The notes under the pieces: generated by a model
Databases searched by the model: none
What the model was told of the DNA's origin: nothing
What the model saw: only the letters and a program-made list of their open reading frames with translations
NCBI GenBank assembly: GCA_964448005.1
Contig: CAYUUW010000013.1
Location: 1 to 35,435 of the forward strand
Reading direction: 5' to 3'
DNA from: an uncultured Candidatus Peribacteria bacterium
Lineage (GTDB): Bacteria > Patescibacteriota > Gracilibacteria > UM-FILTER-43-11
DNA: 35,435 bases
Made by a program: the position numbers and the translations under genes
Shown: piece after piece, positions 1-35,435 of the stretch
Numbering within the stretch: the first letter of the stretch is position 1
How the letters are laid out: every line of letters starts with the position of its first letter

Positions 1-517
1 GGCTGAAGACGTAGATTCGCCTGGCCAGGGGCAGGTTCTTCTCGCCTTTGCTGATCCTGGCCGCTAAATAGAAGAGGTATCCCGCCAGCACATAGAGCAC
101 AAAGCCCAGGGGCAGCGCCAGCAGCATGGAGACGAGCCAGATGGGGAGCCAGCGGTCCATCAGGGAAACGGCATCGGGCATCAGCGGAGCCACCAGGATG
201 TTGCTGATGGCCATCATGGTTCCCACCAGCCACAGGGCCAGCAGCGTGAACTTCTGGTGGTCCTTCTCCAAAAAGTGGGCGATGAAGTGTTTGGGCGAAG
301 TGAGGTAGGCCTTGAGGCTGGGCATCAGCTGGGATTTGAGCATGGGCTTCAGATAGGCCATGCAATCCTTGTAGCTGAGCGCCACGAGAATCGGCGCAAG
401 GGCAAAAATCAGCAATTGGCCCTGAATGCCCTGCGGGGAGAAATTTTCTGGGCCAGCAATAAGAAAATTGTAGCCGAAGCCAAGCGCTATTATGCTGGCG
501 AGTACAAGCAGGACCAT
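1..517 (-). CDS. integral membrane protein, C-terminus beyond the window edge (Yip1-domain-like, tentative)
   Basis: Absent from the ORF track because it is open to the window edge. ATG at 517-515 (minus); I checked that this frame has no stop down to base 1. My translation MVLLVLASIIALGFGYNF...LPIWLVSMLLALPLGFVLYVLAGYLFYLAARISKGEKNLP is dominated by hydrophobic helices. Backbone-like high GC. Confidence 0.5.
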   Translation of the reverse strand, partial: MVLLVLASIIALGFGYNFLIAGPENFSPQGIQGQLLIFALAPILVALSYKDCMAYLKPMLKSQLMPSLKAYLTSPKHFIAHFLEKDHQKFTLLALWLVGTMMAISNILVAPLMPDAVSLMDRWLPIWLVSMLLALPLGFVLYVLAGYLFYLAARISKGEKNLPLARRIYVFS

Positions 518-547
518 GGAATAAAAATTAGGGATAAGATGAGTAAA

Positions 548-1108
548 TCAGGATGGATTTTTTAGATCCGTATTGATCAAAAAGCTGTGGTAGAAAATAG
601 AACGACTGGCGGGGAGATGGTACAGGATCACTATATCTCCCTCGTGGATTCCGCCGCCCCAAAAATAGGAATAAGGCTCCCCATTGCCGTTCGTCTCTCC
701 ATTCAAGTAAATGTTTTGACCTCCGTGAGCGTGGGTTGTGTCAGTCACCTTGCCGATAACCGTAGCAAGACCATGCTGATTATAATAATTCCAATCAGAA
801 AAAAATATGGGCAAAGCCTTTATCTGAATTGGAACGAATGCAACAAGCATTACGACCATGAGCACCTTTAAAAGCCTCTCCTTCTGCTTACGGTAGCCAA
901 CAAGAGCAAAAATGGAAAAAAAGATCAAATAAAAACCAAAGAAATGCTCTAAAAAAAATGTTCCCCATTTGGCCAATATATCAAGCCCGCTTCCGCTGGG
1001 AGTAAAAATATGGGCAAGCCAAAGAGGGACCACAAGAACCAAAAAAATTTTTATCATAGATTCTGCAATCCTTTCAGCCCTATTTGGTGCTCGATCGCCA
1101 TCCGCCAT
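548..1108 (-). CDS. multi-TM membrane protein with small C-terminal soluble domain, paralogue B (immunity-like candidate)
   Basis: 186-aa ORF. Hydrophobic helices IKIFLVLVVPLWLAHIF, FFGFYLIFFSIFALVGY and LMVVMLVAFVPIQI, then a ~90-aa domain. Clear paralogue of the adjacent 199-aa ORF (shared Q.K..P.FF.D..YY.QHG and VTD.TH..GQN.YLNG..Y..F.GGGI...D.V.LY.LP.S..IFY). Low GC; 10-nt gap to the upstream gene. Confidence 0.6.
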   Translation of the reverse strand: MADGDRAPNRAERIAESMIKIFLVLVVPLWLAHIFTPSGSGLDILAKWGTFFLEHFFGFYLIFFSIFALVGYRKQKERLLKVLMVVMLVAFVPIQIKALPIFFSDWNYYNQHGLATVIGKVTDTTHAHGGQNIYLNGETNGNGEPYSYFWGGGIHEGDIVILYHLPASRSIFYHSFLINTDLKNPS

Positions 1109-1118
1109 CGATTGTTCG

Positions 1119-1718
1119 TTAAAGAGTTTGCTCTGAACCCATGCCTTGTATTTTTTCTGTCCCTAATTCTTCTTCAGCTTCCAGAAGTTCGTAGTAGAAA
1201 ATGAAATGGCTTTTGGGCAGGGTGTACAGGGTCACCTGATCGGTTAGCTCGATTCCGCCGCCAAAAAAATTCCCATAGGCCATCCCACCCTTCCTCTTGT
1301 CGCCATTCAGATAAACGTTCTGGCCGAAGCCTCTGGAGTAGTGCGTCAAATCAGTAACTGTTCCTGATACTTCGTAAAAACCATGCTGCTCATAATATTC
1401 AATGTCTTTGAAAAATACAGGATAATATTTTAGCTGTAGAAAAATCATTGCAATAAGAAGGCCGATAGCCAAAAGCTTTCCCGTACGGTCATTGTCTCGA
1501 CGATGGTCTATTAGATAGGTGATTGAAAGTACAATCATGAGCGAGAAACCAAAATGCCCCAATCCAAAGGTGGCCCATCTCAGCGGAACGATGGACGGAT
1601 TTGTGGAGGACCAGAAAAGATTTGCCACAACGAAACCTCCAATAATGATGATATAGAGATAAAAGATCCTTGTAGCGACCTTACCATCCCTCCTGGTTGA
1701 TTGAGTCAATTCTGTCAT
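1119..1718 (-). CDS. multi-TM membrane protein with small C-terminal soluble domain, paralogue A (immunity-like candidate)
   Basis: 199-aa ORF. Its ATG overlaps the stop of the 841-aa ORF (ATGA at 1715-1718), implying translational coupling. Same architecture and motifs as the 186-aa paralogue. Low GC. Confidence 0.65.
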   Translation of the reverse strand: MTELTQSTRRDGKVATRIFYLYIIIIGGFVVANLFWSSTNPSIVPLRWATFGLGHFGFSLMIVLSITYLIDHRRDNDRTGKLLAIGLLIAMIFLQLKYYPVFFKDIEYYEQHGFYEVSGTVTDLTHYSRGFGQNVYLNGDKRKGGMAYGNFFGGGIELTDQVTLYTLPKSHFIFYYELLEAEEELGTEKIQGMGSEQTL

Positions 1719-4240
1719 TTTTTCTTACTGAAAGGATTAAGGGATTGTAAGAAGGTGCCCACCTTTTCTTTGACAGTTTTTTTGGCAGAAGCATTCTGTA
1801 AGGCTGTCTTAGTTTGATCCAATACAATAGATGTTGCTGTGGAAAGGGCTGTTTTCTTATAATTCTCCACCACGTCTCCCACGATGGCCTTTGCGGCCGT
1901 ATTGCCCGTCATTTTTTTGGCCGTATTATTGGTGAGTTTGGTGATGATCTGGTTGCCAATGCCTGTCAGTTTATTTTTAAATTTAGAGGGCTCGGGGCCA
2001 ATGGAAGCAAGGGCGCCAGATGAAAATGCGCCGAGGTAATTAATTTCTTCACTAGAATTCGTAATATCACTGACTGTTTCTTGTATCAATCCTTCAATTC
2101 CCCCAACAATCCCTTTTTTCATTCTACTGTCCGCAGGGCTTGAAACCACTCCGCTAAAGAAACCTGAAATCATCTTACCAGCATAAGTAGCGGCCGAAGC
2201 AGCGCCAGTAAGCGTATCATCTACCATTTGCCCAATGGTCGATGCAATAGCCCCTCCTGTTCCTTTGATGATGGCGATTTTAGCAGTATTGAGCGATTGA
2301 CCAGCGAATTGGGCAATCTTCAGCGAAGCCACGGCTGCGCCGCCGGCCACCATGTTGCCGATCTCCTTGGTGCCATGCAGCAGCGTGTTGGCCAAGCCGC
2401 CTGGCTTCGTCACTGCATTGATTCCTTGGCTCATGTAGCTCCAATTCCTTTCCACCACCGCCTTTTTGGGGTCGCCGAACAGGTTCTGGAAGCCCGAGAC
2501 GATGTTGCCCAAGCCGGCGCCCAGATTGTCCGTTCCAAAAGCCACTGCAGTAGCCCCTACCGGCGCACCCACCGCTGTGGAAGTCAGCCCCAGGCCAAAG
2601 GCCGTCTGCACGCCGCCCACCAGCATATTCCAGCTCCCGGAGCCCAGCTGCTTGATTCCCTCCACCCGTCGAGGCTCGGTGACCCAATCCTTGGCTTTTC
2701 CGAAAAAGCCCTTCTCCTCCTCCAGCACCTTGCTGGGCGGAATGGCGATCACTCCTTGCTTTTGGGCGCTGCGCAGGAAGCCCAAGCCTTCGGTCAGGCT
2801 CCCCAGCCCTTTGCTGACCAGGCTGGAGAGCGAGAATTCGGTTTTGGGGACGCTGGCCTTCGGGGCTGCCGCAAGAGGCGCTTTTTGGGGCGCCGGGGCC
2901 GAGCCTGCGCAAAGGCCCGAAGCGCAGGGCAATGCGTAGGGCTGGCTTCCGTAGCCCTCGGCCAGCACGGAGATTTGCCCCATGGAGCCTTTGCCGCCCA
3001 GCGACTTCACCAGCGTTCCGGCCGGGAAATCCCAGCAGCCTGCGGCGGAGCAGCCCTTGACGCCTTTCGGCAGAAAGGCGATCGGCCCGGGAGCTTGGTC
3101 CCAGGCGGATTGGGCCTCCAGGCGTCCGCCGTCCTCCGGGGGCGGGGGAACAAACGGTTCGGGCAAGGGCTGGGGCTGCGCAGGGTCAACAGGATCCTGG
3201 GCTTCTGCCAGCGGATCGGGGAAGGGAAGGGGATTTTCCGGATCCTCCTCCGGCCATTCAGGCTCCGCTGGCGGCAGGAACATCGCATTCTCCTCCAGGC
3301 TGTTCACCGTGGGGTCGGCCACCGGATCCGGCGAAATGGGGGCGTACAGCGAGCTCAGCGAAAAGTAGCGCGCCGCCTCGGCCCGGCTGAGCGGCTGCAT
3401 CAGCCATTGCGCCCGCTGCTGCGGGTAAATGAGCCCCTGCTGCTCAAAAAGCTGGCACTGGGACCCGAAGAAATCCAGAAGGTCCGCCAGCAGGGCGTAG
3501 GCCAACAGGCGCTGGGAATCCTCGGTGACCCCGCCGTTCAGGGCCAAAAGATCGAGCTCCGCGCCCTGGAGGCACTTGGGCTGGAAGGAGCCCCGAGAGG
3601 CCGCCAGGCTCTCCAACAGGGAAAATTTTGGGTCCTGGGCCGGGTCCACATAGCCGCTGTCGGTCAGCAGCATCTTGAAGGCGTGGGCCCGCAGGATCGG
3701 GTCGTTAGGACGAAAAACGCGCTGCTCGGCGGAGCCCTCGTAGCCCTTCACAAAGCCGCTGTCCGCCGCGAAGTAGACGAAGCGGGAGAACCAGGGCTGG
3801 CAGCCGCGGTAGCCTTCGGTCTGCAGCAGGCACGCAGGATCGCCCTCCGGCACGTCGGCGAAAGGAAGGCCTCCTATCTTTTGGCATGCGCCCGCGGAGC
3901 AGTTGAAGTGGCCGCCCAGATGCTCGGCCAGAAGCTGCTCCATCTGCAGGGCGCTCTTGCCGGCCCAGCCTTCGGCCTGGCCGTAGGCCTCCGCCAGCCG
4001 AACCACCGTGGCCAGCTTGGCCATTTCGGCCCGGTTCAGGCTGTCCCAGGGGCGAAAAGTCCCCGTCTCCCGCCCCAGCATGGAATCGCCGGAAAGCAGG
4101 TGCTGGTCCCGGAGCGACTGGATGTAGGGGGAAAAAAGCTCATCCGGCTCCACGTCGCCAAAAGAGGCCGCTTGAGCCAAGGGCGAAAGGAACAAGGTCA
4201 GAATGAGCGGAAGGGCCGGGTTGCGAAGGAGGTTCCTCAT
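1715..4240 (-). CDS. secreted SLH-domain protein with Pro-rich linker and Gly/Ala/Ser/Thr-rich C-terminal module
   Basis: 841-aa ORF. Signal-peptide-like N-terminus (PLILTLFLSPLAQAASF). SLH-like repeats (FGDV...GTFRPWDSLNRAEMAKLATVV; FADVPEGD...RVFRPNDPILRAHAFKMLL). Pro/Glu linker (PPAEPEWPEEDPENPLPFPDP...PPPPEDGG). C-terminal ~330 aa has small-xxx-small runs (GLGLTSTAVGAPVGATAVAFGTDNLGAGLGNIVSG, GNMVAGGAAVASL, IKGTGGAIASTIG). Confidence 0.8.
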   Translation of the reverse strand: MRNLLRNPALPLILTLFLSPLAQAASFGDVEPDELFSPYIQSLRDQHLLSGDSMLGRETGTFRPWDSLNRAEMAKLATVVRLAEAYGQAEGWAGKSALQMEQLLAEHLGGHFNCSAGACQKIGGLPFADVPEGDPACLLQTEGYRGCQPWFSRFVYFAADSGFVKGYEGSAEQRVFRPNDPILRAHAFKMLLTDSGYVDPAQDPKFSLLESLAASRGSFQPKCLQGAELDLLALNGGVTEDSQRLLAYALLADLLDFFGSQCQLFEQQGLIYPQQRAQWLMQPLSRAEAARYFSLSSLYAPISPDPVADPTVNSLEENAMFLPPAEPEWPEEDPENPLPFPDPLAEAQDPVDPAQPQPLPEPFVPPPPEDGGRLEAQSAWDQAPGPIAFLPKGVKGCSAAGCWDFPAGTLVKSLGGKGSMGQISVLAEGYGSQPYALPCASGLCAGSAPAPQKAPLAAAPKASVPKTEFSLSSLVSKGLGSLTEGLGFLRSAQKQGVIAIPPSKVLEEEKGFFGKAKDWVTEPRRVEGIKQLGSGSWNMLVGGVQTAFGLGLTSTAVGAPVGATAVAFGTDNLGAGLGNIVSGFQNLFGDPKKAVVERNWSYMSQGINAVTKPGGLANTLLHGTKEIGNMVAGGAAVASLKIAQFAGQSLNTAKIAIIKGTGGAIASTIGQMVDDTLTGAASAATYAGKMISGFFSGVVSSPADSRMKKGIVGGIEGLIQETVSDITNSSEEINYLGAFSSGALASIGPEPSKFKNKLTGIGNQIITKLTNNTAKKMTGNTAAKAIVGDVVENYKKTALSTATSIVLDQTKTALQNASAKKTVKEKVGTFLQSLNPFSKKK

Positions 4241-4441
4241 GCGCCAGGGGGTGGGAAGGGTGGAAGGCTTGTCCGCCGAAGCATCGGCGAAGGAGGGCGA
4301 ATGGAGGAGGGCCTGCCCCCTGTAGCCTTGGCGAAAGGGGGTTGGGCCTCATCATAGCCACCCTTCTCTAGGGCGTCAAGAAAAACCGGCAAAAAGGACG
4401 CCGTAGGACCCCTGGCCTCGTCGCTCGCCTTCAGCGAAGGC

Positions 4442-4945
4442 CTACATCTGGCGGCTGTCGTAGGCCCAGTGCAGAAGGGCTTGGCGCTGCTTTTTGCGGC
4501 ATTCCAGATTCCCGCGCTCGCAGTGCTTTTTGATTTGGGCGATATGGCGCCTCATCGCTTTCCAGCGCTTGATCTGGCGGGCATCGTCGTCCGATCGTCT
4601 CCCCAGGTAATAGCGGCAGTACCACTGGAACCAGCCCCGAGGATCCTCCCAATGGATCCAATCCTTCTTTCGCCAGTAGTCCAGGGGCTTGGAGGCGTTG
4701 ACGCCGAAAAAATTCAGGCTGGGGTCATGCCGCTCGGCGCAGAGCCTGGCCTTTTTAAACCAGGAAGCCGGAAACTCGGCCCTGCAGTCGGTCATGTATT
4801 TTCCGCCGAAAACGCCCAATTCCAGCATCTGCTTGGGCGTGAGCTCAGGCTTGAACTCAGGGTCGAAATTTCGCCCCGCCGGCTCAGCCAGAAAGTAGCG
4901 GTAGCCCTTTTGCATCCGGTCGTGGACGACCACTCTTCGCTGCAT
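4442..4945 (-). CDS. conserved hypothetical protein (Trp/Arg-rich, family not recognised)
   Basis: 167-aa ORF with protein-like composition and conserved-looking motifs (GVFGGKYM, DPRGWFQWYCRYYLGRR, RWKAMRRH). The overlapping plus-strand ORFs are Arg/Pro/Ala-rich, typical of antisense frames in GC-rich DNA. Confidence 0.65.
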   Translation of the reverse strand: MQRRVVVHDRMQKGYRYFLAEPAGRNFDPEFKPELTPKQMLELGVFGGKYMTDCRAEFPASWFKKARLCAERHDPSLNFFGVNASKPLDYWRKKDWIHWEDPRGWFQWYCRYYLGRRSDDDARQIKRWKAMRRHIAQIKKHCERGNLECRKKQRQALLHWAYDSRQM

Positions 4946-4992
4946 GGATATGTTTGGCTAAGGGCTTTGCCTTGGGAATGCCGGACTTCAGC

Positions 4993-5373
4993 TCAGGAGG
5001 CCCAGGCGAAATAGGCAAAGACCAGGCCGAGCAAGAAAGCGAAAGCGCCGTACCCGTAGAAGTTCTTCTTGGTCAGCACTTCCATCGAGATCTTTGCCAT
5101 CTTCTCCGGGAAAATGATCATCGACAGTCCTTTGAGGGTGGCGATCCAGCCGAAAAGCGTCACCAGCACAGGCCATCCGCTCCACACATTGTGGAAGCTG
5201 ACGATCGAAAAGCCAATCACCAGCGTGATCACCGGAGCGAAATAGGCCATGGTGTGGTTCTTGAAGGCCTTCTGGAAAACCTGGCGGTAGTAGTCGGCGC
5301 TCACGATCATGCCCAGGCCCACAGCCAAATAGACTACGGCCAACAGTCGAAGCACAAAGGCAGTGGTGTCCAT
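4993..5373 (-). CDS. small integral membrane protein
   Basis: From the 146-aa ORF 4993..5433. I prefer the internal ATG at 5373 (MDTTAFVLRLLAVVYLAVGLG...) because the first 20 codons are Lys/Asn-rich and not hydrophobic. About four predicted helices. Confidence 0.55.
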   Translation of the reverse strand: MDTTAFVLRLLAVVYLAVGLGMIVSADYYRQVFQKAFKNHTMAYFAPVITLVIGFSIVSFHNVWSGWPVLVTLFGWIATLKGLSMIIFPEKMAKISMEVLTKKNFYGYGAFAFLLGLVFAYFAWAS

Positions 5374-5495
5374 GCTTTTTTTGTTTTTATTGGATATTGC
5401 CCCTATTCTAACACAGACTGCGTTTTTCCGCAATTGACGCTGCCCTGCGGGAAGCCTAGAATGGGCGCATTAAGCATCCTTTAACCTTTACCCTT

Positions 5496-5741
5496 ATGAA
5501 AGGTGGCAACAGCGCCTTCTGCATTCCCTCCGCGACTCTTCTGCTTATCGGCGGCTTGAACTGGGGCCTTCAGGGCCTTGGCATGCTGGTGGGCCGGAAC
5601 CTGAATCTGGTCAGCCTGCTTTTGGGCAAATGGCCCGTTGCAGAGGCCATCGTCTACATCCTGGTCGGTCTGGCTGCCTGCAAGGTCCTGGCTTTTGTGG
5701 CTATGGGCAAGGATTGCTGCGGAAGCTGCGAAAGCAAGTAG
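5496..5741 (+). CDS. DUF378 family small membrane protein
   Basis: 81 aa. The LLLIGGLNWGLQGL signature followed by a second helix (IVYILVGLAAC) matches the DUF378 pattern I know (e.g. ..IGAINWGLIG..). Followed by a clean terminator. Confidence 0.8.
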   Translation: MKGGNSAFCIPSATLLLIGGLNWGLQGLGMLVGRNLNLVSLLLGKWPVAEAIVYILVGLAACKVLAFVAMGKDCCGSCESK

Positions 5742-5770
5742 TCCGGGCTTCGCCTCTCCACTCCGAAATG

Positions 5771-5804
5771 AAAACCCCTTCGGCCTGCGCCGGAGGGGTT
5801 TTTT
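5771..5804. terminator. rho-independent terminator, probably bidirectional
   Basis: Stem ccccttcgg (5775-5783) pairs with ccggagggg (5790-5798): 9 bp including one G-U. 6-nt loop, then TTTTTT (5799-5804). Preceded by AAAA, so the minus strand also reads hairpin plus T-run. Lies between convergent DUF378 (+) and zf-UBP (-) genes. Confidence 0.7.
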
Positions 5805-5868
5805 GATCGTGGCCAGGAGGGTGGAAATGTCCCACATCCCATCCGGAGAAATATCGCCGACCCGAAAA

Positions 5869-6171
5869 TCAGCGGTCCAGAAGAATGGGGGGCATCTGGG
5901 CATCCATGGCTTGGGCCTCCTGCACGTAGTCGTTGTCCAAATAGCACCAGAGCCAATCCGAATCGTAGCCGTGGATGATGGGGTGGCCGCTCTCCTGGAA
6001 ATGCTGGCGGGCATGGCGGTTCTTGGACGAATCGCAGCAGCCCATGTGGCCGCAGGTCTTGCACAGGCGCACCTTCACCCAGCTGTCGCCGGTCTTCAGG
6101 CAGTCCTGGCAGCCCTTGGCCTGAGGCTCAACGGGTCTCATCTGGTCCAAATGGAGGCAGTGGGTCGCCAT
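5869..6171 (-). CDS. UBP-type zinc-finger domain protein
   Basis: From ORF 5869..6213, with start moved to the ATG at 6171 (MATHCLHLDQ...). Cys/His pattern CQDCLKTGDSWVKVRLCKTCGHMGCCDSSKNRHARQHFQESGHPI is typical of stand-alone bacterial zf-UBP proteins of ~100 aa. Confidence 0.85.
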   Translation of the reverse strand: MATHCLHLDQMRPVEPQAKGCQDCLKTGDSWVKVRLCKTCGHMGCCDSSKNRHARQHFQESGHPIIHGYDSDWLWCYLDNDYVQEAQAMDAQMPPILLDR

Positions 6172-6312
6172 ATGCTTAAGCTTAGGAAATAAGCGGCAAG
6201 CCGAGTGTAGCAAAAAGCCTTCCGTTCGTCAGCCGTGGGCTGAAAAACAGGCCCGCCAGATTGATTTTTGGACCCTTTTATGATAAAATGAAAGGATTTT
6301 AAGCCCAAACGG

Positions 6313-7056
6313 ATGGAGAGCCCCCTCATGGACATTGCCGGTTCGCTGCAAGGCGCCGTTCAGGCCAAATACCTCGCCTTTGTCGACAGCGCCCCCCTGT
6401 TTCTGGGCGCAGCCGCCGTGCTATTGCTGGGCTTGGCCCTGGCCGAGCTGGCCTACCGGCTGGTCTTGGCGCTCTCGTCCAGGCTCCGCATCGAATCCCT
6501 TTCCCGAAAGCTCGGCCTCAGTCCCTTTCTGGAAAGGCACAAGGTGGGGGCCAGCTCCTCCAAAGTTGTCGCCCAATCCCTCAAGGGCTATCTGATCTTC
6601 CTCTTCTTCGTGGAATCGACCAAAATCGCCGGCTTCTACCAGGTCTCGGATTTTTTGGACACGGTGATGGGATACCTGCCGGACATGGTCGTGGCGGCGC
6701 TGATCATGCTGGCGGCCCTCAATGTGGCCAGCGGCGTCAGCACGCTCATCCGCACTTCGCTCAGCTTCACGCGCTCCACCACGGCCAATGTGCTGGGAAT
6801 CGCCGCCAAATACGCCATTCTCACCTTTGCCGTCCTGGCGGCGCTTTCCCAGCTGGAGATCGCTCCGATCCTCATCCAGACCCTGTTCGTTGGCTTTGTG
6901 GCCATGCTGACCTTGGCCGGAGGCCTGGCTTTCGGCCTGGGCGGCAAGGATGTGGTCCGGGAGCTGCTGGAGGCGATCAAGAAAGTGGAGATCCGCGAAT
7001 ACCAAAAATCCCTCGCCGAGCAGAGGCAGGAGACCCGGGAGGAAACTGTCCGCTAG
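6313..7056 (+). CDS. membrane protein with repeated TM helices (conserved-TM-helix / mechanosensitive-channel-like, tentative)
   Basis: 247-aa ORF with several long hydrophobic helices separated by short loops, and a charged C-terminal tail (KKVEIREYQKSLAEQRQETREE). The start could also be the ATG at 6328. Its stop overlaps the xth stop in a CTAG. Confidence 0.6.
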   Translation: MESPLMDIAGSLQGAVQAKYLAFVDSAPLFLGAAAVLLLGLALAELAYRLVLALSSRLRIESLSRKLGLSPFLERHKVGASSSKVVAQSLKGYLIFLFFVESTKIAGFYQVSDFLDTVMGYLPDMVVAALIMLAALNVASGVSTLIRTSLSFTRSTTANVLGIAAKYAILTFAVLAALSQLEIAPILIQTLFVGFVAMLTLAGGLAFGLGGKDVVRELLEAIKKVEIREYQKSLAEQRQETREETVR

Positions 7057-7820
7057 CAGGCCATCACGATTCCCGTGGGGCAATGGTCCGAGCCCTGCAC
7101 CTCCGGCAGAATGAAGCCATCGCTCAGCAAAGGCAGAAGCTCTTTTTGCAGAAAGAAGTAGTCGATCCTCCAGCCCACGTTGCGGGGGCGGGCGCCGGCC
7201 CGCAGCGACCACCAGGTGTAGAGCCCCGGCTCGGGGCGGAACTGGCGAAGCGCGTCCGCATAGCCCCTGGCGACCATTCGGTCCATCCATTCCCGCTCGA
7301 TGGGAAGGAACCCGGAAATGCTTTCATTCTCCTTGGGGCGGGCCAGATCGATGGGGTGATGGGCCGTGTTCACGTCCCCGCAGAAGACAATCCTCTTTCC
7401 CTTTTCGCGCCAGGACTCAATATGCTTGAGGAAGGCCTCGTAGAATTCCATCTTGTACAGGAGGCGCTCGTCGCTGGCCTTGCCGTTGGGGAAATAGACA
7501 TTGAAGAGCAGGAACTCCGGGAATTCGGTCATCAGTACCCGCCCTTCCTGGTCGAATTTGGGGATTCCGAAGCCCTCCTGCACGGAAAGGGGCTTCGCTT
7601 TGGTGTAGGTGGCCACGCCGCTGTAGCCCGCCTTGCTGGAGCAGGAATTGAAAAAGGAATGGTAGCCTTCCGGATGGGTGAGCTCGAATCCCAGCTGGTC
7701 GGGGTGGGCCTTGGTTTCCTGCAGGCAAAGCACGTCCGGGGATTCCTTGGCCACCCACTCCAGAAAGCCTTTCTTGGCCACGGCGCGCAGTCCGTTCACG
7801 TTCCAGCTGATCAGCCTCAT
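7053..7820 (-). CDS. xth: exodeoxyribonuclease III
   Basis: From ORF 7053..7862, with start moved to the ATG at 7820 (MRLISWNVNGLRAV...). Motifs LCLQETK, FCGDVNTAH, WWSLRAGARPRNVGWRIDYF and SDHCP are typical of the Xth/APE1 EEP family. Confidence 0.9.
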   Translation of the reverse strand: MRLISWNVNGLRAVAKKGFLEWVAKESPDVLCLQETKAHPDQLGFELTHPEGYHSFFNSCSSKAGYSGVATYTKAKPLSVQEGFGIPKFDQEGRVLMTEFPEFLLFNVYFPNGKASDERLLYKMEFYEAFLKHIESWREKGKRIVFCGDVNTAHHPIDLARPKENESISGFLPIEREWMDRMVARGYADALRQFRPEPGLYTWWSLRAGARPRNVGWRIDYFFLQKELLPLLSDGFILPEVQGSDHCPTGIVMAC

Positions 7821-7964
7821 GCTTGTTGGGGTTGGGTTCGCGGGCCATTGTAGCACCCTCAAGGATAGGTGAGGAGGGCTGGAATTGAGCAGCGAAGCTT
7901 TCAGCCGGCCTTATTTTATGCTAAAATTAAACGACACACGTTGGAGCACCCCACCCCCCAGAGC

Positions 7965-8591
7965 ATGGCTCAAGAAAGATCTGAATTCCAAATAGGGCAA
8001 GAGCTTCGCTTTCCTACTCCGCATGGCCGGGAGTGGCTGGCGGCATTCAGGGCCGATCCGGAGGCGACCTATACGGTTGTCGCGGTGAACCCCCTGGGCT
8101 ACGACGACCGAGTGGTGATCGAAGAAAAAGACGGTGGTCGTGGGGAAGGACCGAGGCAACTGGGCTTCGATGGCCGGCATTTCCGAAAGCATGTGCAGAT
8201 TCTTCTTTCGCCGGAATCCGCCTTCAATCTCGATGCGATCATCTTCGACCAGAACCTATCCGCAGACGAAGCGGATGCGCAGCTTGCCGAAGCATTTAAC
8301 TGGTCCGCAGAAGAGTTGCCCGGCAGGGTGGGAAATTACCGAGAGTACCTTGGGCAGCAGGCCAAATACGGCTTCACCCGAATTGCAGAAGACTTGGTGC
8401 GGCTGAGGGGCCGAAGCCAAGATGGGCAAAGGCATATGGAGGCTATGTTCTTCATTATTGGCCAGGACATTCAGGTCCGCTATATGGAAGGCCCTGCAGA
8501 CAGAAATGGGGCAGCTTTCGCATGGGACACCAGAAGCCCGAGCTCATTCGTCCAGCCCCTTCCTTTGGGGAGAGGGCCGGACTTCAAATAG
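7965..8591 (+). CDS. hypothetical protein
   Basis: ORF 7869..8591. I prefer the ATG at 7965 (MAQERSEFQ...), which leaves a 144-nt divergent intergenic region with xth. No recognisable motifs. Confidence 0.45.
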   Translation: MAQERSEFQIGQELRFPTPHGREWLAAFRADPEATYTVVAVNPLGYDDRVVIEEKDGGRGEGPRQLGFDGRHFRKHVQILLSPESAFNLDAIIFDQNLSADEADAQLAEAFNWSAEELPGRVGNYREYLGQQAKYGFTRIAEDLVRLRGRSQDGQRHMEAMFFIIGQDIQVRYMEGPADRNGAAFAWDTRSPSSFVQPLPLGRGPDFK

Positions 8592-8738
8592 CCGAAGGCG
8601 GCAATTCTTTTCCCAATTAGGAAACGGAATAAGCTTCCCTCATCCTTTCAGGAGGGCTTTTTATCTTTCGAATTGTTCTGCGTTGCCCAAAACGCAGCTT
8701 TCCCCTAGAATGCCCCCAGCACCCTAAAAACAAACCCA

Positions 8739-9281
8739 ATGATCAGCACATTGTTCCTCCGCAAGCAGCTCAAGAAAGGATTCTCGCTGGTGGAGCTTTT
8801 GGTCGTCATCACCATCATCGCCATCCTTTCGGTCGCCGCCTACACGGCCTTCGGCGGCCAAACCATCAAGGCCAGGGATTCCAAGCGCAAGCAGGATATC
8901 GACACGATCCAAAGCGCCCTGGAGCTCTACTACATCAACGAATCGGCCTATCCCGAAGAGCTGGCTTCCGGGCCTGCGGAGGACGGGTTGATTCCTAAAG
9001 AATACCTCTCTTTCGTCCCCAGCGACCCTGCCAAGGCCAAAAAGCCCTACCTCTACGTCAGGCAAGGCGTCAAATACGAGCTGGCCGCCACCCTGGAGAA
9101 CGACGGAGACCCTTCCAGCTACGAAGCCTATGTGGTGGGCAACAGCGACGAGCCCCTGATCCAGGCCGGAGAAGAAGCCCTTGAGGCCGTGGAGTGGGCG
9201 GAGGATGCCCTGGCCGATTGCGCCGAAGGAACCGATGTGGTGAACGAAGGCAGCTGCGTCCCCTACGATCCCATCAACTAG
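8739..9281 (+). CDS. type IV pilin-like / T2SS pseudopilin-like protein with prepilin N-terminal methylation motif
   Basis: Leader plus KKGFSLVELLVVITIIAILSVAAY is the class III signal peptide and N-methylation motif. Followed by ARDSKRKQDIDTIQSALELYY, typical of GspG-like pilins. Confidence 0.85.
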   Translation: MISTLFLRKQLKKGFSLVELLVVITIIAILSVAAYTAFGGQTIKARDSKRKQDIDTIQSALELYYINESAYPEELASGPAEDGLIPKEYLSFVPSDPAKAKKPYLYVRQGVKYELAATLENDGDPSSYEAYVVGNSDEPLIQAGEEALEAVEWAEDALADCAEGTDVVNEGSCVPYDPIN

Positions 9282-9351
9282 AGTCTCCCAGGCTCTGGCG
9301 CAGGGTCCGTTTTAGGAGTCATTCCGGCCAACGAACATAAAACCAATAGCC

Positions 9352-10038
9352 ATGAAAAAATCCATTCTCGCCGGCCTTGCCGGCCTTGCTCTGCTGGTCG
9401 GCTGCCAAGCTTCTCCAGAAAAAGAAATCGAAACCTTTTACCAAGGCTCCCCGGAGCAGTTCGCCAATAACCCCCAAGCCGCCATGCCCGATTTCCGCCA
9501 AGCCGCCATGCCCGAAAAGGGCGAAACCATCGCCGTGATCCAGACCCGCCTGGGGGAAATCCGCGTTCGTCTCTTTCCTCAATTCGCCCCCAAGACCGTC
9601 GAGAATTTCGTGGGATTGGCCAAAAAAGGCTACTACGATGGCATCGTTTTCCACCGGGTGATCCCGGGCTTCATGGTGCAAGGTGGGGATCCTACCGGGA
9701 CCGGAGCCGGAGGCGAGAGCCTGTGGGGGGGCAAATTCCAGGACGAGATCTCCATGAACCTCGCCAACATCGCCGGATCCCTCTCCATGGCCAATGCCGG
9801 CAAAGACACGAACGGATCGCAGTTCTTCATCAACCAGGTGGACAACCTTTACCTGAACGGCTATGAAGGCGGAAAAATGAAAGATTGCTCCCGATACGGG
9901 GTCTCGTGCCACACGGTGTTCGGCCAGGTGTTCCAGGGCATGGATGTGGTGGCCAAGATCGCCGAGGAGGAGCGCGATGCCAGGGATAGGCCTGTGGAGG
10001 ATGTGGTGATGGAGAAGGTCACCATAGAAGCCTATTAG
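9352..10038 (+). CDS. cyclophilin-type peptidyl-prolyl cis-trans isomerase, lipoprotein
   Basis: Lipobox LALLVGC. Cyclophilin motifs GYYDGIVFHRVIPGFMVQGGDPTGTG and SLSMANAGKDTNGSQFFI. Confidence 0.9.
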   Translation: MKKSILAGLAGLALLVGCQASPEKEIETFYQGSPEQFANNPQAAMPDFRQAAMPEKGETIAVIQTRLGEIRVRLFPQFAPKTVENFVGLAKKGYYDGIVFHRVIPGFMVQGGDPTGTGAGGESLWGGKFQDEISMNLANIAGSLSMANAGKDTNGSQFFINQVDNLYLNGYEGGKMKDCSRYGVSCHTVFGQVFQGMDVVAKIAEEERDARDRPVEDVVMEKVTIEAY

Positions 10039-10166
10039 GACTGTTGGAAAATTCAATCTCCTGGCAATCCTGACGCTCCCGCTTGCGGGCCGCGCCAAAC
10101 AGGCGGGCAGTTTTGTTTGACAGAGGAGGGCGGGGCATATAGAATCAGGCCTTGTAAAACATCGCC

Positions 10167-11048
10167 ATGCGCCCTGATCCTGCATTCAGAGCGCCCTCCA
10201 AAGCCAAAATCAGCATTAAGCATCACCCCAATAATCTAAGGAATGGGGGCTTTTTGATCGACGTGCACGGCCTTACTGAAGGGCAGAGGGAAAGCTTGAT
10301 CAACGTGCTTGGAAAGTGCTTCAAGGGCAGCGAAAGTATGAACGGAAGGAATTGCGTGTGGATTATTATTGATGGCGCAGAGGGATTGGATGTTGCCAGG
10401 AGGAGGGTTGCGGATTTGGTCAGGGGAAATTTTCCAAACGAGCTGGAGATGGATCAAGAGGCTCCAGCCGATACTGGTTTCAGTGCCACCTGGGAAGACC
10501 CGGAAGCTTTTTCGCCTCCTTCCCCTGAAGAGGGGGCAATTCCTTCTGGCTTGAAAGATTCCGCCGGAGAGGAGGTGTCCCATTCAGACCTTTATGCTCA
10601 ACTCATGCGGGAAGTCGCCCTGAGCCAGGCGTTTTCCGGATTGGGCTTTGAAGGAGGGGTGGAGATCATTTTCAGGAATGCGGAGGCGACAGTCATTCCT
10701 TTGAGCCAGCCTTCTGTTGGGCTGATTGATGAAATAAAAGGGTTGGTTCAGGCGGAGCTGCAAGGCCTCCGGCAATTTTTCGCCCGTCGGCGGTTTAGGC
10801 GGAGCTACGGTAAAGAGGGGAACTATGGGCGAGTGGGCACCCTGGGAGAGCTTGCGAACATTCGATGGGAAGGCTTGCCGGCCCAAATGGGCGGCGCGGC
10901 TTTGGAGCCTGCCTTGCGTCAAACTTCCATTCTTATTTTTCCCAGCGACTACCCCCTTGATTTTGTAAAATTGGCTTATAAGGCGATTGAAGGAAGGGGA
11001 ATGCTGCTAAGGGGCTTGGATCCTCCCTCCAAATTGAAGGGGCTTTGA
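10167..11048 (+). CDS. hypothetical protein
   Basis: 293-aa ORF with no recognised motifs and intermediate GC. Start uncertain. Confidence 0.4.
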   Translation: MRPDPAFRAPSKAKISIKHHPNNLRNGGFLIDVHGLTEGQRESLINVLGKCFKGSESMNGRNCVWIIIDGAEGLDVARRRVADLVRGNFPNELEMDQEAPADTGFSATWEDPEAFSPPSPEEGAIPSGLKDSAGEEVSHSDLYAQLMREVALSQAFSGLGFEGGVEIIFRNAEATVIPLSQPSVGLIDEIKGLVQAELQGLRQFFARRRFRRSYGKEGNYGRVGTLGELANIRWEGLPAQMGGAALEPALRQTSILIFPSDYPLDFVKLAYKAIEGRGMLLRGLDPPSKLKGL

Positions 11049-11137
11049 GGGGCGATTGAAGCCTTCTTGGAAGATGCGATTGAAAATGCACCGAGAAGCC
11101 GGTTGAAGTTCCCTTGAAAAGAGCCAATTGATAGGAT

Positions 11138-11581
11138 TTGATTTCCGGCATGTTTTGGCTTAAATTGAAGGTGCGAGTTTTGAAGCAAGAAGAATTTTTG
11201 GATTTAATTGAATTTATGCAAATTGACGACGTGAGGGTTTATGGAATTGCTTCGGGGCTCGAGAAAAATATCTATTGGGCAACCGAGAAAATCCCTTCTT
11301 GCAAATTTGAACAGATTGATCAAATACGCCGATCGTCCGCCTCGGTTTCGGCCAATATTTGTGAAGGGTTTTCAAGAAGATCATACCCCAAGGATTTTAT
11401 TCGCTTCCTGTGCTACGCACTTGGCTCTAGCGACGAAACCAAGCATCATCTTTCGGTAATGAGATACAAGAAAATCATCGATGAGGACAGTTTTTTGGCG
11501 CTTTCAAGAAAATGCAAAGATTTGTCCATTCGCACACTGAATTTAATCATTCACCTGAAAAAAAAGAACAATCTTCATTAG
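11138..11581 (+). CDS. four-helix-bundle protein (23S rRNA intervening-sequence protein family)
   Basis: IYWATEKIPSCKFEQIDQIRRSSASVSANICEGFSRRSYPKDFIRFLCYALGSSDETKHHL matches the family signature (QIRRAA.S...NIAEG..R....F..FL..A.GS..E). Very low GC (line 11161-11220 = 17/60). True start may be downstream of 11138. Confidence 0.8.
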   Translation: MISGMFWLKLKVRVLKQEEFLDLIEFMQIDDVRVYGIASGLEKNIYWATEKIPSCKFEQIDQIRRSSASVSANICEGFSRRSYPKDFIRFLCYALGSSDETKHHLSVMRYKKIIDEDSFLALSRKCKDLSIRTLNLIIHLKKKNNLH

Positions 11582-11630
11582 CCCTGCAATCTATATATCC
11601 TTTCAATTGGATCCTCAACTGGAAATCTCC

Positions 11631-13112
11631 ATGAAAAAAATCCTCACCCGCATCCCCCCTTCCCCCACCGGGCTCCTGCACATCGGCACCGTCCGGACCG
11701 CTCTGTACAATTATCTTTTCGCCAAGCACCACGGCGGAACGATGGTTTTTAGGATCGAGGACACGGACAAGGAGCGGGGCACGCCCGAGTTTGAAAGGAA
11801 CATCATCGACGGCTTGGTTCAGCTGGGAATCGCAGGCGACGAGGGCGTCCACAAAGGAGGCCCGCACGGCCCTTACCGCCAAAGCGAACGGACCGAGATT
11901 TACCGAAAATACCTCCATCGCCTGGTGGCCGAGGACAAGGCCTATTTCTGCTTCTGCAGCAAGGATCGCCTTGAAGAGATGCGCCAGGCCCAGATCGCGG
12001 CCAAAAGGCCCACGCGCTACGACGGGACCTGTTCCGGCCTGTTTCCTGCCGAGAGCCGGCAGCGGGTGGAGGAGGGCGAGCGAGCGGTTATTCGCCTGCG
12101 GGTGCCGGAGGGCCGGGGCGATGTGGCCTGGGAGGACGGCGTGCGGGGCCCGGTCGCCATCCACAGCCGCGAGCTGGACGATTTTGTGATCGCCCGGGGG
12201 CTGGACGACCCCCTCTACCACCTGACGGTGGTGGCCGACGACCACGACATGCAGATCACGCACGTGATCCGAGGGGAGGACCACATCAGCAACACGCCCA
12301 AGCAGATCCTGATCTTCGAGGCTTTCGGCTGGGACATTCCGGCATTCGCCCATCTCCCGCTCATCCTGAACGAGGACAAGACGAAGCTGAGCAAGCGCAA
12401 GAACAAAGTGGCTGTCCAGGACTATCTGGAGGACGGAATCCTTCCCGAGGCGCTGCTGAACTTTTTGGCCCTGCTGGGCTGGAACACGCCCGACGAGCAG
12501 GAGCTTTTCAGCATGGAGGAATTGGTCGAAAAATTCACGCTGGAGGCCGTGCACAAGGGGGGCGCCGTGTTCGACCTCAAGAAGCTGGAATGGGTCAATG
12601 GAGAGTACATCAAAAAAGCCATCGCGCAGGATACGGACGGCTTCTACGAAAGGGCCAAGCCCTTTTTGGGAGCGCTTGCGGCGGAGGATCCGCAGCGGAT
12701 CAAGGCGATCCTGAGAGATCCTGACTTCGAGGGGCGCTTCAAGAAGCTCTCGGAAATTCCCGAGGCGCTGGGCTGCCTGTTCGGCGAGGTGGCGGATTAT
12801 CCGAAAGAACTGATCCTGAGCGCCAAATTCAGCCTTACCCCCGAGCTGCTCACGCAGGTGATGGAGGCGGCCATCGAGGTCACGGTCAAGATGGAGTGGG
12901 CTAGGGGAGACATGGGCCAGGCCAAAACAATATCGGACACCTACATTGGCCTGGTGGAGAAGCTCGGTCTCAAGAACGGCCAGGTGCTCTGGCCCATCCG
13001 CGTGGCGCTCTCCGGCCTGGATCGCTCGCCGGGCTTTGCCACCCTCGCCGTGCATTTGGGCAAAGCGGAGACGCTGGAAAGACTAGGATATGCCTTAGAA
13101 AAAGTTAGCTGA
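11631..13112 (+). CDS. gltX: glutamate--tRNA ligase
   Basis: ORF 11607..13112, with start moved to the ATG at 11631 (MKKILTRIPPSPTGLLHIGTVRTALYNYLFA...). Class I HIGH motif (LHIG), FRIEDTD and KLSKRK (KMSKS-type) are present. Confidence 0.95.
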   Translation: MKKILTRIPPSPTGLLHIGTVRTALYNYLFAKHHGGTMVFRIEDTDKERGTPEFERNIIDGLVQLGIAGDEGVHKGGPHGPYRQSERTEIYRKYLHRLVAEDKAYFCFCSKDRLEEMRQAQIAAKRPTRYDGTCSGLFPAESRQRVEEGERAVIRLRVPEGRGDVAWEDGVRGPVAIHSRELDDFVIARGLDDPLYHLTVVADDHDMQITHVIRGEDHISNTPKQILIFEAFGWDIPAFAHLPLILNEDKTKLSKRKNKVAVQDYLEDGILPEALLNFLALLGWNTPDEQELFSMEELVEKFTLEAVHKGGAVFDLKKLEWVNGEYIKKAIAQDTDGFYERAKPFLGALAAEDPQRIKAILRDPDFEGRFKKLSEIPEALGCLFGEVADYPKELILSAKFSLTPELLTQVMEAAIEVTVKMEWARGDMGQAKTISDTYIGLVEKLGLKNGQVLWPIRVALSGLDRSPGFATLAVHLGKAETLERLGYALEKVS

Positions 13113-13128
13113 AATTTCTCTTTACCTT

Positions 13129-13770
13129 ATGTCTCAAAAATTGCTTGAACACCTCAAGAAGAAATACGGAGCAAAGGCCGTGATTTTGCATGGCTCGCGC
13201 GCAAAGGGAAAAGAGCGAGCAAGAAGTGATTGGGATGTATTTATTTTTGCCAACAAGCCACTGTCTATTCAATCTGAGTTCTTCGAGGGGCTCCATCTTG
13301 ATATAACACCTGTCCATTTGCCTATAAAGACCGATGACTTCGTGGACACCTATGGCCAGCTGCTAGGCTCAGCCAAGGTTTTATTGGATACCAAAGATAA
13401 AATCGCTTCAAGAATCTTAAGAGAAGTTAAAAAGTTTTGGTCTCATGGCAAAAAGCTGAAAACCAGTGAGATGAGCAATATCCGCAATTATATGGAGCGC
13501 GTACTGTGGAGAATGGAAGACAATGCAAAAGAGCATGGCGTATTCTTCTATCATTTATCCAATTTTTACCAAGGGGCCCTGCTGTATTGGTTTCAAGCAA
13601 AAGGCAAATGGCCCGTTCCTGTTTACGAAGCGTTGCCAATCATTAAAAAGGAGCAAAAAACTTACTACAAGCACTTGCACGTGCTAAATGGCAGTGCTTC
13701 CAATGCAAAGAAAATTACCTCTGCTCAAAAGTTGTTTGAGCTGCTCTTTTCTAAAAAAAGCAAAAAATAA
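13129..13770 (+). CDS. nucleotidyltransferase-domain protein (Pol-beta-fold NTase with helical C-terminal extension)
   Basis: LHGSRAKGKERARSDWDVFIF is the GS..(x)n..D.D minimal NTase motif. About 120 further helical residues. Low GC (line 13381-13440 = 17/60). Confidence 0.7.
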   Translation: MSQKLLEHLKKKYGAKAVILHGSRAKGKERARSDWDVFIFANKPLSIQSEFFEGLHLDITPVHLPIKTDDFVDTYGQLLGSAKVLLDTKDKIASRILREVKKFWSHGKKLKTSEMSNIRNYMERVLWRMEDNAKEHGVFFYHLSNFYQGALLYWFQAKGKWPVPVYEALPIIKKEQKTYYKHLHVLNGSASNAKKITSAQKLFELLFSKKSKK

Positions 13771-13806
13771 ATATCAGCTAAGAGCAAAACTTATCTCAAG
13801 ACATCT

Positions 13807-14555
13807 ATGCTCGAACGAAACCCTGATTCCCGCAAAGGCGACAACGGAAAAGTCCTGGTGATCGGTGGATCGGAGCGCTTCTACGGCGCCCCCATCCTCT
13901 GCGCCCTGGCGGCGGAAGCTGCCGGCGTGGACCTGATCTTCCCCTGCCTGCCTGCCGAGCATATGGAAGCCGCCAAGCAGTATTCGCTGAATTTCATTCT
14001 GCACTCCTTCAAGGGTCCGCATTTGGGGGTGGGGGACGTGAAGAGCCTCCTGAACCTGAGCCGCCAGGCGGATGCGGCAGTGATCGGGCCCGGCCTGGGA
14101 ACGCATCCCGGCACCCAAGAGGCGGTGAAGCAGCTCCTCAAGGAGCTGGCGATTCCCACAGTGGTGGATGCAGGGGCTCTCCTCTACACCAGCGCCTTGC
14201 CTCCCAGCTGCGTGCTGACCCCCCATCGGGGCGAGTTCCAGCGCCTCACTGGGGAAGAGGCCATTCCGGAAAGCGTCCAGAAATGGGCGGCTTCGCTGGG
14301 GGCGGTCATTTTGTGCAAGGGATCGCCATGAACGAGACGGGCACTCCCCTGATGACGGTGGGCGGCACCGGCGACGCCCTGGCGGGCCTGGTCGCCGGGC
14401 TGATGGCCCGAGGCATGCTTCCGTTTGAGGCGGCGGCCGAAGGAGCCAGACTGATGGGCTTGGCCGGGGAGGCTGTGGCCATAGGGCACGCCAGCCTTCG
14501 GGCCATCGACGCCGTGCGGCAGCTGCCCCTGCTGATGCGGAGAGAGGAAAAATAA
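13807..14555 (+). pseudogene. nnrD: ADP-dependent NAD(P)H-hydrate dehydratase (YjeF C-terminal / carbohydrate kinase family), disrupted by a frameshift near 14320-14331
   Basis: ORF 13807..14331 carries GDNGKVLVIGGSERFYGAPILCALAAEAAGVDL, TPHRGEF and ILCKGSP, then stops. The rest of the family signature (NETGTPLMTVGGTGDALAGLVAGLMARGM) continues in another frame (ORF 14283..14555). Confidence 0.75.
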
Positions 14556-14563
14556 GCCCAACC

Positions 14564-15241
14564 ATGCTCCAGCTCCAGATCTTCGAACGCTTCGGCCCGG
14601 CCATGGCCCATGGCGCCACCCGTCAAAGCGACGGGGATTTCGGCGAAGGCGCCCTCCGCCTCCAGGAGAATTTGGCCTCCTTATGCCAAGCCAATCGTCT
14701 TGCGCAGCCGCCAAAATTCCTCCGCCAGGTGCACGGCAGGGCCGTGGTCCGAATCGATTCGCCCCAGCAGGAGGCGGGCGAAGGGGATGCCATGATCACC
14801 GATCAGCCTGGAGTGCCGCTCGCCGTCCGGACGGCCGATTGCCAGGGCATCATCGTCTACGAGCCGCTGCGGCATGGCCTGGCCGTGATCCATTCCGGCT
14901 GGCGAGGTTCGGCGCAGAACATCATTGGGGCCACGCTGGAGGCGATGCGACAGGAATACGGCTGCGATCCGGCGCAGATGCGGGTGGGCATCGGCCCCTC
15001 GCTGGGCCCTTGCTGCGCGGAGTTCACTGATCCGGCCCGGGAGCTCCCGGAATTCTGCAGGCCTTTCATCCGAGGACGCCAAGTGGATTTTTGGGGCCTG
15101 AGCCGACGGCAGTGCGAAGAGGCGGGGATTCCCCCAGGGCAAATCGAGGTCGCCGGCCTCTGCACCCGCTGCCAAGAGGGCTTTTTTTCGCATCGGCGGG
15201 GGGAAACGGGACGCAGCCTGACCTGGGCCATGCTGAAATAA
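14564..15241 (+). CDS. pgeF: peptidoglycan editing factor PgeF (YfiH/DUF152 laccase-domain family)
   Basis: Motifs QVHGRAVV, DAMITDQPGVPLAVRTADCQ, AVIHSGWRGS, IGPSLGPCCAEF and CTRC...FFSHRR are the conserved His/Cys/His set of this family. Confidence 0.9.
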   Translation: MLQLQIFERFGPAMAHGATRQSDGDFGEGALRLQENLASLCQANRLAQPPKFLRQVHGRAVVRIDSPQQEAGEGDAMITDQPGVPLAVRTADCQGIIVYEPLRHGLAVIHSGWRGSAQNIIGATLEAMRQEYGCDPAQMRVGIGPSLGPCCAEFTDPARELPEFCRPFIRGRQVDFWGLSRRQCEEAGIPPGQIEVAGLCTRCQEGFFSHRRGETGRSLTWAMLK

Positions 15242-15300
15242 AAGAATCGAGTCATGCTCCTCTGCGCCGAGGCTCGCCGAAGCGAGCGCAGGAGTATATA

Positions 15301-15582
15301 ATGGCCCGGCAAACCCAAAAAGCCATGATCAGTTTCGGAACATTCGTTGTTCGGGCGGTAGAGATCTACAAGCTGGCGATCCTGGCTCGCGTGCTGCTTT
15401 CCTGGTTCCAGGCTTCTCCCCAGGGCCATTTCTCCTCCTTCATCCACGCCATCACCGAGCCCTACATGGGCTTTTTCCGACGCATCATCCCTCCGCTGGG
15501 CATGGTGGACCTCTCTCCTCTGGCCGCCTATTTTGCTTTGGATCTGCTGGTGTATGGCCTCCGGAGCGCTGGGCTGATTTAG
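15301..15582 (+). CDS. yggT: YggT family membrane protein
   Basis: Within ORF 15091..15582; real start taken at the ATG at 15301 (MARQTQKAM...). ILARVLLSWF...ITEPYMGFFRRIIPPLGMVDLSPLAAYFAL is the YggT signature. Confidence 0.85.
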   Translation: MARQTQKAMISFGTFVVRAVEIYKLAILARVLLSWFQASPQGHFSSFIHAITEPYMGFFRRIIPPLGMVDLSPLAAYFALDLLVYGLRSAGLI

Positions 15583-15663
15583 GGGGAGGCGAAGCGAGTT
15601 TTTACTAAAAAAGCCTTTCTCCGGCATAAAGAAAAGCCTTTTTTCATGAAATGAATTGATTGG

Positions 15664-15700
15664 CCTACCGGAGCCCAGGGTAAGGCTGGACTCCGGTAGG
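15664..15700. terminator. long hairpin between convergent genes (possible bidirectional terminator, no T-tract)
   Basis: cctaccggag (15664-15673) pairs with ctccggtagg (15691-15700), a perfect 10-bp stem, with 4 further inner pairs (ccag/ctgg). Lies between the yggT stop (15582) and the stop of the minus-strand small membrane ORF (15805). Confidence 0.35.
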
Positions 15701-15804
15701 TTGCTGCTGTAGGCCTTCATTCAGAGGCCGTTTATGGCGGTCGCTCATGACAATTCTGCAAGTATGAACTGGGGATCCGGCCAAGGAAAGGAGGGGTGTA
15801 GGGG

Positions 15805-16062
15805 TCAGCCCAACCAGCTCCACAAGACTCCCGCTAGCAAGAGTGCGAACAGGACTAACTTGAAGCCCCACCAGATTCCCAGGAGAACATCCGAGATCTT
15901 CATAACGGAAAGCATGAAGATCGCTAAGCCAAGATAGGCGTAAGTGAGAATCGATTCCCCAAGGAAAAAAGTCAAAAGAGCGATAGGTATGCCCCAGATC
16001 CAAAGCAATGATCCAGCCATGATTTGATGAGCCTCATTAGGCGCTTTATTACTCTCCGTCAT
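15805..16062 (-). CDS. small hydrophobic membrane protein
   Basis: From ORF 15805..16092, with start moved to the ATG at 16062 (MTESNKAPNE...), which is preceded by a GGGGGAA Shine-Dalgarno-like run. Two to three TM helices. Confidence 0.45.
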   Translation of the reverse strand: MTESNKAPNEAHQIMAGSLLWIWGIPIALLTFFLGESILTYAYLGLAIFMLSVMKISDVLLGIWWGFKLVLFALLLAGVLWSWLG

Positions 16063-16204
16063 TGTTCCCCCTGTGCAAGAAAGGAGCAGCATTCAAACGC
16101 TCCACTCGGAGCGCATGCTGTCGCTGCGCCTCCTTGCGAAAGTGTTTGATTTATTTCAATTTAAATATAAATCTCCATGCTGTCAAATCGCAAAGACTCA
16201 GCAG

Positions 16205-16395
16205 GTTCGGCTTAGCCCCTTTTCCAGAAGCGCATTGAGCTCTGCGCTGCTCTGGCCCGAGGTCCAGTCGTGGTACTCAAAGAACAAGGCCTCCGTCTTT
16301 TCAAAAGCCCATTCCGGAGCGGATACACAACGGTAAATTCCGCTCCTTCGAAATCCACCCTGATTAGGGTGCAACGCTCGATTGGACGCCATTGC
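16205..16395 (-). pseudogene. degraded duplicate of the 3' end of the FkbM-family methyltransferase gene
   Basis: About 75-80% nucleotide identity by eye to 17092-17282. Peptide RCTLIRVDFEGAEFTVVY is in one frame and SAPEWAFEKTEALFFEYHDWTSGQSSAELNALLEKG in another. Compare IERCALIKMDCEGAEFPIVYSAPEWIFEKTQALFLEYHDWTPGQSSGDLKVFLEKKG in the intact gene. A 1-nt deletion (ggagcggatacacaa versus ggagcggaatacacaa) causes the frameshift. Confidence 0.7.
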
Positions 16396-16396
16396 G

Positions 16397-16960
16397 TCAG
16401 TATTTTTCCCAAGGGGAGACGATCTCCTTTCTTTCCCAATCAATTTCGGCAATAAATCCCACGCCATCCTGGCACAGATCGAAGCTCGGTTCCACATTTT
16501 TGATGTGGGACAATAGCAGCGCGAAAGCGGCTCCGTGCCCAATCAGGGAAATGCTTCCTCCGGGATGCTCTCCCATTATGCTTTCTGTGCAATCCGAGAC
16601 TCTTTGTCGGGCCGCCCGCGCGGTTTCCCATCCTCGGCAGCTGTCATCGGGCTTCCGGAAGAATTCATTCACCGCGCTCATGAAGTCATCGTAGGGCATA
16701 AAGCCTGTCGAGGAACGGTCAATTTCCCTCAGATCCTCTTTTAAAAGCAAGGGAATTCCGAATTTTTCGGACGCCATTTCTGCCACAGCCTTGGCCTTCC
16801 GCTCAGGACTTGAATAAATGGCGACTATTTCTTTCCAAAATACCTTCTTCATCAAATCTTTTGCCCTCTCTAGGCCTTTTTCTGAAAGCTGCCATTCGTC
16901 GATCGCCTCCTTTGGATCAATGACGACATCCGGGTGCGTGATGAGAAACAGTTTTGCCAT
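16397..16960 (-). CDS. histidine phosphatase (phosphoglycerate mutase-like) superfamily protein, variant N-terminal motif
   Basis: The layout LFLITHPDV...SSPERKAKAVA...LREID...ISLIGHGAAFALLL follows the histidine-phosphatase pattern (RHG...SPL.RA..TA...L.E...G...VSHG). The first motif reads THP instead of RHG. Confidence 0.7.
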   Translation of the reverse strand: MAKLFLITHPDVVIDPKEAIDEWQLSEKGLERAKDLMKKVFWKEIVAIYSSPERKAKAVAEMASEKFGIPLLLKEDLREIDRSSTGFMPYDDFMSAVNEFFRKPDDSCRGWETARAARQRVSDCTESIMGEHPGGSISLIGHGAAFALLLSHIKNVEPSFDLCQDGVGFIAEIDWERKEIVSPWEKY

Positions 16961-17029
16961 ACGTCTTCAATTTAAGGGTTTTTGTAGAGGGTCAATCATA
17001 CTCTCCACAGAGCTCAAAGCCAATCCATT

Positions 17030-17716
17030 CTACGCTTTGAGGCACGACAAGAATCCGAGGCCGTCGATGCGGGCATTGGGGATCCGCTGCACCCGGTAGC
17101 CCTTCTTTTCCAGGAATACCTTGAGATCCCCACTGCTCTGGCCAGGAGTCCAATCGTGGTACTCCAAGAACAAGGCCTGCGTCTTTTCGAAGATCCACTC
17201 CGGAGCGGAATACACAATGGGGAACTCCGCCCCCTCGCAGTCCATCTTGATCAGCGCGCAGCGCTCGATCCGATTCTTCCGGAAGATGCGCTCCAGGGTC
17301 GTCTGCTGCGCCAGCTGGGTTTCGCCGGTAGGCTCCAGGGCCGCCGCCGTGGAATGGTTCATGTGCTCCTGGCTCAAGTGGAGCCGGATCTGGCCCGCTT
17401 CTGCTCCCACCGCCACTTGGCTGGGATGCACGTTTTTGATCCGATTGTCCTTGATGTTCTGCTTCAGCAGGGCGTAGCTGCCCTCGTGCGGCTCGAAGGC
17501 GTAGAGGGAGGCCTGCGGGTTCAGCAGGCTGGCGTAAAGGGAGAAGAAGCCCACATGCGCCCCAATGTCGAGGATAGGATGGATGGCCTTTTGGATCGCC
17601 TCTTCGCAGAGGCGGTACTCCCGGGCCGCAAACACCTCGTGCGCCACCGCCCAATCGCCCTCGTCGCGCAGGGCCAGCTGGAGGGTGTGGCCGAAGATTT
17701 TGAGGGTTTTTTCCAC
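17030..17716 (-). CDS. FkbM family SAM-dependent methyltransferase
   Basis: ILDIGAHVGFFSLYAS (SAM-binding loop), YAFEPHEGSYALLKQNI and ALIKMDCEGAEF are the hallmark FkbM-family blocks. Confidence 0.85.
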   Translation of the reverse strand: MEKTLKIFGHTLQLALRDEGDWAVAHEVFAAREYRLCEEAIQKAIHPILDIGAHVGFFSLYASLLNPQASLYAFEPHEGSYALLKQNIKDNRIKNVHPSQVAVGAEAGQIRLHLSQEHMNHSTAAALEPTGETQLAQQTTLERIFRKNRIERCALIKMDCEGAEFPIVYSAPEWIFEKTQALFLEYHDWTPGQSSGDLKVFLEKKGYRVQRIPNARIDGLGFLSCLKA

Positions 17717-17821
17717 GGGATAGAAGGTTGCGCAGGCAAGACCAGCATAGCAGAAAAGCCCGACTTCATATCAGCCTTGCGCCTTTTCTGCTAAGATCGG
17801 GTCAATTTAAGCCCTGTCCGG

Positions 17822-19756
17822 ATGCCTCGACTCTTCTCATTGCTTTTCGGCCTCGGACTCCTCCTTTCTTCGGCCGCTCCTGCCCTGGCCCAGGAGTTTT
17901 TCGAGATCGACTCTTTCCAGGCCACGCTCCAGCTGCAGGAGGACGGCAGCATGCTGGTGACGGAGCGGATCGTGGCGGATTTCACGCAGCCTCGCCATGG
18001 CCTCTTCCGGAGCCTCGACACCCAGGGGATTCAGGTGCAGGTGCTGGGCGTGACCGATGCGTCAGGGAAGGATTGGCCTTACCATACGACGGAAGGGGAG
18101 GGCGTTCTGGAGATCAGGATAGGCGATCCGGAGGCCTTCGTGGCCGAGAGGCAGGTCTACGAGATTCGCTACCGGGTTCAAAACGCCATCCACACGGTGG
18201 ATAGCCCTCTGGGCCTCAACTCGTCCAAGAGGCACGATGAGCTGTATTGGGATGTGACCGGGAACGAGTGGCCCGTCCGCATCCGGCAGGCTTCCGCCAC
18301 GGTGGAGCTGCCCACGGCGGCGCTGGACGGCTCGGAGGAATTTGCCTACAACTGCGTTACGGGAAGCTATCAAAGCGACATGGGCGCCTGCGAGCACGAG
18401 CGCCGCGCCGATTCCGTTGCCCATTTCAAGACCACTAGCGCCCTGCAGGCCTATGAGGGGCTCACCATAATGCTGGGCCTGCCCACAGGCAAGCTGAAGC
18501 TGCCCAGCTTGGTCGCCGTTCGCCCCTCTCCCTCTCCGGCGGAAATCCGTCTCGACGGGGAGCCGCAATGCAACGAGGGATGCGAGCTTTTCCTGGCCGC
18601 CGGTCCGCACCGGCTGGAGATCCGGAAATGGGGCCATGCGCCCTTCGCCGAAACGATCCAGGTCGTTCAGGGGGAGAGCCTGATGCTGGAGCCGACGCTG
18701 AAGCCTTTCTACTGGCTTTGGCTGCTGCAAGGGCTGTTCATCCTTCTTTTGGCGGCCATCGCCTTCCGGCCCATCCATCTTTTTTGGAAAAAAGGCCTGG
18801 ATCCCAAGGGCCGAGGCACGATTGTTCCGCAATACGAATCGCCCGATGGCATGGCGCCTGCGGAAATGGGCGCCTTGTACGACGAGAGGGTCCACCTGCG
18901 CGATCTCACCTCCACCCTCATCGACCTGTGCGTGCGCGGCCACATGAAGATAAAGGTCCTTCCCAAGGCCCAAGGGCTTCTGTTCAAGAAGGACGACTAC
19001 GAGCTGATCCGGGTCCGCAATGGAGCCGACAAGGAGGAGGGGCTGAGCGAATTCGAAAGGCGCTTCATGAAATACATTTTCCAGAGCTCGGGCCATCGCA
19101 CCCTCTCCAGCCTGCAGAAAAAATTCTACGTCCACCTTCCCATCCTAAAAGAAATGCTCTACCGGGGCTTGGTGGAAAAGGGGTACATGCTCAAATCGCC
19201 GGACAAGGTGCGCCGCAATTATTTCGCGAAAGCCTTTCTGTGCCTTTTCCTGGCCATCGCCAGCGGAATTGCCCTTCCTTTGGCATTCGGGATCCCGTTC
19301 CCCCTCCTTCTGAGCCTTGCCTTGGCCATCAACGCCATCCTGACCTTCATTTTTGCCTCCTTCATGCCGCAAAAAACGGAGAAGGGCCAATTGGCCTACG
19401 AGCATGTGCTGGGCTTTAGGATGTATCTGGAGACCGCGGAGCGCGATCGGGTGAAGTTCCAGGAAAAGGAGCATCTGTTCTACGAATTCCTGCCCTACGC
19501 CATGACCTTCGGAATCGCGGACAAGTGGAGCCAGGCTTTCGAGGGCATCTACAAAACCCCTCCCGACTGGTACGTGGGCCCCCACGCAACGGCTTTCAGC
19601 GTCACCGATTTCAGCCATCGTTTGGGCGGCCTTTCCGGCCAGATGGGCCAGGCGTTCTCCTCCGCTCCGCAGAGCCATTCTTCGTCCGGCGGCAGCGGCT
19701 TTTCGGGGGGCTTTTCCGGCGGGGGCTCCGGCGGCGGGGGAGGGGGTTCGTGGTAG
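17822..19756 (+). CDS. DUF2207 domain-containing membrane protein
   Basis: Signal peptide; beta-rich ectodomain with YEIRYRVQNAI and ELYWDVTGNEWPVRI; several TM helices; characteristic Gly-rich tail SGGSGFSGGFSGGGSGGGGGGSW. Confidence 0.85.
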   Translation: MPRLFSLLFGLGLLLSSAAPALAQEFFEIDSFQATLQLQEDGSMLVTERIVADFTQPRHGLFRSLDTQGIQVQVLGVTDASGKDWPYHTTEGEGVLEIRIGDPEAFVAERQVYEIRYRVQNAIHTVDSPLGLNSSKRHDELYWDVTGNEWPVRIRQASATVELPTAALDGSEEFAYNCVTGSYQSDMGACEHERRADSVAHFKTTSALQAYEGLTIMLGLPTGKLKLPSLVAVRPSPSPAEIRLDGEPQCNEGCELFLAAGPHRLEIRKWGHAPFAETIQVVQGESLMLEPTLKPFYWLWLLQGLFILLLAAIAFRPIHLFWKKGLDPKGRGTIVPQYESPDGMAPAEMGALYDERVHLRDLTSTLIDLCVRGHMKIKVLPKAQGLLFKKDDYELIRVRNGADKEEGLSEFERRFMKYIFQSSGHRTLSSLQKKFYVHLPILKEMLYRGLVEKGYMLKSPDKVRRNYFAKAFLCLFLAIASGIALPLAFGIPFPLLLSLALAINAILTFIFASFMPQKTEKGQLAYEHVLGFRMYLETAERDRVKFQEKEHLFYEFLPYAMTFGIADKWSQAFEGIYKTPPDWYVGPHATAFSVTDFSHRLGGLSGQMGQAFSSAPQSHSSSGGSGFSGGFSGGGSGGGGGGSW

Positions 19757-19819
19757 AGGAGGATTGCTCCATCCAAAGAGCAGAAATGGGTTGATTTTTG
19801 GGCCCCGAGAATTGGGGAA

Positions 19820-19844
19820 ATTCGGGTCTGCTTGATGCCCGAAT
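19820..19844. terminator. hairpin between convergent genes (weak terminator candidate)
   Basis: attcggg (19820-19826) pairs with cccgaat (19838-19844): 7-bp stem, 11-nt loop. Between the DUF2207 stop (19756) and the stop of the 126-aa minus-strand ORF (19879). Confidence 0.3.
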
Positions 19845-19852
19845 CCAGCACT

Positions 19853-19889
19853 GTACCCCATGATGGCCAATGCTCTTTTCAGAAAAGAG
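19853..19889. repeat. left copy of a 37-bp imperfect direct repeat (34/37) shared with 30107-30143
   Basis: gtaccccatgatggccaatgctcttttcagaaaagag versus gtatcccatgatggccaatacccttttcagaaaagag. Weaker similarity with indels extends to ~19836 / ~30093. Confidence 0.9.
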
Positions 19890-20259
19890 ATGAGATAAGC
19901 GCAAACGCCAAAGTAACGAGGGTCGCTTGAATGGCGGAAAAAGCTGTCTGTATGGCGACAAACCCCGAAAGGGATGTGGCATTCTGCTTTCCTGCTTCGG
20001 CAAATACCATAAAGCTGATCAATAGCAAGAATAGGCCTAGTCCGAACATCCAAGGATTTTCCACAAGGGGGTAGATATACGCAAAGACTATTCCCTGAAG
20101 GAGCATGGCAGAAAGGCCAAAGGAGAATCTGGGCTTTTCGATATTCGAATATATTGCAAGTTTTTTGTAATACTCCTTGAAAAGGAAAACGTGCCAAAAA
20201 ACGCCAAGGGCAAAGGAAGCAACCAGATAGGCCAGCAAATGCAAATAGAACGATGTCAT
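19879..20259 (-). CDS. small integral membrane protein (DUF1761-like, tentative)
   Basis: 126-aa ORF with four hydrophobic helices (LLAYLVASFALGVFWHVFLF...). Low GC. 27 nt downstream of the 67-aa ORF on the same strand. Confidence 0.55.
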   Translation of the reverse strand: MTSFYLHLLAYLVASFALGVFWHVFLFKEYYKKLAIYSNIEKPRFSFGLSAMLLQGIVFAYIYPLVENPWMFGLGLFLLLISFMVFAEAGKQNATSLSGFVAIQTAFSAIQATLVTLAFALISSLF

Positions 20260-20286
20260 AATTTTGAGCGAGTTAAATGGCTTTAC

Positions 20287-20490
20287 TTAGGCGGCTTCGA
20301 AGCGCGTCTTATTTTCAGACATCCACTTTTGCCGTTCCGCTTTTTTCTCCTCGTCGGAAAGGCCTGCCTTGCCTTTCATGATTTCAGCGTGGGCTTGCGT
20401 GTAATGAGGAGCAAGAGCCCTCATCCACCCTTCAAAGGTTTCGGCTTTCTCTTCGTGGTCGCACAGGTCGCATTTTAGCGTTTTCATCAT
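20287..20490 (-). CDS. small soluble protein (DUF1059-like, tentative)
   Basis: 67 aa. KTLKCDLCDHEEKAETFEGWMRALAPHYTQAH resembles the K.L.C.D.GCDF...AET.EE....H pattern of DUF1059. 50 nt downstream of hsdR on the same strand. Confidence 0.45.
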   Translation of the reverse strand: MMKTLKCDLCDHEEKAETFEGWMRALAPHYTQAHAEIMKGKAGLSDEEKKAERQKWMSENKTRFEAA

Positions 20491-20540
20491 TTTTAGTTAA
20501 ATGGTAAGTTTTTCTGCCTTAAGTCATGGCGCCTAGGGGC

Positions 20541-23500
20541 TCACAGCCTGCCTCCAGAAATATCGAAAAATCGCTCGAAGAAGCTCGTCAATTTATCCAG
20601 CACGCTCTCGCGCTTCTTGCTGCGCTCGCCACCGGGTGAAAAGCGGGATACGGGCGGCAGTATTTTGGAGATAGCCGTGCCGGTGGGTGAAACGCTTCCA
20701 TTTCGGAAGGCGTCTCTTGCAAATTTATAGGCCTCCTCGCGGTCCAGGTTTTCTTCCTCGATGATCCGCTCCAGCTCATCCATTTTTTTCTTCTCCACGA
20801 ATTTCTGCCAATCGTCGTCGACCACCGAATTCATATCCAGCGAAGCAATGAACTGGTTGATGAGGTCTTTTTTGTTTCGCAGCTCCATGCTTGAATCGAT
20901 GGCCTTGTTGATCTCCGCCAGAAGCTCCTTGTTTTTGACATGGTCTTCGTGATAGGTTTTGACGAGCGCCAGAACGTAGTCGATGTTGATCTCTATCTGC
21001 TTGATCAGCTCCATTTCAAACACAATATCCTCGTTGATGTTTTCCTTTTCGGCGTCGCCTCCTTTTCGGAATTCATTGTAGAGGTCGATGTAGGCGCTGT
21101 GATAATTCTGGATGTCGCGCTCGCTTAAGATTTGATTGCCGGCAAATTCGTCGAAGGTCGCCAGGATATTGCGCACCCTCAAAATGCCGCCGTACAATCG
21201 AATGAAGTCTTTCTGGTTCTGCTCGCCAAGGATGGGTTCGCCCACAGGGAATTTTTCCAAAAGCTCCTTGACCAGGCTTTCGTACCCACGGACCTCCTTT
21301 CCCTCTTCTTCATAGCCGCCGTAGTACTCTTTGTAGGATTTCAAAAGCACGATGCCGCTGGCTTCCTTGTCGCCAAACAGGGCGATGGATTCATTGGTGG
21401 CTTTTTCCAAATTCCGGAAGCACACAATGTTCCCAAAGGCCTTCACGGCGTTCAGAATGCGGTTGGTGCGGGAAAAGGCCTGAAGCAAGCCATGCAATCG
21501 CAGATTCTTATCCACCCACAAGGTGTTGAGCGTGGTCGCGTCGAAGCCGGTCAAAAACATATTCACCACCAGAAGAAGATCCACTTCCCGGTTTTTCACT
21601 CGCTCGCTGACATCCTTGTAGTAATTCTGAAATTTATCGGAGGAGGTGTCGTAGGACGTGCCAAACATGGCGTTGTAGTCGGCTATGGCGCTTTCAAGAA
21701 AATCCCTTGAGCCGGCATCCAAGCCGCTGGTGTCTTCCGGATTTTCATCCGCCATTCCGTCGCCTTCCGCTTCATTGGCTCCAAAGCTGAAAATCGTGGC
21801 CACTTTCAGCTTCTTGTCGCTCGGCAGATCGGCTAGTTGCTTCTTGAATTCGGCATAGTACTTTTTGGCCGTCTCGATGGAAGAAACGGCGAAGATGGAG
21901 TTGAATCCGGATAAGCGTATTTTTTCCATGATCCTATCAACCTTTGACCTATCCTTTGCCGTTACAATCTCTTTAACATTCTTGGTAACAGCATGCGTAA
22001 AAAACTTATTATTTCGCTTCGTTTTCTGATTAAAGTGTTCAATAATATACTCTACGATATTTGCCAGGCGTTCGGGTGCGGCCAATGCCGCCTCCCGATC
22101 AATGTCGCTGACTTTCTTGTCTTCAATGTCTTCGGCTTCACGAACCGTGGAAACATAGTCCACTTTGAACGGCAGAACGTTCTTGTCGGCAATGGCATCC
22201 ACAATGGTGTAGGTGTGAAGCTTGGCCCCAAAGGCCTGTTCGGTGGTTCTGAAATCGGGGCGACCGCCGGAAGAAGAATTCTTGGCGAAAATGGGGGTGC
22301 CGGTGAAGCCAAAGAGATGGTAATTTTTGAAGGCCTTGGCAATGGCGGCGTGCATGTCGCCAAACTGGGAGCGGTGGCATTCATCGAAAATCAGCACGAT
22401 GTGGCCGTCTAAAACAGTGTGTCCGGCATTGCGGCCTATGAATCGGTCGAGTTTTTGAATGGTGGTGACAATGATTCGCGCGTTTGGGTCCTCAAGCTGG
22501 CGCTTGAGTAGGGCCGTGCTGGCGTTGCTGTTGGCCGCGCCTTTTTCGAACTTGTCGTATTCGCGCATGGTCTGGTAGTCCAGGTCCTTGCGGTCCACGA
22601 CGAACAATACTTTATCCACATAGGGCAGCTTGCTGGCGAGCTGGGCGGTTTTGAAGCTGGTTAAGGTTTTTCCCGATCCGGTGGTGTGCCACACGTATCC
22701 GCCTGCCTCTACCGTGCCCAGTTTTTTGTAGTTGGTGCTGACTTGGATTTTGCTGAGGATCTTTTCCGTGGCCACGATCTGATAGGGGCGCATGACCAGT
22801 AGCTGCTTGTCGGCGGTGAGCACGCAGTAGCGGGTGAGAATGTTCAAAAGGGTGTGCTTGGCGAAAAATGTCTTGCCGAAATCCACCAGGTCGGCAATGG
22901 GCTTGTTGGCCGCATCCGCCCACCAGCTGGTGAATTCGAAGCTGCTGCTGGAGCGTTTTCCTTTTTTTGCCGCGCCTTCCGCGCCTTCCTTGATGTGCGC
23001 GGCGCGGGTGGTGTTGCTGTAGTACTTGGTGTGGGTGCCGTTGGAGATGATGAAGAGCTGTATGTATTCAAACAATCCCGATCCGGCCCAAAAGCTTTCC
23101 CGCTGGTAGCGATTGATTTGATTGAAGGCTTCTTGAATGGCGATTCCGCGACGTTTGAGTTCGATGTGCACCAGGGGGAGGCCGTTGACGAGCACGGTTG
23201 CGTCGTATCGGTTGGCGCGTTGGCCGTCGTCGGTCGCGTACTGGTTGATGACCTGCAAACAGTTTTCGTGGATGTTGTCTTTTTTGAGCAGATAGACGTT
23301 TTTCACGGTGCCGTCGTCGCGGGTCAGGTTCTTGATGTAGTCCTCCTGGACGGTCGCGGCCTTCTCGGCAATGCCTTGATTGGGGTTGGCGATCTCATTC
23401 TTGAAAAAGCGATCCCATTCCTCGTTGGTGAACATGAAGCCGTTGAGTTCTTCCAGCTGCACGCGCAGGTTTATTTCCAGATCGGTTTCGGAGGTGATGG

Positions 23501-23684
23501 GCAGGTATTCATAGGCTTGGGATTCCAATTGCTGAATAAAGGCCTTTTCCAGCTCGGCTTCGCTTTGGTAGTGCGAGGCGCGTTTTTGGTCCGGCGTGTA
23601 CTGGGCCACGACGGTGCTCCCCGCCTCGCCGGCAGGCAGGTGTGAATTTTCGGCGACGAGATTGTAGGCTTTATTTCTTGGCAT
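20541..23684 (-). CDS. hsdR: type I restriction enzyme R subunit
   Basis: 1047 aa. N-terminal nuclease region; SF2 motor motifs I (HTTGSGKTLTSF) and II (IFDECHRSQ); long helical C-terminal region. Size and layout like EcoR124I-type (type IC) HsdR. Confidence 0.95.
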   Translation of the reverse strand: MPRNKAYNLVAENSHLPAGEAGSTVVAQYTPDQKRASHYQSEAELEKAFIQQLESQAYEYLPITSETDLEINLRVQLEELNGFMFTNEEWDRFFKNEIANPNQGIAEKAATVQEDYIKNLTRDDGTVKNVYLLKKDNIHENCLQVINQYATDDGQRANRYDATVLVNGLPLVHIELKRRGIAIQEAFNQINRYQRESFWAGSGLFEYIQLFIISNGTHTKYYSNTTRAAHIKEGAEGAAKKGKRSSSSFEFTSWWADAANKPIADLVDFGKTFFAKHTLLNILTRYCVLTADKQLLVMRPYQIVATEKILSKIQVSTNYKKLGTVEAGGYVWHTTGSGKTLTSFKTAQLASKLPYVDKVLFVVDRKDLDYQTMREYDKFEKGAANSNASTALLKRQLEDPNARIIVTTIQKLDRFIGRNAGHTVLDGHIVLIFDECHRSQFGDMHAAIAKAFKNYHLFGFTGTPIFAKNSSSGGRPDFRTTEQAFGAKLHTYTIVDAIADKNVLPFKVDYVSTVREAEDIEDKKVSDIDREAALAAPERLANIVEYIIEHFNQKTKRNNKFFTHAVTKNVKEIVTAKDRSKVDRIMEKIRLSGFNSIFAVSSIETAKKYYAEFKKQLADLPSDKKLKVATIFSFGANEAEGDGMADENPEDTSGLDAGSRDFLESAIADYNAMFGTSYDTSSDKFQNYYKDVSERVKNREVDLLLVVNMFLTGFDATTLNTLWVDKNLRLHGLLQAFSRTNRILNAVKAFGNIVCFRNLEKATNESIALFGDKEASGIVLLKSYKEYYGGYEEEGKEVRGYESLVKELLEKFPVGEPILGEQNQKDFIRLYGGILRVRNILATFDEFAGNQILSERDIQNYHSAYIDLYNEFRKGGDAEKENINEDIVFEMELIKQIEINIDYVLALVKTYHEDHVKNKELLAEINKAIDSSMELRNKKDLINQFIASLDMNSVVDDDWQKFVEKKKMDELERIIEEENLDREEAYKFARDAFRNGSVSPTGTAISKILPPVSRFSPGGERSKKRESVLDKLTSFFERFFDISGGRL

Positions 23685-23687
23685 AGT

Positions 23688-24494
23688 TTATTTTAATAGC
23701 TTTTTATTCTCAACGTCTTGCAATATTTTTATCTGCTGAATGGCTATTTGATTGAGTTTGATCAGTCTTTCGCTTTGAGCCATCTTTTCACCTATAAAAA
23801 CAGCATTCAAGTTTTCCATATTGGAAAGGCAAATGAGTTCATTAATGTTGGCATAGTCACGTATGTTTCCTTTTAAATCAGGACTGGCTTCGCGCCACTC
23901 TTTGGCGGTCATGCCAAACAGCGCTACATTCAATACATCTGCTTCGTTGGCGTACACGTGATTGATTTGTTTCTTTGTAAGCTCGGCAGGAATGAGGTTT
24001 TGTTTAATGGCATCGGTATGTATTCGATAGTTGATTTTTGCCAGTTCTCGTTTGGCACTCCAGCCGATTTGCTTTTGTTCTGCTTCTTTGAGGCGTTGGA
24101 ACTCTTTGATAAAATACAATTCAAATTCGATAGAAATCCAAGCAGCGAATTTAAAGGCAATATCCTTGTGAGCAAATGTTCCTCCATAGCGACCTGATTT
24201 AGAAATAATTCCTTTAGCATTGGTAGTTTCGATCCACTTTTGAGGAGATAGGGTAAATGCATTGAGTCCCGCTTGTTTTCTAAACCCCTCGAATTCGATG
24301 GGTTTAAATTCGGAATTATATAATGTTTCCCATACCCCCAAATATTCGATGGTATTTCGGTTTCTCATCCAATTTGAAATTGTCGCAGTTGGTTCATCGC
24401 TCTTGTATTTTGCAATATCTGTCAGAGAAATATAATCTTTTCCCTGAAAAGTAAGGATTGAAATCTCTGTTTCTTGTACGGTTATTTTCGGCAT
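23688..24494 (-). CDS. KilA-N domain-containing protein
   Basis: EISILTFQGKDYISLTDIAKYK...ISNWMRNRNTIEYLGVWETLYNSEFKPIEFEGF...SGRYGGTFAHKDIAFKFAAWISIEFELYFIKEFQRLKE matches the widespread bacterial KilA-N family almost block for block. Its stop is 3 nt from the hsdR ATG. Confidence 0.85.
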   Translation of the reverse strand: MPKITVQETEISILTFQGKDYISLTDIAKYKSDEPTATISNWMRNRNTIEYLGVWETLYNSEFKPIEFEGFRKQAGLNAFTLSPQKWIETTNAKGIISKSGRYGGTFAHKDIAFKFAAWISIEFELYFIKEFQRLKEAEQKQIGWSAKRELAKINYRIHTDAIKQNLIPAELTKKQINHVYANEADVLNVALFGMTAKEWREASPDLKGNIRDYANINELICLSNMENLNAVFIGEKMAQSERLIKLNQIAIQQIKILQDVENKKLLK

Positions 24495-24549
24495 AGTGGT
24501 CTATGGGTTGCAATAAGGGGGGTTGAATTCGGCCCTCTAAGTTGATTTT

Positions 24550-24578
24550 TATTTATGGCGAATTCGCCATAATTTAAA
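24550..24578 (-). promoter_or_regulatory. perfect 20-bp palindrome (24553-24572) inside a promoter-like spacer upstream of the KilA-N gene
   Basis: ttatggcgaattcgccataa is a perfect palindrome. On the minus strand it fills the 17-nt spacer between TTTAAA (-35-like) and TAAATA (-10-like). About 60 nt upstream of the KilA-N ATG. Confidence 0.35.
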
Positions 24579-24589
24579 CATTTTCTTTG

Positions 24590-24607
24590 ATCATAGTTTA
24601 AGACTTT
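24590..24607. repeat. junction motif copy 3 (18-bp direct repeat of 27388-27405)
   Basis: atcatagtttaagacttt is identical at both sites. On the minus strand it reads AAAGTCTTAAACTATGAT, i.e. the last codons K-S-stop of RhuM followed by ACT ATG. Confidence 0.9.
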
Positions 24608-25596
24608 TTCTTTTTTGCGACCTTTTTCTCTATGGATTTTATGGCTTCCAAATAGTCTTTTTCAACAGGGGATAAGGTTTTGACCTGGTATTTGCGATAC
24701 TCTTTCCCGGCTTTTTCTATGGCTTTTTCGTGGCTTACTTTACCCGCATTGGTCAATTTTCCTTTGCCATAGATTTCTGAAAATTTATCCAGTTCCGCCA
24801 CCCAGTCACTCATTTTCATCGGTTCTTGGTCTTGGGCTTTTATTTCCGCCAGATCAAAAAAGGCGGATACCAGACGATTGAGGCGATAGAGCTCATCTTT
24901 GGTCAGGTAGTTTTTGGCAATGGTCGCGTCGGCTTTTTTAGGCACTGTTCCGGAGAAATTGGTCATCCCCATGAATTCTTTTTCGCTGTCGGCACGGGAA
25001 AAAATCAACTCTGCGGCAGTCTGCTGGTTGGTGGCGTAATGCAATTTGTTCTGCACGGTTTTGAAAAACAAAACAGATTCTTTGCTTTTGGAGTCGTAAT
25101 CAATGCTGGTGGCGTACAGATCCAGCACTTGTCGATACAGGACCTTTTCGCTGCTGCGGATGTCGCGGATTCTCTCCAGTAGCTCTTTCCAGTAATTGCC
25201 ACCGGCTGTTCCTTTGAGCCTTTCATCGTCCATAGCAAAACCTTTGATGATGTATTCTTTTAGTCTCTGTGTCGCCCAAATTCTAAATTGCGTGCCACGG
25301 AGGGAATTGACGCGGTAGCCGACGGAGATGATGGCATCGAGGTTATAGTGTTTTACGTGATAATTCTTTCCGTCGGAGGCAGTTACCGAGAAATCCTCGG
25401 CAACTGATTTTTCATTTAGTTCTCGGCTTTTGAATATATTTTTCAGATGAAGACTGATGTTGTCGGAAGTGCAGTCAAAAAGCTGCGCCATTGATTTTTG
25501 CGAAAGCCAGATGGTCTCGCCTTTCATCAGGGTATCCACGGATATTTTTCCGTCTTCGGTTTGATAGATGATGATTTGATTGTCTTGCATCTTCAT
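24598..25596 (-). CDS. RhuM family (virulence protein RhuM-like) protein
   Basis: IIIYQTEDGKISVDTLMKGETIWLSQKSMAQLFDCTSDNISLHLKNIF...HYNLDAIISVGYRVNSLRGTQFRIWATQRLKEYIIKGFAMDDERLK is the canonical RhuM N-terminal block. Confidence 0.85.
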   Translation of the reverse strand: MKMQDNQIIIYQTEDGKISVDTLMKGETIWLSQKSMAQLFDCTSDNISLHLKNIFKSRELNEKSVAEDFSVTASDGKNYHVKHYNLDAIISVGYRVNSLRGTQFRIWATQRLKEYIIKGFAMDDERLKGTAGGNYWKELLERIRDIRSSEKVLYRQVLDLYATSIDYDSKSKESVLFFKTVQNKLHYATNQQTAAELIFSRADSEKEFMGMTNFSGTVPKKADATIAKNYLTKDELYRLNRLVSAFFDLAEIKAQDQEPMKMSDWVAELDKFSEIYGKGKLTNAGKVSHEKAIEKAGKEYRKYQVKTLSPVEKDYLEAIKSIEKKVAKKKKS

Positions 25597-25620
25597 TATG
25601 ATTAAATCATTCGCCCTTTT

Positions 25621-25649
25621 AGTTTAGTAAACATTTGTTTACTGGTCAA
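25621..25649 (-). promoter_or_regulatory. candidate internal promoter with an 18-bp palindromic operator upstream of the RhuM gene
   Basis: The minus strand reads TTGACC (25649-25644), a 17-nt spacer agtaaacaaatgtttac, then TAAACT (25626-25621). The spacer is essentially the palindrome agtaaaca-tt-tgtttact (25626-25643). About 30 nt upstream of the ATG at 25596. Confidence 0.4.
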
Positions 25650-25671
25650 CGGTGGGTCATGCTTAAAATGA

Positions 25672-26925
25672 TCAGGCTCGACCCTTGAGGGGCTTGAAGG
25701 TTAAAAGCTTGTTTCGGTAGTATTCGTATTGTTGCCTTCTCGCCTTGATTTCGGCGGGAAGCCCCCCTGTCATTCCGGACCCCGATCCGGAATCTCCTCC
25801 ATTGACCAGGGCATCGAATTTGTCGAGGATGGCGACGATGCGGGTTTGTTCAGCGAGGGGTGGGATGGGGATTTTTATTTTTGAAATTTCTCCCAAGTTG
25901 ATTTTTATAGGTGTCGCATTTACTAAGGTTCTCTTATATAGTTCAGTTTTACCAACTCCACTTTCAATAATAAATTTCAGGTATCTTGTCAAAACTTGTT
26001 TATGGTCTGGTCGGATGAGTGTTAGCGTAACATAATAAGCCAGCGGTTTATCATTTTCAACAACCGTACAAGTCCCAATGTCACCGATTCTTGTCATAAA
26101 CAAATCATCTTTTTTCGGCTTGTATTTGTATTTTTCAAAATCAGCAACTGATATGCATTTCTTTGTAGCATAAAGATTTTTAATATTCTCAACACTGACA
26201 AACGGAACGCCTTCTGTTGTATATTTGGGTGTCTGGTGTGTGCCATCATAAGTTTCTGCAACTTCCCCCAAACTCTTCCACTCCACATCATCCCCGAACG
26301 TTAAAAGCTCATCCCTATAATACTCATACTGCCTCTTTCTTGCCTCCAGCTCCGCCTCCAGCTCCGCCTCCAGCTCCGCCTCCAGCTCCGTAAATGTATC
26401 GAGGATGTTGACAATTTCTTGTTGGATGGGGAGGGGCGGGAGGGGAATTTTGAATTTTTTCACCTCAGCATCAGAAATTGCTGGATAACTCGCCCCTTTC
26501 TGTGTGTTCTCAACATAGTCAAAAAAATCTGAGGAGCCAATTAAATGATAGATAAAATTAGTTAACACTTTATTTGTATCTGGTCGTAGAACACAAAAAC
26601 CAGTGCTACAGATCTGCCCATCGAAATTTGAATCAATAATGCTAAAACGTTTCAATGTTGGTCGCGTTGTCCCAAAGATAACATCACCAGTTTTTACAAT
26701 TTGCTGCGCTCTGCTTGGGGCTGTTTCTGCATTTATAGTCTGCGTTTCTGATATTTTATGGGTAATGCGGTTAACAGAAGTTAAATCAATATATTGGAAA
26801 GTTTGGCTACCGACTGATTGCCATTTGATATTTTCCTTAGGAAGCAAGATGTCACCCAATTCCTTAAACTCCACCCCATTGGGGCAGAGTTCTGAGATTA
26901 ATAGGTCGATTTTGGGTTGGTGCAT
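25672..26925 (-). CDS. hsdS: type I restriction-modification specificity subunit
   Basis: 417 aa. Two low-GC target-recognition domains separated by the conserved helices ILDTFTELEAELEAELEAELEARKRQYEYYRDELLTF (central) and ILDKFDALVNGG...GLPAEIKARRQQYEYYRNKLLTF (distal). Confidence 0.95.
   Translation of the reverse strand: MHQPKIDLLISELCPNGVEFKELGDILLPKENIKWQSVGSQTFQYIDLTSVNRITHKISETQTINAETAPSRAQQIVKTGDVIFGTTRPTLKRFSIIDSNFDGQICSTGFCVLRPDTNKVLTNFIYHLIGSSDFFDYVENTQKGASYPAISDAEVKKFKIPLPPLPIQQEIVNILDTFTELEAELEAELEAELEARKRQYEYYRDELLTFGDDVEWKSLGEVAETYDGTHQTPKYTTEGVPFVSVENIKNLYATKKCISVADFEKYKYKPKKDDLFMTRIGDIGTCTVVENDKPLAYYVTLTLIRPDHKQVLTRYLKFIIESGVGKTELYKRTLVNATPIKINLGEISKIKIPIPPLAEQTRIVAILDKFDALVNGGDSGSGSGMTGGLPAEIKARRQQYEYYRNKLLTFKPLKGRA
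26342..26389 (-). repeat. 4 perfect tandem copies of a 12-bp unit (gcctccagctcc), in frame, encoding (ELEA)x4 in the HsdS central conserved region
   Basis: Counted base by base: 26342-26353, 26354-26365, 26366-26377 and 26378-26389 are identical. Confidence 0.95.
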
Positions 26926-26926
26926 T

Positions 26927-26942
26927 GTCTTAAACTATGATT
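26927..26942. repeat. junction motif copy 2 (inverted; perfect 16-bp inverted repeat partner of 27387-27402)
   Basis: gtcttaaactatgatt; its reverse complement aatcatagtttaagac is exactly 27387-27402. Contains the GxxExxY stop codon and ends 1 nt before the hsdS ATG. Confidence 0.9.
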
Positions 26943-27375
26943 GAAGTGATTTTGTGATGGGCTGTGATTTTTTTGTCTTCATGAGCCGCTTGAATTCCAT
27001 GCTTTTGGAGCCAAAGTTGATCAGGAGCCCGATCTCCAGCTTGTAGGCCTCTAAATAATTGATCGCCTGGGCCCAGTGGACATCTTCGAGCCTTATGACC
27101 GCCTTGATTTCAACCATCACCTTCCCCTCAACAAAAAAATCCACCCTTCTTGTGCCGATCCGCGCTCCTTTGTACTCCACGGGCATTTCGTGCTCCCTGG
27201 AAAAGGCAAGGCCATGGTCCTCCAGCTCGATCGCCAAAGCCCTCTGATAGATCACTTCCTGAAAGCCATTCCCCAGAGTTTTATGCACCTCCATGGCGGC
27301 GCCAATGATCCTGGCCGTTAGGTCGGAATGCTTGTATTGATCGTTGATGAAGGTGTTTTGAATCATAGTTTTCAT
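26935..27375 (-). CDS. GxxExxY protein (PD-(D/E)XK-fold family, also known from 23S rRNA intervening sequences)
   Basis: AAMEVHKTLGNGFQEVIYQRALAIELEDHGLAFSREHEMPVEYKGARIGTRRVDFFVEGKVMVEIKAV...HWAQAINYLEAYKLEIGLLINFG carries the G..E..Y motif and the D..(x)n..E.K nuclease-fold core. Confidence 0.9.
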   Translation of the reverse strand: MKTMIQNTFINDQYKHSDLTARIIGAAMEVHKTLGNGFQEVIYQRALAIELEDHGLAFSREHEMPVEYKGARIGTRRVDFFVEGKVMVEIKAVIRLEDVHWAQAINYLEAYKLEIGLLINFGSKSMEFKRLMKTKKSQPITKSLQS

Positions 27376-27386
27376 TTCATCACAAA

Positions 27387-27405
27387 AATCATAGTTTAAG
27401 ACTTT
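27387..27405. repeat. junction motif copy 1 (inverted-repeat partner of 26927-26942; 18-bp direct repeat of 24590-24607)
   Basis: aatcatagtttaagacttt. On the minus strand it supplies the last codons K-S-stop of hsdM followed by ACT ATG. Confidence 0.9.
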
Positions 27406-28964
27406 CCCTCAATCTCCCCCACAATCCCATCAATCGCCGTCCTCAGCTCATTCTGCCGCGCCACAATCTTCGCGATTTTGGCGTTCAATTCCTTAATATC
27501 CACCACCTCGCGAGTGTCTTCCCCCACCACATAGCTGGAAACCGCAATATTGTAGTCATTTTCCTCAATCGTCTTGTTGTTCACCAGTTTCGCGAAATAA
27601 TCCATGTCCTCGCGCTCGGCGAAGGCCCCTAGAATCTTTTTGCGATTCGCCTCGCTCAGCTTGTTTTTGTTCCCGCCCCGGACGAATTCCTTCGAGGCAT
27701 CGATGAAAAGGGTTTTGTTGTCCTTCTTGCTCTTCTTCAGCACAATGATGCACGTCGCAATCGTGGTCCCAAAAAAGAGGTCCGGCGGAAGCTGGATCAC
27801 GGTATCGATGTAATTGTTGTCGATCAGGTATTTGCGGATCTTCTGCTCCGCGCCGCCGCGGTAGAGGACACCCGGAAATTCAACAATCGCCGCTGTTCCG
27901 CTAGTAGAAAGCCAGGAAAGCATGTGCATCGCAAAAGCCAGATCCGCCTTGCTCTTGGGCGCCAGCACGCCCGCCGGGGAAAAACGCGGATCATTGATCA
28001 AAAGCGGATTGGCGTCGCCCTCCCATTTGATGGAATACGGCGGATTGGACACAATCGCATCAAACGGCTCGTCGTCCCAATGCTTGGGCTCCGTCAGCGT
28101 GTCGCCATGCTCAATATTAAAATGATTGTAGTTGATGTCATGCAAAAACATATTGATGCGGCACAGGTTGTAGATGGTCAGGCTGATCTCCTGGCCGTAA
28201 AAGCCCTGCCGAACATTTTCTTTGCCGAGCACTTTGGCGAATTTGAGAAGCAGCGAGCCCGAACCGCAGGCCGGGTCGTACACCTTGTTCACTTCCTTTT
28301 TGCCCACCGTCGTGATCTCCGCCAAAAGCTCGCTCACTTCTTGCGGGGTAAAAAACTCACCGCCTGATTTGCCGGCCGTGGAGGCGTACATGGTCATCAG
28401 GTACTCATAGGCGTCGCCAAAGGCGTCTATGGTGCTGTCGGCGTATTCGCCCAGGCGAAGGCCGCCAATGGCTTCCATGAGCTTGGCGAGCTTTTTGTTC
28501 CGATTCTCCACCGTGCCTCCCAGCTTATTCGAGTTCACGTCCAGGTCGTCGAATAGGCCCTTCAGGTCCTGTTCGCTTTCCGTGCCCTTGGCGGAATGCT
28601 CGATGTGGCGGAAAGCGGCCGCCAGGGTTTCGTTGAGGTTTGTATCGTTCCTTGCGTTTTTCAAGACGTTTGCAAAAAGCTCGCTCGGTAGAATAAAAAA
28701 CCCCTTTTCGATGACGGTTTCTTTACGAGCCAATTCAGCAGTTTTGTTATCTAGTTTGGCATAATCAAAATCTGGTCCTTCGTGTTTTGTGTCATTGAGA
28801 TGGCTGGTGAGGTTTTCGCTGATGAACCGGTAAAAAAGCATCCCCAGCACATATTGCTTAAAATCCCAGCCGTCCACGGAGCCCCGCAGATCGTTGGCGA
28901 TCTGCCAAATGGCCCGATGGAGCTCGGCGCGTTCCTGTTCCTTGCTTAGGTTCAAATGGGTCAT
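27396..28964 (-). CDS. hsdM: type I restriction-modification N6-adenine DNA methyltransferase subunit
   Basis: 522 aa. HsdM N-terminal helical domain, SAM motif I (YDPACGSGSLLL), catalytic motif IV (IVSNPPYSIKW). Confidence 0.95.
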   Translation of the reverse strand: MTHLNLSKEQERAELHRAIWQIANDLRGSVDGWDFKQYVLGMLFYRFISENLTSHLNDTKHEGPDFDYAKLDNKTAELARKETVIEKGFFILPSELFANVLKNARNDTNLNETLAAAFRHIEHSAKGTESEQDLKGLFDDLDVNSNKLGGTVENRNKKLAKLMEAIGGLRLGEYADSTIDAFGDAYEYLMTMYASTAGKSGGEFFTPQEVSELLAEITTVGKKEVNKVYDPACGSGSLLLKFAKVLGKENVRQGFYGQEISLTIYNLCRINMFLHDINYNHFNIEHGDTLTEPKHWDDEPFDAIVSNPPYSIKWEGDANPLLINDPRFSPAGVLAPKSKADLAFAMHMLSWLSTSGTAAIVEFPGVLYRGGAEQKIRKYLIDNNYIDTVIQLPPDLFFGTTIATCIIVLKKSKKDNKTLFIDASKEFVRGGNKNKLSEANRKKILGAFAEREDMDYFAKLVNNKTIEENDYNIAVSSYVVGEDTREVVDIKELNAKIAKIVARQNELRTAIDGIVGEIEGKS

Positions 28965-28969
28965 AAGGA

Positions 28970-29179
28970 TTATTTGATTAAATCATCTACGCCCACACCC
29001 AGGGCCTTGGCGATTTTGCTCAGCGTGTCGATGGTGGGATTGCTATTGGCTCCGCTTTCAATGGTCACCACCGTATTCAAAGAAAGGTCAGCCAATTTAG
29101 AGAGGCGGTCTTGCGAGATGCCGTGCTCCGCCCGCAGTCGCTTCATGTTCTTTCCAATGGTGTTTTCAGAAGGGGACAT
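28970..29179 (-). CDS. XRE-family helix-turn-helix transcriptional regulator
   Basis: 69 aa. IGKNMKRLRAEHGISQDRLSKLADLSLNTVVTIESGANSNPTIDTLSKIAKALGV is a canonical Cro/C1-type HTH. Its stop is 5 nt from the hsdM ATG. Confidence 0.85.
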   Translation of the reverse strand: MSPSENTIGKNMKRLRAEHGISQDRLSKLADLSLNTVVTIESGANSNPTIDTLSKIAKALGVGVDDLIK

Positions 29180-29397
29180 ACAGTATAATGGATGGGTTTG
29201 ATTGTAGGGTACTCCTTTGAAATTCCTCCGTCAAAAAAGTCCTTCCGCCAATAGAAGGAACCTCCCAACGGAAAGGAGTAACCCCTTACGCTGGACCAAT
29301 CGTGTTGGTTGCTCCAGCTTGGGGTATATATATCCAGGCAAAAGTTTTTGATATACTAGGCCTAGTGAATTGTGGCGGGGCAGTTAATTTGACAATT

Positions 29398-29420
29398 TAA
29401 ATTATATATTATATAATTTA
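29398..29420. promoter_or_regulatory. 23-bp AT-only palindrome in the ~400-bp AT-rich non-coding region upstream of the HTH-hsdM operon
   Basis: taaattatata-t-tatataattta: two perfect 11-bp arms around one central base. About 220 nt upstream of the HTH ATG (29179). Function unknown. Confidence 0.25.
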
Positions 29421-29591
29421 TACTAGCGCTGTTCTTTGAAAAATAATTCGCAAAAAGGTGGAGTGAATGGAACGGTTTCGTTGTTTCTGTGCTAGTCCTT
29501 TTCTTTTTGTTCTTTAGGAATATAAATAGAGAGTGAGAAGAAAGGGGCTTCCACCAAACAACAAACAACCGGAAGCCAAAGAGGTGCCAGT

Positions 29592-29831
29592 ATGCTACCC
29601 AAAAATAGCCACCGTGTTTTCTCCAGCAACCTCAGTGAGCTCGACACGACGGGACGCCTGATCGTGGGTTTCTTCTTGCTCTCTTTCCTGATGGTGGTCG
29701 TAGCTTTCGCTCACGACTGCGGCACCGAGGTCGGATTGGCCGTCGCCACCCCAATCATTCTGTTCTTCGGGATCGTCGTGGCCATCCAAAATGCCACGGA
29801 CGACGCACATCGGGGCCATGAGAACACCTGA
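29592..29831 (+). CDS. small hypothetical membrane protein
   Basis: 79-aa ORF with two hydrophobic helices (LIVGFFLLSFLMVVVAFA, VATPIILFFGIVVAI). No family recognised; could be spurious. Confidence 0.3.
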   Translation: MLPKNSHRVFSSNLSELDTTGRLIVGFFLLSFLMVVVAFAHDCGTEVGLAVATPIILFFGIVVAIQNATDDAHRGHENT

Positions 29832-30019
29832 ACCACGCCCGAGCCTAGGCCCGAGGCGAGAAGGGTGCTCATAGCCAGTTGTCAGAGGTGGCGGAGGAAA
29901 CTTACATGGCTTACATTCACTCCCTCACCTTTTTGCGGATTATTCTTCCCCCGCTTACGCTGGAGCAATCTTGCCCGCCTTCCGAAGCAGTACGGCGGAC
30001 AGGCAGATTGGTTCAGCGG

Positions 30020-30193
30020 CTATTCTCCAAACAAGGCTGCGACTCCGCCGACAATTATTCCGCCGCCGAAAAGAGCAGCCATCAAAAGGATTTGCCCAAT
30101 CGCTCCGTATCCCATGATGGCCAATACCCTTTTCAGAAAAGAGTCGGAATTGAGCCACCCTTTGTAGCTGTAGGTCTCTTCGTTTTCCGTCAT
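30020..30193 (-). CDS. 57-aa small membrane protein
   Basis: Internal ATG at 30193 of the composite ORF 30020..30733 gives MTENEETYSYKGWLNSDSFLKRVLAIMGYGAIGQILLMAALFGGGIIVGGVAALFGE. Upstream of this Met the long ORF is Arg/Pro-rich junk that overlaps the better 148-aa frame. Contains the right copy of the 37-bp repeat. Confidence 0.5.
   Translation of the reverse strand: MTENEETYSYKGWLNSDSFLKRVLAIMGYGAIGQILLMAALFGGGIIVGGVAALFGE
30107..30143. repeat. right copy of the 37-bp imperfect direct repeat (partner of 19853-19889)
   Basis: Same orientation as the left copy, 34/37 identical. Here it encodes SFLKRVLAIMGY inside the 57-aa ORF. Confidence 0.9.
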
Positions 30194-30246
30194 GGCGTTT
30201 GCGGTTAGGCGAACTGGCGGGAAGTCCGCTTTCAGCCTGAATTTTC

Positions 30247-30693
30247 CTATTTTGCCAGATAAAAGGCAAGCAGCATTAGCCCCCCCCACCAGCCAAGGTC
30301 GGAAACAATCAGGCTGACCATGATTTTTCTCTGCCATGATTTGGGAAGCAATTCGCCGGCTTTCCCTTCCTTTTCCTGCCGCAGGAGAAACGGGCTGACC
30401 CTGAAGGACAAGAAGATTCCGTTCAGAATCAGGGTCGCTGCGATAAGGGCGTGAATGAGAGGCGTGCCCGCAAAAGGCTCTTGGCGATAGAAGATCGCCC
30501 CCCCTAGGATCGCCAGCATGATTCCGATCCAGATCAGCGGCTTGGTCACCTTGTGCGTTCGGATCGTTGCTTCGCTCCAGTATGCCGATTTCCTTCCCAG
30601 AAATCCGTGGAGATCGATCACCGTGACCGCTCCCAGGCCGATGACGAATCCGGCAAGGAGGACGAAGAGGCCGATGAAGTTCAGGAGGTCCAT
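30247..30693 (-). CDS. integral membrane protein (4 TM), family not recognised
   Basis: 148-aa ORF with helices FIGLFVLLAGFVIGLGAVTVI, LIWIGIMLAILGGAIF, LIHALIAATLILNGIFL and IMVSLIVSDLGWWGGLMLLAFYL. Confidence 0.6.
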   Translation of the reverse strand: MDLLNFIGLFVLLAGFVIGLGAVTVIDLHGFLGRKSAYWSEATIRTHKVTKPLIWIGIMLAILGGAIFYRQEPFAGTPLIHALIAATLILNGIFLSFRVSPFLLRQEKEGKAGELLPKSWQRKIMVSLIVSDLGWWGGLMLLAFYLAK

Positions 30694-30733
30694 GAGGTAT
30701 TGTTTTTTCGAGGCAGCCGAGAGGAGAAATCAT

Positions 30734-31582
30734 TTAAAGCGGGCAGGTGCTTTTCCCGATGGCGGCATAGAATCCGCACCAGCTAAAGAGGGCCTCGAAC
30801 AAGGCGAAGCCCGAAAGCAGCAGCAGCCAGGGGCTCCACGAAGAGGTGATGGCCAGAAGAAGCAGGCCCAGACCGAGGGCCAGGCGGATCAGCCTGTCCG
30901 CAAGGCCTATGTTGCGATGCTTTTTCCGCAGGGCATTCTTGGAAAGCCTCTTCAGGGCCAGGCGATAGAGGAATCCCAGCGCAAAGGCCAGAAGGTACAT
31001 GACGAGTATGTATCCCCAGCCAAAAGGAGACTTGATGAAGCTGATCGGCGATTCCTGGAAAAAATCGCTTTTCAATTGCGGAATAAGATTCAGGGCATTC
31101 AGGGTCTCTTTCCCGTCGAACGCTTCGATGGTCCCCACCGCCAAAGAGTATTTGCTGTCGTTGTCTGGGCTCGAAACGATGATGGAGTAACGGCCTCCTC
31201 CGACGCTTTTTTTGTACTCGCCTCCGTCCCAATAGCGGCTTTGCCCAAAAAACTCGAACATCTCCTTCCAGCCAGCGCCCTGGCCGCCAATCACCTCAAG
31301 CACTTCGCCGTCCTTTCGTATTTCCGCCTGCGCATCCCTTTTTGAATCCCCTGAGTATGGCATCAGAATGCCCACATAAAGCTCAAAAGGCTCGCTCGAT
31401 TCGATCGTATAGACGTGGGGGGCGCCGGCAAGCTCTCCATAGAATGCCTTTGATACTTCAGGGTCCATTACTTCTATCGACTCGCCTTCAGCGATTCTCG
31501 GCTGGTGGGCAAGGGCCGGCTGGGCCAAAAAGGCAAAAGATCCGATGATGATTATCGAAGCGATGGCGAGTGGGTTTTTCAT
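30734..31582 (-). CDS. exported protein fused to a C-terminal DUF2892 (YgaP-like) membrane domain
   Basis: Signal peptide IIIGSFAFLAQPALA followed by HQPRI. A ~170-aa beta-rich domain, a TM helix, then LIRLALGLGLLLLAITSSWSPWLLLLSGFALFEALFSWCGFYAAIGKSTCP, the DUF2892 pattern with its Cys pair. Confidence 0.65.
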   Translation of the reverse strand: MKNPLAIASIIIIGSFAFLAQPALAHQPRIAEGESIEVMDPEVSKAFYGELAGAPHVYTIESSEPFELYVGILMPYSGDSKRDAQAEIRKDGEVLEVIGGQGAGWKEMFEFFGQSRYWDGGEYKKSVGGGRYSIIVSSPDNDSKYSLAVGTIEAFDGKETLNALNLIPQLKSDFFQESPISFIKSPFGWGYILVMYLLAFALGFLYRLALKRLSKNALRKKHRNIGLADRLIRLALGLGLLLLAITSSWSPWLLLLSGFALFEALFSWCGFYAAIGKSTCPL

Positions 31583-31668
31583 GTCGAGCGGTTGAGAAGT
31601 TGCACATCCTGCCTATCCGAAGGCCTCTTGAGGAGACGATTTTTCCTGAAATTTGCCTTCAGCCGAAG

Positions 31669-32931
31669 CTACCAAAGCCAAATCGCCACGCCGCCGCAGG
31701 CCACCACAAAGCCCAGCGCCAGCGCGCAGCGGCGGAAGAGCTCTGCGCTGCCGAACACCCGCACCAGCCCCAGCTTCACCGCCGTGTTCACCATCACCGC
31801 CAGGGTGATGCCCTTGGCGGCCACTTGGCTTGGCAGAACTCCTTCGTGAGCCAGGTTGGAGAGCGAAAGCGTGATCGCATCCACATCCGCCAGGCCCGAA
31901 ACGGCGCTGGCCGCGTACACCCCGCCGTGCCCGAAATAGCGCTGGCCCAGCTGCGCCAAGGCCAGAATGCCGATGTACAGCAGCCCGAACTGCAGCGCCG
32001 GCCACAGGCGGAAGGGGCTGCTCAGCTGCGGCTCCTCGGCCTTCGGCCCCTTGCCTTCCCCCATCAGGCGCCAGCCCAGCACGCCCATGGCCAGCAGGTT
32101 GGCCCCGATCATCGCCCCCAAAGTCAGGCTCAGCTCCGGCAGCAGGAGCCGGTTCACCACAGCCACCTCCGCCAAAGCCCTCAGCAGCATGATGGCCGAG
32201 GCCACGCAGACTCCGAAAGCCAGCGGAAGGGCCAATTTTCCGTTCTTGCGTCCCTGCTGGGCCAGGCTGATCGTGGTTGCCGTGGAGCTCGCCAGCCCCC
32301 CCACTAACGCCAAAAGCCCGATGCTTTTGCGCGCGCCGATCGCTCGGGTCAGGGCGTAGCCAATAAAGCTGATGGCCGAAACCAGCACCACCATCAGCCA
32401 GGCCTCGAAGGGCACGATCAGTCCCCAGGGATCGATGGCTTCCTTGGGCAGAACAGGAAGGACGACAAAGGCCACAATGATGAACTTCACCGCCGAAAGG
32501 AATTCCAGCGGCGAAAGGGATCGGACGAAGTGATGAAGATGGTCCTTGAGCGCCAGCGCCAGCACGGTGCAAATGGCCAGTATCGCTGCCAGCAGGGGGC
32601 GGCTCAGGCTCATGGCCCCCACCAGAAAGCTCAGCACTCCCGAAAGCTCCGAAGTGATCCCCGGCAACTCCATTCGCCGGGCCTTCGATAGGTATCCGCC
32701 GAAAAAGAAGAGCACCACGGCCCCCAGCAGCACCGATGGGATGGCCAGGCCGTAGCTTTGGCTCATCAAGGCGCCGGAAAAGCCGATTAGGCTCACCAGC
32801 AGGTGCGTGCGCAGGCCGGCGAAGGAGGCGGATTTCGGGTCCAGCTTGGCCTTCTTCATTTCCCGCTCCGTCCCAATCAGGGCTCCCAGGGAGACCGCCG
32901 TCAGCAGGCTCAGGAAGAGTTCCAGGGTCAT
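31669..32931 (-). CDS. MgtC/SapB family membrane protein fused to DUF4010
   Basis: 420 aa. N-terminal LLTAVSLGALIGTEREMKK is the MgtC-family motif, followed by ~10 further TM helices as in MgtC-DUF4010 fusions. Confidence 0.8.
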   Translation of the reverse strand: MTLELFLSLLTAVSLGALIGTEREMKKAKLDPKSASFAGLRTHLLVSLIGFSGALMSQSYGLAIPSVLLGAVVLFFFGGYLSKARRMELPGITSELSGVLSFLVGAMSLSRPLLAAILAICTVLALALKDHLHHFVRSLSPLEFLSAVKFIIVAFVVLPVLPKEAIDPWGLIVPFEAWLMVVLVSAISFIGYALTRAIGARKSIGLLALVGGLASSTATTISLAQQGRKNGKLALPLAFGVCVASAIMLLRALAEVAVVNRLLLPELSLTLGAMIGANLLAMGVLGWRLMGEGKGPKAEEPQLSSPFRLWPALQFGLLYIGILALAQLGQRYFGHGGVYAASAVSGLADVDAITLSLSNLAHEGVLPSQVAAKGITLAVMVNTAVKLGLVRVFGSAELFRRCALALGFVVACGGVAIWLW

Positions 32932-32990
32932 ATTTTTTTGTTAGTTTTTTCCCCTTCAAGATAGCAAAGGACAGAATTTTCGCCAGAGGA

Positions 32991-33302
32991 CTAAAGCTCC
33001 AGTATCACTATGCCCAGAAAAGCCAGGGCAATGCCTACCCATTGCCCTGGCGTAATACGCTCCTTGAAGACGATGTAATAGAATATGGTTATAATAATGG
33101 ATGAAATTCCAGCGTAAAGGATGCTGATGATTACAGTAAAATCAAAGGCCATGAGCTCAACGAAAACAAGTGCCGAGAGAGCAAAGCTCATTAGGGAAAA
33201 TATCATGAAAGAAAGCTTTTTATGTTCCACATAAAAGCGCGCAAGAATCAAAGCTGCCACATCCAGAGTCACAATAGCGCTCAATAAGAGGATGAATTTC
33301 AT
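32991..33302 (-). CDS. 4-TM small membrane protein, SMR/DMT-superfamily-like (paired with the upstream paralogue)
   Basis: 103 aa. C-terminal FKERITPGQWVGIALAFLGIVILE resembles the last helix of SMR/EamA-type transporters. TM1 motif LD..A.ILARFY is shared with the neighbour. Low GC. Confidence 0.45.
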   Translation of the reverse strand: MKFILLLSAIVTLDVAALILARFYVEHKKLSFMIFSLMSFALSALVFVELMAFDFTVIISILYAGISSIIITIFYYIVFKERITPGQWVGIALAFLGIVILEL

Positions 33303-33326
33303 AGGGGAAACTTAGGATGAATTAAG

Positions 33327-33686
33327 CTAAGCATTTTTATTATCCGTGGCCTTTTTTGCTCGGTGTGCTGGGGCGTATGCTTGGGTCATAATCAGTCCGA
33401 TCACTATAGTGGTCATGCCCGCCCCCTGCAAAAGACTTAGCTTTTCTCCAAACAAAAAATAGCTTGCTAGGGTTATATCCACTACTCCCAATGCGATCCA
33501 CAGGGCGTTGGCAATGATTCCCACCTCCTCTTTCATGAGCCGAATAAAGAAAAAGCCCGCCCCCATCATGCTAAGAGCCGAAATTGCCACAAAGACCATG
33601 TTCTCGGTATTGTAGGCATAGCGAGCTGCAAGAGCTCTTAATAAATCAAGCATAAGAACCATGATCAAATTGAAGCGATAGCCCAT
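33327..33686 (-). CDS. 4-TM small membrane protein, SMR/DMT-superfamily-like (paired)
   Basis: 119 aa. FGEKLSLLQGAGMTTIVIGLIM resembles the SMR/EamA terminal helix. TM1 motif LDLLRALAARYAY. 24-nt gap to its paralogue. Low GC. Confidence 0.45.
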   Translation of the reverse strand: MGYRFNLIMVLMLDLLRALAARYAYNTENMVFVAISALSMMGAGFFFIRLMKEEVGIIANALWIALGVVDITLASYFLFGEKLSLLQGAGMTTIVIGLIMTQAYAPAHRAKKATDNKNA

Positions 33687-33729
33687 AGTGAAGTTTATTA
33701 AGATTTCCTCCAGACCTCATCTTGCCTTT

Positions 33730-34761
33730 TCAATTGCCCGTCAGCGACTCGATGAGTTCAGGATAGATAACCTCGTCGGTATCGAATTCCGCCCCGATGA
33801 TTGCCTGGTCCTGCAGATACTGGCCGGCGAGTTTGGCTAGATTGTAGAGTGAACTGAAGCCGGAGCTGCGATTGAATGCCGCTTGGTTTTCAGCGAAGGT
33901 TGGCACCCGGAGTCCTTTGAAGGTCTGGAGAATTTCCTCCGCGGAAGTCCCAGTGGATTCCTGCATGATTTGAGCTGATTCTTCAGGGTTTTGACTGAAA
34001 TACTCGCCAGCCTCTACAATGGCTGCTATGGCATTGCTGTAAATCTCCTTGTTTTTTTCAACATGCTCTCTTTTGGCCATATAGATGTCCACAATCAGAT
34101 TCCTTTCTTTGGCAGAGTCCACAATCACCGACCCTCCGGCGCCTACTACATCGCTGGGGCAGGGCTCATAGCAGATGCCAGCTTCAATCGCTCCACCTTT
34201 GAGGCCGGCTAGAATCTCCTCCGAAGCGGTATCCACAATGTTCAGATCCTCCAACGTCAAACCCTCCCGCTCCAAAAGGATTTTGAGGAAGAATTCCCCT
34301 ACGGTTCCCCGCTCCGCCCCCACCGATTTCCCTTTCAGCTCGGCCACGCTTTTGATTCCAGAAAGAGTCACTACCGCATCCGCTCCATAAGAGTAATCCT
34401 GGACCATAATTGCCTCCCCCGCATCTTCTTTGGCATGGTAGGCAATGGCATCCAAAAGGGTCAGATTCATTACATCCAGTTTGCCGGAGCTGAATTGATC
34501 AAAAGCTTCTGCGTAGCCATCTGCCCAAAGCAGCTCCACTTTCACCCCATGTTTTTCGAAGAAGCCCTTTTTTTGAGCCAAATAATTAATCGCATCCGGA
34601 GGCCAAGGTGTGCTGGAGAGCCTAAGGACGAGTGGATTAGATGCCTCAGGCCCTTTAAGATCCTTGCCTTGGGAGCAGGAAAAAAGAGCTAGGGACAAAA
34701 AAAGAACAGCCAGCCCAGCTCCATTTTTCCGCCTTTCAGAAAATGCCCCAAGGAATCCCAT
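33730..34761 (-). CDS. ABC-transporter-type substrate-binding lipoprotein, NMT1/THI5-like (SsuA/TauA-type)
   Basis: From ORF 33730..34974. I prefer the ATG at 34761 (MGFLGAFSERRKNGAGLAVLFLSLALFSCSQG, with lipobox), since the 71 codons upstream are Arg/Trp-rich. INYLAQKKGFFEKHGVKVELLWADGYAEAFDQFSSGKLDV is the NMT1-like block. Confidence 0.8.
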   Translation of the reverse strand: MGFLGAFSERRKNGAGLAVLFLSLALFSCSQGKDLKGPEASNPLVLRLSSTPWPPDAINYLAQKKGFFEKHGVKVELLWADGYAEAFDQFSSGKLDVMNLTLLDAIAYHAKEDAGEAIMVQDYSYGADAVVTLSGIKSVAELKGKSVGAERGTVGEFFLKILLEREGLTLEDLNIVDTASEEILAGLKGGAIEAGICYEPCPSDVVGAGGSVIVDSAKERNLIVDIYMAKREHVEKNKEIYSNAIAAIVEAGEYFSQNPEESAQIMQESTGTSAEEILQTFKGLRVPTFAENQAAFNRSSGFSSLYNLAKLAGQYLQDQAIIGAEFDTDEVIYPELIESLTGN

Positions 34762-34963
34762 ATGCTTTATGATTAAGCAATTAATTAAGGGGGCTGCGGG
34801 CATTCTACCTTCTTCTTCCGAACAAAGGAATTGAATTCTCCAATGGCTTTTTCGCCCTTGTCCATCCCAAGCGCTTTGAAAATTCCTCTTGGTCTGCAAG
34901 AATTGGGGCGCTCTCCAAGCTTTTGCCTTAAGCCCTCCCCTTAAGCGCCAAAACCTAAACAAA

Positions 34964-35435
34964 ATGGAAAGCACCGAGATCGGGCTGCTGCCGGAAAAGA
35001 GCGTGGCCCCAAACGACCCCCCCAGCCCTGGCCCCAGCCGCTACCAGAAGAAGATCGACTCCAGCCAGGCCTTTTTCGACCTGGTCGGCCGCAATCCCAT
35101 GTCCGACGCCGTCATCCAGCAGGTGAGCCGCCGCCAGATTCGAGTGGGGGAAAAATGGCTCACCGATTTCGCCTCCTGCAACTACCTGGGTTTCGATGTG
35201 CACCCGGAAGTCATGGCCAGCGTGGGCGATCACATTCTGAGGCTCAGCACCTATCCCGGCCAATCCCGCCTGCTGGGCAGCCCCTACCTTTACGAGGAGA
35301 TCGAGCGAGAGGTCGTGCGCCTCACCGGCCTGCCCGACTGCATCCTGATGCCCAGCATCACCCTCACGCATCTTTTCGCGCTCCCGATCCTGGCCGAGGA
35401 GGGGGAACTTTTCCTGGACAGGCGCGCCCACAAGA
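34964..35435 (+). CDS. alpha-oxoamine synthase family PLP enzyme (8-amino-7-oxononanoate synthase / serine palmitoyltransferase-like), 3' end beyond the window
   Basis: Absent from the ORF track (open to the edge). ATG at 34964. My translation MESTEIGLLPEKS...GEKWLTDFASCNYLGFDVHPEVMASV...LLGSPYLYEEIEREVVRLTGLPDCILMPS contains the (S/C)NYLG(L/F) motif typical of the family. Confidence 0.8.
   Translation, partial: MESTEIGLLPEKSVAPNDPPSPGPSRYQKKIDSSQAFFDLVGRNPMSDAVIQQVSRRQIRVGEKWLTDFASCNYLGFDVHPEVMASVGDHILRLSTYPGQSRLLGSPYLYEEIEREVVRLTGLPDCILMPSITLTHLFALPILAEEGELFLDRRAHK

Follow-up and report, generated by a model that had tools for sequence, protein, structure and literature searches.

The window (the whole 35,435-nt stretch analyzed) begins with a cluster of genes read from the minus strand, in which an 841-amino-acid (aa) open reading frame, found where the original prediction had put it, is followed by two small membrane protein genes and by a third gene cut by the contig end. 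The features of the locus are listed below in order of position.

2..517, minus strand: polytopic Yip1-like membrane protein, cut by the contig end; conserved third gene of the cassette
400..2317, no strand: foreign low-GC patch of ~1.9 kb, defined by GC composition
548..1108, minus strand: 186-aa paralogue of the 199-aa protein, from similarity to it
1119..1718, minus strand: 199-aa protein with three transmembrane (TM) helices and a beta domain; candidate cognate immunity protein
1715..4240, minus strand: 841-aa secreted mosaic protein, putatively SLH-anchored; full ORF, stop codon included
1718..2317, minus strand: module (ii), residues 642-841, low GC, from the GC3 change point and homology; candidate effector
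2318..2695, minus strand: module (i), residues 516-641 at native GC, from the HMMER relatives P0003 and P0005
2696..3085, minus strand: middle region, residues 386-515, a four-Cys segment plus an Ala/Pro/Lys linker
3086..3340, minus strand: Pro/Glu/Asp-rich linker, residues 301-385, from composition
3341..4165, minus strand: three SLH-like repeats, residues ~26-300, from Pfam SLH and repeat alignment
4169..4240, minus strand: signal peptide, residues 1-24, with an AQA/AS cleavage motif, by eye from the sequence
4351..4379, minus strand: sigma-70-like promoter candidate 5' of the 841-aa gene (TTGACG, 17-nt spacer, TATGAT)

The N terminus of the 841-aa protein, MRNLLRNPALPLILTLFLSPLAQA followed by AS, is that of a typical Sec signal peptide with an AXA cleavage site and a hydrophobic segment at residues 9-27, in agreement with the signal peptide proposed earlier. 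The two to three SLH-like repeats expected behind it were also recovered, as Pfam SLH scored on 2 stretches (E = 1.2e-9) and a degenerate third repeat could be aligned with repeats one and two; together they are a probable cell wall (secondary cell wall polymer) anchor. The anticipated Pro/Glu-rich linker lies at residues 301-385 (Pro, 28%; Asp plus Glu, 22%; 19 acidic residues versus 1 basic). The middle region has no relatives and does not resemble the corresponding part of P0003 (E = 0.6). Upstream of the gene, the promoter candidate is a consensus match only (10/12), and a terminator-like hairpin at 4387-4403 belongs to the preceding gene.

The stop codon of the 841-aa gene shares the ATGA at 1715-1718 with the start codon of the 199-aa gene, and the two tandem multi-TM proteins are paralogous (37% identity, E = 5e-38), both as previously described. 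In both, three predicted TM helices precede a beta-rich domain of ~70 aa; an independent gene call begins the 186-aa protein at Met18, giving 169 aa. The AlphaFold model of the 199-aa protein (mean pLDDT, 69) contains three helices and five strands, and Foldseek, run with this model only, returned no match. The charged residues flanking the TM helices would place the beta domain outside the cytoplasm (positive-inside rule).

When 1.84 billion proteins were searched exhaustively with HMMER, the 841-aa protein had three relatives, all metagenomic singletons, so that the family totals four loci, all on short singleton contigs; no orthologue spanning the entire SLH protein was found. P0003 matched residues 516-654 (E = 6e-8, 38% identity), P0005 aligned with residues 505-765 (E = 2.7e-5), and P0004 aligned with residues 623-812 (E = 1.1e-5). 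Homology to these relatives delimits two modules in the C terminus. Module (i), whose homology to P0003 extends to about residue 654, starts with the motif W-x3-P-[RK]-R-x-E-G and continues as a Gly/Ala-rich hairpin of moderate hydrophobicity and a helical part (GINxxT...LHxTH). Module (ii) is rich in Lys, Thr, Ala, Gly, Ser, and Ile and is predicted, at low confidence, to be helical; its homologues are P0004, P0005, and the second toxin-like gene of L004, and it is absent from P0003, against which its profile scores -5.9. The structure model of the C terminus was uninformative (pLDDT, 37). The Gly-zipper-rich C terminus of the original prediction stood as to composition, residues 501-841 being rich in Gly, Ala, Ser, and Thr, and did not stand as to spacing, as small-xxx-small patterns were no commoner than composition predicts. 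Against same-composition shuffles, 5 GxxxG motifs were observed in these residues (5.6 expected), with 42 [GAS]xxx[GAS] motifs (36.3 expected, P = 0.09) and 18 triple zippers (11.7 expected, P = 0.06), and the three homologues were likewise without enrichment of i,i+4 small-residue spacing (P = 0.46-1.0). The string GIVGGIEGLI was rejected as a zipper, being part of a motif found in two relatives as GGGIEGLL and GGGVEGLL.

The gene directly behind module (ii) is in every case that of a 3-TM plus beta protein homologue (window, two copies; L003; L004, two cassettes), and the two were co-inherited in all five cassettes counted (window, L003, and two in L004); across loci, the small-protein family was linked by hhalign (97.8% probability, E = 1.2e-12). 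P0003, a non-SLH protein, keeps module (i), has a different C terminus, and is followed not by a 3-TM gene but by a soluble 131-aa gene without a TM helix. The N-terminal parts are unrelated among the relatives, with SLH repeats in the window protein and no similarity to them in P0003. Locus L004 consists of two tandem cassettes, the second with an in-frame TAA in its toxin-like gene and an intact small gene 3' of it; the nonsense codon apart, this toxin-like gene is 47% identical to P0004 over 260 aa. P0004 itself is a stand-alone gene without a signal peptide, with a divergent neighbor only 70 nt upstream, a setting that is odd for a secreted toxin and counts against the toxin reading. All modules are about equally divergent among the relatives (25-38% identity), and therefore no excess divergence of the toxin or immunity parts is visible at such distances; the evidence for swapping comprises a single alternative architecture, that of P0003, and a single mosaic gene. 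The last ~24 residues of module (ii) match the tail of a neighboring 3-TM protein, P0008 (12.3 bits, E = 6e-6 for one comparison), whose gene is followed by one for a Yip1-like protein with TPR repeats; this common tail motif beside a Yip1-TPR protein could alternatively indicate a stable complex in the membrane. Neither module and neither of the small proteins had a match, by sequence or profile, in Pfam, NCBIfam, PHROGs, PADLOC, or the PDB, and no part of the cassette matched a known toxin, pore-former, or immunity family in the same databases.

At three of the four loci, the last gene of the cassette is Yip1-like (window; L002; L004, twice). The window gene matches L004 at 5333..6133 (BLASTP, E = 1e-20) and L002 at 2833..3153 (tblastn, E = 9e-10). 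Homologues of the gene score 18.5-20.6 bits with Pfam Yip1, below the threshold of 28.6, and the truncated window ORF has no Pfam Yip1 match. This third conserved component 3' of the cassette had been overlooked by the original prediction.

A low GC content, foreign to the backbone, had been noted for the last ~190 codons of the 841-aa gene and both genes after it. The patch is real and sharp over roughly the last 200 codons and both small genes, and its edge, not placed there before, reaches ~40 codons into the Yip1-like gene. The best GC3 change point in the 841-aa gene falls after codon 641, at the junction of modules (i) and (ii), with a GC3 of 0.80 before it and 0.41 after it (codons 642-841). 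The two small genes have GC3 values of 0.46 and 0.44, compared with 0.78-0.82 for the backbone genes xth, gltX, and DUF2207, and the Yip1-like gene has 0.55 over its first ~40 codons and 0.85-0.95 thereafter.

We give an even chance to the locus being a polymorphic-toxin-like cassette of a previously undescribed, very rare family. Its modularity, co-inheritance, C-terminal exchange, tandem and decayed cassettes, and differing N termini are, as far as sequence can tell, genomic hallmarks of polymorphic toxin/immunity loci. The toxin/immunity cassette proposed earlier was thus borne out by the modular C terminus, the break at the module boundary, the gene linkage, the P0003 variant, and the tandem and decayed cassettes, and was not borne out by zipper spacing or family matches. 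From the demonstrated anatomy, mosaic composition, homologies, and conserved gene linkage, we infer the toxicity, membrane target, immunity function, topology, and recombination route as follows. The 841-aa protein would leave the cell through Sec and be attached to the cell wall through its three SLH repeats, with the Pro/Glu-rich stalk displaying the two-part C-terminal region. Module (i) (residues ~516-650), which stands behind unrelated N termini and ahead of unrelated C termini, may be a conserved, Gly-rich, hydrophobic pretoxin or membrane-entry-like domain. Module (ii) (~650-841) would be the exchangeable effector, probably targeting the cytoplasmic membrane from its outer side, as suggested by the 3-TM protein that always accompanies it and whose beta domain is predicted to face outward. 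The 199-aa and 186-aa paralogues would then be the cognate immunity protein and its duplicate, and the Yip1-like protein a conserved accessory component, possibly for self-protection or toxin handling. Module (ii) and both small genes may have been acquired by recombination with a lower-GC donor, the crossovers falling between modules (i) and (ii) and within the 5' end of the Yip1-like gene.

A rather unlikely alternative is a nontoxic envelope complex, in which the SLH protein links the cytoplasmic membrane to the wall or S-layer and its Gly-rich, amphipathic C terminus docks on the same cell's 3-TM plus beta and Yip1-like proteins; the genes would stay linked because their proteins bind each other, and the patch would be an allelic replacement of co-adapted partners. 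The linkage of three genes over four loci, the absence of a toxin family match, and the stand-alone versions without signal peptides are consistent with such a complex, as is the match of the module (ii) tail to that of P0008 beside a Yip1-like protein with TPR, which are peptide-binding modules. Module (ii) of the window also has amphipathic-helix periodicity at 100 degrees, reached by 3% of shuffles, but the homologues lack it. Moreover, P0003 retains module (i) and the Yip1-like gene, yet its C terminus is swapped and its small protein is soluble, which is not predicted by a fixed structural complex. Tandem cassettes with a nonsense-mutated toxin-like gene and an intact partner are typical of toxin/immunity decay, and a recombination break exactly on a module boundary is a signature of effector swapping.

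In a distinctly improbable reading, module (i) is the effector, a colicin-like pore-forming hydrophobic hairpin with the Yip1-like protein as general protector, and module (ii) and the 3-TM/beta proteins vary together as a pair with a targeting or regulatory role. Against this, it was module (ii) and the small genes that the foreign patch replaced, module (i) being spared, and therefore diversifying exchange acts on module (ii). The Yip1-like gene and module (i) do co-occur in the window, L002, and L004, whatever the C terminus, and Yip1-family YknW participates in protection from the membrane-active SDP toxin (PMC4887032), but L003 has most of module (ii) with a divergent N terminus and no Yip1-like gene. 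The hairpin of P0003 has TM-like hydropathy (1.91 and 1.64), whereas that of the window is just moderately hydrophobic (1.28-1.38), that of P0005 is below the TM threshold of 1.6, and the region has no Pfam match, the colicin pore-forming family included. It is very improbable that the GC break is an artefact, an assembly chimera of two community members, and that the three relatives are composition-driven matches. The window contig is of a metagenomic style, the query has a biased composition, L004 begins with an artefactual inverted duplication, and an independent 1750-bp Logan contig spans only 215..1964, so that the junction at about nt 2317 is not crossed. However, that contig confirms the left patch edge at 100% identity, the ORF is unbroken, and the alignments of P0005 (505-765) and P0004 (623-812) cross codon 641. 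The downstream genes independently corroborate the homology (hhalign, E = 1.2e-12; BLASTP, E = 1e-20), and a chimera would require two in-frame joins within homologous genes.

Polymorphic toxin systems occur in Gram-positive and other bacteria and include the wall-associated WapA/WapI of Bacillus subtilis. As in such systems (PMC3482391), a secreted multidomain protein here has an N-terminal trafficking or anchoring part, a putative conserved pretoxin region, and an exchangeable C terminus with a small cognate gene directly after it, together with extra or orphan cassettes and a composition break on the module boundary. Unlike them, the putative anchor is SLH, the RHS, LXG, filamentous, and other known repeats are absent here, the modules and small proteins fall outside Pfam and NCBIfam, and a conserved Yip1-like third gene is present. 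Neither "SLH" nor "S-layer" occurs in the text of the 2012 survey by Zhang, Aravind, and colleagues (PMC3482391), and no paper with both "polymorphic toxin" and "SLH domain" was found in the literature searched. Every part of the cassette belongs to a previously undescribed, very rare family.

In the CDI ionophore toxins, a membrane-spanning domain is paired with an entry domain that varies, and the immunity proteins are polymorphic (PMC11630599). CdiA-CT/CdiI resembles the proposed cassette in its surface-presented effector, its upstream entry domain and membrane-active helical domain, and its highly polymorphic cognate immunity proteins (~30% identity within groups); unlike the window protein, these are Gram-negative two-partner-secretion proteins with a VENN boundary, and their entry domain is variable whereas the upstream module (i) is conserved in the window family (PMC11630599). 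No sequence relation was detected between the CDI ionophore toxins and the window cassette. CdzC/CdzD/CdzI of Caulobacter crescentus is likewise composed of cell-surface-associated Gly-rich proteins, there acting in contact killing, and a small 3-TM immunity protein, CdzI, without homologues (PMC5380434). The Cdz toxins are aggregating peptides of ~85 aa with type I secretion and true GxxxGxxxG zippers (PMC5380434), in contrast to the 841-aa, Sec-dependent, SLH-anchored window protein, as predicted here, which lacks significant zipper periodicity; the window small proteins have an additional beta domain.

Gly-rich helical C-terminal regions with downstream immunity genes are also found in TelE, EsxX, and Tse4, type VII (LXG) or type VI membrane-depolarizing glycine-zipper toxins, of which EsxX is neutralized by two distinct immunity protein families (PMC10434224, PMC12744356, PMC12169545). 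Tde1 requires a Gly-rich segment, located ahead of its toxin domain, for translocation into target cells, and the position of this glycine-zipper motif parallels that of module (i) (PMC10240207). These four differ from the window cassette in secretion route, with no LXG or T6SS marker in the window, and in the zipper motif, which is neither statistically present nor conserved in the window family; no homology to them was detectable. YknW belongs to YknWXYZ, which protects Bacillus from the SDP toxin (PMC4887032). In contrast to that system, the cassettes showed no genes for an ABC transporter or a membrane fusion protein, and Pfam Yip1 is below threshold in the homologues, with no match for the truncated window ORF; the likeness lies in a polytopic Yip1-like membrane protein encoded beside genes concerned with a membrane-active toxin, here a putative one.

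The minus strand of window positions 1 to 4400 is a string of genes all reading in one direction, with a promoter candidate matched to consensus followed by four ORF calls:

4379..4351, minus strand: sigma-70-like promoter candidate
1715..4240, minus strand: 841-aa ORF
1119..1718, minus strand: 199-aa ORF, its start codon sharing an ATGA with the TGA stop of the 841-aa ORF
548..1108, minus strand: 186-aa ORF
2..517, minus strand: membrane-protein ORF, starting at 517 and cut by the contig end

A Sec-type signal peptide (…LSPLAQA↓AS), read from the sequence, opens the 841-aa protein and is followed by SLH repeats, which Pfam scores in two stretches (E 1.2e-9; 38.5 bits, cut-off 20.8); a third repeat is degenerate and aligns with the first two. 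With a signal peptide and then (usually three) SLH repeats, the protein has the predicted layout of an SLH wall-anchored protein. An 85-residue linker (Pro 28%, Asp+Glu 22%), a four-Cys segment and an Ala/Pro/Lys linker lead to a C-terminal stretch of approximately 330 residues in which Gly, Ala, Ser, Thr, Lys and Ile abound. The signal peptide, SLH repeats, Pro/acidic linker and ATGA overlap of the original prediction are all present. A full Pfam-A scan of the 841-aa protein at E <= 1 returned SLH and a chance CheC match, and searches of Pfam, NCBIfam, PHROGs, PADLOC and the PDB (sequence and profile) gave no match beyond SLH, toxin families included. On the opposite strand, a 709-aa ORF (2228..4357, plus strand) covers the high-GC portion of the 841-aa gene in antisense, along with several more long overlapping ORFs; these were rejected as genes, as stop-poor frames are expected of high-GC DNA. 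Directly upstream of the SLH gene is a 167-aa ORF (4442..4945, minus strand) of native GC with no Pfam match, separated from the cassette by a terminator-like hairpin (4387-4403).

The 199-aa and 186-aa proteins had been proposed as tandem paralogous multi-TM proteins, and this was confirmed (37% identity, E 5e-38). Each has three hydrophobic helices in its first ~100 residues followed by a beta-rich domain of ~70 residues, and AlphaFold modelling from the pair (mean pLDDT 69) gives three long helices and five strands. Basic residues lie ahead of TM1 and within the TM2-TM3 loop of this type of partner, which by the positive-inside rule would place the beta domain outside the cytoplasm. Foldseek with the 199-aa model returned nothing with E <= 0.001 from the PDB or BFVD, and NfeD, DUF3592 or similar TM plus beta-barrel families were absent from Pfam searches of five small-protein members at E <= 1. 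A word-indexed protein search with the 199-aa protein recovered itself only, and the alignment of the small (immunity) proteins (A3) had no match in genome, metagenome or viral contig collections.

An exhaustive HMMER search of 1.84 billion representative proteins with residues 495-841 identified three relatives besides the query itself; with four loci in all, the cassette family is extremely rare:

P0003, on contig L002: 711 aa, E 6e-8
P0004, on contig L003: 341 aa, E 1.1e-5
P0005, on contig L004: 355 aa, E 2.7e-5

Each forms a singleton cluster and comes from a short metagenomic contig (GC 0.29-0.35). A word-indexed protein search with the 841-aa C-terminus gave no match, while one with the module alignment (A5) recovered P0004 only, because 8000 low-complexity candidates swamped the index. 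No related locus was found with the full 841-aa protein in genome and metagenome contig collections, tblastn against plasmids gave no match, and P0004 had none in the viral contig collection.

That the three relatives are true homologues and not compositional matches is confirmed by their gene neighbourhoods. Homologues of the window small proteins, sharing motifs and the 3-TM plus beta layout, were identified at L003 1174..1716 (after P0004) and at L004 1181..1882 and 4767..5306; hhalign of the window pair against this trio gave 97.8% probability (E 1.2e-12). Homologues of the ORF at window 2..517 are L004 5333..6133 (BLASTP E 1e-20), L004 1895..3292 in its membrane part, and a partial ORF with which L002 ends (tblastn E 9e-10). 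Those on L004 scored 18.5 and 20.6 bits (E 2e-3 and 4.5e-4) against Pfam Yip1 (PF04893), for which the gathering cut-off is 28.6, and are referred to here as Yip1-like; the window ORF, truncated by the contig end, had no Yip1 match.

Two tandem cassettes lie on L004. A single in-frame TAA (4255-4257) interrupts the second toxin-like gene (3739..4737), which otherwise shares 47% identity with P0004 across 260 aa; behind this gene, the 3-TM and Yip1-like genes are intact. An alternative genetic code was rejected, as the TAA stands alone and table 11 leaves the remaining L004 ORFs uninterrupted. A minus-strand 57-aa gene call inside this gene (L004 4308..4481) is probably spurious, and bases 1-57 of L004 are the reverse complement of ~100-157, a contig-end assembly artefact (L004 1..157). 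The P0005 frame stays open ahead of the called ATG, so that the protein is probably N-terminally truncated. P0004 is a stand-alone version without a signal peptide, with a divergently transcribed neighbour 70 nt upstream.

Alignments of these relatives divide the C-terminal region into two modules. Module (i), residues ~516-650, starts with the motif W-x3-P-[RK]-R-x-E-G, continues with a Gly/Ala-rich hairpin and then a helical part with GINxxT…LHxTH, and is common to the window protein, P0003, P0005 and the second L004 gene. The KD hydropathy of its hairpin is moderate in the window protein (1.28-1.38) and TM-like in P0003 (1.91 and 1.64). Module (ii), residues ~650-841, is common to the window protein, P0004, P0005 and the second L004 gene, and is absent from P0003, on which the module (ii) profile scores -5.9. 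P0003 has a signal peptide and no SLH, and its region ahead of module (i) is unrelated to that of the window protein (E 0.6). Past module (i) it has short helical repeats, approximately six in number, and an unrelated ~170-aa domain, and the genes behind it encode a soluble 131-aa protein and then a Yip1-like protein. Across the loci, then, the N-terminus varies while module (i) is conserved; the C-terminus also varies, its type predicting that of the next gene, and the Yip1-like gene is conserved. A single-sequence AlphaFold model of residues 495-841 had a pLDDT of 37 and was not used for fold search.

P0008, the 3-TM protein next to P0005, shares its C-terminal end (EKIEIQDFSLDQEKVNDLLESLED) with module (ii), whose last ~24 residues follow the pattern …L-E-D-x-N-I-D-Q-[DE]-K-[VL]-N-x-[IF]-L… (12.3 bits, E 6e-6 for one comparison). 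The tail lies at the following positions:

L004 1109..1178: shared tail
L004 1805..1876: shared tail
window 1718..1790, minus strand: shared tail

The gene after P0008 encodes a Yip1-like protein with a TPR domain, and residues ~380-470 of P0003 comprise approximately six tandem copies of a 14-aa unit resembling the tail. The shared C-terminal tail may be a docking peptide.

The last ~190 codons of the 841-aa gene and both small genes had been described as low in GC, and this patch proved to be real and sharp. The maximum-likelihood GC3 change point falls after codon 641, with GC3 of 0.80 before and 0.41 after, and the two small genes have values of 0.46 and 0.44, against 0.78-0.82 in the backbone genes xth, gltX (11607..13112) and DUF2207. 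In the Yip1-like ORF, GC3 is 0.55 over the first 40 codons and 0.85-0.95 thereafter, so that the patch spans approximately nt 400..2317, with both ends within coding sequence. The break after codon 641 sits where homology to P0003 stops (~residue 654). An independent assembly of public run SRR10036081 yielded a 1750-bp contig that matches window 215..1964 at 100% identity, confirming the left edge of the patch and stopping short of the right one; its gene caller began the 186-aa gene at Met18, giving 169 aa. Repeats flanking the patch, as would mark a mobile element, were limited to short chance-level repeats and expected paralogue matches. PHROGs and PADLOC gave no match pointing to a phage or defence-system origin, and no tRNA genes or Rfam elements were found in the window.

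Repeated small-xxx-small spacing had led to the C-terminus being read as a glycine zipper. Counted against shuffles of the same residues, GxxxG occurs 5 times with 5.6 expected and [GAS]xxx[GAS] 42 times with 36.3 expected (P 0.09); across such counts the window protein does not exceed its composition (P 0.06-0.7), and no homologue is enriched. The region is Gly-rich, and the zipper claim was not upheld: the conserved GxxxGxxxG or small-xxx-small pattern of glycine-zipper membrane toxins of the CdzC/D, TelE, EsxX and Tse4 type could not be demonstrated above composition. An alpha-synuclein-like 11-mer repeat, prompted by weak PDB matches (E 0.7-0.9), was also dropped; a 100-degree amphipathic signal is modest in the window protein and lacking in the homologues.

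The cassette is like polymorphic toxin systems (PMC3482391) in genomic criteria and would be so in its working, and differs in having no recognisable toxin domain. CDI ionophores, with an entry domain, a membrane domain and polymorphic immunity proteins (PMC11630599), CdzC/D with the 3-TM immunity protein CdzI (PMC5380434), and the glycine-zipper toxins of type VI and type VII secretion are functional analogues. The cassette was placed in none of these families: searches detected no homology to the CDI ionophore, Cdz or type VI/VII zipper-toxin families, and the zipper motif by which several are defined was not demonstrated. No pre-toxin family (e.g., PT-TG) was found for module (i) in Pfam-A at E <= 1 with the window protein and P0003 to P0005, and a colicin pore-forming domain was absent from the Pfam-A scan at E <= 1 and the PDB profile search. 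SLH anchoring of such proteins is absent from the text of the 2012 polymorphic-toxin survey (PMC3482391), and a literature search found no paper joining "polymorphic toxin" and "SLH domain." None of the three families (candidate effector, partner, accessory) has been described, and an SLH anchor is unusual.

Of the original reading of the locus as a toxin/immunity cassette, the general architecture is backed by comparative genomics, while zipper spacing is not above chance and, across Pfam, NCBIfam, PHROGs, PADLOC and the PDB, the C-terminal module matched no recognised toxin family or toxic activity. One upstream region appears with different C-termini, thinly, as a single alternative architecture is seen (P0003, with module (i) and not module (ii)). 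The C-terminus co-varies with the next gene, as a 3-TM plus beta homologue lies directly behind module (ii) in five of five cassettes and P0003 is paired with the soluble 131-aa gene. The two small paralogues of the window and the two cassettes of L004, with the second toxin-like gene nonsense mutated, resemble extra or orphan tandem modules. On this comparison, we consider it an even call that the locus is a polymorphic-toxin-like cassette.

Export of the 841-aa protein and its anchoring through SLH repeats follow from recognised sequence features. Under the polymorphic-toxin reading, module (i) would be a pre-toxin or membrane-entry domain, since it is conserved between unrelated flanks, has a fixed-motif boundary, and is hydrophobic and Gly-rich, and module (ii) would be the exchangeable effector, whose target, at the simplest, would be a membrane. 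With the beta domain of the partner outside, neutralisation at the outer face of that membrane would be the simplest model. In the window, module (ii) and the two partner genes may have been replaced by recombination with a lower-GC donor, the homologous flanks being module (i) on one side and the 5' end of the Yip1-like gene on the other; the mosaic 841-aa gene would then be a clean natural case of cassette replacement with both crossovers within conserved flanks. A fuller proposal, which we put forward as doubtful, is a Sec-dependent, wall-anchored, contact-dependent antagonism system of three co-inherited parts, none in a described family: a surface protein whose conserved Gly-rich entry module (W-x3-P-[RK]-R-x-E-G) carries exchangeable C-terminal effectors; a cognate small protein, either 3-TM with an external beta domain or soluble; and a conserved Yip1-like membrane protein for general handling or self-protection, possibly reading the shared tail peptide. 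The Yip1-family protein YknW takes part in protection against the SDP toxin (PMC4887032), which is a lead for the third gene and not a test. Were this a toxin system, the interbacterial weapons would gain a new effector family, a conserved Yip1-like accessory and a new immunity fold in which 3 TM helices precede an external beta domain, SLH wall anchoring could serve as a platform for weapon display, and bacterial Yip1-like proteins, whose roles are largely obscure, would gain a testable genomic context.

The continued linkage of the three genes and the lack of a toxin signature would suit a nontoxic wall-to-membrane complex, as would the stand-alone versions without signal peptides (P0004, for one, with its divergent neighbour) and the match between the tails of module (ii) and P0008 beside a Yip1-like protein with TPR repeats. 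We consider such a complex rather unlikely, given that P0003 has an alternative C-terminus and a soluble partner, that a tandem copy has decayed on L004, and that the swap is located at the module boundary. That module (i) is itself a pore-former, with the Yip1-like protein as its protector, accords with the co-occurrence of the two; the part exchanged is module (ii) with the small genes, and this reading seems improbable. Very improbable is an assembly chimera or a set of compositional false positives, as alignments to the relatives cross the junction, an independent contig confirms the left patch edge, and the neighbouring genes are homologous on independent evidence.

Elsewhere in the window, a type I restriction-modification system (20541..28964, minus strand) was identified:

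20541..23684, minus strand: hsdR, GC3 0.69
24598..25596, minus strand: RhuM-family gene between hsdR and hsdS, GC3 0.53
25672..26925, minus strand: hsdS, GC3 0.42
27396..28964, minus strand: hsdM, GC3 0.69

As its GC is below that of the backbone, this region is probably another acquired island. A 448-aa ORF at 31613..32959 (minus strand) has no Pfam match, a GC of 0.63 and a GC3 of 0.45 against ~0.8 in the backbone, and the real gene there may lie in another frame or on the opposite strand.

Follow-up and report, generated by a model that had tools for sequence, protein, structure and literature searches.

The central part of HsdS in EcoR124, a type IC restriction-modification (R-M) system, contains a short tandem repeat, known as the TAEL repeats. 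In the prr locus a non-hsd gene lies inside a type I operon, EcoprrI; its product, the anticodon nuclease PrrC, has an ATPase-nuclease architecture and is almost exclusive to type I loci. The embedding of genes in such loci is by now a documented pattern: Payne et al. 2024 drew up a systematic catalogue of genes found inside type I R-M, BREX and DISARM systems, and the PADLOC models PDC-S05 (RhuM) and PDC-S22 (KilA-N) derive from this 'guilt-by-embedding' catalogue (bioRxiv 10.1101/2024.01.29.577857). A RhuM/PDC-S05 gene, cloned as a stand-alone candidate, reduced T7 and T5 plating in E. coli B by a factor of about 1000, with losses of 10- to 1000-fold across T4, T5 and T7 (bioRxiv 10.1101/2024.09.26.614923). 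BstA, a prophage-encoded abortive-infection protein with a KilA-N domain, has a cognate DNA element, aba, located in its own gene (bioRxiv 10.1101/2020.07.13.199331).

The locus studied here lies in a stretch of 35,435 nucleotides, analysed at its full length and referred to as the window. It contains nine ORFs, all on the minus strand:

28970-29179, minus strand: HTH gene, 69 aa, XRE-type
27396-28964, minus strand: hsdM, type IC methyltransferase subunit
26935-27375, minus strand: GxxExxY ORF
25672-26925, minus strand: hsdS, specificity subunit
24598-25596, minus strand: RhuM gene, 332 aa, PADLOC candidate defence gene PDC-S05
23688-24494, minus strand: KilA-N gene, 268 aa, PADLOC candidate PDC-S22
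20541-23684, minus strand: hsdR, type IC restriction/translocase subunit, 3 nt past the KilA-N gene
20287-20490, minus strand: 67-aa ORF, family-less
19879-20259, minus strand: 126-aa ORF, family-less

As judged by profile searches and an ORF check of the window, the gene order, coordinates and families given in a preliminary description of this DNA are all correct, as are the eight intergenic gaps (exactly 5, 20, 9, 75, 103, 3, 50 and 27 nt). HsdM matches TIGR00497 (759 bits, NCBIfam), contains both the DPACGSG and the NPPY motif, and scores 629 bits against the M subunit of EcoR124II (7bst_D) as compared to only 55 bits against that of EcoKI. HsdR comprises HSDR_N, SWI2_SNF2, T1R_D3 and EcoR124_C domains, the last a feature shared with EcoR124I/II, and scores 858 bits against EcoR124I HsdR (2w00). 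Because both proteins are so close to their EcoR124I/II counterparts, with strong similarity over the full length, we assign the system to type IC, which agrees with the earlier 'type IC-like' label. Two Methylase_S domains (Pfam) are found in HsdS, and its central conserved region has, like that of EcoR124, a short tandem repeat (12 bp x 4.1, positions 26342-26390), encoding (ELEA)4. Judging from its sequence, HTH-hsdM-hsdS-hsdR is an intact EcoR124-type (type IC) R-M operon with intact motifs, which differs from EcoR124I/II by the additional upstream HTH gene and by three foreign genes interspersed among hsdM, hsdS and hsdR. The two ORFs of 67 and 126 aa have no match in Pfam, NCBIfam or PADLOC and are absent 3' of hsdR in 45 of 45 complete sister operons; they are therefore neighbours rather than demonstrated operon members. 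The start given for the operon in the preliminary description, 20287, excludes the 126-aa ORF, although the accompanying text counts it.

Embedded genes are common: among 45 complete sister operons, 29 carry one or more and 16 carry none, the range being 0-4. Three of these operons have at least three, which places the window operon towards the top of the range without making it unique. The cargo of the sister operons includes RhuM, an OLD-like ATPase, PDC-S46, SoFic, PDC-S04, PDC-S13, PrrC, an AriAB-like ATPase, an ORF6N protein, an IS200-like transposase and Bro-N/Fic proteins, and the slots of hsd operons are generic landing sites. The preliminary description suggested that GxxExxY, RhuM and KilA-N may together form an accessory layer, the function of the trio inside hsd operons being, to its knowledge, not established. 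Embedded RhuM and KilA-N genes had in fact been catalogued already (bioRxiv 10.1101/2024.01.29.577857), and the idea of a coordinated trio is not supported, since the order, position and combination of the three vary freely: the sister operons have them one at a time, differently ordered or at different junctions. Composition also differs from gene to gene, with a GC3 of 0.69 in hsdM and hsdR, 0.66 in GxxExxY, 0.53 in RhuM, 0.42 in hsdS and 0.37 in KilA-N. As in the 'guilt-by-embedding' cases, the RhuM and KilA-N proteins match their models nearly end to end and are encoded on the same strand between hsd genes; what sets the window operon apart is that two candidates and one putative mobile element share it, and that RhuM occupies an unusual slot, after hsdS. 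We consider it probable, with room for doubt, that an intact type IC operon has here offered its gene junctions as landing sites to three unrelated, independently acquired single-gene modules. Such modules would use the transcription and horizontal mobility of the operon, and would add layers to it without needing the R-M complex.

The GxxExxY protein matches PDDEXK_3/TIGR04256 (E 6e-42), and its E40, D79, E89 and K91, the catalytic residues, are invariant. There is no PADLOC model for it. Its gene is bounded by inverted repeats, one end of which recurs downstream:

26927..27402, minus strand: GxxExxY mini-element, 476 bp, consisting of left inverted repeat, ORF and right inverted repeat
27402-27379, minus strand: left inverted repeat, with the hsdM stop codon inside
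26950-26927, minus strand: right inverted repeat, with the ORF stop codon inside, ending 1 nt before the hsdS ATG
24589..24604, minus strand: solitary left end of the GxxExxY element, overlapping the RhuM stop codon, 1 mismatch to the motif

The terminal repeats, GTCTnnAACTATGAT, have 24-nt arms that are 88% complementary and lie exactly at the ORF ends. Three copies of the motif are present in the window as compared to 0.1 expected, and in 2.05 Mb of fetched DNA it is found only at GxxExxY-bearing loci, save for four single one-mismatch matches elsewhere, which we take to be due to chance. An 18-nt direct repeat (D11; 24590-24607 and 27388-27405, 100% identical) links the RhuM stop region with the hsdM stop junction. 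Every close GxxExxY homologue sampled is flanked by the same inverted repeats, the inverted motif surrounding the ORF in L066, L085, L166, L167, L169 and L170; the same arms occur at nine loci, among them L085 and L166 with their non-R-M contexts, and left and right arms co-vary between loci. Apart from L007, every sampled locus shares at least 58% identity with the query, and the sample thus leans to one lineage; the L007 gene, at 34-40% identity, has different inverted repeats. ORF-less hairpin units of about 100 bp, bounded by GxxExxY repeats and sharing a 42-48-nt left arm and the right arm, occupy all gene junctions of L084 (20 motif copies) as well as the hsdS-GxxExxY gap of L083.

The anatomy is that of a putative mini transposon with MITE-like derivatives, a point that is new here; we found no description of GxxExxY with such repeats in the papers searched. 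GxxExxY would be the gene of a putative mini mobile element of about 0.48 kb, in which terminal repeats bracket a PD-(D/E)XK nuclease ORF with its start and stop inside the repeats, and the ORF-less derivatives would pile up in other hsd operons. Stop codons and ATGA motifs are present at both ends of the element, so that intercistronic insertion would terminate the upstream gene cleanly, and in the window hsdM ends within one repeat while hsdS begins 1 nt beyond the other. We infer that the nuclease mobilises the repeats and that the dispersed repeats serve as homology for cassette shuffling between operons; the TTAA flanks might be a target duplication. A gene of a small mobile element, given the inverted repeats and the ORF-less units, fits better than the accessory nuclease suggested earlier. 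Like MITEs and their parents, REP/RAYT, Correia and ERIC sequences, these are short intercistronic hairpin repeats, with a coding version flanked by them in inverted orientation. They differ in that the protein is a PD-(D/E)XK fold of about 145 aa and not a DDE or Y1 transposase, that the ORF starts and stops inside the repeats, and that the repeats are conserved across phyla.

Alternatively, the repeats and ORF-less units could be RNA-level elements (REP/ERIC-like or intervening-sequence-like stems) rather than transposon ends, with stems that undergo RNase III processing or serve as stabilisers setting hsdM/S versus hsdR expression, and with GxxExxY as a passenger in the loop. The hairpins are very stable (-36.9 kcal/mol and z = -8.5 for the fold of one ORF-less unit, z = -7.0 for a further hairpin), the units are always operon-oriented and located solely between cistrons, and the arms change together in the manner of base-paired stems. 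We nevertheless regard this explanation as unlikely: the repeats accompany the ORF into unrelated operons and phyla, the ORF retains its invariant nuclease active site, a RhuM gene is cut short where the GxxExxY element ends (in L167 and L168), and Rfam gave no match. The RNA-level and mobile-element readings are mutually compatible.

The RhuM protein matches Virulence_RhuM (PF13310, E 3e-105) and PDC-S05 (E 3e-151), and would, by analogy with the homologue that protects E. coli, be an autonomous single-gene anti-phage module. A further possibility, raised in the preliminary description, is that the trio forms an accessory layer tied to the R-M complex in the way PrrC is tied to EcoprrI, either kept latent by Hsd until a phage anti-restriction protein shuts restriction down, or acting as regulators of the complex. 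That the genes co-occur with hsd loci non-randomly is supported: 18 of 78 sister loci contain an embedded RhuM, KilA-N homologues lie in or beside hsd genes in 7 of the 78 genomes sampled (the rough expectation for a random gene is far less than 1%), and close GxxExxY homologues are in R-M operons in 7 of 9 independent contexts. Moreover, the trio reappears in L066, an unrelated type I operon of Polaribacter, PrrC occupies an equivalent slot of sister operon L124, and in the sister loci that carry it RhuM always follows straight after hsdM, joined to it by overlaps or 1-4-nt junctions that suggest translational coupling. Against an obligate, PrrC-like coupling, 71 of the 78 sampled genomes carry KilA-N away from hsd genes, and about 90% of its homologues are in unrelated contexts, often with their own promoter, or in phages and phage satellites; GxxExxY is also found in a PadR/FtsX operon and beside dnaX; the position and order of embedded genes are not conserved, the KilA-N slot alone differing among L008, L033, L064, L065, L066, L113 and L116; a RhuM gene cloned by itself protects E. 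coli; and embedded genes are missing altogether from 16 of the 45 complete sister operons. Unlike PrrC, KilA-N and GxxExxY are not near-exclusive to type I loci, and the ATPase-nuclease architecture of PrrC is absent from all three window proteins. Coupling of this kind is accordingly improbable. Some functional tie to restriction may nevertheless exist, since all three families are strongly enriched in R-M loci and L066 again carries the trio.

The remaining module, the KilA-N gene, has more than 8000 homologues, 67-89% identical across phyla, many of them preceded by a Bacteroidota-type TAnnTTTG motif. In Staphylococcus phage EW the homologue lies between a repressor/ImmA module and the integrase, and others are present in Streptococcus phage satellites. 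The protein matches PDC-S22 (E 1e-132) and, over its full length, phrog_2657; residues 6-137 form a KilA-N domain (Pfam, E 1e-21), and residues 123-235 share 34% identity with the C-terminal part of Rha from phage SPN9CC. The protein thus has an N-terminal KilA-N domain followed by a C-terminal domain common to phage Rha proteins. Structure models (pLDDT 54 and 64) were too poor for any mechanism, and fold searches returned nothing significant. Two palindromes are associated with the gene:

24282..24305, minus strand: palindrome in the KilA-N coding sequence, AAACCCATCGAATTCGAGGGGTTT, codons 64-71 (KPIEFEGF)
24547..24578, minus strand: upstream palindrome with the apex CGAATTCG, 53-84 nt 5' of the KilA-N start, conserved with L011

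The coding palindrome is 24-26 nt long, the window copy having one mismatch. Across 61 species, pairing extends to 9.5 of 10 arm positions as compared to 5.5 expected for random synonymous codons, and 25 cells are changed on both sides versus 7.1 in shuffles, a value equalled by 0 of 500 shuffles; the palindrome is thus maintained through compensatory, protein-altering changes, which is likewise a new point. Outside the KilA-N gene only five such hairpins occur in 1.24 Mb, four of them less than 150 nt upstream of a KilA-N gene, and the hairpins are, as far as the sequences compared can tell, specific to this gene.

We infer a phage-derived, Rha/BstA-like two-domain protein, mostly encoded by a solitary gene with its own promoter, that may act as a stand-alone DNA-binding exclusion or abortive-infection protein. 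The hairpin within and upstream of its coding sequence would be a candidate cognate element in cis, serving auto-regulation or self-immunity much as aba does for BstA. The similarity to BstA lies in the two-domain organisation with an N-terminal KilA-N domain, in the repressor module adjoining the phage homologue, and in a conserved nucleic-acid element within and just upstream of the gene; no sequence similarity between BstA and the window protein was detected, and aba spans 63 bp at the start of its gene and contains direct CCCGCC repeats, while the KilA-N element is a short palindrome well inside the coding sequence. It is improbable that RhuM and KilA-N, rather than having a role in defence, serve mobile elements as Rha/antirepressor-like regulators or addiction modules and owe their persistence in R-M operons solely to tolerated insertion and to spread with the operon: KilA-N does match phage 'transcriptional regulator' families and has the Rha-like C-terminus, no assay of any PDC-S22 member was found in the literature, and one sister operon holds the IS200-like transposase, but RhuM/PDC-S05 lowers phage plating (bioRxiv 10.1101/2024.09.26.614923), BstA is a KilA-N protein that is an abortive-infection effector (bioRxiv 10.1101/2020.07.13.199331), and known defence genes (PrrC, OLD, SoFic, AriAB-like) dominate the remaining slot cargo.

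The HTH gene that heads the operon matches HTH_3 (E 9e-14) and the PADLOC Control_protein model (E 7e-10), and it ends 5 nt short of hsdM. Its counterparts in the three sister operons closest to this one (L086, L089 and L092) are 66-86% identical to it and lie 2-4 nt 5' of hsdM. Upstream of it is the following feature:

29180..29262, minus strand: leader 5' of the HTH gene, with a GC-rich hairpin and T-run (29240-29259), then a TTGAC motif

The hairpin and T-run are terminator-like, and together with the TTGAC motif and the sequence on to the ATG they can be aligned with L086 and L089. The HTH protein is probably a transcriptional controller of the operon, and would probably repress its promoter in the fashion of controller proteins. 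As with type II C proteins, a small XRE-type HTH gene lies directly 5' of the R-M genes and is probably co-transcribed with them; in contrast to these, the operon it heads is of type I, a C-box operator was not identified, and an HTH gene of any kind is present at that position in only about 12 of 68 sister loci, with several families among them.

Finally, a pair of direct repeats flanks the operon:

19848..19889, unstranded: direct repeat, left copy, 42 nt, paired with 30102-30143
30102..30143, unstranded: direct repeat, right copy, 42 nt, within a 57-codon ORF

The two copies are 88% identical, and the likeness ends outside these approximately 42 nt; they bracket a 10.25-kb segment bearing the operon, inside which the GC content drops.

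The nine ORFs that the preliminary description had placed at 20287–29179 are present on the minus strand at the claimed coordinates, all eight intergenic gaps (5, 20, 9, 75, 103, 3, 50 and 27 nt) are exact, and family scans bore out every family label.

Family assignment of the nine ORF products (minus strand, in gene order)
HTH gene product: HTH_3 protein
HsdM: TIGR00497, 759 bits
GxxExxY protein: GxxExxY / PDDEXK_3
HsdS: two-domain
RhuM: RhuM family protein
KilA-N protein: KilA-N domain, N-terminal
HsdR: HSDR_N + SWI2_SNF2 + T1R_D3 + EcoR124_C
67-aa and 126-aa ORFs: no family matched in the scans

The designation of the system as type IC-like is sound, since HsdR scores 858 bits against EcoR124I HsdR (2w00), and HsdM scores 629 bits against the M subunit of EcoR124II and merely 55 bits against that of EcoKI; the C-terminal EcoR124-type domain of HsdR matches PF12008 with an E-value of 4e-68. 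The translations show the catalytic motifs D…ELK and DECH in HsdR and DPACGSG and NPPY in HsdM, while HsdS contains two Methylase_S stretches, with two target-recognition domains. A perfect 12-bp × 4.1 tandem repeat (26342–26390) in the central conserved region of hsdS encodes (ELEA)4. In EcoR124I and EcoR124II the spacer within the recognition site has a length determined by how many copies of the corresponding repeat are present. By analogy, the (ELEA)4 repeat could act as a specificity switch prone to slippage; L138, one of the loci fetched for comparison (designated by L-numbers throughout), has the identical four copies.

The operon is headed by a gene for a small HTH protein, and the arrangement is kept in the three closest operons (L086, L089 and L092), where the HTH gene is 66–86% identical and ends 2–4 nt before hsdM. 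Its leader at 29180–29262 (a hairpin, a T-run, a TTGAC motif and the stretch up to the ATG) aligns with those of L086 and L089. About 12 of 68 loci with a closely related HsdM have any HTH gene in this place; beyond the three closest operons it is of another HTH family or is lacking. The likeness to C proteins lies in the position of a small HTH gene at the head of an R-M operon: the match to the PADLOC controller-protein model goes no deeper than the generic XRE domain, and no clear C-box operator repeats were found in the conserved leader. A controller-like role for the HTH protein is a reasonable reading of this arrangement.

The preliminary description had considered the function of the embedded genes inside hsd operons (GxxExxY, RhuM and KilA-N) not to be established, a statement that is outdated as regards the embedding itself. 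RhuM matches the PADLOC model PDC-S05 (E = 3e-151, residues 1–329 of 332) and the KilA-N protein matches PDC-S22 (E = 1e-132, residues 3–266 of 268; the sole match in its PADLOC scan). Both models derive from Payne et al. 2024 (bioRxiv 10.1101/2024.01.29.577857), whose catalogue of 17,432 genes found within BREX, DISARM and type I R-M systems yielded 145 'phage defence candidates'; RhuM is listed there as family FAM_00003. RhuM annotations are also enriched beside hsdS genes in a survey of inversions (PMC9881135). In a cold-seep study, a PDC-S05 gene expressed in E. coli B cut the plating of T7 and T5 approximately 1000-fold and that of T4 approximately 10-fold (bioRxiv 10.1101/2024.09.26.614923); phage protection by a single expressed gene is thus shown for one PDC-S05 member, other than the RhuM of the window. 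Our literature search found no experiment on any PDC-S22 member and, for GxxExxY, no more than an entry among uncharacterised PD-(D/E)XK families (PMC3424549).

To put the locus in context, we scanned metagenomes with HsdM and obtained 80 sister loci (HsdM 69–89% identical), 45 of which span hsdM to hsdR. Counting as extra any same-strand gene of at least 100 aa between hsdM and hsdR, 16 of these 45 complete operons have hsdS alone in between and 29 have at least one extra gene, three of them at least three. RhuM is embedded in 18 of 78 sister loci, every time immediately 3' of hsdM. The remaining cargo comprises an OLD-like ATPase of approximately 488 aa (six loci), PDC-S46 (four), SoFic, Bro-N+Fic (PDC-S04) and Bro-N (PDC-S13) (three each), KilA-N (two, in the order M-KilAN-S-R) and, further, an AriAB-like ATPase, an ORF6N protein, a Pua-like protein and an IS200-like transposase; L124 houses PrrC itself (PrrC model, E = 6e-94). 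Given this diversity, the slots of the hsd operon are generic landing sites, and the window departs from the sister norm solely by having three embedded genes and by the position of RhuM after hsdS. The 67-aa and 126-aa ORFs, initially counted as parts of the system, are better treated as neighbours, because they match no family and are absent 3' of hsdR in 45 of 45 complete sister operons. As first described, then, the locus is one more case of a type I R-M operon gathering extra defence genes; by itself it adds little, and it is the route by which the genes arrive and are retained that could matter.

The proposal that the three genes form an accessory layer coupled to R-M is supported in part: the co-occurrence check shows them to be real and enriched residents of R-M operons, yet this pattern is already on record, the genes are independent rather than a unit, and nothing indicates a dependence on the R-M complex. 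PrrC, the precedent invoked, is near-exclusive to type I hsd operons, whereas such confinement fails both for KilA-N (7 of 78 loci adjoin hsd genes) and for GxxExxY (two of nine contexts are non-R-M). The PrrC model, with its ABC-ATPase N-domain and C-terminal anticodon nuclease, matches none of the three embedded proteins. Third-position GC content differs within the operon (0.69 for hsdM and hsdR, 0.66 for GxxExxY, 0.63 for the HTH gene, 0.53 for RhuM, 0.42 for hsdS and 0.37 for KilA-N), and by this measure KilA-N and hsdS seem to have been imported recently from a donor of lower GC content. RhuM and KilA-N cluster also outside R-M loci: L074 (1631–4250) has three tandem paralogues of approximately 280 aa right upstream of its KilA-N gene, resembling RhuM solely over the N-terminal ~125 residues, and L071 (4996–12404) has two RhuM genes on either side of KilA-N with no hsd genes nearby.

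The KilA-N family is very large and unusually conserved, with more than 8000 matches among Bacteroidota, Clostridia and other phyla, the best 120 of which are 77–89% identical to the window protein. Of 78 species genomes, six have KilA-N flanked by hsd genes or placed immediately ahead of hsdR, and one has it right behind hsdR; no two of these seven show the same position relative to the hsd genes.

Gene order at the seven hsd-linked KilA-N loci
L008: R-x-S-KilAN-M
L033: M-KilAN-S-x-x-R
L064: M-KilAN-x-x-R
L065: M-KilAN-S-RhuM-x-R
L066: M-KilAN-S-GxxExxY-RhuM-R
L003: KilAN-R
L035: KilAN after hsdR

L066, from Polaribacter, holds the identical trio in another order, and its HsdM is merely 28% identical to that of the window. 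The other 71 loci have no neighbour in common; a TAnnTTTG motif of the Bacteroidota type closely precedes many of them, suggesting that these KilA-N genes carry their own promoter. Full-length homologues are present in Staphylococcus phage EW, between the repressor/ImmA module and the integrase, and in Streptococcus phage satellites. The KilA-N domain spans residues 6–137, and residues 123–235 are 34% identical (E = 1e-13) to the C-terminal half of Rha from P22-like phages, which has Phage_pRha rather than KilA-N as its N-terminal domain. Taken together, the solitary contexts, the phage and satellite homologues and the Rha-like C-terminus point to a phage-type two-domain DNA-binding protein that is mostly solitary. 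Among proteins studied so far BstA comes closest: encoded by a prophage, it acts by abortive infection, contains a KilA-N-like domain and has its cognate DNA element, aba, inside its own gene (bioRxiv 10.1101/2020.07.13.199331).

Several other leads were dropped. Mobility of the KilA-N gene as a transposon was rejected, flank similarity ending approximately 80 nt upstream and existing solely between related loci, as was a common N-terminal fold of RhuM and KilA-N (profile-profile probability of 0.4%); BLASTP of RhuM against one ORF6N protein gave no match. Searching PDB chain sequences with RhuM, KilA-N and GxxExxY returned no real match. The AlphaFold2 models are poor (pLDDT 54 for KilA-N and 64 for RhuM) and Foldseek against PDB and BFVD yielded nothing significant, the best matches being winged-helix proteins and DdrC at E = 0.02 or worse; we therefore draw no mechanism from structures.

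The most useful results of the analysis are a hairpin within the KilA-N gene and a mini-element built around GxxExxY. The hairpin features of the window are:

24282–24305, minus strand: KilA-N codons 64–71, palindrome AAACCCATCGAATTCGAGGGGTTT
24547–24578, upstream of the KilA-N gene: palindrome containing the GAATTC-apex hairpin ATGGCGAATTCGCCAT

In 61 homologues from 61 species, a mean of 9.5 of 10 positions of the intragenic palindrome arms are complementary, as compared to 5.5 for random synonymous codons. Pairing is kept even where the peptide differs: the KPLEFEGF, KPIEFDRF, KPVEFDGF and KPIEFDGF variants are each encoded by a perfect palindrome (…CCCCTCGAATTCGAGGGG…, …CCTATCGAATTCGATAGG…, …CCCGTCGAATTCGACGGG… and …CCCATCGAATTCGATGGG…, respectively). 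Over the 13-pair helix 95.6% of cells are paired, falling to 62–68% when the partner is shifted by one column. Two of the helix pairs are changed on both sides in 25 cells, as compared to 7.1 ± 1.9 in shuffled data, with none of 500 shuffles reaching that number. Selection thus clearly acts on a nucleic-acid structure, DNA or RNA, tied to the KilA-N gene. Of 55 perfect GAATTC-apex hairpins in 1.24 Mb of KilA-N loci, 50 are the intragenic site, and four of the remaining five, including ATGGCGAATTCGCCAT of the window, are found no more than 150 nt 5' of a KilA-N gene. In addition, two or three successive hairpins with CGAATTCG apices precede KilA-N in L030 (~9890–9975) and L039 (~9900–9965), one of them nearly copying the intragenic palindrome.

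By analogy with BstA, the hairpin could serve auto-regulation or aba-like self-immunity; the palindrome lies within and upstream of the gene, and its form differs from that of aba. The hairpin is a rare case of a nucleic-acid structure overriding protein sequence and, again through the parallel with BstA and aba, offers an experimental handle on the candidate defence family PDC-S22.

The GxxExxY gene of the window lies between two inverted repeats of 24 nt with 88% complementarity:

26927–27402, minus strand: GxxExxY mini-element, an ORF between two inverted-repeat arms
left arm, minus strand: GTCTTAAACTATGATTTTTGTGAT, containing the hsdM stop codon
right arm, minus strand: ATCACTTCAATCATAGTTTAAGAC, containing the ORF stop, its last nt being 1 nt before the hsdS ATG

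A 16-nt core occurs in three copies in the window (0.1 expected), the third overlapping the RhuM stop codon and sharing 18 identical nt with the hsdM junction; this duplicated junction and the unusual slot of RhuM suggest that its position reflects a rearrangement between repeat copies. In 2.05 Mb of fetched sequence, the motif GTCTnnAACTATGAT is confined to loci with a GxxExxY gene, bar four single one-mismatch matches, taken to be chance. It is inverted around the ORF in every close homologue sampled.

Loci other than the window at which the motif flanks GxxExxY
L066: type I operon
L085: PadR/FtsX operon
L166: adjoins dnaX
L167, L168: HTH-headed MTase-S system
L169: type I, with a reverse transcriptase
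L170, L171: motif flanks GxxExxY

The terminal inverted repeats are kept between copies at nine loci, and both arms covary by locus (TTAAAC in the window, TGAAC in L066, GTTTAAAC in L166 and TTGAAC in L167); L007, a distant homologue, has different inverted repeats of 33 nt. In the protein, E40, D79, E89 and K91 are invariant. In L167 (7649–7978) and L168 (7610–7978) a RhuM gene is truncated near residue 100, the break coinciding with the left end of the element. L083 and L084, type IC operons with GxxExxY, have their intergenic gaps filled by ORF-less units of approximately 100–115 bp. The left arm of these units agrees at 87% with the initial 48 nt of the element in the window, MKTMI codons included, and their right arm matches the element as well. 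Multiplicity is seen locally, with 20 motif copies over all four junctions of L084. This anatomy is that of a putatively mobile autonomous element with MITE-like derivatives, and our literature search found no description of it. TTAA is present at both element ends in the window; among sister operons we found plain hsdM-hsdS junctions and no matched pair of filled and empty sites. Two or three reading frames are closed by stop codons in the element ends, which also contain several ATGA motifs, so insertion between cistrons would have little polar effect.

That the hairpins act at the RNA level is possible, and compatible with the reading as an element. One ORF-less unit folds at −36.9 kcal/mol (z = −8.5), and Rfam holds no family for the hairpin units, a single weak match to mir-1538 (E = 0.015, far under threshold) being rejected as chance. 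A typically phage-borne element was discarded: the 65 exact motif matches in viral contigs are close to the chance estimate, and just one of them has a GxxExxY gene beside it.

Two further observations touch on the element. The 75-nt hsdS-RhuM gap (25597–25671) has a small palindrome just 5' of the RhuM ATG, AATGATTTAATCAT; its sequence is similar to the ATGATT/AATCAT sub-repeats found in the arms of the element, and it is possibly a decayed remnant. In L169 (5214–15538), a type I system beside McrBC, the interval from hsdS to hsdR contains GxxExxY, an RVT_1 reverse transcriptase (509 aa) and a DUF6119 protein.

GxxExxY (TIGR04256 / PDDEXK_3) is a very abundant family with a function so far unassigned. 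We tentatively propose, as a wider reading that we consider somewhat less probable than its negation, that GxxExxY genes constitute an undescribed class of autonomous IR-nuclease-IR elements of approximately 0.5 kb, with MITE-like derivatives of approximately 100 bp, which would settle between the cistrons of R-M and other operons, leaving these intact, and supply homology for the shuffling of defence cassettes between operons; under the same proposal the PDC-S22 hairpin, kept despite its amino-acid cost, would serve its gene as a site of recognition or self-immunity. The idea of a vehicle rests on the element and its ORF-less copies lying exactly at junctions, on their own stop and start signals and on recurrence across phyla. 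If true, the elements would be a specific vehicle, open to testing, for the embedding on which the discovery of defence systems now draws, and a large orphan family would gain a function.

The surroundings of the operon provided several minor observations. A 42-nt direct repeat (19848–19889 and 30102–30143, 88% identical; the right copy falls within a 57-codon ORF) brackets 10.25 kb of lower-GC DNA containing the entire operon and the 67-aa and 126-aa ORFs. These repeats may mark the boundaries of an island; no integrase or tRNA was found at its ends and no integrase inside, and the flanking genes are ordinary (DUF2207, MgtC, a YgaP-like protein and Glu/Gln-tRNA synthetase). Upstream of the HTH gene, a 23-nt inverted repeat (29438–29460 / 29926–29948, 91% complementary) encloses approximately 510 bp, possibly one more small inserted element; there is also a direct repeat of 23 nt at 29282–29304 and 29951–29973, and a nearby AT-rich stretch has a perfect TTGACA-17-TATAAT on the plus strand (29389–29417). 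GC content ranges from 0.40 to 0.67 over the window, and a low-GC patch (13129–13770, ~0.46 amid 0.57–0.67) encodes a Polbeta/NTP_transf_2 nucleotidyltransferase, which may be of the toxin-antitoxin type or otherwise imported.
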